In this document: positions 1 through 64,000 of the stretch, piece after piece
How the letters are laid out: every line of letters starts with the position of its first letter
Position numbering within the stretch: the stretch's first letter is position 1
DNA from: an uncultured Bacteroidales bacterium
GTDB lineage: Bacteria; Bacteroidota; Bacteroidia; Bacteroidales; UBA932
DNA length: 64,000 bases
Reading direction: 5' to 3'
Assembly: GCA_963931625.1 (NCBI GenBank)
Contig: OZ007033.1
Location: forward strand, 524,881-588,880
Notes under the pieces: generated by a model
Databases searched by the model: none
What the model was told of the DNA's origin: nothing
The model's input: only the letters and a program-made list of their open reading frames with translations
Position numbers and translations under genes: made by a program

Positions 1-2
1 CG

Positions 3-299
3 GCAAACGCCTTCAGGGAGATTGTCGACAACATATATTCCCTCTCCCCGGAATGGGGGAAGGAAATGAAATGCTCCGGGGAAGTCCCTGAAATGAAAAG
101 CACAGGGGTAGTGTCCGGGGACGACAGGCTCGACGAGGTGCCGGATGTGAAGGGGCTGGGACTGATGGATGCCCTCTGGTCCATAGAAAACTGCGGCTAC
201 AGATGTGTCTACGAAGGCTCAGGGCACGTGACAGGCCAGACGCCTCCTGCAGGGACAAGAATGGAAAAAGGAAAGACCGTAAAACTGAAATTGGGATGA
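3..299 (+). CDS. ftsI: Penicillin-binding protein (FtsI/PBP3-like), 3' end only, C-terminal PASTA domain
   Basis: Frame open from the window edge (ANAFREIVDNIYSLSPEWG...), then PASTA-like VPDVKGLGLMDALWSIENCGY...GSGHVTGQTPPAG. The TGA overlaps the murE ATG (ATGA at 296-299). First position of a dcw cluster. Confidence 0.8.
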   Translation, partial: ANAFREIVDNIYSLSPEWGKEMKCSGEVPEMKSTGVVSGDDRLDEVPDVKGLGLMDALWSIENCGYRCVYEGSGHVTGQTPPAGTRMEKGKTVKLKLG

Positions 300-1780
300 A
301 ACTCGACAGGATAATACATGACAGCGGGGTGACGGCGCTTTCGGGAAACGGCAATCCGGAAATCACTGCAATCTGCAATGATTCAAGGAAAGTCGTGCCG
401 GGAGCACTGTTCATTGCTGTCAAGGGATTTGCAAGTGACGGACACAATTATATAAAGACTGCGGTGGAAAAAGGCGCCGCCGCAGTGGCGTATGAAGACG
501 AGGCGGCACTGACGGCACAGATTCCGGACATGAGTACAGCTGATACAGTTTTCATAAGGACCGGCTCATCCCGTCATGCGCTTGCGGTGATGGCGGCCAA
601 TTTCTACGACAACCCTTCGCACAAGCTTTCGCTTGTCGGCATAACGGGAACCAACGGGAAAACCACGACCGTCACCCTGCTGTACAGGCTTTTCACAGGG
701 CTCGGCTATCATTGCGGCCTGCTCTCCACCATAGCCAACTATGTGGGGGACAAATGTTACGAAGCTGTGAACACCACTTCAGACCCAATCACCATCAATT
801 CCCTGCTGGCCGAGATGGCAGATGCAGGATGCGCATATTGCTTCATGGAGGTCAGTTCGATAGGAATGGAGCAGGAAAGGGTGGCAGGACTGAAATTCAA
901 GGCAGGAATCTTCTCAAACCTCACCCATGACCACCTTGACTATCACAAGACATTCGCCGAATACCTCAGATGCAAGAAGCTGTTCTTCGACATGCTCCCT
1001 GCCGATGCCTTCGCCATCACCAACATAGACGACAGAAACGGGATGGTGATGACGCAGAACACCAGGGCGAAAGTCGTGACATATTCATGCAGGAGCATAG
1101 CCGACCACACATGCAGGATCATAGAGGAAGGCTTCGACGGGATGCTTCTGAAGATGGACGGGAAAGAGAGCTGGTGCAGGCTCATCGGGCAGCACAACGC
1201 CTACAATCTCCTGGCAATATACAGCACCGCCGTCACCCTGGGGGCAGACCCGGACGAGGTGCTTGTGGAAATGAGCCGGCTGGAATCCGCACCCGGACGG
1301 CTGGACACGCTCAGAGGACCTCATGACCTCGCCGTGGTGATAGACTATGCCCACACTCCCGACGCGCTCGAAAATGTGCTCAAGACATTGAGGGACATCG
1401 CCCCGGAAAGGCCGCTTGTCTGCCTCTTCGGCTGCGGAGGGGACAGGGACAGGACCAAGCGGCCCGAAATGGCACAGGTGGCGCAGAGGCTTGCGGACAG
1501 GATATTCGTCACCTCGGACAACAGCAGGACGGAAAAGACTTCCGACATAATGGCGGAGATAAAGGCCGGCATGGACATATCCGGAAAGGCAAGGTCCGTC
1601 TTCATTGAAGACAGGGAACAGGCCATAAGGACGGCCATAATGACCGCCGCCCCCGGAAGCACGATACTCCTTGCGGGGAAAGGGCATGAGACCTACCAGA
1701 TAATAGGAACGGAGAAGCGTCATTTCGACGAGAAGGAAATCGTGAATGAAATATTCGGCGAAATGAGGCAGCTGTCCTGA
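296..1780 (+). CDS. murE: UDP-N-acetylmuramoyl-L-alanyl-D-glutamate--diamino acid ligase
   Basis: GITGTNGKTT P-loop, FxNLTHDHLDYH, DYAHTPDAL, AGKGHETYQ. Start moved from the ORF-track 203 to ATG 296 (MKLDRII). Confidence 0.96.
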   Translation: MKLDRIIHDSGVTALSGNGNPEITAICNDSRKVVPGALFIAVKGFASDGHNYIKTAVEKGAAAVAYEDEAALTAQIPDMSTADTVFIRTGSSRHALAVMAANFYDNPSHKLSLVGITGTNGKTTTVTLLYRLFTGLGYHCGLLSTIANYVGDKCYEAVNTTSDPITINSLLAEMADAGCAYCFMEVSSIGMEQERVAGLKFKAGIFSNLTHDHLDYHKTFAEYLRCKKLFFDMLPADAFAITNIDDRNGMVMTQNTRAKVVTYSCRSIADHTCRIIEEGFDGMLLKMDGKESWCRLIGQHNAYNLLAIYSTAVTLGADPDEVLVEMSRLESAPGRLDTLRGPHDLAVVIDYAHTPDALENVLKTLRDIAPERPLVCLFGCGGDRDRTKRPEMAQVAQRLADRIFVTSDNSRTEKTSDIMAEIKAGMDISGKARSVFIEDREQAIRTAIMTAAPGSTILLAGKGHETYQIIGTEKRHFDEKEIVNEIFGEMRQLS

Positions 1781-1832
1781 CAGACGGCACATATTTTCCC
1801 GAAGGGATGAATTTTACAGAAACCGACAGAAA

Positions 1833-3140
1833 ATGATATACCATCTTTTTGAACTTCTGAAAGACTGTGACATACCGGGACAGAGGCTGATGACCTATCT
1901 GTCCTTCAGGGCCATATTCGCAAGCGTGACCGCCATCCTGATATCACTGGTGGCAGGCAAGCGCATCATCAGATGGCTCCAGAAGAAGCAGATAGGCGAA
2001 GAGATACGCGACCTCGGACTTGAAGGACAGATGCAGAAGAAAGGCACCCCTACAATGGGAGGCATCATCATCATCCTTTCCATCCTCGTATCGGTCCTGC
2101 TTTTCGCCGACCTCACGAACATATACATCATCCTGCTGTTAATCAGCACTGTATGGCTGGGGCTGCTCGGCTTCACGGATGACTATATAAAGGTATTCAG
2201 ACACAACAAGGAAGGGCTGAGCGAAAAGGCCAAGCTGATTGCGCAGATCATCCTGGGGCTTGTCATAGGTATCACCGTATGCTTCAGCAATGACATAGTG
2301 GTCAGGGAGAAAGTGCCTGTCAGTGCGGAGGCTGAAACCTCCGGAGTCCATGTATCCGGCGAGACTCTCGATGTGGACAGCGAACTGAAGGTGGAAGACG
2401 GCCAGTGGGCAGAGCATGATGTGATAAAGAGCACCAAGACCACGATTCCGTTCGTCAAGAACCACGAATTCGACTACAAATGGCTCTCCCCTTTCAAAGG
2501 GGCGTTTGGATGGTACTGCAAATGGGCCATATATGTCCTGATGATAGTGATAGTGATCACCGCATGCTCAAACGGCACCAACCTCACGGACGGCATGGAC
2601 GGGCTTTCCACCGGCACTTCCGCGATAGCCGGAGTGGTGCTGGGCATCTTCGCCTACCTGTCCGGCAACATAATCAACGCCGACTACCTCAACATAATGT
2701 ATATTCCCGGAACGGGTGAGATAGCAGTCTTCATGGCGGCATTCGTGGGCGCTCTCGTGGGATTCCTGTGGTACAATTCATTCCCCGCACAGGTGTTCAT
2801 GGGCGACACCGGCAGCCTTGCGATAGGCGGCATCATCGGCGTATGCGCCATCCTTATAAGGAAGGAGCTGCTTCTGCCGATTCTCTGCGGGATATTTTTC
2901 GTGGAAAGCATCTCGGTGCTGGTGCAGAGATTCTACTTCAAATACACCAAGAAGAAGTACGGCGTGGGCAAGAGGGTATTCAAGATGGCCCCATTGCATC
3001 ACCATTTCCAGAAGGAAGGCATCCCGGCGCTGATTTCAGTACCGAAAAAGGCCATCCCTGAGGCGAAGATCACAGTAAGGTTTTGGATAATAGGAGTATT
3101 GCTTGCAGTGCTCACAATAGCATTGCTCAAAATAAGATAA
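1833..3140 (+). CDS. mraY: Phospho-N-acetylmuramoyl-pentapeptide transferase
   Basis: KKGTPTMGG, GFTDDY, NLTDGMDGL, VFMGDTGS, MAPLHHHF motifs; multiple TM helices. Confidence 0.97.
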   Translation: MIYHLFELLKDCDIPGQRLMTYLSFRAIFASVTAILISLVAGKRIIRWLQKKQIGEEIRDLGLEGQMQKKGTPTMGGIIIILSILVSVLLFADLTNIYIILLLISTVWLGLLGFTDDYIKVFRHNKEGLSEKAKLIAQIILGLVIGITVCFSNDIVVREKVPVSAEAETSGVHVSGETLDVDSELKVEDGQWAEHDVIKSTKTTIPFVKNHEFDYKWLSPFKGAFGWYCKWAIYVLMIVIVITACSNGTNLTDGMDGLSTGTSAIAGVVLGIFAYLSGNIINADYLNIMYIPGTGEIAVFMAAFVGALVGFLWYNSFPAQVFMGDTGSLAIGGIIGVCAILIRKELLLPILCGIFFVESISVLVQRFYFKYTKKKYGVGKRVFKMAPLHHHFQKEGIPALISVPKKAIPEAKITVRFWIIGVLLAVLTIALLKIR

Positions 3141-3143
3141 GTC

Positions 3144-4478
3144 ATGTCAAGGATCGTAGTATTGGGCGGAGGTGAAAGCGGCACAGGAGCCGCCGTCCTC
3201 GCCAAGGCAAAAGGTTTCGATGTGTTCCTGTCCGACAAGGGAAAGCTGGACGGGAAATATGTCGACATCCTCAACGAATGGAAGATACCCTTCGAGGAGG
3301 GAAGGCATACGGAGGAACTGATACTGAATGCGGACGAGGTGATAAAAAGCCCCGGCATACCGTCCGGCGCCCCTATGGTGAAGAAGGTGACGGACGCCAG
3401 GATAAATGTCATCTCCGAGATAGAGTTCGCCGGAAGATATGACACGGCCAAGAAGATCTGCATCACAGGCAGCAACGGGAAGACCACCACGACATCCCTC
3501 ATCTACTATCTGCTGCAGCAGGCCGGGCTGAATGTCGGGCTGGGCGGCAACATAGGGAAAAGCTACGCATACCAGGTGGCCACTTCTTCACACGACATCT
3601 ATGTGCTGGAAATAAGCAGTTTCCAGCTCGACAACATGTATGACTTCAAGGCCGACATAGCCATCATCACCAACATCACGCCCGACCATCTGGACAGGTA
3701 TGACCACAACCTTGAGAACTATGTCAAGGCCAAGTTCCGCATCACCAGGAACATGAGCAGCGAGGACTGCTTCATATTCTGCTCCGATGACGAGATCACG
3801 GTAAGCCACCTCAACAAGATAGTGGTCAAGGCCAAGATGCTGCCATTCTCGCAGAAGAAGGAAGTGAAGCAGGGAGCCTTCCTGAAAGACGACAGGATAG
3901 TGGTCCGCTATGAAGACTCCGAATGCGACATGTTCATAAGGGAACTGGCATTGGGAGGAAAGCACAATGTCTACAATTCCATGGCAGCCGCCATAGCCGG
4001 AAAGGTGATGGACATAGACAACAAGGTCATCCGTGACAGCCTGTCCACATTCCAGCCTGTGGAACACCGGCTGGAGAAGGTGCTGAGCATAGGTGATGTG
4101 CTGTATATAAATGACTCCAAGGCCACCAATGTGGATGCGGCATGGTATGCACTTGAGTGCCAGACCCGGCCCGTGGTATGGATAGTCGGAGGCACGGACA
4201 AGGGCAACGACTACTCGGTCCTGCTGGACCTTGCGAAAGAAAAGGTCAAGGCAATGATCTGCATGGGCCTCGACAACCGCAAGTTCCACGAGTCATTCGG
4301 AGGCATCGTCCCTGAAATACATGATGTGACCTCGGCGCAGGATGCGGTCAGGCTGGCCAGCAGCATAGCCAAGGCGGGGGATGTGGTCCTCCTCTCCCCT
4401 TGCTGCGCAAGCTTTGACCTCTTCGAAAACTACGAGGACAGGGGCCGCAAATTCAAGGAGGCCGTAAGAAATCTCTGA
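3144..4478 (+). CDS. murD: UDP-N-acetylmuramoyl-L-alanine--D-glutamate ligase
   Basis: LGGGESG, ITGSNGKTTT, LEISSFQL, NDSKATN, SPCCASFD. Confidence 0.96.
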   Translation: MSRIVVLGGGESGTGAAVLAKAKGFDVFLSDKGKLDGKYVDILNEWKIPFEEGRHTEELILNADEVIKSPGIPSGAPMVKKVTDARINVISEIEFAGRYDTAKKICITGSNGKTTTTSLIYYLLQQAGLNVGLGGNIGKSYAYQVATSSHDIYVLEISSFQLDNMYDFKADIAIITNITPDHLDRYDHNLENYVKAKFRITRNMSSEDCFIFCSDDEITVSHLNKIVVKAKMLPFSQKKEVKQGAFLKDDRIVVRYEDSECDMFIRELALGGKHNVYNSMAAAIAGKVMDIDNKVIRDSLSTFQPVEHRLEKVLSIGDVLYINDSKATNVDAAWYALECQTRPVVWIVGGTDKGNDYSVLLDLAKEKVKAMICMGLDNRKFHESFGGIVPEIHDVTSAQDAVRLASSIAKAGDVVLLSPCCASFDLFENYEDRGRKFKEAVRNL

Positions 4479-4496
4479 TAAGGACAGAAGGCAAGA

Positions 4497-5879
4497 ATGA
4501 AGAAAAGAGAGACAAAAAAAGCTGAGGCACAGGGCGGAATCTGGGGACTCATAGACCGGATTCAAGGGGACAAGGTGGTATGGATGATACTCATCCTCCT
4601 TATCCTCTTCTCCATCGTGTCCATCTTCTCCTCCACATCCCTGCTTGCCGAGCCGGACAAGGGCATAAGCCGTCTTGACATATTCGTGGAGCAGCTCGGC
4701 ATAGTGGTGGCGGGAGTCGCCGTGATATTCATATGCTACAAGATACCTTACATAAAGGTGTTCAGGGTGCTGTCACAGATCGGATTCGCCCTTTCCGCAG
4801 CCCTCCTGCTCTGCCTGATATGCAACATAGGCGCAGTCGAAAACCACGGAGCAAAGCGCGCCCTGGACCTGGGGTTCTTCCAGCTCCATGTCTATGAAGT
4901 GGTCAAGGTGGCGATGGTAATGTATCTGGCATGGGCGGTGCACGCCTACAAGAGCGATTCTTTCGGGCTGGCAAACAGGCTGTCAAAGAGATACAAGAGG
5001 CTCGCATTTCTGGCAAAGCCGGGATGGAAGCGTCTTGTCTACATATACCTGCCGATTGTCATCGTATGTGCAGGAATATTGTTCGGAAGCGTTTCAAGCA
5101 CATTGTTCATTGGCGGGATAATGTTCCTGACGATTCTCATCGGGGGCATTCCGCTGAAAGACCTGCTGCTGCCGGCTGTGGTCTGCATCGTCGCAGGCGG
5201 CCTGTGCATAGGGCTTTATTTCGTATCCGGCGGGAAAGTGTTCCCCCGTGTGGGCACGGCAGTACAGAGGGTGCTCCTTCATGAGGAAAGGAAGAACATA
5301 AAGGACCTCACTCCGGGGACGACCGAGTTCCAGAAGACACTGGATGCCATCCGCCAGCCGGAAAGTGCCAAAATCGCCATCCATGAGGGCGGGCTGCTCG
5401 GAAAAGGGCCGGGGAACAGCACACAGAAATATACGGTATCGCTCATGTTCAGCGACTACATGTACAGCTTCATAGTGGAGGAATACGGGCTGTGGGGAGG
5501 ACTGCTCATAATAATGCTGTATATCAGCCTGCTGGCCCGAGGCTCCCTGATAGTGCGGTACTGCGACAACGACTTTGCCAAGACCGCAGTGGCGGGACTC
5601 ACGATACTGATAACAGGCCAGGCCCTGATGCACATATACATCAACCTTGACATGGGACTGCTCACGGGACAGACCCTGCCGATGATAAGCCACGGAAACA
5701 GCTCGTTCCTCTGTTTCTGCGTGGCATTCGGTGTGATCCTGTCCATAAGCAAGATGGCCAAGGCCAAAATACAGAAGGAAACGGAGGAGTCCGAACCGCT
5801 CATGGAAGGGATGGGTGTAGACGAGAATGTCACGGACGCGATGAACGACCTGGACGATTTTGAGTCCGGAAGATATTGA
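4497..5879 (+). CDS. ftsW: SEDS-family peptidoglycan polymerase FtsW
   Basis: Multi-TM protein with GGLLGKGPG, SDYMYSFIVEEYG, GQTLPMISHGNSS; dcw position. Confidence 0.92.
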   Translation: MKKRETKKAEAQGGIWGLIDRIQGDKVVWMILILLILFSIVSIFSSTSLLAEPDKGISRLDIFVEQLGIVVAGVAVIFICYKIPYIKVFRVLSQIGFALSAALLLCLICNIGAVENHGAKRALDLGFFQLHVYEVVKVAMVMYLAWAVHAYKSDSFGLANRLSKRYKRLAFLAKPGWKRLVYIYLPIVIVCAGILFGSVSSTLFIGGIMFLTILIGGIPLKDLLLPAVVCIVAGGLCIGLYFVSGGKVFPRVGTAVQRVLLHEERKNIKDLTPGTTEFQKTLDAIRQPESAKIAIHEGGLLGKGPGNSTQKYTVSLMFSDYMYSFIVEEYGLWGGLLIIMLYISLLARGSLIVRYCDNDFAKTAVAGLTILITGQALMHIYINLDMGLLTGQTLPMISHGNSSFLCFCVAFGVILSISKMAKAKIQKETEESEPLMEGMGVDENVTDAMNDLDDFESGRY

Positions 5880-5885
5880 CAGACA

Positions 5886-7079
5886 ATGACAGAAAGAAGA
5901 CCCATACGCGCAATAATAAGCGGAGGAGGCACGGGAGGCCACATCTTCCCTGCCCTCTCGATTGCAGACAGGCTGACGGAAGAGGCTCCGGGCAGCGAAA
6001 TCCTGTTCGTGGGGGCTGAGGGCAGGATGGAAATGGAAAAGGTCCCTGCAGCAGGCTATCGGATTACAGGGCTCCCGGTGGCCGGTCTGCAGCGCAGGCT
6101 CACCCCTTCCAACCTCGCCCTGCCGTTCAAGGTGCTCAAAAGCATCTCAATGGCGGGAAAGATCATAGACAGCTTCAGGCCAGACATCGCGATAGGAGTA
6201 GGCGGATATGCAAGTGCTCCCCTGCTGTGGGCGGCTTCCCGCAAGGGCATCCCGACCCTCATCCAGGAACAGAACGGCTTTGCCGGACTCACCAACAAGA
6301 TACTCGGAAAGAGAGCTGACAGGATATGCGTGGCATACGAGGGGATGGAAAGATTCTTCCCTGCAGACAAAATTGTCCTCACCGGCAACCCTATACGCAA
6401 TGCGATAGTGCCTGCGGACGCTGCCATGAAACGCGAAGCCCTGGACTTCTACAGGCTTGACCCGGAGAAGCGGCACATATTCATCGTGGGCGGAAGCCTC
6501 GGAAGCGGCACTCTCAACAAGTCCATGATGAAATGGATTTCGGACGGCTGTCCCGGAGGAGATGATGTGGAAGTGCTCTGGCAATGCGGGAAATATTACA
6601 AGGAAGGGACAGACAGGTTCATGGACTCAGTCAGGGACAAGATGCCAGGTGTATGCACACGCATACATCATTTTGACTTCATAAAGAGGATGGACCTTGC
6701 ATACGCCGCTGCGGACATAGTGGTGTCAAGGTCGGGGGCAAGCTCGGTGTCGGAACTTTGCGCAGCCCGCAAGGCGGTCATCTTCGTCCCGTCCCCGAAT
6801 GTGGCGGAAGACCATCAGACCCACAATGCAATGGCACTCGTAAAGAAAGACGCGGCAATGCTGGTGACTGACGCGGAAGCCCAGGAAAAGCTGATGAGAA
6901 CAGCCTGCAGACTGGTGCATGATGACGCCGTAATCATGAAAATGGAGAAAAACATAGCCGCACTCGCACGGAAAGACGCCGCCGGAGCGATAGTGGAAGA
7001 GATATACGGCATACTTGACAAAAAGGCCTCCGCCGGGGATGACGGCAAGTACAAGACTGACAAAAAGACAAAGCAATGA
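5886..7079 (+). CDS. murG: Lipid II GlcNAc transferase
   Basis: GGGTGGHIFP, GVGGYAS, QEQN, GGSLGS, SRSGA, DHQTHNA. Confidence 0.96.
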   Translation: MTERRPIRAIISGGGTGGHIFPALSIADRLTEEAPGSEILFVGAEGRMEMEKVPAAGYRITGLPVAGLQRRLTPSNLALPFKVLKSISMAGKIIDSFRPDIAIGVGGYASAPLLWAASRKGIPTLIQEQNGFAGLTNKILGKRADRICVAYEGMERFFPADKIVLTGNPIRNAIVPADAAMKREALDFYRLDPEKRHIFIVGGSLGSGTLNKSMMKWISDGCPGGDDVEVLWQCGKYYKEGTDRFMDSVRDKMPGVCTRIHHFDFIKRMDLAYAAADIVVSRSGASSVSELCAARKAVIFVPSPNVAEDHQTHNAMALVKKDAAMLVTDAEAQEKLMRTACRLVHDDAVIMKMEKNIAALARKDAAGAIVEEIYGILDKKASAGDDGKYKTDKKTKQ

Positions 7080-8443
7080 GATACAAGAACATATACTTCA
7101 TAGGAATCGGAGGCATAGGCATGAGCGCCCTTGCAAGGTACTTCAAGCGCAAAGGCTGCAATGTCGCCGGATACGACCGCACCCCTTCGGAACTGACGCA
7201 CGAACTGGAGGCGGAAGGGATAGCCGTCCATTATGAGGACAGGCCGGACCTGATACCGGAAGACAAGGAAAACACCCTCGTCATCTACACCCCTGCCATT
7301 CCTCATGACATGAAGGAACTGATGACCGTCCAGGCAAACGGCTACAATGTGGTAAAACGCTCCCGTGCCCTCGGTGAAATCGCCCGCGGGCAGAGATGCC
7401 TTGCAGTGGCCGGAACACATGGGAAAACCACCACCAGCACCCTCCTCGCCCATATTTTTCAGGAAAGCGGGGAAGGTTGCTCGGCATTCCTCGGCGGCAT
7501 ATCGAAGAATTACGGCACCAACCTCCTTGTCAGTGAAAACGATGTGGTGGTGGCCGAAGCGGACGAATTCGACAGGTCATTCCTCCAGCTTCATCCGGAA
7601 ATCGCGGCAGTCACTGCAATGGACGCCGACCACCTCGACATATATTCCGATGTGGAGCATGTGCGGCAGGCATTCAGGGAATTCGCCTCGCAGGTGACCG
7701 GCACCCTCATAACCAAGCCGGGACTTGACATCACCGGCAGGGACACCAAGGCAAGGATTCTCCGCTATTCATTCCGCGAACCCTGCGACTTCTACGCCAG
7801 CAACCTAAGCAAGGATACGACAGGGCATTTCACCTTCGACCTCAACTGGCCGGACGGGGTGATACGCGGATGCCGCTGCGGCATCCCCGGCTGGGTAAAT
7901 GTGGAGAACAGCATTGCGGCAGCAGCCATAGCCCTCACATACGGGATTGCCCCGGAAAAGGTGAAGGCAGCCATAGGCACATACATGGGAGTGAAAAGGA
8001 GATTCGACGTGCACCTGAACGTGCCCGGATGCACATACATAGACGACTATGCCCACCATCCGAAAGAACTGGCAGCCGCGATAAGCTCCATCAGGGACAT
8101 TTTCCCTTCCAGAAAACTCACGGCAGTGTTTCAGCCGCATCTCTATACGAGGACAAGGGATTTCGCGGACGGATTTGCAGAGGCACTCAGCCATGTGGAC
8201 AAGCTTATTCTCCTCGACATATACCCTGCAAGGGAGGAACCGATACCGGGAGTGACATCGGAAATCATATTCGACAAGGCGGAGGCCCCGGAAAAGGTGC
8301 TGCTGAAGAAAGAGGAGCTGATGGATTATCTCGAAAAGGAGCCTGTGGATGTGCTCGTCACATTCGGAGCAGGCAACATAGACAGATTTACAGGGCCGAT
8401 AACGGCAATGCTTGAAAAACGAATCGGTAAAGGACAGGAATGA
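7076..8443 (+). CDS. murC: UDP-N-acetylmuramate--L-alanine ligase
   Basis: GIGGIGMS, AGTHGKTTT, EADEFDRSFL, DDYAHHP, FQPHLYTRT. Confidence 0.96.
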   Translation: MRYKNIYFIGIGGIGMSALARYFKRKGCNVAGYDRTPSELTHELEAEGIAVHYEDRPDLIPEDKENTLVIYTPAIPHDMKELMTVQANGYNVVKRSRALGEIARGQRCLAVAGTHGKTTTSTLLAHIFQESGEGCSAFLGGISKNYGTNLLVSENDVVVAEADEFDRSFLQLHPEIAAVTAMDADHLDIYSDVEHVRQAFREFASQVTGTLITKPGLDITGRDTKARILRYSFREPCDFYASNLSKDTTGHFTFDLNWPDGVIRGCRCGIPGWVNVENSIAAAAIALTYGIAPEKVKAAIGTYMGVKRRFDVHLNVPGCTYIDDYAHHPKELAAAISSIRDIFPSRKLTAVFQPHLYTRTRDFADGFAEALSHVDKLILLDIYPAREEPIPGVTSEIIFDKAEAPEKVLLKKEELMDYLEKEPVDVLVTFGAGNIDRFTGPITAMLEKRIGKGQE

Positions 8444-9222
8444 AACGGATGGCAAGATACATATCGGCGGCCCTGTTTGCGGGCCTTACCGTAGCCCTTC
8501 TTTTCGCCGCCTACACTTCAGAGGCAGTGAAAAGAAGCCGGGTGACATGCACGGGGATAGAGGTTGTCATTGCCGACAGCCTCAGGAACAGCTTCGTCAC
8601 CAGGGCCGATGTGCTTGACTGCCTGAAAAAGGAATACGGGGAATGCACGGGCCGCGCCCTGGACAGCATAGACCTCGTAAAGATAGAAAAGGCCGTGGAT
8701 GCCCGCAGCGCGGTGAGGAAAAGCGAGGCCTACCTGACCAAGGACGGAATCCTGCACATAGATGTCACTCAGAGGAAGCCGATGGTGAGGTTCCAGAAGA
8801 AGGAAGGAGGATTCTATGCAGACGAGGAAAGCTTCCTCTTCCCGCTCCAAAGCACATATACCGCCCATGTCCCTGTCATCGACGGTGCCATTCCGCTCCA
8901 TGTGGATTCGGGCTACAAGGGAAGGCCTGAAGATGAAAAGGAAAGGGAATGGACTGACCGCATCACCGGACTCGTCAGATACATGAACAGCAGCGGCATC
9001 TGGGCTCGGGACATCGTGCAGATCACTGTCCTCCCCGGCGGCGATCTCATCCTGATACCGCGCGAGGGAAAGGAAAAGTTCCTGTTCGGACAGCCGGTGA
9101 AGATAGAGGAGAAATTCAGGAAAATGGAAAAGTACTACACCGGGATAGTCCCTGAAAAGGGCAGGGACTTCTACTCGACAGTCAACCTGAAATACGACAG
9201 ACAGATAATATGCAGAAACTAA
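8440..9222 (+). CDS. ftsQ: Cell division protein FtsQ/DivIB
   Basis: Single N-terminal TM, POTRA-like region, VTQRKP, C-terminal NLKYDRQIIC; lies between murC and ftsA. Confidence 0.85.
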   Translation: MKRMARYISAALFAGLTVALLFAAYTSEAVKRSRVTCTGIEVVIADSLRNSFVTRADVLDCLKKEYGECTGRALDSIDLVKIEKAVDARSAVRKSEAYLTKDGILHIDVTQRKPMVRFQKKEGGFYADEESFLFPLQSTYTAHVPVIDGAIPLHVDSGYKGRPEDEKEREWTDRITGLVRYMNSSGIWARDIVQITVLPGGDLILIPREGKEKFLFGQPVKIEEKFRKMEKYYTGIVPEKGRDFYSTVNLKYDRQIICRN

Positions 9223-9233
9223 TATAATATATC

Positions 9234-10670
9234 ATGGAAGGAAGACATATTGTCGCAATCGACCTCGGCACATCAAAGACAGCGCTGACCGTTGCGGAGA
9301 TCAACGGTGACGATGTGCAGATAGTATATTACAGGAAAGTTCCTTCAACCGGAATCCGCTACAGCTACATATTCAGCCCCAAGAAGACAGCAGATACAGT
9401 CAGGCTCCTTGTGGAAGACGCCGAAAAGGAACTGAAGATAAAGATACGGAGAGCCGTCGTAGGAATGCCTAAATACAGCGTGAGGCAGGAAGCCAAGTCC
9501 GGAAGGGTCGAACGCAATCTTGAAGAATGCATTTCAGAGGACGAAATCAATGACATGAAAAGGATGGCCATGGACTCCTATCCGCTTGATCATCCGGAGA
9601 GTGAGGAACTGTTCGGAGCTGTGGCACAGTCTTTTTCCAATGGGGACGAGATCGGCCTTGCCGAAAATGACATAATCGGGGTGTCCGGGGAAATCCTTGA
9701 GGGAAACTTCAAGCTGTTCATAGGCAAGAAGAAGAATCTCAGGGACATAGATATCACATTCAAAGGACTCGGGATAGATGTGGTCCAGAAATATTTCACA
9801 GCCGAAACCACTGCAAAGGCCGTTCTGAGGAACTCGGAAATGGAAAACGGCGTGGCCCTCGTGGACTTGGGGGCAGGAGTGACATCGGTGTCGGTATATT
9901 ACCGGAACATCATGCGGCATTATGCAGCCATCCCGTTCGGAGGCAACTCATTGACATCTGACATCAAGACAGAAAGCGGGATAACGGAAGAACTCGCTGA
10001 AAACATCAAGAAGGCCTTCGGCGGATGCATGCCGGACAAGCTGCAGAATCTCAGCGAAAAGACTCTTCATATCAGCAGCGGCTCCGCAGAGGCAAATGTC
10101 CAGATACCGGTCAAATATCTCTCGGAACTCATCACCGCCAGGATGAAGGAAATCATCGAGGCCGTCCTCTATGAAATACAGCAGAGCGGATTTGCGGACA
10201 ATCTCAGGAGCGGCATAGTGATCACCGGAGGAGGGGCAAAGCTCTTGAACTGCGCCAACTACATCAAGGAGCTGTCCGGATATGAAGTGCGCACGGGGGG
10301 CTCAAGAAACTTCTTCTCCGCTGCGGGATATGAAAACATATATGACTATGACGCAGCCATATCCGCAGGTATGATAATGAAAGCCAAGGCGGACAGGGTG
10401 CCGGACTGCACGGCAGCGGACACGGAGAATCCAGGTGACATTCCAATAGAAATTGAAAATGCGGGCACCGGACCAGAGGCTGCGGAGAAAACGGATGCCC
10501 AAGATGCAGAAGACACCGTGTTCAACCCCAAGCCGGAGCAGACGAAACAGAAAAACAAAAATGAAAAGGGCAACAAAACGAACAGCACGGATAAACGGAC
10601 TGATTCCAAGCCCCCTATCATCCAATGGTTCGGTACCCTGTTTGAAAGCATTGGCAACGAATCTGTCTGA
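9234..10670 (+). CDS. ftsA: Cell division protein FtsA
   Basis: IDLGTSK, LVDLGAGVT, IPFGG, ITGGGA actin-fold motifs; low-complexity linker before a C-terminal amphipathic tail (WFGTLF). Confidence 0.94.
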   Translation: MEGRHIVAIDLGTSKTALTVAEINGDDVQIVYYRKVPSTGIRYSYIFSPKKTADTVRLLVEDAEKELKIKIRRAVVGMPKYSVRQEAKSGRVERNLEECISEDEINDMKRMAMDSYPLDHPESEELFGAVAQSFSNGDEIGLAENDIIGVSGEILEGNFKLFIGKKKNLRDIDITFKGLGIDVVQKYFTAETTAKAVLRNSEMENGVALVDLGAGVTSVSVYYRNIMRHYAAIPFGGNSLTSDIKTESGITEELAENIKKAFGGCMPDKLQNLSEKTLHISSGSAEANVQIPVKYLSELITARMKEIIEAVLYEIQQSGFADNLRSGIVITGGGAKLLNCANYIKELSGYEVRTGGSRNFFSAAGYENIYDYDAAISAGMIMKAKADRVPDCTAADTENPGDIPIEIENAGTGPEAAEKTDAQDAEDTVFNPKPEQTKQKNKNEKGNKTNSTDKRTDSKPPIIQWFGTLFESIGNESV

Positions 10671-10716
10671 AAAATGCCGCTGTCACAATATCACTTCATG
10701 AGATGAAATTTCAAAT

Positions 10717-12003
10717 ATGACGGACATGGAAACCAACGACATACTCGACAACATAAACATACTTCCATCCGACTGGTCCAACGACAATGCCATCATCAAG
10801 GTAATCGGAGTGGGAGGAGGAGGATGCAATGCAGTCTCCTACATGTTCAACCAGAAGATAGAGGGCTGCAGCTTCATAGTCTGCAACACGGATGCCCAGG
10901 CTCTCCGGAAAAGCCCGGTTCCCGTCAAGGTGCAGCTCGGGCAGGGGCTCGGTGCAGGATGTGACCCCATCAAGGGGCGCAATGCCGCCATAGAGGCGCA
11001 GGATGAAATCGCAAGGACGGTCCTGAACACCAACACCCAGATGCTCTTCATCACCGCCGGAATGGGCGGAGGCACAGGCACCGGAGCAGCTCCGGTCATA
11101 GCCGAGATGGCACAGAAAAGGGGAATACTGACAGTCGCCATTGTCACCCTCCCGTTCAAGAATGAGGGCAACGAATCCCTGTCAAAAGCCATTGACGGCA
11201 TACACGAACTTGAAAAGAGCGTCGACAGCCTCCTCATCATCAACAACGAGAAACTCTACGAATACTACGGCGACCTGCTCGTGCAGGAAGCATTCCCGAA
11301 AGCCGACGAAATCCTTGCCACGGCAGTACGCGGCATCATAGAGATCATCCAGAAGCCGGGGTATATCAATGTGGACTTCGCCGATGTGAAGACCATGATG
11401 AAAAACAGCGGGATGGCCCTGATGGGATGCGGCAGCGGCACCGGGGACAACCGCATAGACAATGCCATAAAGGAAGCCCTCGAATCGCCGCTACTCAACG
11501 ACTTCGACCTGAAGACCGCCAAGAATGTGCTCATAAACATCACCATAGGCAAGAACGACAAGGGCCTGTCAATGAAGGAGCTAGACACCATCAACAACAA
11601 GATCAACGAGTACACCGGCAACGCCAACAACTTCAAGCGGGGCATAATCTTCGACGAAGACCCGGCCACCGGCGACAGGATCAACATCACCGTCATTGCC
11701 ACCGGCTTCAAGATGAGCCAGCTGAGCGACATCACGGATGTGAGCATCGGCAACATCATAATGATAGACAAGGACTTCACCTACGACGGAAACGGCATGA
11801 TGGCAGGAGAGGAAAGGGAGCTGCCGGAAACCGTCACAAGGAAGGTAGGCCCGACCAACACCACCAACATCAGGAAATTCAGCTTCAAGGACAAGCCTGC
11901 CCTCATCATACAACCGGGCCAGAGCCTCAGCGAGCTGGAAACCGTATCCGCCTATGCCCGTGCCATCCGCCAGATGTCCGAAACTTCCGAAAGCGGCAAC
12001 TGA
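10717..12003 (+). CDS. ftsZ: Cell division GTPase FtsZ
   Basis: GVGGGGCNA, AGMGGGTGTGAAP tubulin signature, INVDFADV. Alternative start at 10726. Confidence 0.97.
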   Translation: MTDMETNDILDNINILPSDWSNDNAIIKVIGVGGGGCNAVSYMFNQKIEGCSFIVCNTDAQALRKSPVPVKVQLGQGLGAGCDPIKGRNAAIEAQDEIARTVLNTNTQMLFITAGMGGGTGTGAAPVIAEMAQKRGILTVAIVTLPFKNEGNESLSKAIDGIHELEKSVDSLLIINNEKLYEYYGDLLVQEAFPKADEILATAVRGIIEIIQKPGYINVDFADVKTMMKNSGMALMGCGSGTGDNRIDNAIKEALESPLLNDFDLKTAKNVLINITIGKNDKGLSMKELDTINNKINEYTGNANNFKRGIIFDEDPATGDRINITVIATGFKMSQLSDITDVSIGNIIMIDKDFTYDGNGMMAGEERELPETVTRKVGPTNTTNIRKFSFKDKPALIIQPGQSLSELETVSAYARAIRQMSETSESGN

Positions 12004-12063
12004 CGGTATCAACATTGTTTCATAAATATCTGAAAACATTTCCGGATTTATGCCGACATTGTC

Positions 12064-12071
12064 TATCTTTG
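12064..12071 (+). promoter_or_regulatory. Bacteroidota primary-sigma -7 box (TATCTTTG) for the gltX operon
   Basis: Exact TAnnTTTG match about 70 nt upstream of the gltX ATG. Confidence 0.65.
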
Positions 12072-12138
12072 CAGGTTGACGGCATGTCCGGAAGTTCCGG
12101 CATGCGGAAAATCTAATGCACCGCAAGGTGGATATATT

Positions 12139-13794
12139 ATGGAAAGAAGAACAAGAGTAAGATTTGCACCGTCACCTACAGGGCCTCTCCACATGGGCGG
12201 GGTCAGGACGGCCCTTTACAATTATCTCTATGCCAAGCAGCATGGAGGGGATTTCATCATAAGGATAGAAGACACCGACTCCCAGAGGTTCGTGCCTGGA
12301 GCGGAAAAATATATAATCGAAGCCCTCAACTGGTGCGGCATCATTCCTGATGAAGGGGTGGATGCAGACGGAAATGTGGTGGAAACGCCATCCGAAAAGC
12401 ATCCGCACGCCCCGTACAGGCAGTCACAGCGCCGAGGCATATACAGGAAATACGCCGAGGAACTGGTCGAAAAGGGATTTGCCTACTACGCTTTCGACAC
12501 TGCGGAGGAGCTTGCATCCAAAAGGGCTGAAATGGAGGCGGAGAAAAAGACCTTCATATACAATCATATCACAAGAAAATCCCTGCGGAACTCCCTTTCC
12601 ATGCCGGAAAGCGAATGGAGGCCGCTGCTGGATACGCATACAGACTGGACCATCAGGTTCAAGATGCCCGAAAACAGGGTCGTGAAGATGGACGACCTCA
12701 TCAGAGGACACATAGAGGTCAATACCGACACGCTTGACGACAAGGTGCTCTGGAAAAGGGCAGACGAACTCCCTACCTACCACCTTGCCAACATCGTGGA
12801 TGACCACCTCATGGAAATCACCGAAGTCATCAGAGGCGAGGAATGGCTTCCTTCCCTCCCCCTCCACTACCTCCTGTACGAAGCATTCGGATGGCAGGAC
12901 AGCCAGCCGAGATTCGCCCACCTCTCCCTGCTTCTGAAACCGGACGGGAAAGGCAAGCTCAGCAAGAGGGACGGGGACAGGCTCGGCTTCCCGGTTTTCC
13001 CGCTGAAATGGACAAATGCCGAGGGAGAAGTTTCCAGAGGCTACCGAGAGGACGGGTATTTCCCTGAAGCATTCGTGAACATGCTTGCAATGCTCGGCTG
13101 GAACCCCGGCGATGACAGGGAGCTCTTCACCATGGACGAGCTTATCCAGGCATTTTCCCTTGAAAGGGTCATCAAGTCAGGTGCCCGCTTCAATCCGGAC
13201 AAGGCCAGATGGTATAACAAGGAATACCTGCGCACAAAGAGCGACGACGAACTCACGGACCTCTTCATTCCAGTGCTTGAAAGCCACGGGATGCAGGTGG
13301 TGGCCTGCCCGAAATGTGCCATCACTGCAGGAGCGGAACTCACCCCTCAGGGGGCGGACTTCAAGAACCATATCTTCACAAGGGAATATGTGGAGAAGAT
13401 TGTATGCCTCATAAAGGAAAGGGCGACATTCGTGGCCGACTTCTGGGACATAGCCTCATATCTTTTCGTGGCCCCTGCATCATTTGCAGAGAAGGATGCC
13501 GCCAAATTCTGGAAAGAAGAAAACTACAGCCTTGCCTTCCAGGCCGCTGAATTCATAGAAAACTTCGATGCCGGCAACAAGGTCGGCCCTGAATTCACAA
13601 AGGAACAGCTGGAAGGACCTCTTGAGGAATACATCAGGAACAACGGATGGCCTATGGGCAAGGTGATGAACTGTCTGAGACTGGCCCTTGTCGGAGCATC
13701 AAGCGGACTCGGCATCGCCGACATAGTGTCAATCATCGGCAAGAAGGAACTTGCTTCAAGAATGGAATTCATCAAAAACACTCTCGGAAAATGA
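12139..13794 (+). CDS. gltX: Glutamate--tRNA ligase
   Basis: RVRFAPSPTGPLHMGG (HIGH-type), RIEDTD, IRGEEWL, KLSKR (KMSKS-type). Start moved to ATG 12139 (MERRTRVRF), downstream of the promoter. Confidence 0.96.
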   Translation: MERRTRVRFAPSPTGPLHMGGVRTALYNYLYAKQHGGDFIIRIEDTDSQRFVPGAEKYIIEALNWCGIIPDEGVDADGNVVETPSEKHPHAPYRQSQRRGIYRKYAEELVEKGFAYYAFDTAEELASKRAEMEAEKKTFIYNHITRKSLRNSLSMPESEWRPLLDTHTDWTIRFKMPENRVVKMDDLIRGHIEVNTDTLDDKVLWKRADELPTYHLANIVDDHLMEITEVIRGEEWLPSLPLHYLLYEAFGWQDSQPRFAHLSLLLKPDGKGKLSKRDGDRLGFPVFPLKWTNAEGEVSRGYREDGYFPEAFVNMLAMLGWNPGDDRELFTMDELIQAFSLERVIKSGARFNPDKARWYNKEYLRTKSDDELTDLFIPVLESHGMQVVACPKCAITAGAELTPQGADFKNHIFTREYVEKIVCLIKERATFVADFWDIASYLFVAPASFAEKDAAKFWKEENYSLAFQAAEFIENFDAGNKVGPEFTKEQLEGPLEEYIRNNGWPMGKVMNCLRLALVGASSGLGIADIVSIIGKKELASRMEFIKNTLGK

Positions 13795-14096
13795 GTTTCT
13801 TCAAGAACGGAAAGGAAAACGGCCGGACCCGGGGCACAGGCTCCGGGAACGGTTCTGCCACAAACAGCAGCGGCAATGCGGACGGGAGACCAAAAGGGAA
13901 GTTCTCCTGGATGCAGATGGTGTACCTGATCATCGCCATGCTTGCAATGGGCATAGCCTCAATCTATGTAACCAGGATAATAGACGGCGACAGTGACCAT
14001 TTCGACTGGATCATGACCATCGCCCTGATGCTCATCGGCGTAAGCAACGCCCTGCAGTTCTTCTACTCAAGAAGAAACAACGCAAGAAGAAGATAA
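13791..14096 (+). CDS. Small hypothetical inner-membrane protein (101 aa, 2 predicted TM helices)
   Basis: ATG overlaps the gltX stop (ATGA 13791-13794). G/N/S-rich N-terminus, two hydrophobic segments, Arg-rich tail; fills the gap before rpiB. Confidence 0.7.
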   Translation: MSFFKNGKENGRTRGTGSGNGSATNSSGNADGRPKGKFSWMQMVYLIIAMLAMGIASIYVTRIIDGDSDHFDWIMTIALMLIGVSNALQFFYSRRNNARRR

Positions 14097-14122
14097 TCTT
14101 TTTTAGAAATTGTCAAGACAAA

Positions 14123-14554
14123 ATGAAGATAGGGATTTGCAGCGACCATGCGGGGTTCGCATACAAGACAAGGCTCATAGAGGCACTTGAACGGAAAGGA
14201 TATGAAATGGTGGACTTCGGTACACATTCCGAGGAAAGCATGGACTATCCGGATGTGGCGCACCCGCTGGCAGAGGCGGTGGAAAACCGCACGGTGGACT
14301 GCGGCATCGCGATGTGCGGCACGGGCAACGGCATGGCCATGACCCTCAACAAGCATCAGGGAATCCGCGCCGGACTTGCATGGAACAGGGAAATCGGAGA
14401 ACTGGTCAAAAGACACAACAATGCGAATGTACTGGTGATGCCGGCCAGGTTCATTGCCTTTGAAGAAGTGCTTGTAATCACCGAGGCATGGCTTGACACA
14501 CCTTTCGAAGGCGGACGCCACCAGAAAAGGATTGAGAAGATACCTGTAAAATAA
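14123..14554 (+). CDS. rpiB: Ribose-5-phosphate isomerase B
   Basis: SDHAG, MDYPD, CGTGNGM, NKHQGIRA, HNNAN, FEGGRHQKRI. Confidence 0.93.
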   Translation: MKIGICSDHAGFAYKTRLIEALERKGYEMVDFGTHSEESMDYPDVAHPLAEAVENRTVDCGIAMCGTGNGMAMTLNKHQGIRAGLAWNREIGELVKRHNNANVLVMPARFIAFEEVLVITEAWLDTPFEGGRHQKRIEKIPVK

Positions 14555-14580
14555 ACCATCCTCAGGCATACGGGGACAAA

Positions 14581-15603
14581 ATGCAGCAGAAGACAGAAAT
14601 GGCACCGCCGCTGATTGCGGACAGGGAATTTTTTGAGAGGGCAGGCCGGAATGAAGCCTGTCCCCTCTTGTCTGATGACATCAACGACTATCCGGGAGGC
14701 ATAATAATACCGGTGGACAAGCCCTACAGATGGACATCGGCAGATGTGATCCGCAAGGTCAAGTTCGCGGCCACAAGGCATTTCCACAAGAAAAACCTGA
14801 AAGTCGGCCATGCCGGGACGCTTGATCCGCTTGCCACAGGAGTGCTTCTGGTCTGCATAGGCAAGGCAACAAGGCTGGCGGAACTGCTTCAGAGCCATGA
14901 CAAGGAATATGTGGCAGGCATAACCTTCGGCGCCACCACCCCGTCGTACGACCTTGAAAAGGAAATCGACAGGCTTTTTCCTCACGAGCATATCACAAGG
15001 GAATCATTGGCAGAAGTCCTGCCGGGATTCCTTGGCGAGCAGGAACAGATCGCACCCCTGTTCTCGGCAAAGTCCGTAGACGGAGTAAGGGCATACGAAC
15101 TGGCAAGGAAACTGTACAAGAAAGAGACTGACAAAGGAGGCATGTTCGACAAGGCCGCATCAGACCTCATCAGGACATCAAGAATCACAATATCCGACAT
15201 TGAACTGCTCGGCTTCCATCCAGGAGGGAAAGAGGCTGAATGCGCCCCTGCCTTCACGGATAAAACCGGAAGCAATGACAGTAAAGTGCCCGATGAGGAT
15301 AATGATACCGTATCATCCGGGGACAAGGCTGCAGCCGCCGACAGACGGAGCCTGCGGATAAATGTGACAGACAATTCACACCTCGGACTTCCGGAAGCCG
15401 TCATCAGGATAGGATGCAGCAAAGGCACCTACATCCGGGCATTTGCCCGTGACCTCGGCGAAGTCCTCAACAGCGGGGCCCATCTGAGCTCGCTCCGCCG
15501 CAGCCGCAGCGGCCGCTTCCGCGTGGAAGACTCGCTCGACATCAGTAGCGTCTCACTGCTTTTCAGCAGTCCGCAGCAAAGGCCCTTAAAAGACAGGATA
15601 TGA
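14581..15603 (+). CDS. truB: tRNA pseudouridine(55) synthase
   Basis: DKPYRWTS, KVGHAGTLDPLATGVL (catalytic D), FSAK, CSKGTYIR, LRRSRSGRF. Confidence 0.93.
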   Translation: MQQKTEMAPPLIADREFFERAGRNEACPLLSDDINDYPGGIIIPVDKPYRWTSADVIRKVKFAATRHFHKKNLKVGHAGTLDPLATGVLLVCIGKATRLAELLQSHDKEYVAGITFGATTPSYDLEKEIDRLFPHEHITRESLAEVLPGFLGEQEQIAPLFSAKSVDGVRAYELARKLYKKETDKGGMFDKAASDLIRTSRITISDIELLGFHPGGKEAECAPAFTDKTGSNDSKVPDEDNDTVSSGDKAAAADRRSLRINVTDNSHLGLPEAVIRIGCSKGTYIRAFARDLGEVLNSGAHLSSLRRSRSGRFRVEDSLDISSVSLLFSSPQQRPLKDRI

Positions 15604-16937
15604 CAAAGTCACTGAACTATTCATACAGGCACATCTGGAAGGTGGCCTATCCCATTCTGGTCAGCCTCATCATGGAGCAGCTGCTCGGCATGACAGATAC
15701 GGCATTCCTCGGCAGGGTCGGGGAAGTGGAACTTGCCGCCTCTGCCATAGCCGGAGTCTACTGCCTTGCAATATTCGTCACCGGATTCGGTTTCGGAATC
15801 GGCTCCCAGATCATCATAGCCAGACGCAACGGGGAAGGGAACTACCGGGAAACCGGCAACATATTCTGGCACGGAGTATATTTTCTCACGGGGCTTGCCG
15901 CAGTGGTGATCATCCTTTCCGAACTGTTCTCACCCTGGATACTCGGGCATCTGATCGAATCGGATGAAATAGTTGCTGCCGCAATGAGCTATGTAAGATG
16001 GAGGCTTGTAGGCTTCATATTCGCATTCGTGACCGTGATGTTCAGGGCATTCTATGTGGGCACCACACAGACCAGGACCCTCACCCTGAACTCCATCGTG
16101 ATGGTGCTCGCGAACATCCTCTTCAACTGGATACTCGTATTCGGCAAACTCGGATTCCCTGCCCTCGGAATAGCCGGTTCGGCCATAGGCACAGCCCTTG
16201 CGGAACTCGTTTCACTCATATTCTTCACTGTCTACACCATAACGAAAACCGACTGTGAAAAATACGGTCTGAACAGAAGGATACGGTTCAGCTGGAAGAA
16301 GCTCAAGGACATACTTTCAATATCCGTATGGACGATGGTGCAGAACTTTTTCTCCGTGTCCACATGGTTCATCTTCTTCATGTTCGTGGAACACCTCGGA
16401 GAAAGGTCACTTGCCATCTCCAACCTCATCCGCAGCATATCGGGCTTCCTCTGGGTATTCGTATCAGCTTTCGCCTCCACATGCAGTTCGCTCGTCAGCA
16501 ACCTCATAGGGGAAGGCCACACCGATTCTGTCCCGAGGCTGATACGCAGGGTCATAAAGCTTGCATATATCCCCGTGACAGCACTGGCCCTCATCTTCGC
16601 CCTGTTCCCGAAAACCGTGATAGGCATATACACAGACATGCCGGACCTGATTTCCGCATCGGTCAGGTCGCTGTGGGTACTCTGTTTCTCCTATCTGTTC
16701 ACTGCCCCGGCACTCATATGCTTCAATGCCATATCCGGTACGGGAAACACCCGCACCGCATTTGTCCTCGAAATGGCGGCACTTGTAATCTATGTGGCAT
16801 TCTGCCTTGCGGTAATCGCCGGAATCAGACCGGACGTGTCAGTATGCTGGCTGGCAGAACTGGTCTATGCCATATCCATGCTTACAATATGCGGTCTCTA
16901 TCTGCGGAGCAACCGCTGGAAAGGCACAAGGATTTAG
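15600..16937 (+). CDS. MATE-family efflux transporter
   Basis: About 12 TM helices, DTAFLGRVG, two internal repeats, FGKLGFPALGIAGSAIGT. Confidence 0.88.
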   Translation: MTKSLNYSYRHIWKVAYPILVSLIMEQLLGMTDTAFLGRVGEVELAASAIAGVYCLAIFVTGFGFGIGSQIIIARRNGEGNYRETGNIFWHGVYFLTGLAAVVIILSELFSPWILGHLIESDEIVAAAMSYVRWRLVGFIFAFVTVMFRAFYVGTTQTRTLTLNSIVMVLANILFNWILVFGKLGFPALGIAGSAIGTALAELVSLIFFTVYTITKTDCEKYGLNRRIRFSWKKLKDILSISVWTMVQNFFSVSTWFIFFMFVEHLGERSLAISNLIRSISGFLWVFVSAFASTCSSLVSNLIGEGHTDSVPRLIRRVIKLAYIPVTALALIFALFPKTVIGIYTDMPDLISASVRSLWVLCFSYLFTAPALICFNAISGTGNTRTAFVLEMAALVIYVAFCLAVIAGIRPDVSVCWLAELVYAISMLTICGLYLRSNRWKGTRI

Positions 16938-16939
16938 GA

Positions 16940-18199
16940 CTACTGCACAGGAATGCGCCTGTTGACATTCTTGTAGCCTGAAGATGCATAGAACAGGATG
17001 TAGGCAAGTCCGAGAAGGATGAACCAGAATGAAGGGATATATCCCATCCAGTCGGCAAGGGCTCCCTGTATGGCAGGTATGATGCCGCCTCCGCAGACCA
17101 TGAACATGAAGAAGCCTGTTGCCGAAGAAGTGTATTTTCCGAGTCCCTCAACGGCCATGTTGAAGATGTTCCCCCACATCACGGATGTGAAAAGCCCTGT
17201 AAGGATGAGAAATACTGCATTGATCGGAATGTCGGTAAAAATTCTTTCACCGAATGACACAAGGAGGTCGGAAGGGGTGAATATCGCCATGATTATCAAG
17301 GCCATTGAGCCGAATGTCGCAAATGAGAGCATGTCATGGCTGGCGAAGCGGGAACCGAAATATCCGCCCACCAGACGGCCAATGAACATGAAGAACCAGT
17401 ACAGGCTGACAATGACGCCCGCCTTTCCTGGCATGAGCCCGATCTCATGGGTAAGATAGAGATTGGTGGTGTTTGCGATTCCGATCTCTATGCCGGTATA
17501 TATGAAGATGGCCACAGCTCCGAGCACGAAATGACGGAATGAAAAGCAGCTGTATATGCCGTCCCCCTTATGCGGGAGTTCCACCTTGATCATATCCTCA
17601 TCGAACTCAGGTTCAGGCATCCTGGTGAAAAGGATGACTATGAAGGCAATGACAAAGATGCCGATGGCAATGAAGAAGGCCGGATTGGCATCAGCAATGG
17701 AATGGCTGGCATGCTGGCCGGTAAGCCATCCGATGAAGAACGGGACGAAGGTCGCCGCAAGCGAGTTGAGTGAATTTCCGTACTGGAGAAGCTGGTTGCC
17801 CTTCTTTCCGCCCTGGCCTATGGAGTTGAGCATCGGGTTGACCACCGCATTGAGCATGCAGGCGGCAAAGCCTGAAACGAATGCGCCGAGCAGATATACC
17901 CAGAAACTTTCAAGGACTCCGGACAGCCAGAATGTGCCGACTCCGAGGATGCCGATGCAGACCGCCACAAGGGACGATACCTTATAACCGTATTTCTTCA
18001 ATATGTAGCCGGCAGGAAGTCCCATACATGCGTATGCAAGGAAATTTATGAGATTGCCGAGCTGGGAAACCGCATTTGAAAAGCCGAACTGGAATTTGAC
18101 TATGATGCCGAGAGGATTGTGAAGCCCCGTGATGAATGCTATCATGAAGAACAGCGCAAACATGATGGCTATCGCCGGAATATAATTCTTTTTGGTCAT
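16940..18199 (-). CDS. MFS sugar transporter (FucP/GluP glucose-galactose/N-acetylhexosamine family)
   Basis: 12-TM pattern, QLGNLINFLAY, GIEIGI, SVMWGNIF, GGGIIPAIQG. Confidence 0.85.
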   Translation of the reverse strand: MTKKNYIPAIAIMFALFFMIAFITGLHNPLGIIVKFQFGFSNAVSQLGNLINFLAYACMGLPAGYILKKYGYKVSSLVAVCIGILGVGTFWLSGVLESFWVYLLGAFVSGFAACMLNAVVNPMLNSIGQGGKKGNQLLQYGNSLNSLAATFVPFFIGWLTGQHASHSIADANPAFFIAIGIFVIAFIVILFTRMPEPEFDEDMIKVELPHKGDGIYSCFSFRHFVLGAVAIFIYTGIEIGIANTTNLYLTHEIGLMPGKAGVIVSLYWFFMFIGRLVGGYFGSRFASHDMLSFATFGSMALIIMAIFTPSDLLVSFGERIFTDIPINAVFLILTGLFTSVMWGNIFNMAVEGLGKYTSSATGFFMFMVCGGGIIPAIQGALADWMGYIPSFWFILLGLAYILFYASSGYKNVNRRIPVQ

Positions 18200-18340
18200 C
18201 GCAGTATGGTTTAGTTACACTTCAAAGATTTTTGAAAAATCGTTTAAATATAAAAAATTTATCAGAGAATGTTTAGAAAATTTTAAGAATCTGTTTAGAA
18301 AAAGCGGATCATGCCCCGGGACAAGCCCGTATGCAGGCAT

Positions 18341-18375
18341 AAAAAGAGGGTAACCAAAAGTTTCCGGTTACCCTC
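18341..18375 (-). terminator. Intrinsic terminator after the ROK kinase
   Basis: Perfect 10-bp stem GAGGGTAACC (18346-55) / GGTTACCCTC (18366-75), followed by T5 on the minus strand. Confidence 0.8.
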
Positions 18376-18433
18376 AAACATCTTTCTTCGAAAGACTGAA
18401 CCTGTCTTAACCCCCTCCGGTCGCTTTCGAATG

Positions 18434-19408
18434 TCACAGTTCCCAGGCCAGTGCCGATGCCCCGAGAATGGCGGCATCCGACTCCTTGAGCTGTGAGAAG
18501 ACTATCTTTATCCTGTTCCTCCAGAGAGGAAGAAGATTGGCGTTCATTGAATTCATTATAGGCTCATAAAGGTACTCCTTGGCCCTCGCAAGCCCTCCGA
18601 AAAGAACAATGGCTTCCGGAGCGCTGAAAGCGACAAAATCGGCGAATGACTCACCGAGAATCTTTCCGGTGAACTCGAATATCTTGAGGGCCATCTTGTC
18701 CCCCTCCTTTGCAGCCTCATAGACATCCTTTGAGGATATGCTGTCAAGGCTTCTCAAGACGGAAGGTTCGTCCGTCATCTCCAGCCACTCGCGGGCCGTA
18801 CGTGCCACACCGGTGGCAGAGCAATATGTCTCCAGACAGCCTGTCTTACCGCAGTTGCATATGCGGCCGTTATGGCGGACGGCACATGTGTGCCCGAGCT
18901 CACCTGCAAATCCGTCATGTCCGTAGACCACTTCCCCGTTGATGACTATGCCGCTGCCGACACCGGTGCCGAGCGTGATCATGATGAAATTCTTCATGCC
19001 CCTTGCTGCCCCGTAGGTCATTTCACCTACCGCAGCCGCATTGGCATCATTGGTAAGGGCAACCTTGAGTCCGCCTGTCTTCATGGAAAGCAGGGAAGCG
19101 AACGGTATTGTCTTTGCCCCTCCCCATACGAGATTGACGGCATTCTCGATATTCCCGGTGTAATAGTTCCCGTTAGGGGCGCCCACACCGATGCCGCGGA
19201 TCTTCCCTTCCGAATCCGACTCCTTGATTATCTTTTCAAGGGCGGAGGCAAGCTCGTCTATATAAAGATTGACATTATCATATGTATCTGTCCTGATCAC
19301 CGTCTGGGAAAGCACCTGTCCCCTGGTGTCCACTATGCCCATCTTCGTAGTCTGTCCGCCGACATCTATGCCGACCACATACGGCTTTTCAACTGTATTG
19401 AGTTCCAT
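18434..19408 (-). CDS. ROK-family hexokinase/glucokinase
   Basis: GIDVGGQTTK, NDANAAAVGE, GTGVGSG, GELGH, zinc motif CNCGKTGCLE. Alternative start at 19429. Confidence 0.9.
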   Translation of the reverse strand: MELNTVEKPYVVGIDVGGQTTKMGIVDTRGQVLSQTVIRTDTYDNVNLYIDELASALEKIIKESDSEGKIRGIGVGAPNGNYYTGNIENAVNLVWGGAKTIPFASLLSMKTGGLKVALTNDANAAAVGEMTYGAARGMKNFIMITLGTGVGSGIVINGEVVYGHDGFAGELGHTCAVRHNGRICNCGKTGCLETYCSATGVARTAREWLEMTDEPSVLRSLDSISSKDVYEAAKEGDKMALKIFEFTGKILGESFADFVAFSAPEAIVLFGGLARAKEYLYEPIMNSMNANLLPLWRNRIKIVFSQLKESDAAILGASALAWEL

Positions 19409-19443
19409 ATCCTTATTTTGTTTATGCATTCACAGAAGTACGG

Positions 19444-20727
19444 CTACCTTTCTGCCGCGTCCCTGCTCGGCTTCGAGAGGAAAAGGGCGAATACGAGAAG
19501 GTATGCCAGGGCGACCACCAGCACCCAATAGCTGTTTACATAACCGAAGCTGTCCGAAACAGCACCCTGGATAAAAGGAAGGATTCCGCCGCCGCAGACC
19601 ATTGTCATGAAAAGGCCGGAAGCTATTGAAGTGTATTTTCCGAGACCTTCCACTGCAAGGTTGAATATTGCTCCCCACATGATGGAAGTGCAGAGTCCGC
19701 AGAGCACGAAGAACACCACGCCGAGAGGGATATCAACAAGGCTGAAGGAAAGGTTGGAGCTGAAGGCCGGGAACTTGACGAATGTTTCCGGAAGGAACAT
19801 TCCCACAAGAAGGAACACGATGGCCACAGAACTTACCGCAGTCAGCATGACCTTGCTGGATACCTTGCCTCCGAGAAGGCCTCCGAGAAGACGGCCGCAG
19901 AGCATGAGCAGCCAGTACATTCCCACGACGGTACCTGCCACACCTGCAGACATGCCGACATCAGGAGATGTCATATAGAGGTTCGCAATGTTAGGGATGC
20001 CCACTTCAATGCCCACATAGAGGAAGATGGCAATCACACCGAACACGAGATTCTTGTGCATAAGTGCCTTGGAAACGCTCGTCATCGTGCTTTCCTCCTC
20101 CTGCTTCGCAGCCTTGGCAGCTTCAAGTTCAGGTTCAGGAATCTGTGAGAACAGAATGATGACGAAAGCCAGCGCAAACACGCCCATCGCTATGAACAGG
20201 GCAGGATTGGCATCGCTGATGGCAGTATCGGCCGTAACTTCACCGATGAGATAGCCGACAAGCACAGGAACTATCGTGGCTGAAAGAGAATTCAGGGAAC
20301 CGCCGAACTGTATCAGCTGGTTGCCCCTGTTCCCGCCGCCGCCGAGAGTGTTGAGCATAGGGTTCACCACGGTGTTGAGCATACACATCGAGAATCCCGA
20401 AATGAACGCACCCGTAAGATATACGGCAAAGCTCTCCGCAACTCCGGAAAGGAACGATATTCCCACACCTATGAAACCTACCGCAACGGCTGCAAGGGAA
20501 GTCACCTTATATCCGTATTTCTTGAGGATGAATCCTGCAGGAAGCCCCATGAAGGCGTATGCAATGAAATTGGCAAGGTTGCCGAGCTGCGACATCGCGT
20601 TGGTGACTTCAAACTGGGATTTGACGATGATACCCATCGGGTTCTGGAGTCCTGTGACAAAAGATATCATCGCGAACAGGAAGAACATGATCGCGATGGC
20701 CAGGACATTGCTTTTTTTCTTAGACAT
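19444..20727 (-). CDS. MFS sugar transporter (FucP/GluP family), paralog of 16940-18199
   Basis: 12-TM pattern, QLGNLANFIAY, GIEVGI, SIMWGAIF, GGGILPFIQG. Confidence 0.87.
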   Translation of the reverse strand: MSKKKSNVLAIAIMFFLFAMISFVTGLQNPMGIIVKSQFEVTNAMSQLGNLANFIAYAFMGLPAGFILKKYGYKVTSLAAVAVGFIGVGISFLSGVAESFAVYLTGAFISGFSMCMLNTVVNPMLNTLGGGGNRGNQLIQFGGSLNSLSATIVPVLVGYLIGEVTADTAISDANPALFIAMGVFALAFVIILFSQIPEPELEAAKAAKQEEESTMTSVSKALMHKNLVFGVIAIFLYVGIEVGIPNIANLYMTSPDVGMSAGVAGTVVGMYWLLMLCGRLLGGLLGGKVSSKVMLTAVSSVAIVFLLVGMFLPETFVKFPAFSSNLSFSLVDIPLGVVFFVLCGLCTSIMWGAIFNLAVEGLGKYTSIASGLFMTMVCGGGILPFIQGAVSDSFGYVNSYWVLVVALAYLLVFALFLSKPSRDAAER

Positions 20728-20825
20728 TTTTCCAATGATTTATGTTAATAATTATAATGGTCACAAAAATCGTGTAAAGTTACAAATTTTTTAAAAAGTC
20801 CCGGAAAAATATCTCGATCATAACA

Positions 20826-20861
20826 AAAAAATAAAGCCGGTCCCCTCCCCAAGGAACCGGC
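20826..20861 (-). terminator. Intrinsic terminator of the candidate sRNA
   Basis: Minus strand GCCGGTTCCTT-GGGG-AGGGGACCGGC (11-bp stem, 2 G:U pairs), then TTTATTTTTTT. Confidence 0.8.
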
Positions 20862-20915
20862 CTGTATATAAAACGAACTTAACAAATAGACACGAAAAAA
20901 TTTTTTCTTATGTCC
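20826..20915 (-). ncRNA. Candidate small regulatory RNA (~90 nt)
   Basis: Bounded by a full consensus promoter (20920-20950) and an intrinsic terminator (20826-20861); no ATG-initiated ORF inside. Confidence 0.6.
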
Positions 20916-20919
20916 GATA

Positions 20920-20950
20920 CAAAGGTAATGATTAAAAACAACATTCCAAA
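20920..20950 (-). promoter_or_regulatory. Consensus Bacteroidota sigma-A promoter TTTG-N19-TACCTTTG
   Basis: Forward CAAAGGTA at 20920-27 and CAAA at 20947-50, exactly 19 nt apart. Confidence 0.75.
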
Positions 20951-21089
20951 TTTTTTGTAAAAAATTTTTATAAAAATGTCAAATATCCTTTAATTATCAT
21001 TCGGACAGAGTGCAAAATCAGCAAAATATATAAGAACACAGGCAGCATTTGCCGGGAAATCATCATTTTCCTTCCGGCGCATGCCCCCG

Positions 21090-23399
21090 TCATATTTCCA
21101 GACGCAGGGCGACACTCCAGCGGAAAGGCTTTGATGTCTGGAAAAAGTCATTCCCGACCGAACGGAAATAAAAGACCTCATATTCGGTGCAATTGATGTT
21201 ATCGGCACGGAACACAAGGGAGAACATCCTGAACGACAATGAGATGTCTGCACCCGCAGCAATATGGAACGGGGTGGAAAGCGTATTGGATTCATTCCAC
21301 CATATACGCCCTGCGCCGGAGGCATCAGCTGCCAGGGACAGGCTTCTCACCACACCTGAATTGAACGGAAAGCGGTATCCGGCACGGACATGCAGGGTAC
21401 TGGAAGGAGAATACGGAATCCTGTTGCCGCCCCAGTCGCCTGATCCGTCGTCATATTCCACAAACCTCGCATCAGTGAATCCGAACGAAAGAGAAGCATG
21501 AAAGCCCTTGAAGGCATAGTTTAGCCATGCCTCGGCCCCTATGCTTCTGGATCGGCCCACATTGGCCATCATCCGGCCTGTCGACTGCCCCGGAGGGAAG
21601 ACCGTCATCTGCTGGTCCCTGCATGCGATGTAGAATGCGGAAGCCGCTCCTTCTATCCTGTGTACCCCGGTCCTGCCTTGCAGGGAGAGGTCGAAATTGC
21701 CTCCGATCTCATGGTTGAAGCTGCTCTCCGGGCCATAGACCGTATTCTCGGCAGTCACTGCGCCGACGGATTCCGCACCGTTGCTGCCGCCTCCGGAAGG
21801 CATGACAGTCCCCATGGCATCGGCCATCATCCCTGCCGTCATCATGTTCTGGAGGATATCGGAAAAAATCTGGGTGTTGAATCCGCCGGCCCTGTATCCC
21901 TTTGAAGCCACGGCAAAAAGCCTCAGCCCTCCCAGACCGCCAAGGTCTCCGAAATCATACAGCACGGAAAGCTTGGGGATGAATTCAAAATGGCCGTCTG
22001 CGACCTTTCCGATATACTCCGTGCTGAACGGCCGGCCTTCAAAAAACGGGGACAGGGAATAATTCACAGCCGCCCTGCTGTCATAATCCATGCTGCTGCC
22101 TTCATAGTCAAGCCTCAGCCCTGCCGTGAACAGCCATTTTCCCACGGAAAAATACGATTCATGATATATGGCAGCATTCCACGACCGCAGGATGAAGTCA
22201 CTGCTGATGTCAAACATTCCGTCTGTTATGTCAAACTGCATCCTGAAAGGGATGGAAGGGTTCTGGAATACGGAATTGACATTGTCCTCGATGAGGGTGC
22301 GGATGCCGTCCTCCTTGAAGGTGACAGGGGCGGACATGGAATTGTGCCTGAAGAATCCGGTAATCCCGGTCTGCCAGTTCCACCACGATGTCCTCCATGA
22401 CTTTTCCGGCTTCAGGACAAGTTCCTGTGTGACCGCATGCTCATCCTGGGTCTGGCGGAGCGTGAACATCGAAGCCGGAGTGAAATCCTGGTCCAGCCTC
22501 ATGTCGTCCATGAGGAACTGCCAGCTCGTGACGGAGTTCAGAGAGAAATTTTCATGCAAGTACCTGAATATGAGTCCTTCGGTCACATTGAGCCTTTTGT
22601 ATGAAGAGGGATCATTGTAAGACACCGGATGCAGGACGCCGTCTTCAAGATGCCTGTAGGGCCAGCCACCCTGCGTGAGTGCAGATGCAGAAAGGATGTT
22701 CTCGAAAAAGAGTCCGGGAACAAGTTCCTTTTCCAGCCTCAGACGGAATGAAAGCGCATCTGAGGCATCACATTTTTCTCCGGTATATTCATTCGTATAA
22801 TATCCGTCCGTATGCCTGTAGCTGACCATGCCCCCTATCGCCAGTCCGCAGAGGGTCTTCCCGTATGCGGAAACCCCAGCCGAAACCGTATTGGCGGAGC
22901 CGTATTCGACATGTGCCCTGACTCCCTGGTAGAGCGACGGGGAAACCGTACCGACAGCCAGCACCCCGCACAGGGAATTCCGCCCGTAAAGCGTTCCCTG
23001 CGGCCCTCTCAGCAGGTCCAGCCTGCGTATGTCCATCATATCGAAATCGTAGCTGCTCTTGTTCAGGATCGGTATGCCGTCAATATAAAGGCCCATGACC
23101 GGATTGTCCATCCTTGACCCGAAACCTCTGAGATAAATGGTCGATGTCATGGACGAGCCATAGTCCGGAATGTTCAGATTCGGCACCAGGGAGGAAAGGT
23201 TCTTAGGACTTTCTATTCCGGCATCCTCAATGTCTTTCAGATACATCGTGGACACCGGCGAGGCCAGCATCTCCACCGGAAGCGGCTGTTTCACCGAAGT
23301 CACGAGCACAGAGCCGGACAATGTGTCAAGAATTGCATGATCCGCATCCGTGGCATTCTCAGATACAGGCAGCAATGACAGAAGCAATGTAAGCAGCAT
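21090..23399 (-). CDS. TonB-dependent outer-membrane receptor (non-SusC; micronutrient type)
   Basis: TonB-box-like DTLSGSVLVTS, plug PNLNIPDYGS...LRGPQGTLYGRN, beta-barrel, C-terminal LRLEI. Confidence 0.9.
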   Translation of the reverse strand: MLLTLLLSLLPVSENATDADHAILDTLSGSVLVTSVKQPLPVEMLASPVSTMYLKDIEDAGIESPKNLSSLVPNLNIPDYGSSMTSTIYLRGFGSRMDNPVMGLYIDGIPILNKSSYDFDMMDIRRLDLLRGPQGTLYGRNSLCGVLAVGTVSPSLYQGVRAHVEYGSANTVSAGVSAYGKTLCGLAIGGMVSYRHTDGYYTNEYTGEKCDASDALSFRLRLEKELVPGLFFENILSASALTQGGWPYRHLEDGVLHPVSYNDPSSYKRLNVTEGLIFRYLHENFSLNSVTSWQFLMDDMRLDQDFTPASMFTLRQTQDEHAVTQELVLKPEKSWRTSWWNWQTGITGFFRHNSMSAPVTFKEDGIRTLIEDNVNSVFQNPSIPFRMQFDITDGMFDISSDFILRSWNAAIYHESYFSVGKWLFTAGLRLDYEGSSMDYDSRAAVNYSLSPFFEGRPFSTEYIGKVADGHFEFIPKLSVLYDFGDLGGLGGLRLFAVASKGYRAGGFNTQIFSDILQNMMTAGMMADAMGTVMPSGGGSNGAESVGAVTAENTVYGPESSFNHEIGGNFDLSLQGRTGVHRIEGAASAFYIACRDQQMTVFPPGQSTGRMMANVGRSRSIGAEAWLNYAFKGFHASLSFGFTDARFVEYDDGSGDWGGNRIPYSPSSTLHVRAGYRFPFNSGVVRSLSLAADASGAGRIWWNESNTLSTPFHIAAGADISLSFRMFSLVFRADNINCTEYEVFYFRSVGNDFFQTSKPFRWSVALRLEI

Positions 23400-23424
23400 A
23401 ATATGTCCTTTTGGATAAAGGCTG

Positions 23425-23479
23425 CAAAATTACTTCTTGCCATGACAAGATTTTAGGACAATACATAGGCATTTTAGGA
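23425..23479 (-). promoter_or_regulatory. -7 box (TAATTTTG) plus tandem TCCTAAAAT direct repeats upstream of the TBDR
   Basis: Forward CAAAATTA at 23425-32; ATTTTAGGA at 23450-58 and 23471-79 (21-bp period). Confidence 0.55.
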
Positions 23480-23483
23480 TTTT

Positions 23484-24281
23484 TTATACATCACCTCTGA
23501 AATCAGTGGGAGTCAACCCCGTATGCCTTTTGAAGAAACGCGAGAAATAGGACTGGTCGTCAAAGCCTGCCGCAGCCGCCACATCTATCACCGGCATGCC
23601 TGTACGGCGCAGGAGATGTTTTGCAAGAGCGAGCCGGGAAAGGTCCACCCAGTCCCCTGCACTGCGTCCGGTACATCTTTTCACCGTCCTGTTCAGATGG
23701 TTCGGAGTGACCCCCAACCTCCGGGCATAACCGGACACGGCAATGATTCCGCAGCTCCTGTCAAACACCATATCCAGAAATCTGCTGCACAGGACATTGC
23801 GGACTGCAGGCCCGGTCATGAATGAATCCGCCAGCTCCAGGAACAGTCCGAGTGCCGACACTGCCAGTTTCCCGCTGCCGGCATCCTCCCCTGCCCTCAG
23901 AAGCCTTTCAAGAAGCCTTTCGACCAGCCCGGCATCACTCTCCGGAACCGTGACCTGTACGACCTGCCTGCTCTGGAGCACCCTGTAATTCATGTTGTCG
24001 AGAAAGGAATCCGGAAATGTCCCCATATATCCCGTGCTGCCGTCATAATATTTCACAGAGAACTCCGTCCCGCCAGGTATCACGAGCAACTCCCCTCCAT
24101 GAACAATGAAAGGCTCCGCCCCCGCATCCGCAAGCAGTTCTCCCCCGGAAAGATACAGAAAACATGTATTCTGTGTCACTGCAGCAGGAATCTGCGGAGC
24201 CATCCCATACCCGGCCGTATCCAGCCTCCTTACAACAAACCCGGCACCCATGTGCCCGTGCGGATTGTGAAAATCTGCCAT
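23484..24281 (-). CDS. AraC-family transcriptional regulator
   Basis: C-terminal double HTH: YARRLGVTPNHLNRTVK...AGFDDQSYFSRFFKRHTGLTPTDFR. Start 24281 preferred because a TAGCTTTG box sits at 24300-07 (ORF track starts at 24329). Confidence 0.88.
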   Translation of the reverse strand: MADFHNPHGHMGAGFVVRRLDTAGYGMAPQIPAAVTQNTCFLYLSGGELLADAGAEPFIVHGGELLVIPGGTEFSVKYYDGSTGYMGTFPDSFLDNMNYRVLQSRQVVQVTVPESDAGLVERLLERLLRAGEDAGSGKLAVSALGLFLELADSFMTGPAVRNVLCSRFLDMVFDRSCGIIAVSGYARRLGVTPNHLNRTVKRCTGRSAGDWVDLSRLALAKHLLRRTGMPVIDVAAAAGFDDQSYFSRFFKRHTGLTPTDFRGDV

Positions 24282-24348
24282 CTTATTCCCTTTTGCCGCC
24301 AAAGCTACGGAGGATTCGGTGAAATGCAATGAATCCGGGACAAATTCA

Positions 24349-26394
24349 TCATAGCGTCACCGATGTGGTCAGACGGATGTCGCGTGAGGAAGCACCGACA
24401 AGGATGTTGAAGATACCGGGCTCAACAGTGAAGCGATGGAGGTCCATATCATAATATGCAAAGGCCTCCGAATCAAGGATGAACTCGACACTCCTGGACT
24501 CTCCCGGCTCGAGATAAACCTTCTCATAACCCTTCAGTTCTTTCTCGGGACGAGGGACACTTGCCTTCTCATCGTTGACATAAAGCTGCACCACCTCGGC
24601 TCCGGCGCGTTTTCCTGTATTCTTCACGGAGGCAGTCACGCGCACCCTGCCGTCGGGGAGCTTCTCGGCTGCTATGTCCGAGAACTGGAAATCGGTGTAG
24701 GACAGGCCGTATCCGAACGGAAACAGAGGCTCGACACCGGAACGGTCATAGCCGCGGTAGCCAACGAACACGCCCTCAAAATAAGTCACGCGCTCGGGGC
24801 TGTTCCAGAGCCTTTCGGTGTTGCAATAGTAATTATTGAAGACAGGATTGTCCTCCAGCCGGCGCTCTATCGTAATCGGAAGACGGCCGCTCGGATTGAC
24901 CTTGCCTGCAAGAATCTCGGCTATCGCCTTGCCGCCGGCCTGCCCCGGATACCATGCCATGAGCACAGCCTTCGCTTTGGCCAAAACTGGATTGAAATCC
25001 ACACCTCCGCCGGCATTGACCACTACCACCAAATTCGGGTTTATCGATGCAAGGGAGTCTATTTCAGCTATCTGTGCCTCCGGCAATTCAAACGGTCTGT
25101 CGAACCCCTCTCCCTCCAGATGATGATTGAAACCGGCACAATATATCACCGCATCAGCCTTGGCCGCATCATCCGCGGACTTGTAGAACTCACCTACGCC
25201 CTCCGTCACGGAAATTGTATGGAACGGCTCCACAAAGCCGCTGCCGCCGCCAGTAGGGATATTGCCCGAATTCGGGCCGGTAACCATTACTTTTTTCACT
25301 TTTTTCGAAAACGGCAGGAAATTGTCCTCGTTCTCGAGCAGGACAATGGCTTCACGTGCCACATTCAGCGCCGTCAGGTCCGACTCAGGATTGTCCTCCG
25401 GAATGGAAGCGACCTTCTGCTCACGGTCCAGGAAGCCAAACTCTATGAGAGTCTGAAGTATATGCTGGCATTTCTCATCGATGGTCTTTTCCGTCACGGT
25501 ACCTGTCTCTATGGCCTTGCCGAGAGTATTCGGATTCATGAACTGGCCCCAAGACATCTCAAGGTCCAGTCCGTTGTTGGCGGCGCAGATGGATGAATAG
25601 GTAGCCGTCCAGTCCGACATGAAAATGCCTTCGAAACCCCATTCGTCTCGAAGCAAGTCTTTGATAAGAGCCTTGTTCTCAGTCGTGTGCAGTCCGTTCA
25701 CCAAATTGTAGCTCGACATCACGGCGCCCGTATGGGCCACCTGCACAGCCTTGCGGAAAGCCGGGAGATAGATTTCGTTCAGGGTACGCTCGTCTATGTC
25801 GGAAGAGCCGTTGTTGCGGTTATATTCCTGGTTGTTCCCGCAGAAATGCTTGATAGTCGACATCACCCCGGCCGACTGCATTCCCTCAATATATGCCACG
25901 GCAGTCTCGGAAGTCAGATACGGGTCCTCTCCATAATACTCGAAACTCCTTCCGCACTTCGGGAAACGGTAGATGTTCACCCCCGGCCCGAGCATGATAT
26001 GTACGCCGCGGGCACGGGCATCGTTCCCGAGAGACTTTCCGTAAGCATAGGCAAGCTCCCTGTTCCATGTGGCCGCAGTAGCCGCACCGCAAGGGTACAT
26101 CGTGCTTTTGGTATCATTCCTCACGCCCTGCGGACCGTCAGCCATGCGGATACGCGGAATGCCGAGTCTCGGGATTTCACGGATGTAAAACCCGTCGATG
26201 CCACCGATATACGAGAGTTTTTCCTCGAGTGTCATCTTGGACACGAGCTCAGCGGCCCGCTGTTTGGAAGCCTCGGAAATGACATGGGATTTCCCGTTGT
26301 CAGGGGTGTCCGGAGTTCCGGACAATGGCGACGCTGCGGACAGGGCCGCAGGGAAGATGATGGCCGATACGGCCAATGCAAAAAATCTGTTCAT
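24349..26394 (-). CDS. Glycoside hydrolase family 3 beta-glycosidase (beta-glucosidase/xylosidase type), secreted
   Basis: Signal peptide, MADGPQGVR, GRSFEYYGEDP, KHFCGNNQE, nucleophile FMSDW, FPFGYGLSYT, Fn3-like C-terminus. Confidence 0.93.
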   Translation of the reverse strand: MNRFFALAVSAIIFPAALSAASPLSGTPDTPDNGKSHVISEASKQRAAELVSKMTLEEKLSYIGGIDGFYIREIPRLGIPRIRMADGPQGVRNDTKSTMYPCGAATAATWNRELAYAYGKSLGNDARARGVHIMLGPGVNIYRFPKCGRSFEYYGEDPYLTSETAVAYIEGMQSAGVMSTIKHFCGNNQEYNRNNGSSDIDERTLNEIYLPAFRKAVQVAHTGAVMSSYNLVNGLHTTENKALIKDLLRDEWGFEGIFMSDWTATYSSICAANNGLDLEMSWGQFMNPNTLGKAIETGTVTEKTIDEKCQHILQTLIEFGFLDREQKVASIPEDNPESDLTALNVAREAIVLLENEDNFLPFSKKVKKVMVTGPNSGNIPTGGGSGFVEPFHTISVTEGVGEFYKSADDAAKADAVIYCAGFNHHLEGEGFDRPFELPEAQIAEIDSLASINPNLVVVVNAGGGVDFNPVLAKAKAVLMAWYPGQAGGKAIAEILAGKVNPSGRLPITIERRLEDNPVFNNYYCNTERLWNSPERVTYFEGVFVGYRGYDRSGVEPLFPFGYGLSYTDFQFSDIAAEKLPDGRVRVTASVKNTGKRAGAEVVQLYVNDEKASVPRPEKELKGYEKVYLEPGESRSVEFILDSEAFAYYDMDLHRFTVEPGIFNILVGASSRDIRLTTSVTL

Positions 26395-26419
26395 TTATTA
26401 TAATGTAAAATTGTTTATG

Positions 26420-28537
26420 TCATAAAACGATTTTCAATGTGCCGCCCTCGCGTACGATGTGACGCTGCGGCGATATGCCGAGCCCCGTGACGAAGACTTC
26501 AAGACTGCCGGAAGGAAGCCTGTGCACCGAAATGTCGAAATCCCGGCCGAATGCCTTGATATGGCGCAGGGCCATCCTGTCCCAGCCAGACGGCATGGAC
26601 GGGGTCATGTCGAACGAATCCAGCCCTGTCGGACGGATGCCGAAAATCCCCTCCGTGACTATGCGGCAGTAAAGCCCGCTCTCGGCGGAAAGATGCCTCT
26701 GCTCACCCTCAGGCCATGCCTCTATCATGTAAGGCACATGGTCGCCGAGAAGTCTCCGGACGGAAAAATCATGCATGAAGGCATAGGCCTCGTCGGGATA
26801 GCCTGCGCAGAAAAGTCCCCGCAGGGCATAAAGCGTGGACCTGTCCCAGAAAGTGCTGTCACCCTGGGCCGTCAGCAGCCCGTTCCGGGTCATCAGTTCC
26901 GGTCCTAGAAGCGCGGCAGCCGTTCCTTCACGATGATAGTCAAGCCCTACCACAAGCGGCAGACATATCCACGAACGCAGGACGTCGTTCCCTTCATAAT
27001 ACCTGTATGTCTCATACCCGGAAACCTCCGCCCCGAAATACTTCTCTATCGCAGTCTTCATCCGTCCGGCTTCGGCACGGCACTCCCTCGAGATGTCCCG
27101 TGGAAGCCCCATGGACTCAGCCAGATACGCCGCGGACAGCAATGCATCGTAATAGAGGCAGGAAGTGCTCAGATTCGCATCCCCGGCAGGGAAACGCCCC
27201 TCAAGTTCGTCAGTATCCGAAGCCACCACCCCGTCGGCCGTCTTCTGTCTGCGGCAATACTCCAGGCACCACTCTATCAAAGGCCACAGCTCCCGTGCAG
27301 TCTCCACCGAGCCGCGTGCCAGCGCATACCGGGACGCGCCGCAGGCTATCATCGCAGCGTCTCCCCTGTCACCGGCACCTGCCCAGATGTCATCACCCTC
27401 CGCTATTATCGAACTCGGTATCGGCCTGTAATCCTCATTCATGAAGCCGCCGAAAAGCCTGTATGAATTCTCGGCAGACAGGTTGCCCTTGCCATATCCG
27501 ACGAAAGGAAAGAACGGATTCACATACTCGCACTGGTCATTGGTCCACATGGCGGCATAGAACACTTCCCCGCCCGGAGCATGCATATAGCCGTTTTTCG
27601 TCCTGATGATGCTCTCGCACGCCCTCAGCTTCGAAAAATGGAATTCGGAGTTCAGGATGCTGTCGGGGGTTTCGAGTACGAGTGCCGGGGCAATGCTGTC
27701 GTCTATGAAAGACCGTCTGGCAGAATATTCCGCTCCGAAATCCGGGGCAATGACGCTGTCCGTCGTTTTCCCTGCCTGGAAAAAGACATCGAAGGAAATC
27801 CGTCCGCCTGGGGCAAGGTAATGATTGCCGGTACCGGCAATGCCTCCCCTTACGTAATAGCTCCCGTCCTTTCCCTTCGCGGGGTCGGTGACGTAACGGC
27901 AGCAATATTCCGGTATATTCACCTCGAAGGCCCTTTTCCCGATGTTCACAAGCTCGTAACGCTCGCAGGTCAGGAGTTTGCCGGACGACGGGAAGAAAGT
28001 CCGCACCATCTCTATCTCCGGCTCATATCCGGCCTTTCTGTCCGCCCCCGAGCGCGTCCAGCCGACATTCCACAGGCTTTTCACCGTCATAATCCCGTCG
28101 AAACGGACCTCCGTGACCTTTTCCCGGTCCAACGACATGCCCTCTACCGACAGGGTCGAAGGTATGTCCGCGGCAGTCCTCCACACCAGGCTGGCATGAG
28201 TGTCGTTCGGGATTCTCCTGAGTGTCGGGAAGACGAGGGAGCGTTCGCAGCGGAAAGCCCCGTCCGCATCTACTCCCCAGCGGAGCACCATGGATACTTT
28301 CTCGCCGGTCATCTCCACATGGTCGTAGTGCGGCACATCATCGGACGGTCTCCAGACTATGGTCCTGCCTCCGTCCGCAAGTGTCCAGCGGGTGGTTTTG
28401 GTCTCCGCAGAGGTTCCGTCCGGCCCGGTCTGCAATGCGGCAGTTCGGGTCCGTGACGGAGCCGCGGAGGAGGTCAGGACAAGGCAGAGGCTTGCCGACA
28501 GAATTATCAGCGTCTTTATTACAGTGTTTTTCTTCAT
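26420..28537 (-). CDS. Secreted six-hairpin (alpha/alpha)6 glycosidase-like protein, family unassigned
   Basis: Signal peptide; YAAMWTNDQCEY, DTDELEGRF, FWDRSTLYAL; C-terminal beta-domain GIRPTG...PSMPSGW typical of inverting GH barrels; PUL context. Confidence 0.65.
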   Translation of the reverse strand: MKKNTVIKTLIILSASLCLVLTSSAAPSRTRTAALQTGPDGTSAETKTTRWTLADGGRTIVWRPSDDVPHYDHVEMTGEKVSMVLRWGVDADGAFRCERSLVFPTLRRIPNDTHASLVWRTAADIPSTLSVEGMSLDREKVTEVRFDGIMTVKSLWNVGWTRSGADRKAGYEPEIEMVRTFFPSSGKLLTCERYELVNIGKRAFEVNIPEYCCRYVTDPAKGKDGSYYVRGGIAGTGNHYLAPGGRISFDVFFQAGKTTDSVIAPDFGAEYSARRSFIDDSIAPALVLETPDSILNSEFHFSKLRACESIIRTKNGYMHAPGGEVFYAAMWTNDQCEYVNPFFPFVGYGKGNLSAENSYRLFGGFMNEDYRPIPSSIIAEGDDIWAGAGDRGDAAMIACGASRYALARGSVETARELWPLIEWCLEYCRRQKTADGVVASDTDELEGRFPAGDANLSTSCLYYDALLSAAYLAESMGLPRDISRECRAEAGRMKTAIEKYFGAEVSGYETYRYYEGNDVLRSWICLPLVVGLDYHREGTAAALLGPELMTRNGLLTAQGDSTFWDRSTLYALRGLFCAGYPDEAYAFMHDFSVRRLLGDHVPYMIEAWPEGEQRHLSAESGLYCRIVTEGIFGIRPTGLDSFDMTPSMPSGWDRMALRHIKAFGRDFDISVHRLPSGSLEVFVTGLGISPQRHIVREGGTLKIVL

Positions 28538-28572
28538 CGCATTTTTGCTGGTTTTGCATCCTTAACGGAACA

Positions 28573-28699
28573 CGGCACCCGGAATTTTTCCGCCGCAGGA
28601 AAACAGCGGCGGGAATAAATTCCGGGTGCCGCTATTCCATCGATTATTGGCAAGGCATCACCGGCGTTTTCTGTCAATTCATGACAGGAATATCGCCGG
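28573..28699. repeat. Two consecutive intergenic stem-loops
   Basis: CGGCACCCGGAATTTTTCCGCCGC...GCGGCGGGAATAAATTCCGGGTGCCG (28573-28631, ~24-bp stem) and CCGGCGTTTTCTGTCA...TGACAGGAATATCGCCGG (28661-28699). Confidence 0.75.
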
Positions 28700-28713
28700 G
28701 TACCGCTGCTTTG

Positions 28714-29865
28714 TCAATTCCCGGCAGGGACGTCGATGGTGAATTCGAACTGGTCGTAAGGTGCAGTACGCCATGCCTGATCGGCAGAAATGGCCGATAT
28801 GGCGAAAAGCGGGGAGAATGTCCTCACGCTTATGGTCCTGCCGTCCGGCTTGAATTCCAGGATACGCAGCCAGCAGTCTCCGCCGTTGCCGTGCCACTGT
28901 CCGTCGTTGGTCTGGGAGTTGAACATCATCTGCGGAATCATGTGCCCGTCAGCGGCAGGGTCCACACGGAAACCGCAGGTGCAGCTGTAGTCAATGTCCT
29001 TCACGTTGCTGCCGGCAGGAATCCGTGGCGGGACTCCGGTATGTCCGCAGAGTACGAGCGCGATATTCTTCGACGGATAGACCAATTTGTCCCATACGGC
29101 CTGGGGCCAGTTGTGAGGCGTCACCTTGTACCATTTTTCATCCTCGATGCGTGTCCCGTCTGGAAGGATGAAGGAATGTACGAAAAGTATCACCCGGTGC
29201 CCGGCATATTCCGGTCTGGCAATCAGTTCGGAAGCCCATTGCAGGATTTCGTCGCGCGGTGCGAACTCCAGGGCAAGGATGAGAATCTTGCCCCAGACAT
29301 CGTCGCTGAACTCGTATGCCGCATTCTCGAGGGTGTGGATATTCTGCCAGTTCGGGGCAGTCGCCACGAGATGTTCCATTACCTTCGGATTCCTCTCGGG
29401 ATAGACATATTCAGGCATCTGCGAATACCTGTGCTCCGCCGAGATGTAGCCTATGTCGTGATTTCCCTGGCAGGCGATGTAAGGCACCTTCCCGTCGAGG
29501 AAAGTCAGCGAATGCGATATGGCTTCCCATTGCTGGCGGGAAGTCTGCGTACCGTTCGGGAAGTCCGGGAGGCCTCCGGCAATGAGCTTGTTGTTCTGCT
29601 CCACGAGATCTCCCGTAAGCAGGGCCGTCATCACGTTCAGTCTTTTAGCGTTCTGGGCTATCCATGCCGTCTGCAGGTCGAAAAGCGGCTGCGTGGCGGC
29701 GAACTTGATATAACTCTGGGCATCTCCGAACATTATCATGGAGAAAGACTCCGTGTCTTCCAGCTTGGGATAGACGGGAATGATAGGTTCGGACTGTTTT
29801 ATCTGGGCCGGCAGCGTCAGTGACAAAGACAGCGCAGCGGCAAAGGTCAGCAATATATGTTTCAT
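28714..29865 (-). CDS. Secreted calcineurin-like metallophosphoesterase
   Basis: Signal peptide; motifs GDAQ (DxH-like), TGDLVE, GNHD, VHS, CGH. Confidence 0.85.
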   Translation of the reverse strand: MKHILLTFAAALSLSLTLPAQIKQSEPIIPVYPKLEDTESFSMIMFGDAQSYIKFAATQPLFDLQTAWIAQNAKRLNVMTALLTGDLVEQNNKLIAGGLPDFPNGTQTSRQQWEAISHSLTFLDGKVPYIACQGNHDIGYISAEHRYSQMPEYVYPERNPKVMEHLVATAPNWQNIHTLENAAYEFSDDVWGKILILALEFAPRDEILQWASELIARPEYAGHRVILFVHSFILPDGTRIEDEKWYKVTPHNWPQAVWDKLVYPSKNIALVLCGHTGVPPRIPAGSNVKDIDYSCTCGFRVDPAADGHMIPQMMFNSQTNDGQWHGNGGDCWLRILEFKPDGRTISVRTFSPLFAISAISADQAWRTAPYDQFEFTIDVPAGN

Positions 29866-29886
29866 TATACCTTTCCCTTTTAATTT

Positions 29887-30996
29887 TTATTGGAGTCTGG
29901 TTACCCTTACCCAGTCCACGAGCATGTACGACGGACAGTCGTCCGGATTTATCGCGCTGGAGCCGGCAGGACCTACGCTGAGGATGATATGGAAGCCGCC
30001 GCTGAAAGGCCACTGTTTCAGCTCAGTCTCGTTCTCCAAATGCTGGTTCATGTAAGCAAAGGCTATCTGCGGATTCTCCTCGGTGCATCCGTTGGCGTCA
30101 TAGATGGTCACTGCCTCGTCGGTGACATCGGCAGAATAGATGTTATATTCATTCTCGTTATACCCGCTGTATTCACGGTCTACATGGTCGGTATTATGTC
30201 CGGTATAGATGTCAATATAGTACGAATGCAGGGTGTGCTGCACATAATCATGCAGATATGAATGTTCCATGATATCTATCTCGCCGCTTTCCGGCCAGCC
30301 TCCGTAGGTCTGGTACTCCGGCTCCGGCATCATCCAGACAGCCTGGCCGACAGATTCCGCATCATCGACAAACTTGGCGCGGACCTCTATGCGGAACGGA
30401 GCCTGGAACCAGAGTTTGCCCTGTGTCTTGACTCCTCCGGTGAGGCATTCGCCGTCCTGGTTAACTACGGCCAACACCAGGTTGCCGTCCTCGACATAGG
30501 AATGGTCCGGGCTGCCGGACATGGATACCTGCCAGGCTGCCGTGCCTCTCGGAACATAATCCCAGGCGTCAGTGTCCAGACCGTAGGCCTGGTCGAAATC
30601 ATCGAAGAAAAGCACATCGCCCTCTGCTCCGGGGAAACGGTTTTCATAGGCTGAAAGCACTACCGTATAGACGGTCTCCACACCTCCGTATGTAACAGTA
30701 AAATCCTGGATTTCAGGCCAGTTTCCCGTAAGTCCTTTCGGATCGGGAGATATGGTGGCCCCGTCAGCCAGTTTGTAGTCAGCCTTGGAAACCTGTCCGC
30801 CGTACTTTATGGCACCGATGGTGGCTATATGGGTTTCCTGGTCTATGGAGGCGTGGTAGATGCAGTCGCCTACAGTAAGGGTAAAGCGTTCGAGGGGATA
30901 GCCGGCATCGGGTGCGATTCCATTATCTGCACATCCCGCCATAGTCATGGCAGCAAGAGCTGCAGTCAAAAAAATTGTCATTGTCTTTCTTATCAT
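29887..30996 (-). CDS. Glycoside hydrolase family 16 lipoprotein with N-terminal Ig-like domain
   Basis: Lipobox MAGC; FFDDFD, YVEDGNLVL, IEVRAKF, WPESGEIDIMEH (ExDxxE), MLVDWVRV. Confidence 0.9.
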   Translation of the reverse strand: MIRKTMTIFLTAALAAMTMAGCADNGIAPDAGYPLERFTLTVGDCIYHASIDQETHIATIGAIKYGGQVSKADYKLADGATISPDPKGLTGNWPEIQDFTVTYGGVETVYTVVLSAYENRFPGAEGDVLFFDDFDQAYGLDTDAWDYVPRGTAAWQVSMSGSPDHSYVEDGNLVLAVVNQDGECLTGGVKTQGKLWFQAPFRIEVRAKFVDDAESVGQAVWMMPEPEYQTYGGWPESGEIDIMEHSYLHDYVQHTLHSYYIDIYTGHNTDHVDREYSGYNENEYNIYSADVTDEAVTIYDANGCTEENPQIAFAYMNQHLENETELKQWPFSGGFHIILSVGPAGSSAINPDDCPSYMLVDWVRVTRLQ

Positions 30997-31021
30997 TGTT
31001 CTGTTATTTTACATTTTTAGC

Positions 31022-31049
31022 TGTCATCCCGGGCGAAGCCGAGGAATCT
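31022..31049. repeat. REP-like short palindromic element
   Basis: TGTCATCCCGGGCGAAGCCGAGGAATCT resembles the GTCATCC(C/T)GAGCGAAG..GA.GGATCT intergenic repeat class common in Bacteroidota (recognised from memory). Confidence 0.45.
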
Positions 31050-31052
31050 GCC

Positions 31053-32615
31053 TTACTCGTACGGAGTGTATTTGAAGGAATCTATGGTCAGGGAGCCGTT
31101 GCCGGTGCCGCCGATGCCGAACTGATACTGGAGCCCCGGGTGAGTGCTGCCGGACTGCCAGATGTCGCCGCCGCACCAGGCGACAGGATCACCAGGCCTG
31201 GCACTCTCTGTCTCAGGATATTTCGTCTTGCTGAACTCGAACACGATCTCATCGTTTATCCACAGTTTCCTGTTCAATATGTTATTCTGCTGATAGCCGG
31301 ACCGTGTATCTGGCGTTATTTCCAGTTTCATTGAGCGCAGTTCTCCGAGTGACACATTATTGCACGGCAGGTTCTTGAAATCAATATCCCATCCGTTGCT
31401 CCAGGCAGTATCGACGCCCCAGTATACTTTGACACCGTTTATGGTCAGATTCCCTTTCAGACCTACCATATTGACAGCAGCATCGCCGCCGAAACGTATC
31501 ATCATTGTGATACCGTCCGCACCCCAGTTGTTGATGTCGAAATATCCGGAAGTGAGATCCACATTCGAGAAGGTCCATTCGAATGTACCGTATTTCCAAT
31601 AGTCCTTCGACTTGACATAGGCCGTCCCGTTGTCGGCAGTCAAGGTGAAGCCGGAAAGATCCGGGGTTCCTACAGGGTCAGCGAAGGAATCCTGGGTGAT
31701 GGTGAGTGTCTGCTCAGTCATCGGGATGTCAGGGTCATCGGACTTGAGGATGATGGTATAAGTCTTGTCGTTGATGTATTTCGAGTAAGGCAGGGTGACT
31801 GTGATGTCGCCGGAAGTCGTACCCTCTATCGGAGAAATGATGACATCCGGGTCGTTGCAGGAAACTGACCACAGCATGGATGCCTCCACATGGAAGGTCT
31901 TGGATTCGCCTCCGTATATGAATGTCCGTGCAGCCTCGTCAGCTTCGCCGAATTGGAGGATAGTGATGCCTTCCTGCGTGATGGTGACTGTCCTGAAGTC
32001 CTCTGCAGTCTCTACGCGGACAGTAGCGGAACGCATGGTTGTCGTGCTCTCCGCCGAGGCAGTAACTGTCACGGCATCCTCCGAGCCGGTTCCGTTGTTC
32101 TGGCTGAATGTAAGCCATGTGGCGGAAGATACTATTTTCCAGTCCTGGTCTGACAGGACGGTGAATGTCACTTCGCCGCCGTTCTGAGGTATCGTACCGG
32201 ATACAGCCGACACAACGAGCTGGCTCATGGCATTCTGGGTGATTTTGACGAGTACGGGCTCTTCAACGCCTTCTGCCATGACGGTGAGGGTGGCTGTACG
32301 CGGCTGGACCACCGTATTGTCTTCTACAGTCACGGTGATGTCCTCCGTCAGGGAACTGGTGGCACTGGCACCCGGAGTAACCGTGCACCAATCCTCGGCA
32401 TCACACTCGATATGCCATGGAGTATTAGAGCTGATGCTGAATATGACAGGATCGGCGGATGCGGAAGCCACAGTATATTCAGATTTGGCATCCACGACTA
32501 TATTCGGCTCCGGATCGGGTTGGGAATCTATCGCCGGTGTCTCATAGCAGCCGGTCAAAACCGCAAATCCTGCGGCAACGCAAACGCCCAGATTGATGAT
32601 TGCATTGGTTTTCAT
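31053..32615 (-). CDS. Surface lipoprotein with tandem BACON domains (putative surface glycan-binding protein)
   Basis: Lipobox LTGC; repeated SNTPWHI/SDQDWKI/ASMLWSV...TQ BACON units; distinct C-terminal beta domain. Start 32615 (MKTNAII) preferred over 32645. Confidence 0.8.
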   Translation of the reverse strand: MKTNAIINLGVCVAAGFAVLTGCYETPAIDSQPDPEPNIVVDAKSEYTVASASADPVIFSISSNTPWHIECDAEDWCTVTPGASATSSLTEDITVTVEDNTVVQPRTATLTVMAEGVEEPVLVKITQNAMSQLVVSAVSGTIPQNGGEVTFTVLSDQDWKIVSSATWLTFSQNNGTGSEDAVTVTASAESTTTMRSATVRVETAEDFRTVTITQEGITILQFGEADEAARTFIYGGESKTFHVEASMLWSVSCNDPDVIISPIEGTTSGDITVTLPYSKYINDKTYTIILKSDDPDIPMTEQTLTITQDSFADPVGTPDLSGFTLTADNGTAYVKSKDYWKYGTFEWTFSNVDLTSGYFDINNWGADGITMMIRFGGDAAVNMVGLKGNLTINGVKVYWGVDTAWSNGWDIDFKNLPCNNVSLGELRSMKLEITPDTRSGYQQNNILNRKLWINDEIVFEFSKTKYPETESARPGDPVAWCGGDIWQSGSTHPGLQYQFGIGGTGNGSLTIDSFKYTPYE

Positions 32616-32685
32616 TGTTTTGTATTTTAGTTTTTTATTCTTCATTCTTTTTTATCGTTATCCCGGACGGCTGTCCTCCTGTCCA

Positions 32686-34377
32686 TCACCATCCCGGATT
32701 CTGAGGCGCAAGATTACTGTTCTTGTACAACTCCGTCTGCGGAATCGGATACAGATACATCCTGTCATTCCACTTGCGTGACTCATAAAGGAATCTCCTG
32801 TATGAATAGGAACTTCCGGAAGTCTGCGTAATTTCCACACCGTAAATGTCAGTCTGGGTATCGGAGCCGATCTTCCATCTGCGCACATCCCAGAAACGGT
32901 GATCCTCGAATGCGAACTCCACACGCCATTCATTCCTCAAGGCTGCAATGAACCCGTCCTTGCCGGAAACGGCCACTTCCGGCATCCCGGCATTGCTCCG
33001 CACCTGGTTCAAGGCCCATCTGGCCGAATAAGGATAGACGGCATCGGTGTAATCCGGGTCTCCAAAAGCCTCGACCATGGACTCGGCATAGGTCAGAAGC
33101 GTCTCGGCGTAACGGTAGACTACCCAGTGATGCTTGTTGGTGACCTGAGCGTCAGGGTCGAAACTGGTACTCTCCTGCACATATTTCCGGAGGAAGTAAC
33201 CTGTTGGAGAGCCGCCGTCGGACACGGCCGCATCGTCACGTCCGCCCTTGTACAGGGCTATGACGGAGCCTTTGAAGGCATCTCCGTTGCAGAGGACGGT
33301 ACGCGCAAACCGCGGATCTCTGTTCAGGTAAGGGCGGGCAGGGTTGAATTCAGGGTCATCGCTCACCCATCCGGAAGCCTCCAGAGTCACGGAATAGCCG
33401 TTCCTGGTCTGGAAGGCATCCACAAGATTCTGGGTAGGGAAGGTGCCCATGGTGACCAAGGAGCCGTTTTTCTGACCCTCGGTGAACCGGATAGGGAAAT
33501 TATACACCTCAAAAGTGGTCGAGTTGTCGTTCTGGCGGGCAAGCACCACTTCCGGGGAAGTCGGATTGTTGCACTTGTCGGCAGGATCGAGCGAGTAAAG
33601 ACCTGTCTGTATCAAGTCGAGGGCCGCAGACGCCGAGCGTTTCCATCTGTCTGTATCCATGGAAGGGTTGTGGAGTTCGCTGGCGGCATATAGGAGGGCC
33701 TTGGATTTCAAAGCCATGGCAAAGCCGCGTGTAATCCTGCCCGTCTCACTGTTCGCGACATCCCTGTAAGTGTCAGGAAGCTCCGGGGCACAGGCGTCAC
33801 ACTCCGACACTATGTATTCCACCACATTGTCGAAAGATGTCTTGGCTATGCTGTTGGCCTGCTCTATGTCCAGTTTCTCCAGAGGCATGGCTATATCGCC
33901 GTACCTTTTGGCAAGCTCGAAGAAAAAGAAGGCCCTGAGTACCCTTGCCTCGTATGTGAAATACTGCATCTGGTCAAGCCAGTTCTGATAATCCGGATCC
34001 TTCTCGAAACGGGAGAAATCCGTAGTCGCGAACGACTGCAGGAATTCGTTGGCAGCCCTGACTCCATAGTACAAGGTCCAGGCGTCATCCACCGTATTCA
34101 GGGCAGTCCAGGTGCCGTTGTTCATATATTGCACCGTTCCGCCGGTGTCGCCGAACTCCGCATCGTCGCTGGCGCAGTCCCGCATTGCCCCGCCTATCGT
34201 CCCGAAATCCTGAGGGATATAGGAATAGACATGTGTAAGCATCTGTTTCGTCTCGTCGAAATAGGAGTAGACATCGTCAAAGGAGCGCAGTCCGTCCGTT
34301 TCGTCGAATTCGAGGTAACTGCAAGAGACGGCAGAGATGGTCGCAATTGTTATCGATATGATTTTCAATGTTTTCAT
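32686..34377 (-). CDS. susD: RagB/SusD-family lipoprotein (second pair)
   Basis: Lipobox AVSC; EARVLRAFFFFEL, YRYAETLLTYAE, EFAFEDHRFWDVRRW, YLYPIPQTE, QNPGW. ORF track starts at 34392. Confidence 0.93.
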   Translation of the reverse strand: MKTLKIISITIATISAVSCSYLEFDETDGLRSFDDVYSYFDETKQMLTHVYSYIPQDFGTIGGAMRDCASDDAEFGDTGGTVQYMNNGTWTALNTVDDAWTLYYGVRAANEFLQSFATTDFSRFEKDPDYQNWLDQMQYFTYEARVLRAFFFFELAKRYGDIAMPLEKLDIEQANSIAKTSFDNVVEYIVSECDACAPELPDTYRDVANSETGRITRGFAMALKSKALLYAASELHNPSMDTDRWKRSASAALDLIQTGLYSLDPADKCNNPTSPEVVLARQNDNSTTFEVYNFPIRFTEGQKNGSLVTMGTFPTQNLVDAFQTRNGYSVTLEASGWVSDDPEFNPARPYLNRDPRFARTVLCNGDAFKGSVIALYKGGRDDAAVSDGGSPTGYFLRKYVQESTSFDPDAQVTNKHHWVVYRYAETLLTYAESMVEAFGDPDYTDAVYPYSARWALNQVRSNAGMPEVAVSGKDGFIAALRNEWRVEFAFEDHRFWDVRRWKIGSDTQTDIYGVEITQTSGSSYSYRRFLYESRKWNDRMYLYPIPQTELYKNSNLAPQNPGW

Positions 34378-34391
34378 CGTATTCTCCACCA

Positions 34392-37169
34392 TTAAAAGTT
34401 GAACTTCAGTCCTACGAAATAAGATCTCAACGCAGGATATGTCCTGCCGCCGATGACCTCGGGATCAAACATCTTGAGATTGTCTATCGAGAAAAGGTTG
34501 GTCCCCTGCACATACAGCTGCATCGCGGCGAATTTTATCATTTCCTTCGGGAAAGTGTAGGCAAAGGTCAGGTTCCTAAGCTTGAGGAACGAACCGTCGC
34601 GGAGCCAAAGGGAGTTGTTCTGGTAGTTGTTCTCGTTCGACTGTGTGGTCAGGCGCGGAATGGTTGCGAAACCGGAAGTCTCGGGTGTCCACGGGATCTC
34701 ATGGTCGAGGAGAGTCTGTGAGACTGTGCCGTTGCTCATCAGCGGCATGTAGAGCGGAGAATTGAGGACATTGACCGTCACTCCGGCCAGACCCTGGAAA
34801 TCTGCGGAGACTTCGAAACCTTTCCAGCCGAAATTCAGCCCGAAACCGAAATAGAAAGCAGGGACGGTGGAATTGTACATCTTTACATAGTCGTATTCGT
34901 TGATGACATTGTCTCCGTTCTGGTCCTTGTATTTCAGGTCGCCAGGACGCACTTCCGAGAATGTCTGGACAGGACTGTTGTTGATTTCCATCTGGTTATG
35001 GAAGATTCCCGTCACCTCCAGCCCGTAGCACTGTCCGATAGGATTTCCCTTCGTATAGAGATAGTCATACGGCTGGTATATCTGGTTTTCATTTACCACT
35101 TCAGTGGAAAGGAAAGAACCGTTCGCATAAATTCCGTAGGAGAAGTCGCCGATTCTGTCTTTCCAGGCCAATGACGCATCTGCTCCGCGGTACTTGTAGA
35201 TGCCTGCACACTGCTGGGCCACATCGATACCGATGATGCCGGAAACATTGGTCGAAGCCACGAGGACATTGCTCCGCTCCTCGAAAAAGCCTTCGGCATA
35301 GAGACTGAGCCTGTTCCCGAATGCCTTGAATTCCGTACCGAATGTCACCTTGCGGAACTTTTCCGGCTCCAGATCCTCTACAGGAAGGGCACTTTCCGTC
35401 ATGCTGTAGTAATGGGCGGCGTTGTCCGTGAAATAGTAGGCATTTCCTCCTATATAGGACTGCCTGAACAGGTCATGGGAAAGGTTGCCGTCCCAGCCCG
35501 AACGGCCGCAGGATGCGAAGACCTTCCATTGGTCTATCCATGAGGCATTTTTCATGAATTCCTCGCCGGAAATGATCCAGGCCGCATTCATCGCAGGATA
35601 GAATCTCATGGCGTCTCCCGGCTTCAGATATGCGGAGCCCGACCAGTCCGTGACGATGCTTGCGGAATATCTGTTGTCGTAGGTATAGGATGCCGTGAAC
35701 AGGGCGGAAAGCCATTTGTTCGACACATTCTGGCCGTTGGCCACATATGACTGCATGTCGTAGATGGCGGCGGCAGACACGGCGTGCCTGCCGAATGTAC
35801 GGGCATAGTCCACCTTGGCCTGCAAATCAGTCCTCATGCCGATGGAATAGAAGCCGTTGCTGTGTCCCAGGGCACGGGAGACCGTACCGGTCGTCTCAGG
35901 GGAGGTGATTACCGTGCCGTCCTCTGACATCGTGGCATTGGAGTCCTCGTATATGAAACTCTTGGAGGTCTCGTCGTACATCCTGCCGGTGTTCTCGAAT
36001 GAAATCAGGACTTCCGCAGCAAGGCCTTCCGTGAGTATGTCGAGATTCTGTCTGAGCGACATGTTGGCCACAACGGTGCCCGTAGTGAAACGGTAGTTGC
36101 CCGTATCGGCAAGGTTGGCCACAGGGTTGGAGGAAGTATATATATCCGTACCGCCCCAGAGTCCGTCATACTGCTTTATTGGATAGGCGGCAGACGGGGT
36201 AGTGTAGACATAGCTCATCGCGACATCTTCACCTCTGGACCTGTTATATTCGCCTATCTTGCCCATGATTCCGAGCTTCAGATGCGTGGTGCGGGTCACT
36301 TCCACATCGAAGTTTGACCTGATGCTGAGGCGCACGTCGGACGGAACGGTGGAATAGCGGGAGTCGGTGTTGAGATTCCTGAACAGTCCGATGTCGTACA
36401 TGTAGTCCACCACCGAATAATAGCGGAATTTCTCTGTACCGCCTTCGAATGTAAGACCGAGACGGTAGTTCGACGTATAGTCCTTGTAGATTTCGTCCCA
36501 CCAGTTCACGTCAGGGTACTCGTAGGGATACTGTCCCGTGCGGAACGCCTCGAGTTCATGGTCGCTGTACCGCGGGGACAGGCCGTCGAGGGTCAGTGCC
36601 TGGTTCAGCGTAGTGGCATAGGTGTATGCATCCGCGAATTCCGGAGACCGGAACTGCGAGTTGATGCCGTACTGGAAATCCGCTCCTACACGAAGCTTGC
36701 CCGGAGTGGCCCTGCGTGTGGTGACAAGGACGACGCCGTTGGCACCCCGCATGCCGTACATCGCCGCAGCTGCAGCATCTGTAAGCACGGCCACAGACTC
36801 TATCTCGGTGGTGGTGATGTCCCTGAGATTCCCCCTCGGGAAACCGTCCACAAGGATCAGCGGAGTCCTTCCATGTATGGACAAGGAGGCAAGGTTGTCG
36901 TAAGTGATGCCGGAGCCCTGATACACATTCAAGCCTGCTATCTGTCCGTACAGGGCCTTGACCGCATCGATATCAGGGGATTTCTCGAACACGCTCCTGC
37001 CGACTCCCCTGTGCGTGAAAGCGCTGCTTTTGCCGGCGACTTCGATACCGTAGCCCAGGCTTATGGTATCAAGCCCGCTCTCTATGGACAAAGTGTCCCT
37101 CGGAGCTGCTGCAGCCGAAAGGGCTGCGGCCAATGATATGATGGTTATATGGAATTTTTTCATATTCAT
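34392..37169 (-). CDS. susC: SusC/RagA TonB-dependent transporter, short form lacking the N-terminal extension
   Basis: Signal peptide leads directly into the plug (YGMRGANGVVLVTT); GDLKYKDQNGDNVIN; C-terminal YFVGLKFNF. Confidence 0.92.
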   Translation of the reverse strand: MNMKKFHITIISLAAALSAAAAPRDTLSIESGLDTISLGYGIEVAGKSSAFTHRGVGRSVFEKSPDIDAVKALYGQIAGLNVYQGSGITYDNLASLSIHGRTPLILVDGFPRGNLRDITTTEIESVAVLTDAAAAAMYGMRGANGVVLVTTRRATPGKLRVGADFQYGINSQFRSPEFADAYTYATTLNQALTLDGLSPRYSDHELEAFRTGQYPYEYPDVNWWDEIYKDYTSNYRLGLTFEGGTEKFRYYSVVDYMYDIGLFRNLNTDSRYSTVPSDVRLSIRSNFDVEVTRTTHLKLGIMGKIGEYNRSRGEDVAMSYVYTTPSAAYPIKQYDGLWGGTDIYTSSNPVANLADTGNYRFTTGTVVANMSLRQNLDILTEGLAAEVLISFENTGRMYDETSKSFIYEDSNATMSEDGTVITSPETTGTVSRALGHSNGFYSIGMRTDLQAKVDYARTFGRHAVSAAAIYDMQSYVANGQNVSNKWLSALFTASYTYDNRYSASIVTDWSGSAYLKPGDAMRFYPAMNAAWIISGEEFMKNASWIDQWKVFASCGRSGWDGNLSHDLFRQSYIGGNAYYFTDNAAHYYSMTESALPVEDLEPEKFRKVTFGTEFKAFGNRLSLYAEGFFEERSNVLVASTNVSGIIGIDVAQQCAGIYKYRGADASLAWKDRIGDFSYGIYANGSFLSTEVVNENQIYQPYDYLYTKGNPIGQCYGLEVTGIFHNQMEINNSPVQTFSEVRPGDLKYKDQNGDNVINEYDYVKMYNSTVPAFYFGFGLNFGWKGFEVSADFQGLAGVTVNVLNSPLYMPLMSNGTVSQTLLDHEIPWTPETSGFATIPRLTTQSNENNYQNNSLWLRDGSFLKLRNLTFAYTFPKEMIKFAAMQLYVQGTNLFSIDNLKMFDPEVIGGRTYPALRSYFVGLKFNF

Positions 37170-37187
37170 GAGTTTGTATTGTTCTGC

Positions 37188-38969
37188 CTACCAGCCTGGA
37201 TTCTGGACTATACCGTAATCCTTGTCGACTTCGGTCTGCGGGAATGCCGCCAGATACCATTTCGTGTCCCAGTAAGTCGCCCAGTTGCGGGTCGCGAGTT
37301 CCGTACGGATGAAAGTATATGAAGCCGGGTTCGTGGAAGTGCCTCCTACCCCCGTGACCTGCAGTCCGTACAGCTTTTTCGTGAAGTCTTCCGACCGGCC
37401 CCATCTCACTAGGTCAAACCATCTGACTTCCTCATAGCCGAGTTCAAGCGCACGCTCTTTCAGAAGCGCCTCCCTGAATCCGGTCCGGTCCAGTCCGGTC
37501 TGGAGGTCAGGCAGTCCGACACGATTTCTGACCGCATTTATCTGCTCATAGGCAGTGGCATCCGGGCCGCCTTTGTATTCGTTGATGGCTTCCGCATAAC
37601 TCAACATCACTTCCGGAAGCCTGAGATACGGCCACTGTACCGGCTTGCCTTCCCTGTCGCTGTCCTGGTTCAGGATGAACTTCATCTGAAAGAAGCCCGT
37701 CCCGACAGTGTAGTTCGGGTGGTTCGTATAGACCGGAGCGACGGAGCCGTCTCTCCAGGTATCACCCGGAACGGCACAGGTTTCGTAAAGCCTCGGCTCG
37801 CGGGTAGGGTTTCCGTCAGCATCGTAGAAAGGCTGGCGTGACGGCTGCTCCCAGTCGAAATCTTCCGGGAAATCGGTGCCGTCATCCCAGGAGAACATGT
37901 TCACATAGTTCAAGGTAGGTCCGGAATACTTGGCCTCCGTCAGGAAATTGTCCAGGATATCGCTGTTGTAGCCCCTGCGGGTGGAGATTAGCACTTCCGT
38001 GCCTCCTCTGTCATAGTATGCGGAACGGAATGCAGCCCGGTACCCTCTGTGGGTGGCCTCAGCAGCCTGTGTCAACTGATATCCGCCATTGGCCGCGAGC
38101 TCATTGAAGAAAGTCTCGCCTGCATCCATCGCCCTTTTCCATCTTTCCGGGTCATAATTCCCGTAGCAGGTGTACTCGTCGGCTTCCGGATGCCAGGGGG
38201 TATCGGAGTTGAATGTAGGGCTTGCCGCCCAGAGCAGGATGCGGAGTTTCAAGCCAAGGGCCCCGGCAGAAGTCATCCTGCCGTTGTCCGTACCGTTGTT
38301 TTTCCAGTTCAGATACGGGGCAGCCTCATCGAGAAGCTGGACTATATAGTCTACGGTTTCCGCAAAGGTGGCGCGAGGGAAATACATCTCCTCATTCGGG
38401 TCCACGGCATGCTTGAGGAGCGGGACTCCTCCCATATACCTCAGCAGTTCGGAATATGCTATGGCTATGACCATCTTTGCCTCAGCCACCTTCCTCTGCC
38501 TGTCGATGGACGAGATGTCGGGAATCCTGTCTGCATTTTCAATGTATATCCAGGCATATCGAATGGCGCTGTATTCATTTTCCTCGCCGAACCTGTATGC
38601 CTCCGTACCCCGGTAGTCAGAGCCGATGTTGCTGCCGTATGTACCGTTGTAGTACAGGTTCACAGGTCCGTCGCTCGGGTTGTTCCTGCGGCTGTAATTC
38701 AGATCGGAGATGGACTCCAATATATTGAGACCGAGCTTGTCGTACGCATGTCCGTTGTCCTTGCCCGTAGGCAGGCCGTACGGCAGATAGGAGTATGCTT
38801 TCGTGAGTACCCTGTCGGCATTTGCAGTAGAGCTGAACATCGTATCCAATGTAGCTCCGGAGCTTTCCGGATGCTCACCGAGGAAGGCATCTCCGAAACG
38901 CAGGTCATAGCATGAGGTCAGCAGCGACATGGCTGCAATAGCCGTGATTATAGATAAATAATGTTTCAT
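37188..38969 (-). CDS. susD: RagB/SusD-family lipoprotein (first pair)
   Basis: Lipobox LTSC; YLRLPEVMLSYAEA, ELGYEEVRWFDLVRW, QNPGW. Confidence 0.93.
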   Translation of the reverse strand: MKHYLSIITAIAAMSLLTSCYDLRFGDAFLGEHPESSGATLDTMFSSTANADRVLTKAYSYLPYGLPTGKDNGHAYDKLGLNILESISDLNYSRRNNPSDGPVNLYYNGTYGSNIGSDYRGTEAYRFGEENEYSAIRYAWIYIENADRIPDISSIDRQRKVAEAKMVIAIAYSELLRYMGGVPLLKHAVDPNEEMYFPRATFAETVDYIVQLLDEAAPYLNWKNNGTDNGRMTSAGALGLKLRILLWAASPTFNSDTPWHPEADEYTCYGNYDPERWKRAMDAGETFFNELAANGGYQLTQAAEATHRGYRAAFRSAYYDRGGTEVLISTRRGYNSDILDNFLTEAKYSGPTLNYVNMFSWDDGTDFPEDFDWEQPSRQPFYDADGNPTREPRLYETCAVPGDTWRDGSVAPVYTNHPNYTVGTGFFQMKFILNQDSDREGKPVQWPYLRLPEVMLSYAEAINEYKGGPDATAYEQINAVRNRVGLPDLQTGLDRTGFREALLKERALELGYEEVRWFDLVRWGRSEDFTKKLYGLQVTGVGGTSTNPASYTFIRTELATRNWATYWDTKWYLAAFPQTEVDKDYGIVQNPGW

Positions 38970-38978
38970 TGCACCTGT

Positions 38979-41900
38979 TTAGAATGTTATGTTCAGCCCG
39001 AAACTGTATATCTTGACAAGAGGATATGCCCCGTTCCTGTCAGTCAGGGCCTCCGGGTCTATAAAATCCAGGCCCGTGAATGTCAGAAGGTTGTATCCTG
39101 AGAAAGAGACATTCAGAGACTTGACGCCTACAGCCTTCAGCCAGCCTTTCCCGGGGAATGTATAGCCGAGGGTAACAGTCTTAAGACGCAGATAGGAGGC
39201 GTCCCTGAGCCAGAGGGTGGAAGGCTCGGAATTCCAGGTCTCGGATGTTTCCGCTGCGCGAGGAAGCGTTCCGTCCTGATGATCCACCGTCCAGCAGTCA
39301 TCATAGAAATATTTGAGAAGGCCGCGGCCGCCGGCGTTGGTGAAAGGTATCCTGTATTCCAGGTCCATCAGCTTGTTCACATTCGTGGCCCCTGTCCACT
39401 GCATGGAGAAATTGAATCCCTTGAAATTGAATCCGGCGTTAAGGCCGAAGACATATTCCGGAATCGTGGAATATCCGGTGACCATCTTGTCATCCCCGTT
39501 TATGATCCCGTCGCCGCTGACATCCTCATACATGGCATCACCGGGATATACCGTCGATGTCGGCTGCGGAAGTTCCGGATTCAGGATCAGGGTGCCGTCC
39601 GGACCTTCAGTGAAATCGCTGTACTGGTACAGGCGGACGAATTTGTACAGCCCGGTATAGCGTCCCACCGAACCTCCTGTCTGGTTCTGCCATGGAAATA
39701 CGCTCTCGACTTCGTCCATATAGATGATCTTGTTGCGGGCAAAGGAAACGTTTGCAGTCGCGAAATATTCGAAGCCGCTTTTAGTCTTGTCGCTCCAGCC
39801 GAGGGACACTTCATATCCATGGTTGTTCACCTCGCCGATATTCAGGGACGGAAGTGTGATCGCTATGATGGACGGAGTGTTGTTTGGCTTCAGCAGGATG
39901 CCGGTACGGTGCTCGAAGAACCAGTCGAAATTCAGGGAAAGCCTGTTTCTGAGGAACTCCGCATCGAGTCCGTAATTCTGCTTGACCGCGGTCTCCCAGG
40001 TCACGCCGTCGTTGCCGACCGTGCCTTCTCCGTATGCCTCGGAGGAATTCGGATTGCTCTCGCCGAAATTGTAGTTTCCGTTGGAGCCCCATGTGGTCGG
40101 CATATACATGAATCTCGTGGTGCCGAGGTCGTTGCCGACTTTCCCGAGAGAAGCCCTCAGCTTAAGGTAGCTGATGAAATTCTGGCTCTCCATGAAAGGC
40201 TCTTCGCTGATGACCCAGCCTATAGAGCCCGATGGGAAGGCACCGTAACGGGTCTTGCCCGGGGCGAAATTCTCCGAACCGTTGTAGCCGATGCTCACAT
40301 CGGCAAGATATTTCCCCTTGTAGTTATATGTGACACGGCCGACGAAGCCCACATAGCTGTGCGGAATATACTGGTAGGAGGAGGCGTCGCCCGTACTGTA
40401 TCGGGGATAGTAGTCACGGGACTGGTTGTAGAGGAACATGGCCGATACCTTGTGTTCGCCTTTCGGGCCGAATGCCCTGTCCCAGTTCAGTTTTCCCTCA
40501 ATGTACCAGTTCCTGTCACGCCCGTTCTCCTCCGAATACCGAAGGATGTCGTCTGTACCGTCAGGCACCAGGATTATGCTCTTGTCATAGTCCGGATCGG
40601 TCATGGGCTTGTCCGGGTCGTCATAGAACGAGGCGTAATATATACGCTGCAGCTCGGTACCCCAGGACTCCCTTTTCTTGTGGGTGTTGAAGTTGTTGTC
40701 GTACGCCCCTTTCAGCGTAAGGGAAAGCCCGTCGGTAATGAAGTCCAGACGCTGGTTTATCTCCACATCGATGTTGAGAGTGGTGTTGTAGTGCTGTTCA
40801 TAGCCGTAGCCCATGAATGTGAAGTAGCCGTCCCTGCCCAGCTCTATCCCCGTCGGCACGGACTCCTCCGGGACCAGGGTCCTGCGTCCGTTTATCAGAC
40901 CGGGACTGACCAAAGGCACTGTCCAGATGGTAATGGAATTCCACTCCGAGCCATCGATCTTTACCGAAAGCGGGGACTGCTGCTTGCCGACATAGCCTCC
41001 GATGTTGAACTTCATGGTGGTGCTCGGTGAGAGACTGAAATCGAGGTTTGCGCGGTAGTTGTACCTGTTGTAGCTGTAGTTGTTGTTATAAGGAATGCTC
41101 TCGACCTGCTTCAGTACACCGTTCTGGTAGAGGTAGCCCATTGACACGAAATACCGGGCATTCTTGCTGCCTCCGGAGATGTTGATGTTGTTCTTCGTCT
41201 GGACGAAGACATCGTTGAGCACCACCTCCCTCCAGTTCACATTCGGATAGAAAAGAGGGTCGGAACCTGTCCGGTAGGCCTCTATGGCATAGTCGGTGAA
41301 ATATTTCCTGGCGTCTGTCTCCCTGTCGTTGCGCATCTTCATGTTCCAGAAGGTGGCGTATTCGTAGCTGCCGACCTGTTCCACCATGGCGCACGGCTGC
41401 TGCAGACCGGTGTTCGTACTGACCGAGATGCTAGGCTTTCCTTCCTGTCCTCTTTTTGTGGTGATGAGGATGACTCCGTTGGCCCCCCTCACGCCGAAGA
41501 CTGCCGTGGAGGCTGCATCCTTAAGTATGGAAAAATTCTCGATTTCGTTAGGATCTATCTGGGAAAAGTCGCGTTCGACTCCGTCGACCAATACAAGAGG
41601 CTTCGAAGAGGAGCTTGACAACGAACCGACTCCCCTGATGTAAATGTCCGCAGCGTCTTCACCAGGCTGTCCTGTCGTCTGGACAGTCGCTACGCCGGGC
41701 ACGCTGCCCGCCAATACATTTGTGATACTCGACACCGGAGGTTTTATGAGTTCCTTGGTGTTCACCACGGCCAACGAGCCGGTTATGGTCGCCTTGGTCT
41801 GCGTACCGTACCCGATGACGACCACTTCATCGAGATGCTGCATGTCTTCATCAAGGGTGATGGACCTGACCGCCGGCGAGGATGCCTCCATCTCCACATC

Positions 41901-42435
41901 CTTGAATCCAAGGCATGAAAACAGGAGCACAGCCCCGGGATCGGAAACAGCCATCGACCAGTTGCCGTCAAAGTCTGTCGTCACGCCGTTGTCCGTACCT
42001 TTTTCAAGGATGAACGCCCCCACCACCGGCTCCCCTTCCGGATCTTTTACACATCCATGGACAACCACGGGCTTCCCCGGTTCTTTATAGGATGCTCCCT
42101 TGTCCTTTTTCGTCTTTTTCCACACGGTTATCTGCCGGTTACGGACATTGTATTCCGTTCCGGGCCCGAGAATACTGTCGAGGACGGCATTTATCGAAGC
42201 ATCCTCAAAAGAAACTGTGACCTTCTTTTCCATATCCAGGGCATCATCCCTGAATATGAAACGATAGCCATAATCTTTTTCAAGTTGCGATATGACCTCC
42301 TTCAGCGGCCGGTCCACGGCCCTGACATTTATAGCTTCCCCCCCCCTGTGCGAAAATGCCGGTCGGGAGCAGCATAAATGCAGCCAACAATAACATTGCA
42401 AGCCGGTGCCTGCAATACAGAAAATTTTTTAACAT
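38979..42435 (-). CDS. susC: SusC/RagA TonB-dependent transducer (STN signalling domain + NTE), interrupted by a frameshift at a G9 tract
   Basis: ATG 42435 reads MLKNFLYCRHRLAMLLLAAFMLLPTGIFAQ (signal peptide) but stops at TGA 42280-82. The body (EAINVRAVDRPLKEVISQLEK..., FGVRGANGVILITTK, YSFGLNITF) lies in the +1 frame; G8 would join the two parts. Confidence 0.88.
42338..42346 (-). repeat. G9 homopolymer at the susC frameshift
   Basis: Forward C9 at 42338-42346. Confidence 0.9.
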
Positions 42436-42488
42436 ATTTCAGTTGTTAATGATAGTGTCATAATCCATGCGGTCCATTGTCCGTACCG

Positions 42489-43430
42489 TCATTTCGCCCT
42501 CACCGATACCTCTGTTCCGGAAATCTGCCGTATTTCAACCGGAACCATCATCGAAATCGTGTTCAATGCCGTTCCAAGACCTTCGTCGAGCACCAGCTTG
42601 CCGTTGACCGTGATCCCTTCAAAGTCCTTTTCATCCCATAATATCGTTACGCCGTAATACAGCCTGAGCCTGCGGAATATGTCGGACACGGATGCCTGCC
42701 TAAGCATTATATATCCTTTTGTCCATGATGTATAGTCTTCGGGGTCAATATCTTCCACCGTGCCGGTGCCAGACTCCGTGTCATAGACGAACCTCTGGGA
42801 CGGCTCCAACCTCACATTCTCCTCCGAATCCGCACCTCCGGCTTCAACAACCCCATCCACAAGCACCACGGACTGGACATCATCGTATGCAGTCACATTG
42901 AAGACTGTCCCAAGCACCCGGACTTCCATACCCTGTGGTGTCTGCAGCACGAACGGCCTGTCTTCGTCATGCGCCACATCGAAATATGCCTCCCCTTCAA
43001 GCCTTACGTGTCTTTCGGTTTTGCCGCAGTCTACAATCTCAAGTCTTGACCCGGAATTCAACCTGACCTTCGTCCCGTCATTCAGAACCGTTTCGGTCTG
43101 ATGCCCGAACGGCGCCGACAGGGAAGCAATGGCCAGATCCTCTGCCTGTCCTCCGTCATCCGGTCTGAAGAACCAGACCCCCACGGCCACTGCAGCAGCT
43201 GCTGCGGCACTTCCAATCCATCCGATTATCCTGTGCCACTTTCCGCTTCCTGCCGGGGCCGCGGCAACTTCCTCATCCGAAAGAAGCAGGGCCTCGTATA
43301 TTCTCCGGAAAGCCTGCAGCTCTTTTCTGTTGGCATCATCGGACTTTGCCCATTCCATAATCCTGAGTCTCTCTTCCAAAGTAGCCTCGCCTCTCAGATA
43401 TTTCAATATCTGTCCATAATCATTCTCCAT
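42489..43430 (-). CDS. FecR-family anti-sigma factor
   Basis: N-terminal ILKYLRGEAT..E, one TM helix, LNDGTKVRLNSGS, LEGEAYFDV, VLGTVFNV, SWTKG. Start moved to 43430 (MENDYG). Confidence 0.92.
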   Translation of the reverse strand: MENDYGQILKYLRGEATLEERLRIMEWAKSDDANRKELQAFRRIYEALLLSDEEVAAAPAGSGKWHRIIGWIGSAAAAAAVAVGVWFFRPDDGGQAEDLAIASLSAPFGHQTETVLNDGTKVRLNSGSRLEIVDCGKTERHVRLEGEAYFDVAHDEDRPFVLQTPQGMEVRVLGTVFNVTAYDDVQSVVLVDGVVEAGGADSEENVRLEPSQRFVYDTESGTGTVEDIDPEDYTSWTKGYIMLRQASVSDIFRRLRLYYGVTILWDEKDFEGITVNGKLVLDEGLGTALNTISMMVPVEIRQISGTEVSVRAK

Positions 43431-43540
43431 AACGGCTGTCTTTTTCGGGTAAAACAACAATAAGTCCCTCCAGAACGGAAAGACCCTAAACATTTTTGAA
43501 AAAATTTCTGATTTTTATGAAAATTTGTCACTGAAGGCTG

Positions 43541-44107
43541 TCACAGACCGAGGAAAACGGCTATCAAAGGCAGATAGTCCTTCAGCGATACCCTCAAGGC
43601 TTTCAATGCTTTGGATATATGGTATTCGACCGTTTTCTCCGTAATGCCCATCTTCTCCGCAATCTCCTTGTTGGTCATTCCGTTGAAACGGCTCAGACTG
43701 AAGACACGACCCGTCTTCCCGCCGAGTGAATCAAGGGTGTCATGCAGTATCTTCTGCACATCCCCGGCAAACAATGTATGCGGATCACAGGATTCGAGAG
43801 CCTCTATCCTGAACTTGAGTTCATCCCTGATGTCCCTGCTCATGTCATCATGGACCTTTGACTTCAGGCTCTCATGCCGGAGATGCCTCAGCGCCTTGTT
43901 CCGTATGACCGAAAAAAGAAACGGAAGGACCATCTGTATCTCTTCACCTGCCGAACGGCGCTCCCAATACAAAGACAATGCTTCCGCCGCTATCGATTCC
44001 GCAACATTCTGATCAAATACATAAGACCTGGCGAAAAGGACGCAGCGCCTGAAATAGTTGGAATAATTGTCTTCGAAGCCTGACTTGTCATTCTTTCTCC
44101 GTATCAT
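43541..44107 (-). CDS. ECF sigma-70 factor (Bacteroides expansion type)
   Basis: Region 2 (FSVIRNKALRHLRHE) and region 4.2 (SRFNGMTNKEIAEKMGITEKTVEYHISKAL). Start 44107 lies downstream of a consensus promoter. Confidence 0.93.
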   Translation of the reverse strand: MIRRKNDKSGFEDNYSNYFRRCVLFARSYVFDQNVAESIAAEALSLYWERRSAGEEIQMVLPFLFSVIRNKALRHLRHESLKSKVHDDMSRDIRDELKFRIEALESCDPHTLFAGDVQKILHDTLDSLGGKTGRVFSLSRFNGMTNKEIAEKMGITEKTVEYHISKALKALRVSLKDYLPLIAVFLGL

Positions 44108-44127
44108 CGTCCATTTTTTCAGAGATA

Positions 44128-44158
44128 CAAATGTAGTAATTTCAACATTGTCTGCAAA
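44128..44158 (-). promoter_or_regulatory. Consensus sigma-A promoter TTTG-N19-TACATTTG for the ECF sigma gene
   Basis: Forward CAAATGTA at 44128-35 and CAAA at 44155-58. Confidence 0.7.
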
Positions 44159-44207
44159 CCGCATCACACATGACATCGCTCTGTACCGGCATCACCTGCA
44201 CCCATAG

Positions 44208-44861
44208 TCACCCGAAAAGTTCACGCAGGACGCGGAGGGAATTGACATTGAGGGAAGACTCGATGTGATATTCGATGTAGCGGAGAATCTCTTCGGCGAG
44301 GGTGTTGCGGAGAGGGCCGGAGAGAGGAATGAGCATGCTTTCGCTGAAGGATGCCTTCAGAAAACGGTCCATGATGGCGATATGGTCATGGGCGAAAGGA
44401 AGAAAGTCATCCGTCGCAGGGCTGAAGCCGAGGACGACGGTCAGCTCCAGCAGAAACCTTATATGGAAATTGCTGAAGTCGGACTCCATGGCATCCAGCA
44501 GGAGGATGTTCTTCTCGCACCATTCAAAAAGACCCTGTTCCATGGCGCCGTCCTTGACCGTGCGGTACAGGACTTCGCTGAGGAAAAGGGTGATGGAATT
44601 CTTGCTGACGCTGTTGCGGATGCCGACAAGGGGATGTCTTGACGCTATGTTCTTCGCGGTGAAGAGGGTGGAGCGGGAAGACTCTGTTATGTCAGCCTCG
44701 ACCACATTCATCGGCAGGAACAATGACATCGCGGACTTCTTCCCCACACCGCGCACGAGGAAACTCCTCCTCCCGTACTCCCTGCTGAGGGTATGGATGA
44801 CGAGGGAGTTCTCCCCCACCTTGGTGGTGTGCAGGACTATCAGCTCCGCAGAAACTGTCAT
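44208..44861 (-). CDS. recO: DNA repair protein RecO
   Basis: N-terminal OB fold LIVLHTTKVGENSLVIHTLSREYGRRSFLV; FLLELTVVLGFSP; YIEYH...NSLRVLRELF. Confidence 0.85.
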   Translation of the reverse strand: MTVSAELIVLHTTKVGENSLVIHTLSREYGRRSFLVRGVGKKSAMSLFLPMNVVEADITESSRSTLFTAKNIASRHPLVGIRNSVSKNSITLFLSEVLYRTVKDGAMEQGLFEWCEKNILLLDAMESDFSNFHIRFLLELTVVLGFSPATDDFLPFAHDHIAIMDRFLKASFSESMLIPLSGPLRNTLAEEILRYIEYHIESSLNVNSLRVLRELFG

Positions 44862-45496
44862 TGTTTCAGGGAATTCAGGTATTCCGCCATGGCCCTGAGC
44901 GCCTTGCCCCTGTGGGAAATGGCATTCTTCTGCTCCTCGGTGATTTCGGCGAGGGTCCTGTCCGGAAACTCGTCCGGAATGAACACCGGGTCATAGCCGA
45001 AGCCGCCGTTCCCGGCCTTGGCCCGGGCAATCGTACCTTCGAGAGTGCCTTCAAAAATGTGCTTTTCGCCGTCAAGGATGAGGGTGACAACGCTTCTGAA
45101 CCTTGCCCTGCGCGAAACAGGACGCATTTTCAGGCCTACGGATGCGGCCATCGAGGCTTCGGTCTCCAGGACTGAAAGCTCATAGAGAAGCTTGTCCATG
45201 TTCCTGTTGAAATCCTTGTCTTCACCGGCATAGCGGGCCGTATATACGCCCGGAGCACCGCCAAGGGCATCAACTTCAAGACCTGTGTCATCAGCAAAAC
45301 AAGCCTGCCCGCATCTGTCCCAGATGTATTGGGCCTTCTGTACAGAATTGGCCTTCAATGTCTTGCCTGTCTCAGGAATTTCTTCAGAAATGCCTGACTG
45401 TGCGGGGGTAACGAGCTCAAATCCCTCGCCGAGGATCTCAGATGCCTCACGCAGTTTTCCGCCATTGCCCGTTGCAAAAACGATCTTCATAATCAA
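44858..45496 (-). CDS. rdgB: Non-canonical purine NTP pyrophosphatase (RdgB/HAM1)
   Basis: FATGNGGKLRE, ADDTGLEVDALGGAPGV, GFGYDPVF, KNAISHRGKA. Confidence 0.93.
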   Translation of the reverse strand: MIMKIVFATGNGGKLREASEILGEGFELVTPAQSGISEEIPETGKTLKANSVQKAQYIWDRCGQACFADDTGLEVDALGGAPGVYTARYAGEDKDFNRNMDKLLYELSVLETEASMAASVGLKMRPVSRRARFRSVVTLILDGEKHIFEGTLEGTIARAKAGNGGFGYDPVFIPDEFPDRTLAEITEEQKNAISHRGKALRAMAEYLNSLKQ

Positions 45497-45529
45497 CTGC
45501 TTTTATATTTTCACTACTTAAAACCGGTG

Positions 45530-45588
45530 CAAAGGTATTAAACAGATTTTAAATCTGCTTTATTATCGGCATTTTTTTCATAAATTTG
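45530..45588. promoter_or_regulatory. Divergent -7 boxes for rdgB-recO (TACCTTTG, minus) and the S41 protease (TAAATTTG, plus)
   Basis: CAAAGGTA at 45530-37 and TAAATTTG at 45581-88; palindrome CAGATTT-T-AAATCTG at 45543-57 lies between them. Confidence 0.55.
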
Positions 45589-45607
45589 CGATTTTGGAAA
45601 ATTACTG

Positions 45608-47230
45608 ATGAAAATGATAAGATTCATACCGGCTGCGCTTGCCGCCGTCCTCATTTCGGCGTCAGCCTGTGCCCAGTCCAAAAGTTTCAAGCTCGGGCAA
45701 TGGGTAGAGATAGAAAATTCCATATTGAAGGAACTGAACAGGTCCTATGTGGACTCGCTGCCGCTTGACAGGATGATGAGAAGCGGGATCGACGCAATGC
45801 TTGAAAACCTCGACCCGTACACCATGTATATACCCGAGGAGGAAAATGAAGACCTCCAGATGATGCTGTCAAAGACATACGGAGGCATCGGAGCCATCAT
45901 CTACAAGCAGGTGGACAGCAATGTGGTGATAAACGAGCCGTACTACGGCTCCCCTGCCTATAAGAACGGGCTTGTCTGCGGAGATGAGATAATTTCCATC
46001 GACGGGAAGCCGACCAAAGGTCTTGCCGCAGCTGAAAGCAGCGACAGGATGAAGGGCAAGCCGGGCACGACCGTCAATTTCAAGGTAAAGAAACTCCGCA
46101 GCGGAGACACCGTGGATGTGGCCATAGTGCGCGAAAGGATACACATCCCGGATGTGGAATATGTAGGGATGCTGGATGACACCACCGGCTACATCAAGCA
46201 GACCGGATTCACGGAAAATGTGTCCGACGACATCCGTAGCGGCTATTTCAAGCTCAAGGAGCAGGGCATGAAAAAGCTCATCCTCGACCTGCGCGGCAAC
46301 GGAGGCGGGCTCATGAACGAGGCAATCAACATTGTTTCCCTTTTCGTGCCGAAAGGATCGCTCGTGGTGACGGCAAAGGGCAATACCCCTGCGTCAGTCA
46401 CGGAATACAGGACTTCTTCCGAGCCGGTGGACACGCTGATACCGCTGGTGGTGATGGTGGACTCCGGCTCGGCATCATCCTCTGAAATCGTGTCAGGAGC
46501 CATCCAGGACCTTGACAGGGGGACCATCATGGGCCAGAGGACATACGGAAAGGGACTGGTACAGTCCATCCGCCCGATCACCTACAACGGACAGCTGAAG
46601 GTGACCACCGCCAAATACTACACCCCGAGCGGAAGATGCGTGCAGGCCATCGACTACAGCCACCGCAATGAGGACGGCAGCGTAGGCCATATTCCGGACT
46701 CCCTCACACATGAATTCAAGACTGCCCACGGACGCACGGTGCGTGACGGCGGCGGCATCACTCCTGATGTGATGATAGAGTCGCCTTCATACAGCAGGCT
46801 CGTCTATTCTCTTGTCCTTTCCGGTGTAATAGACAACTTCGTGCTGAAATATGTCCGCGAGCATGACAACATCCTGCCTGTGGATGAATTCCATCTGTCG
46901 GAGAAGGACTTCGAGGAGTTCATAGAATTCGCCAAGACACAGGAGTTTGACTACAGGAGCAGCGCAAAGACACTCTTCGACCAGATGAAGAAGGAGATTG
47001 AAAAAGACGGGCTCACAGAACCGATGAAGGCGGAACTTGACGCCCTCGAAAAGGCCCTCGACATGGACAAGGAAAGGTTCATCAGGCTCAAGCGTGAAGA
47101 AATCAGGCCGTTCATCGAAGAAGAGATTGCAGTCCGCTACTGGTATCAGGAAGCCGGAGTGAAGATTGCCCTCCGCTACGACGACCAGCTGAAAAAGGCA
47201 ATGGCGTCGCCTCTGATTACGGTCAATTGA
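45608..47230 (+). CDS. S41A C-terminal processing peptidase (PDZ + S41)
   Basis: Signal peptide, LDPYT, GGIGAII (PDZ), DLRGNGGG, SASSSEIV (catalytic S), TYGKGLVQ, TAKYYTPSGR, GGITPDV. Confidence 0.92.
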   Translation: MKMIRFIPAALAAVLISASACAQSKSFKLGQWVEIENSILKELNRSYVDSLPLDRMMRSGIDAMLENLDPYTMYIPEEENEDLQMMLSKTYGGIGAIIYKQVDSNVVINEPYYGSPAYKNGLVCGDEIISIDGKPTKGLAAAESSDRMKGKPGTTVNFKVKKLRSGDTVDVAIVRERIHIPDVEYVGMLDDTTGYIKQTGFTENVSDDIRSGYFKLKEQGMKKLILDLRGNGGGLMNEAINIVSLFVPKGSLVVTAKGNTPASVTEYRTSSEPVDTLIPLVVMVDSGSASSSEIVSGAIQDLDRGTIMGQRTYGKGLVQSIRPITYNGQLKVTTAKYYTPSGRCVQAIDYSHRNEDGSVGHIPDSLTHEFKTAHGRTVRDGGGITPDVMIESPSYSRLVYSLVLSGVIDNFVLKYVREHDNILPVDEFHLSEKDFEEFIEFAKTQEFDYRSSAKTLFDQMKKEIEKDGLTEPMKAELDALEKALDMDKERFIRLKREEIRPFIEEEIAVRYWYQEAGVKIALRYDDQLKKAMASPLITVN

Positions 47231-47231
47231 C

Positions 47232-48596
47232 ATGCAGAAAATCAAGGACATCCTGAGGATAGGCGTCCCGATAATGCTGGGACAGGCCTGCGTGATAATC
47301 CTCAGCTTTGCCGACAACATAATGATAGGATGGTACGGGGTGGACGATCTGGCCGCCTCGTCTTTTGTGAACGGCATCATCAACCTGTTCATATTCACCG
47401 AACTCGGCTTCGCCTGCGGGCTCACGCCCGTGGTGGGCTCGATGTTCGGACAGGGAGACAGCCGGGGCATAGGCACGGCAGTCAAGAACAGCCTCGCCCT
47501 CAACGGCATCATCGGCGTTGCGGGGCTTGCAATTCTTGCCGTCATCTATCTTTTCCTTGACAGGTTCGGACAGGAGCCGCATCTCCTGCCGCTGATACGG
47601 CCATATTTCATAGTGGTCGGCCTGTCCACCATATTCGCCTTCGGATTCAACACTCTCAAGCAGTTCACGGACGGCATCTGCCAGCCCGTGGTGTCGATGT
47701 CGCTGCTCATGGGAGGCAACCTGCTGAACATCTTCGGCAACTGGGTCCTGATATACGGCAAGCTCGGCTTCCCTGAACTGGGACTTCTCGGGGCCGGGCT
47801 CAGCACCCTGTTTTCGAGGATCGTGATGCTGGTGATATTCGTCATATACATTGCCAAGGCAAGGAGACTCCGGGAATATACCGACAGCTTCCGCAAGGCA
47901 AGGGTCAGCGGGACCGGCATCAGGCGGCTGTTCAACCTGGGCTATCCCCTCGCCCTCCAGACCGGCATGGAGACATCCACATTCTCCGTCAGCGCAGTCA
48001 TGGCAGGATGGATCGGGGCCACAGCTCTCGCCGCCCACCAGGTGACACTGACCATCTCCCAGATATGTTTCATGCTCATGACCGGACTTGCCACGGCAGT
48101 GTCGGTGCTTGTCAGCAATTCATACGGGAAAAATGACCTGAAATCCGTAAAGGAATATTCTACAAAAGGATATTTCATGATACTGTCCGTCTCCGTGTTC
48201 TTCTGTGCGATGATCTATCTGTTCAGATACCCGATCATCGGCATGTTCACCGATTCCCCGGAAGTGACGGCAACAGCACTGTCGCTCCTGTTCGTCCTGT
48301 TCACCTACCAGTTCGGCGACGGGCTCCAGCTCTGCTTCTGCAATGCACTCAGGGGCATCCAGGATGTCAAGCCCATCATGGTCATGGCTTTCATCAGCTA
48401 TTATATCATAGCCATCCCGGCGGCATATCTCCTCGGATTCAAGACAGGACTCGGCGTCACAGGCATCTGGATGGGCTTCCCGATCGGACTCACTACCGCA
48501 GGGATCTTCTATTTCCTGCGTTTCCGGCACCGGCTCAGGATCCAGGGCAACCCGGGTACACTGCAGATCCAGGACCGGCATGGAGAAAAAGATTGA
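47232..48596 (+). CDS. MATE-family efflux transporter (NorM-like)
   Basis: ADNIMIG, GKLGFPELGLLGAG, QFGDGLQ, LRGIQDVK, GIWMGF. Confidence 0.88.
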   Translation: MQKIKDILRIGVPIMLGQACVIILSFADNIMIGWYGVDDLAASSFVNGIINLFIFTELGFACGLTPVVGSMFGQGDSRGIGTAVKNSLALNGIIGVAGLAILAVIYLFLDRFGQEPHLLPLIRPYFIVVGLSTIFAFGFNTLKQFTDGICQPVVSMSLLMGGNLLNIFGNWVLIYGKLGFPELGLLGAGLSTLFSRIVMLVIFVIYIAKARRLREYTDSFRKARVSGTGIRRLFNLGYPLALQTGMETSTFSVSAVMAGWIGATALAAHQVTLTISQICFMLMTGLATAVSVLVSNSYGKNDLKSVKEYSTKGYFMILSVSVFFCAMIYLFRYPIIGMFTDSPEVTATALSLLFVLFTYQFGDGLQLCFCNALRGIQDVKPIMVMAFISYYIIAIPAAYLLGFKTGLGVTGIWMGFPIGLTTAGIFYFLRFRHRLRIQGNPGTLQIQDRHGEKD

Positions 48597-48615
48597 ATTA
48601 TTGCAGGGTTCTTCT

Positions 48616-48623
48616 TATCTTTG
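48616..48623 (+). promoter_or_regulatory. -7 box (TATCTTTG) for ROK-manA
   Basis: Exact TAnnTTTG about 65 nt upstream of the ROK ATG. Confidence 0.55.
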
Positions 48624-48689
48624 TAAGATGTGCCATAAGGCAGACCGTATGAAACAATACATGGAAACAAATCACAAAAGATAACACAA

Positions 48690-49796
48690 ATGGCAAACTT
48701 CCAGACAGATTCACGCATCGTCCTGACACTTGACGCAGGCGGCACAAACATGGTATTCGGAGCAATGCAGGGGGGCAAATTCATTGTCGACCCCATAACG
48801 CTGCCATCAAATGCAAACAACCTTGACCTTTGTCTCGACACCATGGTCATAGGCTTCAGTTCAGTGATAAACAAGCTGAAAGAACAGCCGGCTGCCATCA
48901 GTTTCGCATTTCCGGGACCGGCAGACTACCCGAACGGCATCATCGGCGGCTACCTTCCAAATTTCCCGTCCTTCCGCGACGGGGTTGCGCTCGGACCGTT
49001 CCTCAATGAAAAATTCGGAATCCCTGTATTCATCAACAATGACGGAGACCTCTTTGCTTACGGGGAAGCCCTCGGCGGCGTTCTTCCGGAAATCAACGCA
49101 AAGCTCGAGGCAGCCGGAAGCGACAAACGCTACCACAATCTGATCGGATACACATTCGGCACCGGACTCGGCATAGGGACAGTGATCAACGGGGAACTCA
49201 ACCGTGGAGACAATTCATGTGTGGAGACCTTCTGTCTGCCACACAGCAAGATCAACGGGGTCATCGTGGAAGACGGTGCCGCCATCCGGGCCGTCAAGAG
49301 GGTATACGGTGAGCTTTCCGACAATCCGGACCACGGTCTCGAACCGAAAGATATCTTTGATGTGGCTGAAGGCACACGCGAAGGCAACAGGGAAGCCGCC
49401 ATCAAAGCCTTCAACGAGATGGGAGAAGTGGCAGGAGAGGCAATGGCCACGGCTGTCACCCTCATCGACGGGCTCATTGTGATCGGAGGCGGCATCATCG
49501 CAGCCAGGAAATACATCATGCCGGGCCTGTTCGGAGCATTGCGAAGCAAGATCAGGACACTTTCAGGAGAAGAGCTCAACCGCGTACAGATGAAGGTGTA
49601 TGATCTGGACAATGAAGCCGAATTTGCAGACTTCGCCCGCGGTGACAGACGCTACATCAAGGTCTATGGCACCGACAGGGAAGTTTCATACGACCCGCAG
49701 AAACGCATTGGAGTAGCCATTTCCAAGATGGGAGCCAGCAAGGCCATCTCAGTCGGGGCATATACCTTCGCCCTTGACCAGCTCGACAGAAAATAG
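48690..49796 (+). CDS. ROK-family sugar kinase (lacks the Cys zinc motif)
   Basis: LDAGGTN, FPGPADY, NNDGDLFAYGEA, TFGTGLG, IGGG; adjacent to manA. Confidence 0.85.
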   Translation: MANFQTDSRIVLTLDAGGTNMVFGAMQGGKFIVDPITLPSNANNLDLCLDTMVIGFSSVINKLKEQPAAISFAFPGPADYPNGIIGGYLPNFPSFRDGVALGPFLNEKFGIPVFINNDGDLFAYGEALGGVLPEINAKLEAAGSDKRYHNLIGYTFGTGLGIGTVINGELNRGDNSCVETFCLPHSKINGVIVEDGAAIRAVKRVYGELSDNPDHGLEPKDIFDVAEGTREGNREAAIKAFNEMGEVAGEAMATAVTLIDGLIVIGGGIIAARKYIMPGLFGALRSKIRTLSGEELNRVQMKVYDLDNEAEFADFARGDRRYIKVYGTDREVSYDPQKRIGVAISKMGASKAISVGAYTFALDQLDRK

Positions 49797-49813
49797 AACA
49801 AAAACACAATATC

Positions 49814-50788
49814 ATGTATCCATTAAAATTCAGACCGATACTGAAATCAATGGTCTGGGGAGGAGAGAAGATCGCCCCGTTCAAGGCCATTTCCACAGAC
49901 CAGCACAATATAGGGGAAAGCTGGGAACTTTCAGGAGTCAAAGGAAATGAATCCGTGGTGGCAAACGGCGAATATGCCGGCAGGACCATCTCCGACCTCA
50001 TAAGGGAATTCAAGGACAGGCTCATCGGGAAGGCCAACTACGAAAGGACCGGAGAGGAGTTCCCGCTCCTTATCAAATTCATCGACGCAAAGCAGGACCT
50101 TTCCATCCAGGTACATCCCGACGATGAACTTGCCGCCAAAAGGCACAACGGCTCAAAGGGCAAAACCGAAATGTGGTATGTGGTCGCCACAGACGAAAAT
50201 GCCCACCTTATGGCAGGACTCAAAAAGGAGATCACCCCGGAAGAATATGTGGAAAGGGTGGAAAACAACACCATCACAGATGTTCTCCAGGACTTCAGCC
50301 TCCAGCCGGGAGATGTGTTCTTCCTCCCTGCCGGCCGCATCCACAGCATAGGAGCCGGCTCATTCATAGCCGAAATCCAGCAGACTTCAGACATCACTTA
50401 CAGGATTTACGATTTCGGAAGGCTCGGACTTGACGGCAAGCCCCGCGAACTGCACACTGACCTCGCCAAGGACGCCATTGACTACAAGGTCTACCCTGAC
50501 TACAGAACCCATTACGAGAAAGGCAAGGACAAGGAAAATGTGCTCGTAGACTGCAGATATTTCACCACCTCCCTCTACGACCTTGACAAGGAATACGACA
50601 TGGACCTGAAAGCCCTTGATTCTTTCCTCATCATGATATGCATCGGCGGCAGCGGCAAGGTTACCGACTCAGAAGGGAACACTGAATCCTTCCGCAAAGG
50701 CGAAACCATCCTCATTCCTGCCTCAACTGACGGCATCAAAGTCGTCCCTGACGGGAACATACAGTTCCTCACCAGCTATGTTAGATAA
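49814..50788 (+). CDS. manA: Mannose-6-phosphate isomerase, class I
   Basis: VWGG, GESWELS, FPLLIKFIDA, LSIQVHP, KTEMWY, HSIGAG, EIQQTSDITYRIYD. Confidence 0.93.
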   Translation: MYPLKFRPILKSMVWGGEKIAPFKAISTDQHNIGESWELSGVKGNESVVANGEYAGRTISDLIREFKDRLIGKANYERTGEEFPLLIKFIDAKQDLSIQVHPDDELAAKRHNGSKGKTEMWYVVATDENAHLMAGLKKEITPEEYVERVENNTITDVLQDFSLQPGDVFFLPAGRIHSIGAGSFIAEIQQTSDITYRIYDFGRLGLDGKPRELHTDLAKDAIDYKVYPDYRTHYEKGKDKENVLVDCRYFTTSLYDLDKEYDMDLKALDSFLIMICIGGSGKVTDSEGNTESFRKGETILIPASTDGIKVVPDGNIQFLTSYVR

Positions 50789-50944
50789 TACAGGCGGGAC
50801 CGCCTTGAAAACATGAAAATCCGACCGGAATGTGAAAATGCAATCCGGACAGAACTTTGAAGAACCCTGTCATTTTCCAGACTTGGAATCCGGCAGGGTC
50901 TTTTCATGCCCTCCGGCGTCCGCAACCATCTTGACTCTGACAAG

Positions 50945-51859
50945 CTAAAGCGAAGCCACCTCCTCCGGAGTCAATCCCGTCACCTCCGAAATCAATTGCC
51001 CTGCCAGTCCCCTGATCTTCATATTCCGGGCAATCTCAGCCTTTGCTTCCGCCTCACCTTCAAATACTCCCCTGTCAAAACCTCTTTCTTCCGCTGAAAG
51101 CTGTATGTTCAGCCAATCCTTGTCAGTAATCATATCCTTTTCATATTTGAATCTCTGCATTTCATCGAATCCAGCTATCTCACATGCCCTGAAAAACCTC
51201 CGGAATTCTTCCGAATCCAGCTCCACGGGAATCTCACGGAACTCATTTCCATGCTTGAGCGCATAACACCACCGGTCCTCAACCGAATGGCAATCCTTCA
51301 ATTCCTTTCCAAACCGGTAAACATCAACGAATGTCAGATTGATAGTTTCACAGTGGATAAGCCCGGTACCCCTGTCCATGACCGTATTTCTTGAAATGAA
51401 CCTGTCAGCCCATCGTTCATCACTTCTGTCAAACATCTCATCCTTTCCGAGTATGCCTATCAGATAAACAGGAGGTATGTCATACTGGCCACCATCCCCT
51501 CGTCTTGCCTGAAGGTCGTATACCTTGGCTGCATAATCCACACATCTTTTGAAGAAATTCCGCTGCCAATAATTCTGAACCTCGATTATATACGTCGTGC
51601 CGTCAAACACATCGGTACAGCACAAATCAAACCTGCCCGTCTTTCCGTCAACCGTCAGTCCCGGAATTTCCGCCGTATTGTAATTCACCCCATGCACTCT
51701 GCGCTCGGCAGGCAGGACTGCATTCAGCAGGTCAAGAAGCACATCAGTATTCCTCTCGCCACCGAAAACCGCCTTGAAACCGGCGTCACTCAAGACACTT
51801 ACATACCTTCCCGCATCGGCATTGCCCTTCCAGGGTCTTCTTTTCTCTGTCTGAACCAT
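50945..51859 (-). CDS. Rpn family recombination-promoting nuclease / PD-(D/E)XK 'putative transposase'
   Basis: SDAGFKAVFG, RFDLCC...IIEVQ (D-ExQ core), FKRCVDYAAKVY, RWCYALK, C-terminal IARNMK..GL...ISEVTGLT.EEV helix-turn-helix tail. -7 box TATCTTTG at 51924-31. Confidence 0.9.
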   Translation of the reverse strand: MVQTEKRRPWKGNADAGRYVSVLSDAGFKAVFGGERNTDVLLDLLNAVLPAERRVHGVNYNTAEIPGLTVDGKTGRFDLCCTDVFDGTTYIIEVQNYWQRNFFKRCVDYAAKVYDLQARRGDGGQYDIPPVYLIGILGKDEMFDRSDERWADRFISRNTVMDRGTGLIHCETINLTFVDVYRFGKELKDCHSVEDRWCYALKHGNEFREIPVELDSEEFRRFFRACEIAGFDEMQRFKYEKDMITDKDWLNIQLSAEERGFDRGVFEGEAEAKAEIARNMKIRGLAGQLISEVTGLTPEEVASL

Positions 51860-51977
51860 ATTACCCTCCTGTTCAGTTCCTGACTAACTTAAATCATCAT
51901 GCAGCATCAAAAATGCCCATATACAAAGATAGGCTATCTCTCATGTCTTTTACAATAGCACTGGAGTCAGGCATGAA

Positions 51978-52070
51978 GGATTTTCTCTTTTTGACATCTG
52001 TTTTTTCTCTTTTTTAACAAATTTTGAATGTCAACAAAAAGAGAAATTTCTTCAAAAAAGAGAAAAATCC
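51978..52070. repeat. Four-box direct/inverted repeat spacer (core TTTCTCTTTTT)
   Basis: GGATTTTCTCTTTTTG (51978-93) versus CAAAAAAGAGAAAAATCC (52053-70) forms the outer inverted repeat; two further copies lie at ~52003-15 and 52035-46. Confidence 0.75.
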
Positions 52071-52162
52071 CACCGCATTTCACCACATATTTTTGCCATT
52101 GACAATACTCCTTCATAGATTTGTCCTGCAAGCGGATCACCGCCGGAAACTATTACAATATC

Positions 52163-52375
52163 ATGAACGAAAATGACTACAGAAACGCCCTTGACTTCGC
52201 CAAGAAGAAAGGCATGCTGGAGGGGCACAAAAAAGGCATGCAACAAGGTGTACGACAAGGCATGCAGAGAGGCATCATGCAGGTGGCAAGGACAATGCTT
52301 TCCTCAGGGATGGATGCAGATTCTGTTGCTGCCCTTACAGGACTCTCAAAGGAACAGATAAAACGGCTCAACTGA
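52163..52375 (+). CDS. Stand-alone Rpn C-terminal-domain (RpnS-like) small protein, 70 aa
   Basis: MNENDYRNALDFAKKKG + G-x3 repeats + VARTMLSSGMDADSVAALTGLSKEQIKRL aligns with the last 62 aa of the neighbouring Rpn. -7 box TATTTTTG at 52088-95 and A at -3. Confidence 0.7.
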   Translation: MNENDYRNALDFAKKKGMLEGHKKGMQQGVRQGMQRGIMQVARTMLSSGMDADSVAALTGLSKEQIKRLN

Positions 52376-52430
52376 ATAAGGTCTGATACAAGCTCAGAAG
52401 GAACGGCCTGAAATTATCTTATGAAAAACG

Positions 52431-52472
52431 GCAGCGGAAGACAAAAGTCTGAGGACTTTTATCTCCCGCTGC
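52431..52472 (-). terminator. Long hairpin terminator between the convergent RpnS-like ORF and the nuclease locus
   Basis: GCAGCGGAAGACAAAAGTC-TGAG-GACTTTTATCTCCCGCTGC (19-bp stem, 17 Watson-Crick pairs); CGTTTTT follows on the minus strand. Confidence 0.75.
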
Positions 52473-52596
52473 AAATTATCATAAAAACGGACCAAGTCCG
52501 AATCATCAAGAATGCCTTGCGCATTCACACATCTTCAATGCAGGAAACAACCCATTCTGTATCAAATCATTGTCACTGACAATGAAACATTTTTTA

Positions 52597-53730
52597 CTAT
52601 TCGTTATATTCAATATCCGTTATATTATTAACTGTAACTTGAATTTTTCCCTGATACAGAGTCAAGATACCGGTAACATTTATCGACTTCTCACCCGCAA
52701 GCACAGCAGGATCAATTTCTGTGTCAGCAAAACGGCAATAACCACTGGTACGGATCTGCACGCAAATGCCTTGGCCGCCCTGCTCAGTAGAAAAATATTG
52801 ACTCACTGAAGCCGGGGCTCTCTCTATGCCATAGTAAGACTGGCCATTAACAGGATTTATCTTGTTTTTATAGTCACCTACTGTACCATAATTATAGTCA
52901 TTGGCATTGCCGATGTTTACATTGTCCCAGATTCCAGATACCAGATACTCATCCATTTTTTCTTCAGACATGGCCCATGTTGTAATTCCGGTATTTTCAC
53001 CTGAAATAAAGATACGGTTCCTGGACGCCTTCTTATCCTGATTGGAATCAAGGTACAACAAGGCGAAAGCCTCATTCAAATCTTTATATTTGTCATCATA
53101 CCAACTATACCAAAGGTTCTTGATAGTAACGAGCTTGCCGAGATATGGACAACTGTCTTCCCCCTGAATATCGCTTGAAACCGGCAGCTCATCTGCCTCC
53201 ACGACCTCAGGCTCCACTTCACCTTCAACCTCACCCTTGAACACATGTGTATCAATCAGCAAGGAAGACTCAAGATATGATGTCTCATATGATCCCGACG
53301 GATCGTGAAAACCTATTTGCACCATACCGTTGCCGGAACCTGACTTGTAACCATACATTCCGAGCTCAAGATCACGACAACTTACATATATGCGCTGTCC
53401 GGGAAGATAGTCATTATACAGACCGTTCTTTCCAAGCTTTATTTCCATTCCTCCAGTATCGTCCTGGATATAAAAACTCTTATAGAAATTCCCGTAACGG
53501 TCAGTGGTGCTCACTATTCCGGAAATCACTATATTCTGGTCTATAGTCCATGGATTACCTATCTCATACATCGCAGCAAGCTCACCTATGGTATGAGTGG
53601 GTGCCATAGTGACAGGAATGTCCACTTCCGGCTCATCATAACCTCCCCATACCGGCTGAAACTCCTCCTTGAGCGACTGACAGGAGTTCAATGTCAGAAA
53701 TGACAAAGCAAATATCAATATCTTTTTCAT
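52597..53730 (-). CDS. DUF5689-like OB-fold surface lipoprotein
   Basis: Lipobox LNSC; ISGIVSTTDRYGNFYKSFYIQDDTGGMEI, CVQIRTSGYCRFAD, NVTGILTLY...Q pattern. Confidence 0.75.
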   Translation of the reverse strand: MKKILIFALSFLTLNSCQSLKEEFQPVWGGYDEPEVDIPVTMAPTHTIGELAAMYEIGNPWTIDQNIVISGIVSTTDRYGNFYKSFYIQDDTGGMEIKLGKNGLYNDYLPGQRIYVSCRDLELGMYGYKSGSGNGMVQIGFHDPSGSYETSYLESSLLIDTHVFKGEVEGEVEPEVVEADELPVSSDIQGEDSCPYLGKLVTIKNLWYSWYDDKYKDLNEAFALLYLDSNQDKKASRNRIFISGENTGITTWAMSEEKMDEYLVSGIWDNVNIGNANDYNYGTVGDYKNKINPVNGQSYYGIERAPASVSQYFSTEQGGQGICVQIRTSGYCRFADTEIDPAVLAGEKSINVTGILTLYQGKIQVTVNNITDIEYNE

Positions 53731-53734
53731 GTCC

Positions 53735-56683
53735 TTAGAATCTGAAATAGATGTTCAACATATAGTTTGCCCCGCACATATAAAAATATTTGGGATCAAA
53801 TCGGTAATATCGGTCCTTCCCATAACTGCTGATGAGCCTTGTCTGTTCATAGCCACCGGTTTTGACATTCTTGTTATTCAAGATATTCTGTACATTAAGA
53901 GAGAACCCTATGTTATATTTCCGTCCGATGTACCAGCTTTTGCCTATACTCAGGTTCAACAGGAATGCCGGATCAAATTTCTCTTGTGCGGCCATATAAT
54001 TGACCTCCTCCGGAGTTACTATGCCGTCACCACCTCCACAGGCAAACTCTGTGCGGTAAAGAGGATTCATATCAAGATATGAATTTGCGAAATACTGGCC
54101 GGTAACTTCAAAGAACCAGTAGTTTATGTTGTAGTTGAGACCGACGGCTGCTGCAAGTTGAGGAGTTGAAGGCACATAATGTTTCTTCTCCCCTTCTACT
54201 ATGTAGTTGCCTTCAGCATCCTGATCATATACTGGAGCCCCATCAATATAGCCGGCAATCTTGTATATAGGCTGACTCTTCCAGTACGGCACATCTTCGT
54301 CACGGATAATTTCAGCGCTGTTATCAACCGTCTGTACCATGTGAGGGTTGCTGGTATAGACATACTCACCCCAGCTTAAAACTCCGCTGATACTTAATCC
54401 TTCAACAAACAGAGGCACCCGTACACCAAGTTCAATACCCATATGCCGCTGGTCTATACCAGTCATCGCAAAATTGGTGAAGGAGTGCTGAGAATCATCA
54501 TAGAAGCTCATCACATCGGTCTGATCATTGATTTTGGTATAGAAACCGGTTACCCGCAGATTATACCCATTGTTGCTATACTGATAACTGATGTCCGATG
54601 AGAATGTCTTGACTGTAGTCAGGTCATCCACCAAAGTATTACGTGTACGCGCAGAGACGAAAGACTGTGAAAATGTCGGAGCATCGTTGAAATATCCGAC
54701 ATTGGCGGAGAGCCTATGACCTCCATTCAATTCATATGCAAGGCTTAACTTGGTTGACCATGTCAAGAACGAAGCCACTTCCGACTTGCCCTTTGATGTA
54801 ACCGGATTGCCGTTCTTGTCATATGTTGTCAAAATGCGCCCGGCATATTCCATCGGCTGACCATTGTCGTCAAGACCGGCAAAAAGCCCTTTACGCATAA
54901 GACCGTCTCTCCAGAATGCGTCATACCCGACACTGGCTGCAAGGCTTGCCGTAAATCCGCCAAGATTATAAGTCCCGTTGGCCCAGACATTGGCGCGACG
55001 GATCTGCGCAAGATAATCATAGCCGTATTTGCCGCCCTGTCCAATACGCTCGGCCTCCCCATGCGCAAGGAAATAATCAAGATCATTCTGTATGAGTGCG
55101 GCATTGGATGCAAAATCACGCTCTGCAAAAGAGTCGATATTCAGATAATACTTACCACCGAGAAGGTCGTTCATAAGCTTGTAGTTCTCAGTTCTGTTAT
55201 ACTTGAACTGCGCACCGGCCTTAAGATTGAAATGATCATCAATATTCCAGTCGATATTGCCGGCAAGATTCACATCGTTCTGATCAACACGTCTCTCCTC
55301 AAGCGCATATTTACTGCGTCCGTCAGGATTGGCATAGTTGACATTGTACAATCTGTCCCAATTCAGATGCTGGTAGTTTGCATATTCCGCGGTATGATGG
55401 GTCCATGCATACTCAGCCCATGCAGCCTTCTCAAAATTCTCTCTGTTGTAATCTTCATCCTCCATGAAAAAATATGAAGGAAGATTCTTATAATAATCAG
55501 GTCGCGGATCCATGGCATCGTACCAATCAAGTGCCGTATAGCCATTGTAACCGGTACGGTACAGCAGAGTCGCCGATGCACTGAAATCCTCGCTCGGAGT
55601 ATAGTCATACTTCAATGTAATCACAGGTTCGAATGTCTTGCGTACCCTGGAATTACGGACTTTACCGTTCTGATAGCCCCAGTTGGAGTTATACATGTTG
55701 TCTCCCATGAGATCATACACCTCCTGAGTTGAAGCATTCTGTGCTCCACGGTTGCCTGGAGCGGCAAATGCAGTAAGCGACAATCTGTGAACATCTCCAA
55801 AACGTTTGCTCACACCTGCATAAAATGCAAAAGAACGGTAATAAACCCCCTCTACCCAATCGTTGCCACCAAGACGAGCAGAAACATTAAAGGCATATGA
55901 CCAGCCGTTATCTAGCTCTCCGGAAGCATAAGTGGCCATAAGCCGCAGACGATAGAGGGCTGAATTGGAGAGAAGCGAAAAACGCCATCCCGGACGCACA
56001 TCATATGGCTGACCGGATATATTTGTCAATCCGTTGTAGCCGCCGAGCCCATATGGCAATGTCTCCATTCCAAGTGTAGCGTCCTTTGACCGCATCGCCT
56101 CATTGAGACCGCTCCAAAGAGAGAATGGAGTATAACCGGTCAACGCATCGTTCATCGGCACACCGGAAAGGTACACATCCTGGGTTTCAGAAGCATATCC
56201 CCTATTTTTAAAACGTATGGCACTGAAACCGAAGCCAACCATATCTGCGTAGACATCATTATTTGCATAAAGAATGGTCGGAGCATCAGAATACCCGGTA
56301 TCGTCAAGATCAAATTCCGAGAAACTCGAAGCATCAAGTTCACTGCTTTTCATTGTCTGTGCAGGACCGAGGGTCACGAACATCAAATCCCGCACAAGTC
56401 CCTGTTCCACTTTCACATTCACACGAGCAGCCGTATAGCCTTCCGCACCGACAGACAGGGTATAATTGCCATCAACCAGTCCGTCAAACAGAAACTTTCC
56501 ATCATGATCAGTAGTCAGGGTGGTTAAAACCTGTCCATCATGTTCCAGTTCAACCGTGGCGCCGGAGATAGGAACTCTTCCGGCACGGTCCACCACTGCA
56601 GCCTCAATTCCTCCGGTAGGAGCCTGTGCTGCTGCAACAAATGACAGCAGTACCGCCATCATTGTCAGTATAGCCTTTTTCAT
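53735..56683 (-). CDS. TonB-dependent receptor with N-terminal carboxypeptidase-regulatory-like domain (non-SusC)
   Basis: Signal peptide, NTE, plug (RFKNRGY...YLSGVPMND), aromatic beta-barrel, terminal YMLNIYFRF. Confidence 0.88.
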   Translation of the reverse strand: MKKAILTMMAVLLSFVAAAQAPTGGIEAAVVDRAGRVPISGATVELEHDGQVLTTLTTDHDGKFLFDGLVDGNYTLSVGAEGYTAARVNVKVEQGLVRDLMFVTLGPAQTMKSSELDASSFSEFDLDDTGYSDAPTILYANNDVYADMVGFGFSAIRFKNRGYASETQDVYLSGVPMNDALTGYTPFSLWSGLNEAMRSKDATLGMETLPYGLGGYNGLTNISGQPYDVRPGWRFSLLSNSALYRLRLMATYASGELDNGWSYAFNVSARLGGNDWVEGVYYRSFAFYAGVSKRFGDVHRLSLTAFAAPGNRGAQNASTQEVYDLMGDNMYNSNWGYQNGKVRNSRVRKTFEPVITLKYDYTPSEDFSASATLLYRTGYNGYTALDWYDAMDPRPDYYKNLPSYFFMEDEDYNRENFEKAAWAEYAWTHHTAEYANYQHLNWDRLYNVNYANPDGRSKYALEERRVDQNDVNLAGNIDWNIDDHFNLKAGAQFKYNRTENYKLMNDLLGGKYYLNIDSFAERDFASNAALIQNDLDYFLAHGEAERIGQGGKYGYDYLAQIRRANVWANGTYNLGGFTASLAASVGYDAFWRDGLMRKGLFAGLDDNGQPMEYAGRILTTYDKNGNPVTSKGKSEVASFLTWSTKLSLAYELNGGHRLSANVGYFNDAPTFSQSFVSARTRNTLVDDLTTVKTFSSDISYQYSNNGYNLRVTGFYTKINDQTDVMSFYDDSQHSFTNFAMTGIDQRHMGIELGVRVPLFVEGLSISGVLSWGEYVYTSNPHMVQTVDNSAEIIRDEDVPYWKSQPIYKIAGYIDGAPVYDQDAEGNYIVEGEKKHYVPSTPQLAAAVGLNYNINYWFFEVTGQYFANSYLDMNPLYRTEFACGGGDGIVTPEEVNYMAAQEKFDPAFLLNLSIGKSWYIGRKYNIGFSLNVQNILNNKNVKTGGYEQTRLISSYGKDRYYRFDPKYFYMCGANYMLNIYFRF

Positions 56684-56684
56684 G

Positions 56685-57746
56685 TTATTTTCCGATTACT
56701 ATATATGTTGGATAATGATCTGAATATCCCCCGATAAATGCCCCGTTGGAAAAGGTACGGAATGGAGTACCCTTGTACTGTCCGCTCTGCTGGGTCATGA
56801 AAGATTTTTTGAATACTCTTCCATAATAGCCTTTCTTATGAATCGGACGTATCTTGAGTCCTCCGTCCGGAGCCTGAGCGAGATTATAGTCCACAAGAAT
56901 GTTATCGTATATGTTCCATACTCCACGATATGCAAGGGAACCATAACCGTCAGCCAGCATATCGATAAACGGTGAATAAAAATCTTCCGGCCCCATTTCA
57001 TCGATTTCGGCTTTGCTATGCATCCATACCACCATACTTTCATCAGTCGGGTTATCATTCATATCCCCCATAACGACAACCTTGATATCCGGATACTCCT
57101 GTTTGAGCTGCTGAACATGATTATAAATGATTTCAGCACCCCGAGGACGCAAATCAGTTCCCTTGCCGCCGATCCGTGAAGGCAGATGAGCAACATAAAC
57201 TGCAATGTCCTCACCATTGATTTGCCCGTGCACCATAAGTATGTCACGGGTTTTGAAGGCTTTCTGTTCCTCTTCATTGAGGGTAAACTCGACTCCGCTG
57301 TCCTCAAAGGTAAATGGGATTGACTCACTGTCAATATAATTGAATTGATCGGGTCTGTAGAGCAAGGCGACATCTACACCTCTTGCATCCGGGCCGTCAT
57401 AATGGACTATCTGGTAATTTGCGGCCACCAGCTCAGGCAGGCTAACAAGATCCTCCAGCACAAGCCTGTTTTCTATCTCACTCACACCAAGAATCGTGTG
57501 ATAGACACCGTTTTCATCACGCATCGCATTGATTACACGAGCGATGTTGTGCAATTTCTTTTCATACTTGGTCTGAGTCCACTTGTTCTTTCCATCCGGA
57601 AGGAACTCCGCGTCATCTTTGACGGGGTCATCATAGATGTCAAAAAGATTCTCGACATTGTAGAACCCGATGACATAGTTCTGCTTCTGGGCAAAAGACT
57701 GTATGCCCGTAAGCAAAAGAATTATCAGCAGAAATATCTTCTTCAT
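56685..57746 (-). CDS. Secreted endonuclease/exonuclease/phosphatase (EEP) family protein
   Basis: Signal peptide; FYNVENLFD, GVSEIEN, DARGVDVAL, AHLPSR, MGDMND, GGYSDHYP. Confidence 0.9.
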   Translation of the reverse strand: MKKIFLLIILLLTGIQSFAQKQNYVIGFYNVENLFDIYDDPVKDDAEFLPDGKNKWTQTKYEKKLHNIARVINAMRDENGVYHTILGVSEIENRLVLEDLVSLPELVAANYQIVHYDGPDARGVDVALLYRPDQFNYIDSESIPFTFEDSGVEFTLNEEEQKAFKTRDILMVHGQINGEDIAVYVAHLPSRIGGKGTDLRPRGAEIIYNHVQQLKQEYPDIKVVVMGDMNDNPTDESMVVWMHSKAEIDEMGPEDFYSPFIDMLADGYGSLAYRGVWNIYDNILVDYNLAQAPDGGLKIRPIHKKGYYGRVFKKSFMTQQSGQYKGTPFRTFSNGAFIGGYSDHYPTYIVIGK

Positions 57747-57760
57747 AAAAAGCTAAATTG

Positions 57761-58933
57761 TCAGTCCCACCAGGAGTCTACTTCCGATTCGACCCTTGCG
57801 GCCACATCCTCGCCCACCTTGTCCGGAAGATTGACAAAGAAATCGTAGCCGAGCCTGCGTTCGAGGTCATCGATGGTCATTGACTGGTTCATTATGGTAT
57901 TCTTGTCGCTGCCGTAGCTTCGGTGGCCGAAGTAGAAAGCGATTCCGATATAGCCTCCGGTAGCATTGCCTATCGAACCGCCTTTCTTGTAGCCGAGCAA
58001 AGCCTTGAAATAGCCCTCGGGGACAGTGCACGCCGCCCCGTTGTTGTCATAGGCGACATCGGAAGCCCCCTGTATGTCAGCTCCTGTGACGACATAAAGA
58101 GTATCCATCTGATAGCACCAATCGCGTACCATATTTTCCAGATTGGCCCAGGCAGACTGATTGAGAGCCGCCTTCTGTGGCGTCATGTTGGTAAAATAAA
58201 AGGTAGTTTCGTTGATTCCGTTGCCATACCTGTCAGCCGATGGAAGCTGATGCCCGCGGTCATATCCGCCACGGTATCCGCTGAACAGCACCGGCTGATA
58301 CCTTGACGGAATCTTGGGATCGTAACCCCAGTCATCCGTGCGGCTTCCGCTGCCGATCAGCCCTCTGTTCAAAGGATATGCGACCCACACGGCAAGCCTG
58401 TCATCAAGACTGTAATAATAGGAATAATTGCGCAAGGTCTTGCCGGAGCGCACCATGTCATGGGTAATGAAATAGAGGTCTGTATCGTCTGTAGCAGGAA
58501 GTTCCAGCCATTTGCCCGGGATGTCGGCCTTTATCTCAGACGGGCCTCCGCCAGTGCCGGCAGTCCCGTTCTGGGTGAAGGTTGCCGAGGCGGACATTTC
58601 TCCGGCAACGACCGTCAGGATACAACTGCGGGCATCCTTTCCCTCATTCTTTTCCCACGAAAGCACAATGTCGGACCTGCGGTCCTCTCCTGCCGCAGGC
58701 TCGACACTTGCCCATTCCTCCGCTTCCCCGAAATCGATGGTTATCGTCCAGGGACCGGCAGCATCCACCGTCACAAACTGACTGGAAGCCCCTGTTCCGG
58801 CAGTTTTGAGCGGCACGGAAATGGACGGCTCCCGGTCAATTGCGGTCTCTTCAGACTTGACGCAGGAAGAGACCGCAAAAAGAATGACTGCCGAAAGCGG
58901 CAAAAATATTTTTGAAAAATTATTCAGCAGCAA
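57761..58933 (-). CDS. DNA/RNA non-specific endonuclease (NucA/EndA His-Me finger) lipoprotein with BACON domain
   Basis: Lipobox VSSC; BACON unit; WVAYPL, YDRGHQLPSAD, NETTFYFTNMTPQ, WANLE..VR, VPEGYFKALL. Confidence 0.92.
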   Translation of the reverse strand: MLLNNFSKIFLPLSAVILFAVSSCVKSEETAIDREPSISVPLKTAGTGASSQFVTVDAAGPWTITIDFGEAEEWASVEPAAGEDRRSDIVLSWEKNEGKDARSCILTVVAGEMSASATFTQNGTAGTGGGPSEIKADIPGKWLELPATDDTDLYFITHDMVRSGKTLRNYSYYYSLDDRLAVWVAYPLNRGLIGSGSRTDDWGYDPKIPSRYQPVLFSGYRGGYDRGHQLPSADRYGNGINETTFYFTNMTPQKAALNQSAWANLENMVRDWCYQMDTLYVVTGADIQGASDVAYDNNGAACTVPEGYFKALLGYKKGGSIGNATGGYIGIAFYFGHRSYGSDKNTIMNQSMTIDDLERRLGYDFFVNLPDKVGEDVAARVESEVDSWWD

Positions 58934-60929
58934 TGTATGTTACTTTTGAAATCTGGACAAATCCATTGCTTGAGTGTGATTGGCAATCGAAAGTCAGCTT
59001 GTAATACTGATCAGCCGCCTGATTTATCTCAGGAATCTCAAATTTCAGAGTCCCCGCAGCAAGTCCACCACTTGGCACGATATCATCTACTACTAAAGTA
59101 CTCAAATTCGCATCAGAATAGATGCTGAGTTTTATTGAATTAACCTTAGAAGCAAGCAGATTATCTGCGACCACCTCAACAGATGTTAATTTAGGCATTG
59201 GAGTATCAGTACTGATTGTAGCTACAGAAGCATTATTTTTTCTGCCACATCTGATATATGTCCAATTGTCCCAATTATTATTATTAAAAGCATAAATAGA
59301 CCATTCGCTATCACCGATCTTGGCCGTCCACTCAGTTAGATACTGATTGGATTTCAAGCCATTATTCGATGAATTGTCATCTGGGAATGTCAAGGTCACT
59401 GTACCTTCCGGAGTGGGTGTAGGAGGAACAACTTCTTCTGCTTCATCCTTCACGACCACATTCTTCACTTCCCATGTACCTGCCTTTGAAGAAGAACTCT
59501 TGTAGACAAATGCAAACTGCATTTTCTTGCCTGCATAAGCAGAGATATCTATGTCTCCGGCATCCACAAATGTCCATCCCTGGCTTGAAGGATAAGTGAC
59601 TCCCGTAACTTTAGTCCAATCACCTGCGCCTTCTTCTTTAGCATATACAGATGCATCATCGCCAAGTGTCGATGTATTGAAGAAATTTGTGGCATGTTCA
59701 AATGTAAGATATGCAGATGTTTTACCGGAAAGATCAATTACCGGAGAAATGAGCCAGCTTTCGCTCTCATAATTTTTACCATCCACATATGCACTGGCCT
59801 TCATGCACTGATAAGAGGCATCATGGTTCCACACCCAGGTCAACGGATCATTCATCACCTTGTTGTCAATCGTAAAATCACCGATTCCCTTGTTGAAGGA
59901 ATTGGAATAAATCCAATCACCAGGGACCGGATCCGGATCTTCACCAGGCTCTTCACCGCCACCCTGACCCTGCTCATGAGATTCTATAGTACAGTCCACC
60001 ACCTCGTCCTTGCCGTTATATTCGGTATAAGCACCGCGGATGGTAACCTTGTCACCTGACTTGAGTTTCTGACCATATTCGGAAGCATTATTTACGGTAT
60101 AGACATATACAGTCCCTGTCTCATCCTCAAGGTCAAAACTTGCAAAATTTGCATTGATGCTGCCGGTTACGGTACCGGTCATTCTATACATGGTGAACAT
60201 ATCCTTGGCCTCAAGGAACTGCTGCACCGTCACAGTCTGGATAGACTCAAGATCAAGCGGTTCATGAGATTCAACGGTACCATCTGAAAGCTGATGCTCA
60301 GACTTGCTGGAATAGAATTCATATACACCCTTAATACTTACTTTGTCTCCGGTATGGATATCCATCGCCTTAAATTCTTCAGCATCTGCTCCGATGAACG
60401 GACACGAAATTGTACCGGTCTCATCTTTAAGGGAGAACCCCCAATATTTTTCACTAGTTGCAATATCACCGACAACTCCTGTGAGCATGTATTCATTTTC
60501 CGTATCAGCCTTCTCGATGAATTCGGCGATGGTCATACCTGCATATTCACCCTCAGGCCCTTTCTGGGTGACTGTCAGCTCAGCCTTATGCATGATATTT
60601 CCATAGAAGACGAGATCTGCCTTGCGGTCAGCCCTGTCATTGGCCATAGCCTTGATGGTTATAGTCTGAGGAGAAGCGGAGGCTTTGCCGCTTGAAGGAT
60701 TGATGCTGAGCCATGTCTGCGCATCCTCATCATAGCCTTGGACAGACCAGTCAATGGTAGCGGTAAGCTCAACAACATATTCCCCCCCCTCTTCAGGGAA
60801 CTCATGGGTCGTCTCTGCCGGATTCAAACTGATTTCCTCCGGTCCGAGCTCCGTAGTTTTCTGGCAGGCGAACACCATTGTCAGTGACGCAGCCGCCAAA
60901 GCGAATAAACTCTTATATTTCATAACCAA
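58920..60929 (-). CDS. Multidomain surface lipoprotein: BACON, two OB folds, jelly-roll (choice-of-anchor J-like) domain, C-terminal beta domain
   Basis: Lipobox VFAC; repeated LTGVV...LKDETGTI...GDKVSIKG / MTGTV...LEDETGTV...GDKVTIRG; WLISPVIDLS...LTFEHA; Pro/Glu/Gly linkers. Confidence 0.78.
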   Translation of the reverse strand: MVMKYKSLFALAAASLTMVFACQKTTELGPEEISLNPAETTHEFPEEGGEYVVELTATIDWSVQGYDEDAQTWLSINPSSGKASASPQTITIKAMANDRADRKADLVFYGNIMHKAELTVTQKGPEGEYAGMTIAEFIEKADTENEYMLTGVVGDIATSEKYWGFSLKDETGTISCPFIGADAEEFKAMDIHTGDKVSIKGVYEFYSSKSEHQLSDGTVESHEPLDLESIQTVTVQQFLEAKDMFTMYRMTGTVTGSINANFASFDLEDETGTVYVYTVNNASEYGQKLKSGDKVTIRGAYTEYNGKDEVVDCTIESHEQGQGGGEEPGEDPDPVPGDWIYSNSFNKGIGDFTIDNKVMNDPLTWVWNHDASYQCMKASAYVDGKNYESESWLISPVIDLSGKTSAYLTFEHATNFFNTSTLGDDASVYAKEEGAGDWTKVTGVTYPSSQGWTFVDAGDIDISAYAGKKMQFAFVYKSSSSKAGTWEVKNVVVKDEAEEVVPPTPTPEGTVTLTFPDDNSSNNGLKSNQYLTEWTAKIGDSEWSIYAFNNNNWDNWTYIRCGRKNNASVATISTDTPMPKLTSVEVVADNLLASKVNSIKLSIYSDANLSTLVVDDIVPSGGLAAGTLKFEIPEINQAADQYYKLTFDCQSHSSNGFVQISKVTYIAAE

Positions 60930-60957
60930 ATGATTAAAAAATGTTGCTTATATGCGG

Positions 60958-61006
60958 CAAAGATAAACAAATAACCGATATTTCATAGTATAAAAAATAT
61001 GAAATA
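60958..61006 (-). promoter_or_regulatory. -7 box (TATCTTTG) and 9-10-9 inverted repeat upstream of the nuclease locus
   Basis: CAAAGATA at 60958-65; TATTTCATA (60979-87) / TATGAAATA (60998-61006). Confidence 0.55.
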
Positions 61007-61221
61007 ATTATTACTCCTCTCTTTATTCCCACACTCATGCCCGACACCAAGCATAGATACAAACACATAAAACAACTTAATGCTACTGCATTAGCAGACA
61101 AATGACATATCCAGCAATATGAGGAAGTGTCATTACCAATAATGGATACCTTTACACTACCATAAAACATTTATGGAGACAATCATTACTTGGGTTGTGA
61201 AGAATTGCCGCTGCCGGGAAT

Positions 61222-61253
61222 GAAAGAAAGTGAGTCAGACTGATGTGACTCAC
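61222..61253 (-). terminator. Intrinsic terminator after the M3 peptidase
   Basis: GTGAGTCA-N8-TGACTCAC, followed on the minus strand by TTTCTTTC. Confidence 0.6.
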
Positions 61254-61325
61254 CTTATATACAATCCTGCTCCGGGGAACAAAGGAGATAGATGTGCACC
61301 ACTCCAGATATGACCAGGTATGATG

Positions 61326-63638
61326 CTACTCCAGACCGCGGGCACGCAGGAGGGCGCGAGGGTCGGGCTCGGAGCCACGGAAACGCTTGTAGAGGAGCAT
61401 AGGGTCTTCGCTGCCGCCTTTTTCAAGGATGTTGCGGCGGTAAGACATGGACACATCCTTGTTGAAAATGCCTTTCTTCATGAAGAGTTCGAAGGCATCC
61501 TTGTCAAGGACTTCTGCCCAGAGATAGCTGTAATAGCCTGCGCTGTAGCCGCTGTTGAAGATATGATTGAAATAGGTGGTACGGTAACGTGGAATGATCT
61601 CGTCAATCAGACCGGCCTGTGACATCACATAGGCCTCGAACTTGACAGGATCTATCACCTTCAGGTCTGAAGATGAGCCTGCTGCAAGCGGCTTCCCGTT
61701 CACGATGAGAGTACCGGCTTCAGCTCCTTCCGGTGCGGCGGTCTCAGATGCAAACGGACAGTCGGCAGGGACATAAACTGAAGTCAGTTCATGCCAGCGC
61801 ATGTCCAGAATGGCCGCAGCGGCAAGTTCGGTGGTCATGAAGCCCTGGTTGAATGTGGCGGCTGCACGGATCTTCGTCACCAAAGAATCAGGAATCACTT
61901 CGCCGCTCTCATAATGACGGGCGTATGTGGCAAGCACCTCCGGCTGAAGCGCCCAGTTTTCGTTGAGCTGGGACGGGAGTTCCACAAAGTCGCGGGCTAC
62001 GCTTGTGCCGCTGACATCCTTGTAGGTACACTGGCTGAGAAGGCCGTGAAGGGCATGACCGAACTCGTGGAACATTGTGGCTGTCTCATCGAGAGTCAGA
62101 AGGGACGGCTGGCCTGCGGAAGGCTTGGTGAAATTGCCGACATTCACTATTATCGGCCTGATGTCCACACCTTTTTCGGTGACCTCCTGGTTACGGAAAT
62201 TGTTCATCCATGCCCCTCCCCTCTTGGTAGGACGAGGGTAATAGTCAGTCAGGAGGATACCGACAAGAGAGCCGTCTGAGTCAGTGACCTTGAAGCCCTC
62301 CATGTCCGGATGGTATGACGGGATGCTGTCAAGCTTCTCGAAATTGAGCCCGTAAAGCTTATGTGCTGTGCCGAAGACGCCTTCACGGACATTTTCCATC
62401 TTGAAATATGGCTTGATGGCATTCTCATCGAGTTCATAATGGCAGTTACGGACCTTCTCGGCATAGTATGCCCAGTCCCACGGACGGATCACGGATGTGC
62501 TGTCTTCCGGAAGCAGTCCGGCCTTGACATCCTCATCCATTATCAGCTGCATGTCGGAGATCTCCTTTTCTGCCTTTGCCACGGCCGGGGTGAAGATGCC
62601 GTCAAGAAACTTGTCCACAGTCACGGCATCATGCGCCATCTTGTCCGAAAGGATGAAATCAGCAGGAGTACGGTAGCCGAGAAGCTGTGCCTTCTCTATC
62701 CTGAGCTTCATTATCTCTATGACCACGGAATTGTTGTCACAGGCATTGCCCTGGTTGCCTCTGGAGGAATATGCATTGAACATCTTTTCCCTGAGGTCGC
62801 GCCTTGCGCTGTATGTCATGAACGGGACATAGCTCGGATTGTGAAGGGTGAACAGCCATGGACCGCCTTCTGACACGGAATCCGCTCCGGTCATCTTCAT
62901 GGCGTCACGGGCGGAAATCCCGGATGACGAGGCATCGGCCGCAGCTGCTGAAATCACAGGCTGAGGCAGGCCGGCAAGCTCAGATGAATCGGTCAGGACC
63001 AGACGGAAGGAATTGGTCTCGGAAAGAAGATTGTTGCCGAACTTCTGTTCCAATGAAGCGAGTTCCTTGTTGATGGCCCGCATCCGTTCCTGGCCGGCGG
63101 CGTCAAGGGAGATTCCGTTGTTCACAAAACGGCGGTAAAGCTTCTCCAGCACGGCATTCTGCTCCACTGTAAGGCCGAGTTCCGACCTGCTGTCGTAGAG
63201 TTCCTTCACGCGGCTGAAGAAATAAGGGTTCATGAATATGTTGTCATTATGCCCGGTGAGCATGGGCAGGGCCTCTTCCACAACCGCCTGCATCGACTCG
63301 GTCGCATCGGACTCCGAAAGGTTGAAAAGCACACCGGTGACCTTGTCAAGCAAGGCTCCGGAACGCTCGTATGCAGCCACGGTATTCTCAAATGTAGGCT
63401 TGTCATCCTTGGCGATGATGGCGTCTATTTCTGCGGCCTGACGGTGTATACCGGCTTCGATGGCCTCCATGTAATCTTTTTCATGAATCTTGTCGAACGG
63501 AGGGATGCCGTACGGGGTGTCCCACTCCGAAAAGAACGGATTTGTCCTGTGACAGGCTGATATTCCCATAATCAATGATGTGACAATCAATGCTTTCCCA
63601 AGTCCTCTTTTCAGAGGAGAGCAAAAATCAGGTTTCAT
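61326..63638 (-). CDS. dcp: M3-family metallopeptidase (peptidyl-dipeptidase Dcp-like) lipoprotein
   Basis: Lipobox ISAC; RPTKRGGAWM, TMFHEFGHALH (HExxH), DFVELPSQ, YSAGYYSYLWAEVLD, GGSEDPM. Confidence 0.9.
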   Translation of the reverse strand: MKPDFCSPLKRGLGKALIVTSLIMGISACHRTNPFFSEWDTPYGIPPFDKIHEKDYMEAIEAGIHRQAAEIDAIIAKDDKPTFENTVAAYERSGALLDKVTGVLFNLSESDATESMQAVVEEALPMLTGHNDNIFMNPYFFSRVKELYDSRSELGLTVEQNAVLEKLYRRFVNNGISLDAAGQERMRAINKELASLEQKFGNNLLSETNSFRLVLTDSSELAGLPQPVISAAAADASSSGISARDAMKMTGADSVSEGGPWLFTLHNPSYVPFMTYSARRDLREKMFNAYSSRGNQGNACDNNSVVIEIMKLRIEKAQLLGYRTPADFILSDKMAHDAVTVDKFLDGIFTPAVAKAEKEISDMQLIMDEDVKAGLLPEDSTSVIRPWDWAYYAEKVRNCHYELDENAIKPYFKMENVREGVFGTAHKLYGLNFEKLDSIPSYHPDMEGFKVTDSDGSLVGILLTDYYPRPTKRGGAWMNNFRNQEVTEKGVDIRPIIVNVGNFTKPSAGQPSLLTLDETATMFHEFGHALHGLLSQCTYKDVSGTSVARDFVELPSQLNENWALQPEVLATYARHYESGEVIPDSLVTKIRAAATFNQGFMTTELAAAAILDMRWHELTSVYVPADCPFASETAAPEGAEAGTLIVNGKPLAAGSSSDLKVIDPVKFEAYVMSQAGLIDEIIPRYRTTYFNHIFNSGYSAGYYSYLWAEVLDKDAFELFMKKGIFNKDVSMSYRRNILEKGGSEDPMLLYKRFRGSEPDPRALLRARGLE

Positions 63639-63713
63639 GACAACAATAGTTTAGTACACGGGAAACGGCTCCAAAACCGTTTTGAATGGCACAAAAATAT
63701 ATAAAAAATGATT

Positions 63714-64000
63714 TCAATACTTGTTCCAGGAGGAAATTTCTTCCAGCGGTTTCCTGACCTTCTGCCTTGTAGGGGCATCTGGATAGCCGACCGAAATGAG
63801 CAGAGGGATGCGCTTGGAGCGGGGCACACCGAGAAGTTCTGCGACCTTCTTTTCATTGAACCAGCCCATGATGCAGGTACCGAGACCGAGATCGGCGGCC
63901 TGAAGGCAGAAATGCTCCACGGCCATGCCCAGGTCCATCATGCTGTAGTCCTTGCCTTTGAGCATGCTTCCGATCCTGGCGGTGACATTCATCTTTTCCA
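63714..64000 (-). CDS. Nitroreductase family protein, 3' part (5'-truncated by the window)
   Basis: DLGMAVEHFCLQAADLGLGTCIMGWF, ISVGYP, RKPLEEI; frame is open to the window edge. Confidence 0.85.
   Translation of the reverse strand, partial: EKMNVTARIGSMLKGKDYSMMDLGMAVEHFCLQAADLGLGTCIMGWFNEKKVAELLGVPRSKRIPLLISVGYPDAPTRQKVRKPLEEISSWNKY

What the first reader, a model, noticed from the sequence alone, without database searches (positions are those of the whole stretch)
20826..20950. Candidate independent ~90-nt sRNA upstream of the sugar transport/kinase operon
Seen (minus strand): perfect TTTG-N19-TACCTTTG promoter, then a transcript TCGGACATAAGAAAAAATTTTTTCGTGTCTATTTGTTAAGTTCGTTTTATATACAG, then an 11-bp terminator plus U-tract. 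There is no ATG ORF. A separate near-consensus -7 box (TAACTTTA, 20775-82) could drive the downstream MFS-ROK operon. The U-rich single-stranded core could pair with the A-rich translation-initiation regions Bacteroidota use instead of Shine-Dalgarno sequences (inference). An alternative is an attenuator leader controlling read-through into the sugar operon. The 14-bp palindrome GAAAAAATTTTTTC (20894-907) near the start could be an operator.
Basis: partly seen in the sequence, partly recalled or inferred. Interest (0 to 1): 0.7.

Follow-up and report, generated by a model that had tools for sequence, protein, structure and literature searches.

The report
Conserved small RNA gene beside sugar-uptake operon
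The flagged 90-base stretch is a real, self-contained small non-coding RNA gene (own promoter, hairpin, invariant unpaired core, terminator) that recurs in more than 120 gut and rumen Bacteroidales contigs, matches no catalogued RNA family, and probably regulates sugar-related genes, though its transcript and targets have not been seen directly.

Summary
TTTG-N19-TACCTTTG is one of only two perfect Bacteroides promoter matches in 64 kb (0.1 expected). The 91-nt transcript folds better than all 200 shuffles (z = -3.7).

The element is conserved. Seven of 80 related genomes carry it, and at least 120 metagenome contigs do. Of 122 copies with enough flanking sequence to judge, 119 have a -7 box at a fixed distance, and most of those also have a -33 box. 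They share a 5' hairpin, a 28-nt core (invariant where ascertainment was unbiased) and a terminator hairpin. Of 22 base pairs, 16 show compensatory changes, and 98% of cells are paired against 79% in shuffles.

It is single-copy, has no conserved ORF and matches no Rfam family or searchable paper. In about 40% of lineages the next gene is convergent, so it is a stand-alone unit and not an obligate leader. Its commonest neighbours are an AraC-family regulator upstream and an MFS hexose transporter plus ROK kinase downstream.

The best reading is a new trans-acting sRNA family of the GibS/FopS kind. Expression and targets are unproven: only assembled metatranscriptome contigs were available, and pairing with the neighbouring MFS start region was not significant.

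The parts
20947..20950 (-). -33 promoter box TTTG
   Evidence: It is invariant in the 8 genome-derived homologues. TTTG sits at a 19-20 nt spacing in 101 of the 119 copies that have a perfect -7 box.
20920..20927 (-). -7 promoter box TACCTTTG (TAnnTTTG consensus)
   Evidence: 2 perfect full-promoter matches in 64 kb, 0.1 expected. A perfect TAnnTTTG lies at a fixed distance in 119 of 122 evaluable copies.
20826..20915 (-). Predicted ~90-nt sRNA transcript. The start is inferred from promoter geometry and the 3' end from the U-tract.
   Evidence: The covariance model R1 matches 20823-20919 at 95.3 bits, E = 1.5e-20. Fold z-score is -3.73. There is no ATG, and the TTG-initiated ORF 20885-20745 is not conserved in the homologues I read by eye (17 codons in L004). 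Within the species there are no polymorphisms in the promoter or RNA across 7 strains, while the upstream spacer varies.
20888..20915 (-). 5' hairpin P1 (GGACAU...GUGUCU).
   Evidence: Helix 1 has 9 pairs, 98.2% of cells paired and 4 pairs with compensatory changes. The apical sequence differs between lineages but stays self-complementary.
20865..20892 (-). 28-nt core TGTCTATTTGTTAAGTTCGTTTTATATA. The part at 20887-20864 is predicted single-stranded and is the putative seed or protein-binding site.
   Evidence: It is invariant in 8 genomes found without a sequence anchor. It is unpaired in the MFE and consensus folds. In the metagenome set 21 of these nt are invariant by construction of the search.
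20824..20863 (-). Intrinsic terminator: 13-pair hairpin with a GGGG tetraloop (20863-20834) plus a U-tract
   Evidence: best terminator-like site in 10 kb; helix 2 has 13 pairs, 12 with compensatory changes, and 98.0% of cells paired.
20775..20782 (-). Separate -7-like box TAACTTTA of the MFS-ROK operon promoter. It is not part of the sRNA.
   Evidence: An equivalent box (TAACTTAG, TAACTTGG or TAGCTTTG) lies at about the same distance from the MFS ATG in other species. In L001, which lacks the sRNA, the box is TATCTTTG.
16940..20727 (-). Downstream neighbours: MFS sugar transporter (20727-19444), ROK glucokinase-family kinase (19429-18434), second MFS transporter (18199-16940)
   Evidence: Pfam and NCBIfam. 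One metatranscriptome contig spans all three genes. The MFS-ROK pair lies downstream on the same strand in 24 of 59 non-redundant loci.
21090..24329 (-). Upstream neighbours: TonB-dependent receptor (23399-21090) and AraC-family regulator (24329-23484)
   Evidence: The AraC-TBDR-sRNA order recurs in L102, L153, L194 and L198. In 25 of 62 non-redundant loci a ~300-aa AraC-family gene lies directly upstream on the same strand.

Best explanation
The region is an independently transcribed, single-copy small non-coding RNA gene of about 90 nt. It founds a previously uncatalogued sRNA family of uncultured gut and rumen Bacteroidales.

Shown by sequence and comparison:
- A canonical housekeeping-type Bacteroidota promoter (TTTG-N19/20-TAnnTTTG) starts the RNA at the foot of a 5' hairpin (P1).
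- A roughly 24-nt U-rich stretch of the 28-nt invariant core stays unpaired.
- A GC-rich hairpin with a G-rich or GNRA-like tetraloop plus a U-tract ends the transcript.

Inferred:
- The unpaired invariant stretch is the working part. It most likely base-pairs in trans with several mRNAs, probably at A-rich translation-initiation regions, as the Bacteroides sRNAs GibS and FopS do. An RRM-type RNA-binding protein may assist.
- P1 and the terminator protect the two ends.
- The gene repeatedly sits just after an AraC-family regulator gene and just before an MFS hexose transporter/ROK kinase operon. It is therefore probably part of a sugar-responsive circuit.
- In this organism some transcripts may read through the terminator into the MFS operon.
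For: Conservation as a unit:
- 7 of 80 loci retrieved only through the MFS protein carry it, with identical promoter boxes and an identical 28-nt core, although the MFS proteins are only 68-80% identical.
- At least 120 metagenome contigs hold the core. 119 of 122 evaluable copies have a perfect -7 box at a fixed distance, and 101 have TTTG at a 19-20 nt spacing.

Selection at the RNA level:
- 22 pairs, 16 with compensatory changes.
- 98.1% of cells are paired, against 79.2% in shuffles (0 of 500 reach it) and 43-54% when partners are slid.
- The core itself is never paired.

Stand-alone unit:
- The downstream gene is convergent in 24 of 59 non-redundant loci. It often ends within 40-65 nt of the core, that is, at the terminator.
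- A SAM-II riboswitch follows it in L099.
- The MFS gene has its own conserved promoter box.

Other points:
- One copy per locus.
- No conserved ORF.
- No polymorphism in 7 strains of this species, while the spacer upstream varies.
- Sugar link: AraC-family regulator, MFS (GluP/NagP/FucP-like), ROK glucokinase family and GalM neighbours.
- The proposed mode of action is documented for GibS and FopS (PMC7366714; PMC11697453).
Against: - No direct transcript evidence exists. Only assembled metatranscriptome contigs were available. They break inside the element because its k-mers are shared between species, and some include promoter or flanking sequence. They show neither ends nor abundance.
- No target was identified. 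Duplexes of the core with neighbouring MFS start regions are only marginally better than with shuffled cores (-10.0 vs -8.0 +/- 1.2 kcal/mol; 17 of 300 shuffles reach it). The window's own MFS start region pairs poorly (-4.9 kcal/mol).
- AraC start regions and 3' ends show nothing. Window-wide ranking gives no compelling hit.
- An absolutely invariant 28 nt is more than a simple seed needs.
- The closest relative by MFS identity (L001, 87%) lacks the RNA at this position.
- Many homologues have weak U-tracts.
Confidence: 0.6

Rival explanations
1. The element is a cis-acting leader or attenuator. Transcription from the strong upstream promoter either stops at the hairpin or reads through into the MFS-ROK operon. 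The invariant core would be the binding site for a factor that sets the read-through rate. This could be its only function, or a second function alongside a trans role.
For: MFS-ROK lies downstream on the same strand within 80-530 nt of the core in 24 of 59 non-redundant loci. In two chicken-gut metatranscriptomes, the contig that carries MFS1-ROK(-MFS2) extends about 80 nt upstream of the predicted MFS start, into the terminator hairpin (to 20850 and 20854). Nothing is assembled for 20915-21290. Where the sRNA precedes MFS, the MFS promoter lacks a -33 TTTG and often has an imperfect -7 box. L001, which has no sRNA, has a full consensus promoter.
Against: In 24 of 59 lineages the downstream gene is convergent, and in 10 more it is an unrelated same-strand gene. 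In L099 the downstream gene has its own riboswitch. No alternative (antiterminator) pairing can be conserved, because the terminator arms vary freely while the core and P1 do not co-vary with them. The MFS promoter box is conserved at a fixed distance from the ATG. Contig ends are assembly breaks, and DNA carry-over cannot be excluded.
Confidence: 0.17
2. The RNA is a protein-binding or sequestering RNA. The invariant single-stranded 24-28 nt would be a high-affinity site for an RNA-binding protein, for example an RRM-type protein such as RbpB, or ribosomal protein S1. The RNA would then act by titrating or recruiting that protein, not by base-pairing.
For: The full 28 nt are invariant in all independently ascertained copies, which is stricter than typical seed conservation. 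No convincing complementary site was found nearby. RbpB binds single-stranded parts of Bacteroides sRNAs over footprints of tens of nt (PMC11697453).
Against: The element is single-copy and shows no repeated motif within the RNA, unlike known sponge RNAs. Long conserved seeds are also typical of multi-target base-pairing sRNAs (established knowledge, e.g. GcvB and Spot 42). No protein partner could be examined here.
Confidence: 0.15
3. The element is not a functional RNA. It would be either a conserved DNA element (an operator or recombination site with a fortuitous promoter and terminator) or a tiny protein-coding gene.
For: In one human-gut lineage, synteny between strains breaks exactly at the end of the terminator. 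A CRISPR-Cas block is present in one strain type and absent in the other. A 4-codon frame NTG-TCT-ATT-TGT-TAA overlaps the core, with N = A, G or T in most copies.
Against: Compensatory changes in two helices show selection on RNA pairing. The variable N is explained by P1 pairing, and two copies have non-start codons there. The longer TTG ORF is not conserved in length or frame. Promoter boxes are kept at a fixed distance in 119 of 122 copies.
Confidence: 0.04

Closest known systems
FopS family and GibS sRNAs of Bacteroides thetaiotaomicron (PMC11697453; PMC7366714)
   Same: They are short intergenic sRNAs of Bacteroidota. FopS sRNAs are transcribed from the canonical TTTG/TAnnTTTG promoter. 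Both have a highly conserved single-stranded stretch that acts as a seed and end in an intrinsic terminator hairpin. They act on start regions of transporter or glycan-metabolism mRNAs that lack Shine-Dalgarno sequences, and they are linked to sugar or glycan physiology.
   Different: There is no sequence or covariance-model similarity. Nothing in Rfam 15 reaches E < 0.6, and the FopS paper says its model was deposited in Rfam. Here the seed lies between a 5' hairpin and the terminator, whereas in FopS and GibS it is at the free 5' end. This element is single-copy, while FopS has 14 paralogues. GibS is 145 nt and has a different (PM2) promoter. The genomic context (AraC / MFS-ROK) and host lineage (uncultured Bacteroidales, not Bacteroidaceae) also differ.
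SgrR-SgrS (and similar regulator-plus-adjacent-sRNA sugar modules) of Enterobacteria
   Same: An sRNA gene lies next to a transcription-factor gene and is linked to hexose uptake. The logic suggested here is a sugar-sensing regulator that drives an sRNA, which then retunes transporter expression.
   Different: There is no homology. The regulator here is AraC-family and sits in tandem, not divergently. There is no SgrT-like ORF, and Bacteroidota have no Hfq. No evidence links the regulator to the sRNA promoter. In the window the nearest AraC gene is separated from the sRNA by a TonB-dependent receptor gene and belongs to a different subfamily from the ~300-aa AraC found directly upstream elsewhere.
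Terminator-based leaders and riboswitches, e.g. the SAM-II riboswitch seen in L099
   Same: Promoter, structured RNA and terminator hairpin lie upstream of a same-strand operon in about 40% of loci.
   Different: The element also occurs with convergent or unrelated downstream genes. It has no conserved alternative pairing. The conserved part is unstructured, and the downstream operon has its own promoter.

Membership tests
Trans-acting intergenic sRNA of Bacteroidota (the GibS/FopS kind) | Own promoter of the TTTG / TAnnTTTG type at the proper distance | tested here: met
   A perfect -7 box is present in 119 of 122 copies, and a -33 TTTG at 19-20 nt spacing in 101.
Trans-acting intergenic sRNA of Bacteroidota (the GibS/FopS kind) | Intrinsic terminator that defines a short transcript | tested here: met
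   The hairpin has 13 pairs, 12 of them covarying. The U-tract is good in the window but weak in some homologues.
Trans-acting intergenic sRNA of Bacteroidota (the GibS/FopS kind) | Conserved single-stranded seed region | tested here: met
   The 28-nt core is invariant in 8 independently found copies. It is unpaired in the MFE and consensus folds. That it functions as a seed is an inference.
Trans-acting intergenic sRNA of Bacteroidota (the GibS/FopS kind) | A discrete stable transcript is detected | tested here: inconclusive
   Core k-mers occur in metatranscriptome contigs. The contigs are assemblies, they break at the shared core, and some include flanking sequence. No raw RNA reads were on offer.
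Trans-acting intergenic sRNA of Bacteroidota (the GibS/FopS kind) | Base-pairing targets | tested here: inconclusive
   MFS start regions: 17 of 300 shuffled cores reach the observed mean (about 0.06). AraC: none. The window-wide ranking is uninformative. Genome-wide comparative prediction is not possible with these tools.
FopS / GibS sequence families, and any Rfam 15 family | Match to the family covariance model at its gathering score | tested here: not met
   No hit at gathering score in the window or in 7 homologous loci, except an unrelated SAM-II riboswitch. The best sub-threshold hits have E = 0.63-2.7 and are to unrelated families. In addition, FopS is multicopy while this element is single-copy.
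Transcription attenuator / riboswitch leader | Always upstream of, and on the same strand as, the regulated gene | tested here: not met
   The downstream gene is convergent in 24 of 59 non-redundant loci and MFS in only 24 of 59.
Transcription attenuator / riboswitch leader | Conserved alternative (antiterminator) pairing or a structured aptamer | tested here: not met
   Only two independent hairpins are conserved. The terminator arms vary without co-variation with the core or P1, and the conserved part is unstructured.
Small protein-coding gene | An ORF conserved in frame and length across homologues | tested here: not met
   There is no ATG. The TTG ORF (46 codons in the window) is 17 codons in L004 and has a different length elsewhere. 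The 4-codon NTG frame is explained by P1 pairing.
Regulator-linked sugar-stress sRNA (SgrS-like logic) | Transcription depends on the adjacent regulator and on a sugar signal | not testable with these tools
   Only the association is shown. An AraC-family gene lies directly upstream in 25 of 62 non-redundant loci, and AraC-TBDR lies upstream in others.

The most novel reading that the evidence does not exclude
The RNA is a lineage-wide hub riboregulator of hexose uptake and metabolism in uncultured gut and rumen Bacteroidales. An AraC-type sugar sensor would switch it on. It would act through an unusually long invariant (24-28 nt) single-stranded seed on many Shine-Dalgarno-less start regions. 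In genomes where it precedes MFS-ROK, it would double as a read-through-controlled leader, making it both a trans regulator and a cis regulator. Its 3' end may also serve as an insertion hotspot for genomic islands, as seen with a CRISPR-Cas block in one lineage.
Probability: 0.2. Interest if true: 0.65.

Novelty: new member of a known kind. Interest (0 to 1): 0.5.

Why it matters
Almost all knowledge of Bacteroidota sRNAs comes from Bacteroides thetaiotaomicron. The abundant uncultured Bacteroidales of poultry, ruminant and human guts have no described riboregulators.

This element gives such lineages a well-defined candidate supported by covariation. It has a covariance model, more than 120 instances, an obvious functional core and a suggestive link to an AraC regulator and a hexose transporter-kinase operon. 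If it is a trans-acting regulator, the invariant core makes its targets predictable across genomes. It would then offer a handle on how these organisms prioritise simple sugars.

It does not reveal a new kind of mechanism.

Tried and rejected
- **Rfam.** The whole window was searched at gathering score, the 600-nt region at E <= 10, and 7 homologous loci at gathering score. Nothing relevant came up. The S15-Flavobacteria leader hit (E = 0.63, 20942-21020) and the ctRNA_pT181 hit (E = 2.7) are chance-level and out of context.
- **Literature.** Full-text searches for the core sequence in DNA and RNA form, on both strands, gave 0 papers. Topic searches found only the B. thetaiotaomicron work.
- **GibS identity.** Rejected. 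Length, promoter type, structure and locus all differ.
- **Extra or diverged copies.** The covariance model found none in the window or in 200 loci. There were no exact core matches in viral contigs.
- **Long complementary site in the window.** None besides the gene itself.
- **Cis targets.** MFS start regions were not significant. AraC start regions and 3' ends showed nothing. Ranking of window genes was uninformative.
- **Expression.** Five read-laying runs covered chicken-gut, human-gut and 'organism B/E' RNA runs. Only contigs were available, and they were not decisive.
- **Operator reading of the palindrome.** Rejected in favour of RNA hairpin P1.
- **tRNA or other RNA near the L088 homologue.** None.
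- **Organism name.** It could not be obtained beyond 'uncultured Bacteroidales, chicken gut'. The relatives with names are Candidatus Cryptobacteroides MAGs.

Full report
**1. The observation**

Read on the minus strand, the 362-nt spacer lies between a TonB-dependent receptor gene (23399-21090) and an MFS transporter gene (20727-19444).

- -33 box TTTG at 20950-20947, then a 19-nt spacer, then -7 box TACCTTTG at 20927-20920.
- The quoted transcript sequence, with no ATG.
- GAAAAAATTTTTTC at 20907-20894.
- A hairpin at 20863-20834 followed by TATTTTTTTG.
- TAACTTTA at 20782-20775.

The terminator is the top-ranked terminator-like site in a 10-kb scan. It has 13 pairs including wobbles and 7 G-C pairs. 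The complete promoter pattern TTTG-N19-TAnnTTTG occurs only twice in the 64-kb window, against 0.10 expected.

The 91-nt RNA folds into three parts: a 5' hairpin (20915-20888), a roughly 24-nt unpaired stretch, and the terminator hairpin. The energy is -29.3 kcal/mol, against -17.4 +/- 3.2 for shuffles, and 0 of 200 shuffles fold as well. The 'palindrome' is the upper part of the 5' hairpin.

**2. It is conserved as a unit**

I fetched 80 genomic loci through the MFS protein alone, so their selection was blind to the RNA. blastn, nhmmer and later a covariance model found the element in 7 of them: L003, L004, L016, L018, L019, L023 and L024. These are uncultured Bacteroidales, and one is named Candidatus Cryptobacteroides.

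In the 8-way alignment both promoter boxes are invariant, and so is the 28-nt stretch TGTCTATTTGTTAAGTTCGTTTTATATA. The terminator arms differ but stay complementary. The neighbouring MFS proteins are only 68-80% identical.

They come from human gut, rumen, rabbit, pig and chicken samples. Nearly every one shows the same architecture.

- Of 122 evaluable copies, 119 have a perfect TAnnTTTG at a fixed distance.
- 101 have TTTG at a 19-20 nt spacing, and most of the rest have CTTG or ATTG.

One caveat applies. In this metagenome set the 21 searched bases are invariant by construction. The unbiased evidence for invariance is the 8-genome set, together with the flanking TGTC and ATA bases.

**3. 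The pairing is under selection**

I made a 68-sequence alignment that was non-redundant at 93% identity. RNAalifold returned the two hairpins, with 22 pairs. After re-alignment to a covariance model, the pair counts were as follows.

| Measure | Value |
|---|---|
| Cells forming standard pairs | 98.1% |
| Same, column shuffles | 79.2% (0 of 500 reach the observed value) |
| Same, partners slid by 1-3 columns | 43-54% |
| Pairs with compensatory double changes | 16 of 22 |
| Of those, in the terminator | 12 of 13 pairs |
| Of those, in P1 | 4 of 9 pairs |

The apical part of P1 has entirely different sequences in different lineages, for example AAGAAAAAAUUUUUUCG, GACAAAAGUUCUUUUUGUU and UCGAAGGAAACUUCA. 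It always pairs. This is why an operator reading of the window's palindrome is unnecessary.

The terminator loop is GGGG in most copies, and GUGA, GGGA or GCAA in others. These are stable tetraloops.

**4. What it is not**

- No Rfam 15 family matches at gathering score in the window or in seven homologous loci. The best sub-threshold hits have E = 0.63-2.7 and are to unrelated families.
- The core sequence appears in no searchable paper.
- It is not GibS. GibS is 145 nt, has a PM2 promoter, has a free single-stranded 5' end and lies between the pab and glycogen operons.
- It is not FopS. FopS is 65-70 nt, has its seed at the 5' end, has 14 paralogues, and its model was deposited in Rfam.
- It is single-copy. 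The model finds one copy per locus and none elsewhere in the window.
- It has no conserved ORF. The TTG frame that runs 46 codons in the window stops after 17 codons in L004.

**5. Genomic context**

Among non-redundant loci with enough flanking sequence, the neighbours fall into a few classes.

| Position | Neighbour | Loci |
|---|---|---|
| Upstream, same strand | ~300-aa AraC-family regulator (weak AraC-type ligand-binding-domain match plus HTH_18) | 25 of 62 |
| Upstream, same strand | TonB-dependent receptor or its calycin-like lipoprotein partner, which follow another AraC gene as in the window | 6 of 62 |
| Downstream, same strand | MFS transporter, followed by a ROK kinase | 24 of 59 |
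| Downstream, convergent | Various genes, including 2 GalM (galactose mutarotase) | 24 of 59 |
| Downstream, same strand | Unrelated gene | 10 of 59 |

NCBIfam places the transporter nearest NagP, GluP and FucP, and the kinase nearest the ROK glucokinase family. All these matches are below the equivalog cut-offs, so the sugar is not defined. Galactose mutarotase is another recurrent neighbour.

The convergent downstream genes often end within 40-65 nt of the core, so the hairpin is shared. In L099 a SAM-II riboswitch follows immediately.

The MFS gene keeps its own -7-like box about 45-50 nt upstream of its ATG in many species. This includes L001, the closest MFS relative at 87% identity. In L001 an AraC gene is followed directly by a full consensus promoter and there is no sRNA.

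Together these points make an obligate leader or attenuator function untenable as the family's general role.

**6. Expression evidence**

Only Logan contigs were available for the RNA runs.

- In two chicken-gut metatranscriptomes, a contig carrying MFS1-ROK (in X30 also MFS2, 4.4 kb) runs upstream to 20850 and 20854. That is inside the terminator hairpin and about 80 nt beyond the predicted MFS start. Nothing is assembled for 20915-21290.
- This pattern fits transcription that begins at the sRNA promoter, with some read-through. However, contigs necessarily break at the core because its k-mers are shared by several species in the sample.
- Flanking genes are also covered, at about half the depth, so DNA carry-over cannot be excluded.
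- Homologues of other species appear in metatranscriptome contigs at depths of 3-32. They are embedded in longer contigs that include promoter or flank.

The transcript is therefore plausible but not demonstrated.

**7. Mechanism**

The element has a protected 5' hairpin, a long unpaired invariant stretch and a terminator. This is the anatomy of a base-pairing sRNA, and in Bacteroides such RNAs repress transporter and glycan-enzyme mRNAs at start regions that lack Shine-Dalgarno sequences.

I tested the obvious cis candidates.

- In one MFS subgroup (start AAAAUGAACAAGAACAAA) the core can form 9 + 6 pairs across the start codon, at -11 to -13 kcal/mol.
- Over all 25 MFS start regions the mean is -10.0 kcal/mol. 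That is only marginally better than shuffled cores at -8.0 +/- 1.2, and 17 of 300 shuffles reach it.
- The window's own MFS start pairs poorly, at -4.9 kcal/mol.
- AraC start regions and 3' ends show nothing.
- The window holds no long complementary site, and its gene ranking is uninformative.

The targets are therefore probably elsewhere in the genome. Alternatively, the core is a protein-binding site, which the complete invariance of 28 nt would also fit. Within this species, seven strains show no change in the promoter or RNA apart from U-tract length, while the spacer upstream is polymorphic.

**8. Verdict**

This is a genuine, independently transcribed small-RNA gene and the founder of an uncatalogued family in uncultured Bacteroidales. 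My confidence that it is a real conserved ncRNA gene is about 0.85.

| Reading | Confidence |
|---|---|
| Trans-acting regulator tied to sugar uptake | 0.6 |
| Leader or read-through function, alone or in addition | 0.17 |
| Protein-binding RNA | 0.15 |
| Non-RNA explanations | 0.04 |

It is a new member of a known kind. It is useful and well supported, but mechanistically unsurprising until its targets are known.

Noticed in passing
L096 (sRNA at 6553-6652, minus strand) versus L126 (sRNA at 13805-13904, minus strand); same pattern in L083/L091/L162/L178 versus L085/L148/L157: Strains of one human-gut lineage are 99.5% identical up to the last base of the sRNA terminator (…GGCGGCCTATCAGTTT). 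Beyond that point no similarity was found in the 6.6 kb compared. One strain type carries a CRISPR array plus ORFs that by my reading of the translations resemble cas1, cas4, cas7 and cas8c (type I-C-like; not checked against a domain library). The other carries what look like housekeeping genes. The sRNA 3' end marks a synteny breakpoint and is possibly an insertion hotspot.
   Followed up: partly
L085, L126, L148, L157, L147, L175: immediately 3' of the sRNA terminator: A second, 19-bp-stem perfect palindrome (GGCGGCCTATCAGTTTGTC … GACAAACTGATAGGCCGCC) re-uses the terminator's 3' arm. Its loop occurs in both orientations (TCTTCTGA or TCAGAAGA) in different contigs.
   Followed up: no
L099:4219-4278 (minus strand): A SAM-II riboswitch (RF01726, 53.6 bits against a gathering score of 44) lies directly downstream of the sRNA homologue (4327-4425), ahead of a 447-aa gene.
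   Followed up: no
L142:2076-2163 and L185 (equivalent position): This copy of the core has no promoter and no terminator (model score only 42.5 bits). It is flanked by a ~21-nt direct repeat (CAGCCACCCGGACAATGATTC) and sits next to an AraC-TBDR pair on the opposite strand. It looks like a decayed or rearranged copy.
   Followed up: no
window 44128-44158 (minus strand): This is the only other perfect TTTG-N19-TAnnTTTG promoter match in the 64-kb window (TTTGCAGACAATGTTGAAATTACTACATTTG). I did not examine what it drives.
   Followed up: no
window 18375-18346 (minus strand): A strong terminator-like hairpin (13 pairs, then TTTTTATG) lies between the ROK gene and the second MFS gene. Even so, one metatranscriptome contig (X30) spans MFS1-ROK-MFS2 without a break.
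   Followed up: no
window 20757-20739 (minus strand); the same element in L001:3966-3990 and many other loci: The MFS 5' UTR contains a strongly conserved A/U-rich element (UUAUAAUUAUUAACAUAAA) about 12-30 nt before the ATG. It is present whether or not the sRNA is in the locus. It is not convincingly complementary to the sRNA core.
   Followed up: partly
window 20893-20879 (minus strand) and all homologues: A 4-codon frame NTG-TCT-ATT-TGT-TAA overlaps the 3' arm of P1 and the core. N is A, G or T (all possible start codons) in most copies but not all (AAG in L164, GGG in L191). P1 pairing explains the variation, so it is probably not a coding frame.
   Followed up: partly
L088:2855-3010: The intergenic stretch just downstream of the sRNA homologue is covered by many short, variant contigs at high depth (up to ~124) in four small 'organism B' runs of uncertain type. 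No tRNA or Rfam family lies there. I cannot explain it.
   Followed up: partly
L001:2946-4000: L001 is the closest relative of the window's MFS gene (87% aa identity). It has an AraC-family gene followed directly by a full-consensus MFS promoter, with no TonB-dependent receptor gene and no sRNA in between. The receptor gene and the sRNA are therefore variable insertions between regulator and operon.
   Followed up: partly

Follow-up and report, generated by a model that had tools for sequence, protein, structure and literature searches.

Organization of the locus and reading frames of susC

The window (the whole 64,000-nt stretch of DNA analyzed here, which originates from an uncultured Bacteroidales bacterium of the chicken gut) contains a PUL built around a gene encoding a SusC/RagA-type TonB-dependent transporter. 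The features distinguished within this locus, all of them on the minus strand, are as follows.

24349..26394 (-): GH3 glycosidase (beta-glucosidase type), likely the distal end of the PUL
29887..30996 (-): GH16 beta-glucanase-like enzyme, DUF4971 at its N-terminus
31053..32645 (-): BACON-domain protein, likely surface glycan-binding
32686..34392 (-): second SusD-like protein
34392..37169 (-): second SusC-like TonB-dependent transporter, lacking a signalling domain (Pfam)
37188..38969 (-): SusD, partner of the SusC carrying the poly-G tract (Pfam)
38979..42337 (-): SusC/RagA TonB-dependent transporter body (CarboxypepD_reg, Plug, beta-barrel), 1118 open codons past the tract
42123..42314 (-): STN/FecR_C-like N-terminal signalling domain of SusC, residues ~41-104 of the repaired protein
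42280..42282 (-): premature TGA, at which the product of the OFF allele ends after 51 aa
42338..42346 (-): poly-G tract GGGGGGGGG (C9 on the plus strand), codons 30-33
42349..42435 (-): ATG 42435 and 29-codon signal peptide MLKNFLYCRHRLAMLLLAAFMLLPTGIFA, in a frame different from that of the SusC body in the window allele
42489..43493 (-): FecR-type anti-sigma factor (Pfam)
43541..44176 (-): ECF-type sigma factor (Pfam)

FecR-type anti-sigma and ECF sigma factor genes are located upstream of susC and a SusD gene downstream of it. The sigma and anti-sigma factor genes adjoin susC in the same order in all related loci, and the other PUL genes around susC are intact. Both the ECF-sigma/anti-sigma control of the locus and its two SusC/D pairs are unusual. 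The cargo of the locus also includes a metallophosphoesterase, while a 705-aa ORF (26420-28537) gave neither a Pfam nor a PDB sequence match. The PDB matches of the GH16 protein are Bacteroides and laminarinase GH16 enzymes. The presence of GH16 and GH3 enzymes suggests that the substrate of the PUL is probably a beta-glucan.

Differences among related loci in the length of SusD, sigma factor and FecR proteins (e.g. 593, 580 and 553 aa) were considered as possible further switches, and were found to reflect start codons assigned by gene callers on identical DNA. At the left end of the window there are a Mur-ligase gene and other genes of the cell-wall/division type (203-12003), followed by a glutamyl/glutaminyl-tRNA synthetase gene (12076-13794); this context is chromosomal and not that of a mobile element.

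CarboxypepD_reg, Plug and barrel domains were identified by Pfam in SusC and, together with the adjoining SusD gene, place it among the SusC/RagA transporters. The best PDB sequence matches of the repaired protein (i.e. with the frame restored at the tract) are the SusC homologues 8aa4 and 5t3r. Its N-terminal domain was recognized by Pfam as FecR_C (30.5 bits; cutoff 24.4), the STN score of 23.5 bits being below the cutoff of 28.4, and PF07660 (STN) is a precomputed assignment on close orthologues of this SusC. The N-terminal segment of the protein, including the residues before Met14, is retained in orthologues.

Translation from ATG 42435 on the minus strand yields MLKNFLYCRHRLAMLLLAAFMLLPTGIFAQ, followed by the codons of the nine Gs. 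A positively charged n-region and a hydrophobic core are recognizable in this peptide, whose end is of the IFA|Q cleavage type, and the poly-G tract encodes the Gly residues located directly past the signal-peptidase site (..IFA|QGG..). In the window allele translation stops at the TGA after 51 aa. The first-pass annotation had pointed to this start codon, signal peptide, G9 run and stop codon, and each of them was reproduced. Its statement that G8 or G11 restores the SusC frame was confirmed by computing the frames: deletion of one G (G8) produces a 1151-aa ORF reading ..FAQGGEAINV.., and insertion of two Gs (G11) an ORF of 1152 aa. The ORF assigned mechanically from TTG 42401, which the same annotation had judged implausible, consists of 1140 aa and begins with MQCYCWLHLCCSRPAFSHRGGEAINV / MQCYCWLHLCCSRPAFSH; it has neither a signal peptide nor any other export signal, which upholds that judgement.

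By frame analysis, the G9 allele of the window is thus in the predicted OFF register and G8 or G11 would be ON, as had been proposed. The tract has several features of a contingency locus: it is a poly-G run of at least 7 nt within the reading frame, close to the 5′ end and immediately past the signal-peptide codons, and its length toggles the product between 1151 aa (G8), 51 aa (G9) and 1152 aa (G11). The cut-off applied to G/C tracts by PhasomeIt is likewise ≥7 (PMC6321876). The same tract-length logic of ON and OFF was found in all 36 related loci.

Runs of nine Gs are not rare as such, since at least one G9 was present in 51 of 100 dinucleotide-preserving shuffles of the window, with an expected frequency of about one per shuffled window. 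The significance of the tract lies in its position, conservation and variability, not in its mere presence. GGG accounts for only 18% of the Gly codons in the genome, and among the other Gly-Gly pairs encoded by the window ORFs just one in 161 is written GGG-GGG.

The window contains only one other long run, G8 at 60782-60789 (minus strand, within ORF 58920-60929), which served as a control. It encodes ..PEEGGEY.. in frame, at around codon 47 of a lipoprotein that contains BACON and OB-fold domains. Its length was constant in three runs (X2-X4); in X4 it is broken by a substitution at 60783, and the run is not conserved.

Tract length among strains of the species

Tract alleles were read from independent assembled contigs, including those of 20 public sequencing runs of chicken, bird or faecal metagenomes. 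The exact 1140-aa ORF of the window was found on 12 contigs. The four of these that were compared all carry G9 and show no difference from the window over 8.4 kb, and their names follow four different assembler styles (k87_, s..ctg..l, tig and contig_).

Among the 20 runs, 16 had an ON allele and four an OFF allele. The ON alleles comprised G8 in 14 runs (X1, X4-X12, X18, X20, X25 and X26) and an 11-nt in-frame variant in two (X15 and X28). G9 (OFF) was detected in runs X2, X3, X17 and X27, which represent three studies, at a depth of up to 21.7. A divergent strain, L026, known from a 19x SPAdes contig, also has G9. The 11-nt variant, GGAGGGGGGGG on the gene strand at 42337-42346 (CAG GAG GGG GGG GAA), adds one codon (Q-E-G-G-E), and may have been derived from a G11 ON allele through a G-to-A change.

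Comparison of SNP haplotypes placed G9 on at least four backgrounds, i.e. the window haplotype and those of X2/X3, X17 and X27, with L026 as an additional one. The G9 haplotype of X2/X3 differs by a single SNP from the G8 haplotype of X1, and on the haplotype network the G9 backgrounds are interspersed with those of G8 and of the 11-nt ON variant. The occurrence of G9 on several interleaved haplotypes indicates homoplasy, that is, recurrent change at one site. Across five haplotypes, 38-98 SNPs apart, the tract is the sole internal indel in 8.4 kb. Close strains thus differ recurrently in tract length, as is characteristic of contingency loci.

A homopolymer sequencing error had been named in the first-pass annotation as the main alternative, to be recognized by uniform G8 in accurate reads. 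At the level of contigs the tract was not uniform: G9 was present in the four independent runs listed above, in the divergent strain and in the four window-strain assemblies. When 20 kb of the window were compared with four other assemblies, only one other homopolymer indel was noted, which indicates that the window is not riddled with such errors. This indel affects an intergenic T6 (32631-32636) between the genes of the second SusD and the BACON protein; the corresponding run is T5 in all of X1-X4.

Two assembly features were observed in individual runs. In X20, two contigs end exactly across the tract with a 30-nt overlap (42326-42355), a branch of the assembly graph that hints at mixed tract lengths, or mixed strains, in the sample. 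In X3, one contig joins position 33432 to 40265 and skips 6832 nt, from the second SusD to the first SusC; the shorter side of this join is only 22 nt long, and the contig may be chimeric or represent a rearranged variant.

The poly-G run in sister lineages and alternative explanations

The repaired SusC has a clade of orthologues with 83-90% protein identity, all of which read ..FAQGGG.. past the signal peptide. Within Candidatus Cryptobacteroides, a genus of the chicken gut, a pure run of G8-G11 is retained at the same codons by five or more sister lineages. Overall, conservation of the pure run extends to at least six lineages. The first-pass annotation had suggested that tract length be compared across relatives, and this comparison revealed a variable run at the same place, with OFF alleles in most lineages. 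The alleles recorded were as follows.

Lineage A (including Candidatus Cryptobacteroides intestinipullorum), CAA-G9-TAC: ON G9; OFF G10
Lineage B, CA-G9-TGAC: ON G9; OFF G8
Lineage C, CA-G9-TAAC: ON G9; OFF G8 (three loci) and G10 (three samples)
P0002 lineage (L035): ON G10; no OFF allele seen
P0004 lineage (L033): G10 would be ON; OFF G11
E17 bin237 (L032): G9 would be ON; OFF G8

The in-frame length is therefore lineage-dependent (8, 9 or 10), and most lineages have OFF alleles of +1 or -1. The OFF state was found in three of five GTDB species-representative MAGs. Assembly coverage was low (4-9x) for several of these OFF alleles. An alignment of orthologues used as the query was successful in scanning GTDB genomes, in which the N-terminus of 120 aa gave no match; JGI metagenome contigs, scanned for the tract flanks with a variable gap, gave none either. 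The Gly run is absent from orthologues of ≤74% identity, which have AQSRD or GQTGD in its place.

Between lineages, 33-58% of the 4-fold degenerate sites are different. GGG GGG forms the two central codons in all lineages with the tract, and the run is completed by differing flanking codons, its make-up varying between CAA+GGG GGG GGG, CAG GGG GGG GGT and CAG GGG GGG GAA. In all 13 OFF loci, 1118-1121 codons are open past the tract and secondary lesions are absent; the SusC body of the window shares 99.7% protein identity with ON strains, and on the haplotype network OFF alleles alternate with ON alleles. The intact downstream frames of all OFF alleles argue for recent or reversible events rather than decay. 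In one ENA analysis (ERZ24773229), two Cryptobacteroides species (L018 and L028) were both OFF, with G10 and G8, respectively; this anecdotal co-occurrence would fit a common selective pressure in that host.

Several other explanations of these data have to be weighed. Homopolymers are the classic site of indel errors, the window-strain contigs carry name styles of long-read assemblers, and some OFF alleles of the relatives stem from the 4-9x assemblies; these circumstances would suit a sequencing or assembly artefact in which the true length is G8 everywhere and G9 and the other lengths are miscalled. We consider this very improbable, because the same G9 was recovered in four assemblies of differing name styles, in run-level contigs of three further studies and in the 19x SPAdes contig, because the intergenic T6/T5 difference is the only other homopolymer indel in 20 kb, and because the control G8 run was constant in length. 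Recurrent length variation among strains and sister species points instead to a real slippage-prone switch. It might also be supposed that the G9 allele is not truly OFF. Long homopolymers can make RNA polymerase and the ribosome slip, and transcriptional slippage or +1 frameshifting on GGG-G would then restore SusC, with the tract tuning its expression; an extra or missing Gly is tolerated at this position, as the 11-nt in-frame variants demonstrate. Such slippage usually amounts to a few percent at most, which would make G9 a leaky OFF state and not an ON state, and the prevalence of the ON length in the majority of unbiased samples suggests that the frame matters, so this explanation also seems quite improbable. 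Finally, the window gene is frameshifted, as expected of a PUL transducer being lost from this strain, but the probability of a decaying pseudogene is close to negligible given a single lesion located at the tract, the 1118 open codons and near-identity to ON strains beyond it, and the intact state of all neighbouring PUL genes.

A more serious alternative, which we nevertheless regard as unlikely, is that the tract is an accidental hotspot and the OFF alleles are recurrent losses, mildly deleterious or neutral, i.e. “mutation-prone adaptive variation” and not an evolved reversible switch. This distinction has been drawn for homopolymers of modest mutation rate (PMC11868660), and in many hosts the bacterium may do without the PUL. 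The persistence of a pure run in at least six lineages despite near-saturated synonymous divergence argues against it, as does the rebuilding of the run with different codons and at different ON lengths. Synonymous GGG-to-GGC/GGA changes should remove a costly run that is merely accidental, and in one strain the control tract was indeed broken. Moreover, secondary lesions were found in none of the OFF alleles, and the OFF state is frequent both among the runs (4/20) and among the species representatives (3/5).

An invertase-type switch, a SusC shufflon and an invertible promoter were also considered and rejected: the genes neighbouring susC include no recombinase gene, and the inverted repeats near the locus are only short and imperfect (16-26 nt, 75-94%), none of them convincing.

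A putative slippage switch and related systems

The observations described above are probably best explained by the tract being a hypermutable homopolymer contingency locus within the 5′ end of a gene that encodes the signal-transducing SusC of an ECF-sigma/anti-sigma PUL. According to this model, slipped-strand mispairing at replication would gain or lose one G. As the sequence shows, in G8, G11 or 11-nt alleles the signal peptide is joined to the transporter (ON); in G9 translation ends at 51 codons and the transporter body is left without an export signal (OFF). By analogy with BT1042, neither import of the glycan nor signalling to the anti-sigma factor would occur without the transducer, sequestration of the sigma factor would persist, and the locus of ~20 kb, with its two SusC/D pairs, BACON protein, GH16 and GH3, would remain uninduced. 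Disruption of the signal-transducing susC gene BT1042 of Bacteroides thetaiotaomicron does abolish PUL induction (PMC2709373). On the strength of this analogy we infer that G9 would silence the whole PUL, the tract acting as the “master switch” suggested in the first-pass annotation. The OFF state could be leaky through low-level transcriptional or ribosomal slippage, and such RNA- or ribosome-level events, together with polarity on downstream genes, may modify the outcome.

Conservation of the tract suggests that selection maintains a long pure run in the genus, so that populations would always contain both ON and OFF cells. Such bet-hedging might be directed against, for example, the cost of expression, targeting of the surface receptor by phages or antibodies, or a fluctuating substrate. 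To qualify as true phase variation, a homopolymer hotspot has to switch both rapidly and reversibly, and in mismatch-repair-proficient bacteria mutation of G8-G9 tracts is possibly too slow for classical phase variation (PMC11868660, PMC6321876).

The closest parallel in architecture is found in the HmbR/HpuAB receptors of Neisseria meningitidis, in which a poly-G run of ~8-11 nt within the ORF of a TonB-dependent receptor also sets ON or OFF by its length modulo 3, and natural populations likewise mix ON and OFF isolates. The Neisseria variants in which effective and absolute tract length differ (G-to-A in the run; PMC3786947) are mirrored by the allele of X15 and X28. The two systems differ in phylum (Pseudomonadota versus Bacteroidota) and in cargo, which is haem(oglobin) in Neisseria and a glycan here, and Neisseria has proven switching rates and phenotypes, the switch in the window being a putative one. 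Unlike the Neisseria receptors, the receptor described here is predicted to double as a trans-envelope sensor, and its switch should therefore act on the whole locus.

BvgS of Bordetella pertussis is an inner-membrane two-component sensor kinase that controls the virulence regulon. Frameshifting in the poly-C tract of bvgS (listed in PMC11868660) resembles the proposed SusC switch in that a change in a signalling protein switches a set of genes and not a single product, but the protein is a sensor kinase rather than an outer-membrane transporter, and the target is a virulence regulon rather than a nutrient locus.

Heterogeneity of SusC is also the outcome of the invertase and shufflon systems of Bacteroides SusC/SusD loci (the Tsr0667 loci of B. 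fragilis; BT1040-BT1046 of B. thetaiotaomicron). The B. thetaiotaomicron shufflon relocates the SusC N-terminus, comprising the signal peptide and sometimes the STN domain (10.1101/2025.06.24.661302), and thus affects the same part of SusC that is uncoupled by the tract in the window; BT1042, located in the shufflon locus BT1040-BT1046, is itself a signal transducer (PMC2709373). These systems depend on site-specific recombination, inverted repeats and a linked recombinase, in contrast to the 1-nt slippage proposed for the window. The trio of ECF sigma factor, FecR-type anti-sigma factor and transporter, here with a putative signalling domain, is shared with FecA-FecR-FecI of Escherichia coli and BT1042/BT1052/BT1053 of B. 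thetaiotaomicron, and its order in the window is that of Bacteroides PULs. No slippage tract is known from either of these two trios. A limited literature search, in itself weak evidence of absence, turned up no account of SusC being switched by a homopolymer in Bacteroidales. Simple-sequence contingency loci are a known kind of element; what appears to be new here is the phylum and the functional context.

The tract also leads to systematic mis-annotation by gene callers and MAG pipelines. OFF alleles have been deposited as “proteins” with odd N-termini of 1140, 1150, 1128, 1111, 1109 and 1088 aa (P0001 cluster), and the ON allele is called by gene callers from Met14 (1138 aa). In addition, polishing tools may “correct” OFF alleles. 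As metagenomes reveal tract length directly, the ON/OFF status of this locus could be followed in flocks, where diet (beta-glucans from cereals or yeast), phage load and age are possible covariates.

Phase variation in gut Bacteroidales has so far been explained almost wholly by invertases and shufflons. The locus described here suggests that homopolymer slippage can fulfil an equivalent role in the corresponding position, at the N-terminus of a signalling SusC; the tract has been kept across the genus. Whether Bacteroidales thus phase-vary by simple-sequence slippage besides DNA inversion, with a selected poly-G run making an ECF-sigma glycan locus stochastically inducible or non-inducible, possibly under pressure from phages or antibodies, is a broader proposition that we regard as evenly balanced.

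Follow-up and report, generated by a model that had tools for sequence, protein, structure and literature searches.

A predicted ddb-type DNA-utilization locus in a chicken-gut Candidatus Cryptobacteroides genome

Five co-directional open reading frames on the minus strand form a predicted operon at positions 52597-60923 of the window, the 64,000-nucleotide stretch of DNA analyzed here. Read from 5' to 3', they encode a BACON/OB/OB/choice-of-anchor-J lipoprotein, a BACON-NucA nuclease, an EEP enzyme, a non-SusC TonB-dependent transporter (TBDR), and a DUF5689 lipoprotein, all with domain matches above the Pfam/NCBIfam cut-offs. The first two genes overlap by 14 nt (58933 versus 58920), the NucA/EEP gap is 14 nt, and the EEP/TBDR and TBDR/DUF5689 junctions measure 1 and 4 nt, in agreement with the original prediction of one tight operon with overlaps or gaps of at most 14 nt. 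The ATG at 60923 (MKYKSL...) is the most likely start of the first gene, as all orthologues begin this way; the TTG at 60929 is less likely on the same grounds. A putative Bacteroidetes-type -7 promoter box (TATCTTTG; 60958-60965, minus strand), recognized as a consensus match by reading of the sequence, lies 34 nt upstream of this ATG, and no clear -33 TTTG is present in the sequence 5' of the gene. An intrinsic terminator (52431-52472, minus strand), located by a terminator scan and in the sequence itself, closes the operon 125 nt past the stop codon of the DUF5689 gene with a 19-bp stem and a 4-nt loop followed by CGTTTTTCAT. The NucA-EEP-TBDR-DUF5689 order is colinear in all 53 related loci long enough to show it, so the arrangement is not a product of chance.

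The nuclease (390 aa; 57761-58933, minus strand) combines a lipoprotein signal (...AVSSC), a weakly scoring BACON domain, and a Serratia/NucA-family DNA/RNA non-specific endonuclease domain (Endonuclease_NS, 129 bits). Enzymes of the Serratia/NucA family cleave both DNA and RNA. Alignment to Anabaena NucA (1zm8/2o3b) and Serratia nuclease (1smn) reveals a complete catalytic set, comprising the intact DRGH motif noted earlier (D225-R-G-H228), the Mg-ligand Asn N258, and E266. All orthologues of this nuclease possess a lipobox. The EEP enzyme (353 aa; 56685-57746, minus strand) matches Exo_endo_phos_3 with 311 bits, and its catalytic residues N30, E32, D120, H187, D228, N230, D343, and H344 are invariant in 12 homologues from the class. 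Its leader is of the signal-peptidase-I (SPI) type (MKKIFLLIILLLTGIQSFA/QK; ...SFA/QK) and lacks a Cys, so the enzyme is predicted to be periplasmic, like the Bacteroides thetaiotaomicron protein DdbB. Of the two secreted nucleases proposed originally, the NucA-type enzyme fits as a surface lipoprotein, but it would be the only one exposed at the surface.

The transporter (982 aa; 53735-56683, minus strand) consists of an SPI leader, an N-terminal CarboxypepD_reg domain (51 bits), a divergent plug, and a beta-barrel (TonB_dep_Rec_b-barrel, 42.5 bits). The plug is too divergent to score by itself in Pfam, and its putative assignment follows homologues that match Pfam Plug at the equal position. 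No SusC/RagA model of Pfam/NCBIfam matches the protein and the locus contains no SusD-like gene, consistent with its earlier description as a SusD-less locus with a non-SusC receptor. A TBDR homologue is found in 220 of 401 sampled Bacteroidales species.

The accessory lipoprotein encoded by the first gene (58920-60923, minus strand) is 667 aa long counted from ATG 60923, or 669 aa from TTG 60929. Behind its lipobox (...MVFAC) follow a BACON domain, two OB folds, an acidic/Pro linker, a choice-of-anchor-J (MAM-like) beta-sandwich, a PPTPTPEG linker, and a C-terminal beta-sandwich. The 669-aa frame scores 33 bits for BACON, 39 for tRNA_anti_2, 42 for tRNA_anti-codon, and 54 for choice_anchor_J (Pfam/NCBIfam). 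Its AF2 model (pLDDT 79) matches p202/p205/IFI16/AIM2 HIN-dsDNA structures and Teb1 in Foldseek with a probability of 1.00, along with BACON 3zmr and reelin/meprin MAM. The DUF5689 lipoprotein (377 aa; 52597-53730, minus strand; DUF5689 128 bits) has the lipobox ...LNSC, followed by QSLKEE, and a multi-OB fold, and is the product of the sole DUF5689 gene in the 3.3-Mb genome. The best Foldseek matches of its AF2 model (pLDDT 86, pTM 0.82) are RPA (E 1e-4), p204 HINab-dsDNA, BRCA2-ssDNA, and Ifi202/IFI16/AIM2 HIN. Domain scores and predicted folds thus bear out the two OB lipoproteins recognized originally. Their proposed binding of single-stranded nucleic acid agrees with the RPA-, BRCA2-, and Teb1-like matches but is probably too narrow, as the models also resemble HIN domains; both proteins may be likened to HIN/RPA-type tandem OB binders of ds- and ssDNA.

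These folds also bear on whether RNA or single-stranded nucleic acid, and not dsDNA, is the preferred substrate, in which case the locus would be a variant of ddb devoted to RNA utilization. The Pfam family name of the nuclease ('DNA/RNA non-specific endonuclease'), the scores of the OB modules on tRNA-anticodon-type models, and the ssDNA binders among the fold matches are compatible with such a preference, yet HIN-dsDNA complexes rank among the best of those matches and the sequence holds nothing that separates the substrates. Moreover, DNA is the only substrate tried for any ddb locus (Sharan et al., PNAS 2025, PMC12478041), and we consider an RNA-directed system extremely improbable.

The five genes are best explained as a ddb-type DNA-utilization locus, to which we assign a probability of about 0.85. 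In B. thetaiotaomicron VPI-5482, the DNA-utilization locus ddbABCDEF (Sharan et al., 2025) comprises the genes BT3558-BT3563 (Béchon et al., PNAS 2022, PMC8851478), and its Pfam families recur in the window. When the VPI-5482 proteins are compared directly with those of the window, four window proteins and one domain of the fifth are homologous to BT3558-BT3562. Identities are 32% to BT3558 (DdbA), 39% to BT3559 (DdbB), 33% over 893 residues to BT3560 (DdbC; AAO78666.1; full-length blastp), and 26% to BT3561 (DdbD). Residues 322-493 of the accessory lipoprotein are 37% identical over 172 aa to residues 353-528 of BT3562 (DdbE), a pair of choice-of-anchor-J-like domains to which hhalign gives a probability of 92.6%. 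This homology is partial and confined to a single domain; the protein is predicted to stand in the role of DdbE as a SusE/F-like DNA binder. The B. thetaiotaomicron locus (Bt1) and the window share the BACON-NucA lipoprotein DdbA, the SPI-exported Exo_endo_phos_3 enzyme DdbB, the non-SusC transporter DdbC, and the DUF5689 lipoprotein DdbD immediately downstream of it. They differ in that the window genes form a single predicted operon on one strand, whereas ddbBA diverge from ddbCDEF in VPI-5482, where BT3560-BT3563 constitute an operon that includes the BT3563 DNase. DdbF is absent from the window, DdbD is longer (377 versus 286 aa), and DdbC has the N-terminal CarboxypepD_reg domain that BT3560 lacks. 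The accessory lipoprotein is encoded upstream and carries BACON and two OB folds, in place of the two DUF6359 domains of Bt1 DdbE.

Bacteria that lack ddbABCDEF no longer deplete DNA or produce uracil and xanthine; nucleobase output is lost from DNA but retained from nucleosides. DdbA, DdbB, and DdbF display DNase activity in vitro, and DdbD, a DUF5689 protein, folds like p202 and is predicted to form an interface with DdbC (Sharan et al., 2025). The suggested resemblance to a ddb locus, in a PUL-like machine that captures, cuts, and imports nucleic acid, is supported, as this locus exists and its defining proteins are shared. The notion of DNA as a nutrient is only partly upheld: uracil and xanthine are measured outputs, but B. 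thetaiotaomicron uses DNA poorly as a sole C, N, or P source (Sharan et al., 2025). Because ddb subtypes deplete DNA to strongly unequal degrees (Sharan et al., 2025), the activity is not simply transferable to the window. This poor use of DNA would also suit a main role in remodelling or removing extracellular DNA, in the biofilm matrix or in escape from host DNA traps, with the transporter as a minor scavenger. In the same vein, bile-dependent biofilm formation benefits from the BT3563 DNase and suffers more from a BT3560-3563 deletion than from the deletion of BT3563 alone. However, the window has no separate DdbF/BT3563 orthologue, the ddb deletion stops nucleobase production specifically from DNA, and nuclease, transporter, and binding lipoprotein remain strictly colinear in the 53 loci and across the class, which points to import as the conserved function. 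We consider a main role in remodelling very unlikely.

Outside its own family, the ddb-type locus of the window attains its top identities with a five-gene type found in B. pyogenes, B. caecimuris, and Alistipes finegoldii. Gene order is identical and on one strand: a large accessory lipoprotein, BACON-NucA, EEP, CarboxypepD_reg TBDR, and DUF5689. Identity is 40-41% for the TBDR (B. pyogenes/caecimuris type, full-length blastp), and 46% for EEP, 35% for NucA, and 31% for DUF5689 against B. pyogenes. The transporter tree places the window clade and the B. pyogenes/caecimuris type as sister groups (SH-aLRT 100). The accessory lipoproteins are unrelated save for a weak BACON-like N-terminus, that of B. 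pyogenes having 887 aa and an internal DUF5689 domain. The five-gene type is probably the Bt2 subtype of Sharan et al. (2025) and the 'jmh43-type' of Béchon et al. (2022), judging from locus lengths of 8,763 versus 8,758 bp and a NucA-BT3563 identity of 34.9%, for which the latter authors give 34%. Subtypes are delimited at 50% DdbC identity (Sharan et al., 2025). The window transporter is below 50% to every reference compared, far under this threshold with Bt1 and still short of it at 40-41% with the five-gene type, so the locus would count as an unnamed subtype. By sequence, it would be the Cryptobacteroides version, and a new subtype-level member, of a system already established experimentally in B. 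thetaiotaomicron, where it consists of one nuclease at the surface and one in the periplasm, an outer-membrane importer, and lipoproteins that bind DNA. Of the suggested 'reduced or variant ortholog', only the variant stands: the locus is not a reduced six-gene Bt1 but colinear with the five-gene Bacteroides type.

Homologous genes serve another process in Riemerella anatipestifer, where transformation requires both the TBDR RA0C_RS04915 and RS04920, a lipoprotein with DUF5689 and choice-of-anchor-J domains (Huang et al., Front Microbiol 2021, PMC8459023); the homology is stated in the ddb paper itself (Sharan et al., 2025). The window locus might likewise be an outer-membrane gate for natural transformation, in which long DNA passes through the barrel to ComEC and DprA. 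In both loci, the gene of a CarboxypepD_reg TBDR precedes that of a DUF5689 lipoprotein and an EEP nuclease is encoded beside them, and the EEP/TBDR-DUF5689 core occurs across the class. The two domains of RS04920 are both present in the window but divided between two lipoproteins, each matched by NCBIfam lipo_M949_1556, whereas Riemerella-like loci unite them in a single one of 400-480 aa. The genome also encodes a ComEC-like protein and DprA, but these do not discriminate, since they are matched in 10-11 of 14 control genomes, non-competent ones included. The core of the Riemerella type is also found in sampled non-Bacteroidales genomes, with TBDRs 29-33% identical to that of the window. The window TBDR lies outside this non-Bacteroidales clade, beside the nuclease-rich Bacteroides type. 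Riemerella-like loci have a divergent EEP gene and no NucA-type surface nuclease, while in the window EEP is co-directional and a surface-anchored non-specific endonuclease heads the operon with a periplasmic nuclease within it, which favours degradation. The demonstrated function of the Riemerella genes is transformation, not catabolism; for the window, we judge it unlikely.

As a DNA-utilization locus, the operon would act in sequence. The 667-aa accessory lipoprotein and the DUF5689 lipoprotein would retain extracellular DNA, possibly RNA too, on the cell surface via their HIN/RPA-like tandem OB folds, and the BACON-NucA lipoprotein, as a sugar-non-specific beta-beta-alpha-metal endonuclease, would cut it into fragments. 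The DUF5689 protein, predicted to replace SusD as substrate-binding lid and partner of the transporter, would sit on the DdbC-type barrel as SusD does on SusC and pass it the fragments for TonB-powered import. The EEP nuclease could then degrade them to nucleotides in the periplasm, which enzymes encoded elsewhere would dephosphorylate, take up, and deaminate. That the lipoproteins are exposed at the surface is inferred by analogy with SusCD and from the experiments in B. thetaiotaomicron, because none of the three conforms to the strict export-signal rule C(x/xx)(D/E)(D/E) of the ddb paper (Sharan et al., 2025), their acidic pairs lying 4-9 residues past the Cys. The same two sources suggest the DdbC-DdbD complex, the substrate, and the direction of flow. 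SusC/SusD loci share this logic, with binding proteins and an endo-acting hydrolase at the surface, a TonB-dependent importer paired with a lipoprotein, and an exo/trimming enzyme in the periplasm. In contrast to them, the window has a transporter without a SusC/RagA match, no SusD-family protein, and nucleases in place of glycoside hydrolases.

Five genes on the minus strand, between positions 52597 and 60929 of the window, form a predicted operon whose ORFs encode, in order, proteins of 669, 390, 353, 982, and 377 aa, with a 14-nt overlap at the first junction and gaps of 14, 1, and 4 nt at the next three. Pfam and NCBIfam models assign to the first protein a BACON domain, a tRNA_anti_2 OB fold, a tRNA_anti-codon OB fold, and a choice-of-anchor-J domain. 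The second carries a weakly matched BACON domain and an Endonuclease_NS (NucA-type nuclease) domain (129 bits), the third an Exo_endo_phos_3 (EEP) domain (311 bits), and the fourth a CarboxypepD_reg domain with a TonB-dependent beta-barrel. In the fifth, DUF5689 (PF18942, 128 bits) is accompanied by a weak C-terminal OB match. Lipoprotein leaders are present on the first (…MVFAC), second (…AVSSC), and fifth (…LNSC) proteins and signal-peptidase-I leaders without a cysteine on the third and fourth, a pattern that the orthologues share. ATG 60923 is the most likely start codon of the first gene, whose orthologues begin MKYKSL…. A TATCTTTG box lies 34 nt 5′ of this codon (60965-60958), after the hairpin (61256-61227) that terminates the M3 peptidase gene upstream, and a terminator with a 19-bp stem (52472-52431) follows the last gene. 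A sigma-70 promoter scan, which is uninformative for Bacteroidota, returned 22 sites against 17.8 expected. Just upstream of the operon's -7-like box, a perfect inverted repeat, ATTTCATA ... TATGAAAT (60980-61004, minus), is a possible operator.

The best-supported reading of these genes is the scheme described for the ddbABCDEF locus of Bacteroides thetaiotaomicron (Sharan et al., 2025; PMC12478041). In that system DdbA and DdbF are nucleases with lipoprotein (SPII) leaders, DdbB is a nuclease with a signal-peptidase-I (SPI) leader, and DdbC serves as the TonB-dependent transporter. The DUF5689 protein DdbD has a fold resembling p202 and is predicted to contact DdbC, while DdbE, another SPII protein, has no assigned function. 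Deletion of ddb abolished DNA depletion and the production of uracil and xanthine, both in culture and in gnotobiotic mice (PMC12478041). The BT3560-BT3563 operon and the DNase BT3563 had been described earlier (Béchon et al., 2022; PMC8851478). The resemblance to ddb, noted in the original prediction, is borne out by direct comparison, in which the window proteins share 26-39% identity with four of its products: 32% with BT3558 (DdbA), 39% with BT3559 (DdbB), 33% with BT3560 (DdbC), and 26% with BT3561 (DdbD).

By analogy with ddb, the OB lipoproteins would capture DNA at the cell surface, where the BACON-NucA enzyme would cut it; fragments would then be imported by the TonB-driven DdbC, with DdbD as a lid, and trimmed by the EEP enzyme in the periplasm. 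A PUL-like machine for capture, cutting, and import, as originally proposed, is thereby the interpretation that ddb homology favors. The surface exposure, the DdbC-DdbD complex, and the substrate are inferred; on the first of these, the strict lipoprotein-export signal C(x/xx)(D/E)(D/E) is found in none of the three window lipoproteins. A competing reading of the same genes is that their main role would be the remodelling of extracellular DNA.

A DdbC-type transporter homologue served the ddb authors as anchor for locating loci. The 982-aa window protein aligns with BT3560 (AAO78666.1) over 916 columns in blastp (E 1e-140). Its plug does not score alone, while homologues match Pfam Plug in the same region, two of them above the cut-off. 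None of the five proteins matches a SusD-family or SusC/RagA model, in agreement with the predicted SusD-less locus and non-SusC receptor; the SusC/SusD pair of a PUL, that is, a SusC/RagA transporter with a SusD-family lipoprotein, is absent from the locus. As in ddb, the gene adjacent to the transporter, 4 nt 3′ of it, encodes the DUF5689 protein. An AF2 model of this protein, built with 39 orthologues (pLDDT 86, pTM 0.82), finds its best PDB matches by Foldseek in Pyrococcus abyssi RPA, p204 HINab-dsDNA, BRCA2-ssDNA, and the HIN domains of Ifi202, IFI16, and AIM2. All are multi-OB nucleic-acid binders, the same as published for DdbD, and the predicted fold is thus OB/HIN-like; the TM-scores stay low (0.2-0.37), owing to the protein's multi-domain layout. 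Together with the PF18942 match and the lipobox, this agrees with the DUF5689-like OB lipoprotein proposed from the sequence. A substrate preference for RNA or ssDNA over dsDNA is a rival reading of the locus.

Among the nucleases, a single gene corresponds by sequence to the surface-type enzymes DdbA and DdbF, combining BACON and Endonuclease_NS domains with a lipobox. Aligned with Anabaena NucA and Serratia nuclease, this 390-aa protein conserves D225-R-G-H228, N258, and E266. Besides its 32% identity to BT3558, it is 33% identical to BT3563 and 35% to the NucA of Bacteroides pyogenes. A second SPII nuclease, equivalent to DdbF, is absent from the window locus. Elsewhere in the genome, two more NucA-family paralogues and one EEP paralogue are encoded (C1:2433952-2434848, C1:2895503-2896288, and C1:1038369-1039280 on the genome's own contig) and could stand in for the missing DdbF. 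The 353-aa EEP protein, a putative nuclease, is the DdbB counterpart by its domain score, its SPI-type leader, and its similarity to BT3559, and its catalytic set is invariant in 12 class-wide homologues. Searches of solved-structure sequences with the EEP and transporter proteins gave no useful match. The description of this enzyme as secreted holds insofar as it has an SPI leader without a cysteine; its counterpart DdbB, also SPI, is read as periplasmic, which argues against secretion to the outside.

For the accessory lipoprotein, the AF2 model of the 667-aa form (pLDDT 79) comprises BACON, two OB folds, a disordered acidic and proline-containing linker, and then two sandwiches, one MAM-like and one C-terminal, so that model and domain searches alike uphold the predicted BACON/OB/OB lipoprotein. 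In the model, the OB pair resembles HIN-dsDNA complexes, including 4jbm, the structure used in the ddb paper, and Teb1. Only a choice-of-anchor-J-like domain is common to this protein and BT3562 (DdbE), with 37% identity over 172-180 aa and an hhalign probability of 92.6%; the remainder (BACON, two OB folds, and C-terminal sandwich) is unlike the DUF6359 of BT3562. The window protein recombines BACON, OB, and choice-of-anchor-J modules. Across related loci the upstream lipoprotein aligns in parts only. Many metagenomic proteins (P0265, P0276, and P0288-P0364 among the homologues) share its BACON-OB-OB N-terminal half at 75-95% identity, while their C-terminal halves differ and their lengths range from 585 to 806 aa. 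The head is kept across strains and the C-terminal half is not. Within the gene, GC3 is 34% in the AT-rich C-terminal third and 49% in the N-terminal part. From these sequences, the lipoprotein gene (58920-60923, minus) looks like a product of recombinational domain swapping between strains.

Composition also varies within the operon. The NucA gene (57761-58933) has a G+C content of 54% and a GC3 of 62%, unlike its operon neighbors, with GC3 of 43-49%, which suggests a mosaic origin. The locus as a whole averages 46.3% G+C, and the genome 50.3%. Horizontal acquisition was considered on this basis and dropped as weak, since a value at the 12.6th percentile is not extreme among windows of the genome.

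Synteny and BLAST comparison with B. thetaiotaomicron loci, suggested as a check on the original prediction, located homologues in an arrangement that differs from that of strain VPI-5482. There, two divergent units are found: the EEP (BT3559) and BACON-NucA (BT3558) genes on one strand, and on the other an 846-aa transporter without CarboxypepD_reg, a 286-aa DUF5689 protein, a 654-aa protein with two DUF6359 domains, and a 293-aa NucA. This gene set fits the published six-gene ddbA-F, or Bt1, description, whereas the window holds a five-gene operon on a single strand without DdbF. In VPI-5482 a DDE transposase gene (positions 5978-7336 of locus L086) adjoins BT3558 at the edge of ddb; it may have a bearing on the reported replacement of the entire locus from strain to strain.

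A second Bacteroides type, found in B. pyogenes, B. caecimuris, B. reticulotermitis, and B. ihuae, with versions 70-77% identical in Alistipes finegoldii, Alistipes onderdonkii, and Phocaeicola, has the same order as the window: large lipoprotein, BACON-NucA, EEP, CarboxypepD_reg transporter, and DUF5689 on one strand. It also gives the highest identities outside the window's own family (transporter 40-41% over its full length, EEP 46%, NucA 35%, DUF5689 31%). The suggestion of a reduced or variant ortholog of ddb is hence divided: DdbF is indeed absent, yet colinearity with a separate five-gene Bacteroides type speaks against reduction.

The published subtypes Bt1, Bt2, Pv1, and Pv2 are set by DdbC identity above 50% (PMC12478041), over more than 75% coverage, to the references WP_008762511.1 (Bt1) and WP_055220680.1, WP_005843284.1, and WP_117829583.1 (Bt2, Pv1, and Pv2). 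BT3560, which we infer to equal or nearly equal the Bt1 reference, lies well short of this threshold at 33%. The B. pyogenes/caecimuris type is probably Bt2, because its locus length (8,763 bp in B. pyogenes, with Bt2 quoted as 8,758 bp; PMC12478041) and the 34.9% identity of its NucA to BT3563 (34% for the alternative B. thetaiotaomicron type; PMC8851478) agree. No member of this type labelled B. thetaiotaomicron appeared in the protein search or cluster look-ups. As proxies for the Bt2 and Pv references, the probable Bt2 type gives 40-41% and a Bacteroides faecium transporter 24%. The latter, a second and distant TonB receptor (L088, 7538-12842 and 16567-17667), has a clear Plug; next comes the gene of an 863-aa lipoprotein that matches OB weakly, and an EEP gene lies 4 kb away. 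This is possibly a Pv-type ddb locus. Since the window transporter falls below 50% to every reference compared (BT3560, the B. pyogenes/caecimuris type, and the B. faecium proxy), it would constitute an unnamed subtype under the 50% rule.

In the nearest public locus, from the chicken-gut MAG Candidatus Cryptobacteroides merdavium, the transporter is 97% identical. The window genome is a closed 3.30-Mb contig with one DUF5689 gene and one DdbC-type transporter. In a search by transporter, with E-values relative to candidate loci only, NucA, EEP, transporter, and DUF5689 genes were colinear in all 53 related loci, mostly from gut and rumen Bacteroidales MAGs, wherever the contig was long enough. 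Transporter homologues occur in 220 of 401 evenly sampled Bacteroidales species, most at 30-40% identity; above 50% stands only the window's own genus (57-66%), with a genome of the same family next at 46%. A maximum-likelihood tree of 51 transporters groups the window with Cryptobacteroides, Merdivivens, and related MAGs, as sister to the B. pyogenes/caecimuris-type Bacteroides clade, the two sharing a long stem (SH-aLRT 100). BT3560 and a B. ovatus relative fall in another clade, and non-Bacteroidales homologues form their own, with a core of divergent EEP gene, transporter, and 400-480-aa DUF5689 lipoprotein, and no NucA.

A role in natural transformation is suggested by Riemerella anatipestifer, in which the transporter RS04915 and the DUF5689 and choice-of-anchor-J lipoprotein RS04920 are essential for this process (Huang et al., 2021; PMC8459023). 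The genome does encode ComEC-like and DprA proteins, though these are non-discriminating; the two nucleases within the operon and the tree position of the transporter make the role unlikely. Unlike the Riemerella module, no single lipoprotein combining DUF5689 and choice-of-anchor-J lies beside the window transporter: the lipo_M949_1556 matches are split, with 46 bits (profile 29-202) for the DUF5689 protein and 32 bits (profile 335-456) for the 669-aa protein, both far under the cut-off of 475. A ComEC pseudogene was withdrawn as an argument against transformation, since the supposed internal TAG is simply where the reading frame of a 387-aa Competence-domain protein ends.

Returning to the ddb scheme, its mechanism, SusD-less architecture, and OB/HIN-like binder are already published and open no new question here. 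Specific to this locus, as judged from sequence, are the sub-50% transporter, the one-strand five-gene operon without DdbF, and the module-recombining lipoprotein. The ddb system is extended to Candidatus Cryptobacteroides, an uncultured-type poultry-gut lineage outside Bacteroidaceae, the published 50% scheme leaves existing diversity uncovered, and names become available for five genes that pipelines annotate as 'hypothetical', 'TonB-dependent receptor', or 'DUF5689'. It is rather improbable that the Cryptobacteroides clade is a functionally distinct fifth ddb subtype with a substrate-setting OB lipoprotein, or else that DdbC/DdbD passes long DNA. If the former were true, rapidly swapped lipoprotein modules would decide whether dsDNA, ssDNA, RNA, or DNA of a particular source is captured; if the latter, the DdbC/DdbD gate would serve gene uptake by gut Bacteroidales, as in Riemerella.

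The neighbors of the operon are unrelated to it: a Dcp-type M3 peptidase on one side and, on the other, genes for an Rpn nuclease and its RpnS-like companion, a mannose-6-phosphate isomerase, a ROK kinase, and a MatE pump. Neither a regulator nor a nucleoside-catabolic gene adjoins the operon. The Rpn/RpnS pair lies downstream of the operon in the window. Most related loci (e.g., L004, L005, and L007-L016) carry a same-strand M3 peptidase gene ~1.1 kb beyond the DUF5689 gene, its product sharing 45-57% identity with the Dcp of the window. The window and the loci nearest to it (L001, L003, and L031) instead have a Dcp orthologue (83-97%) upstream of the operon, so that this flank has undergone rearrangement.
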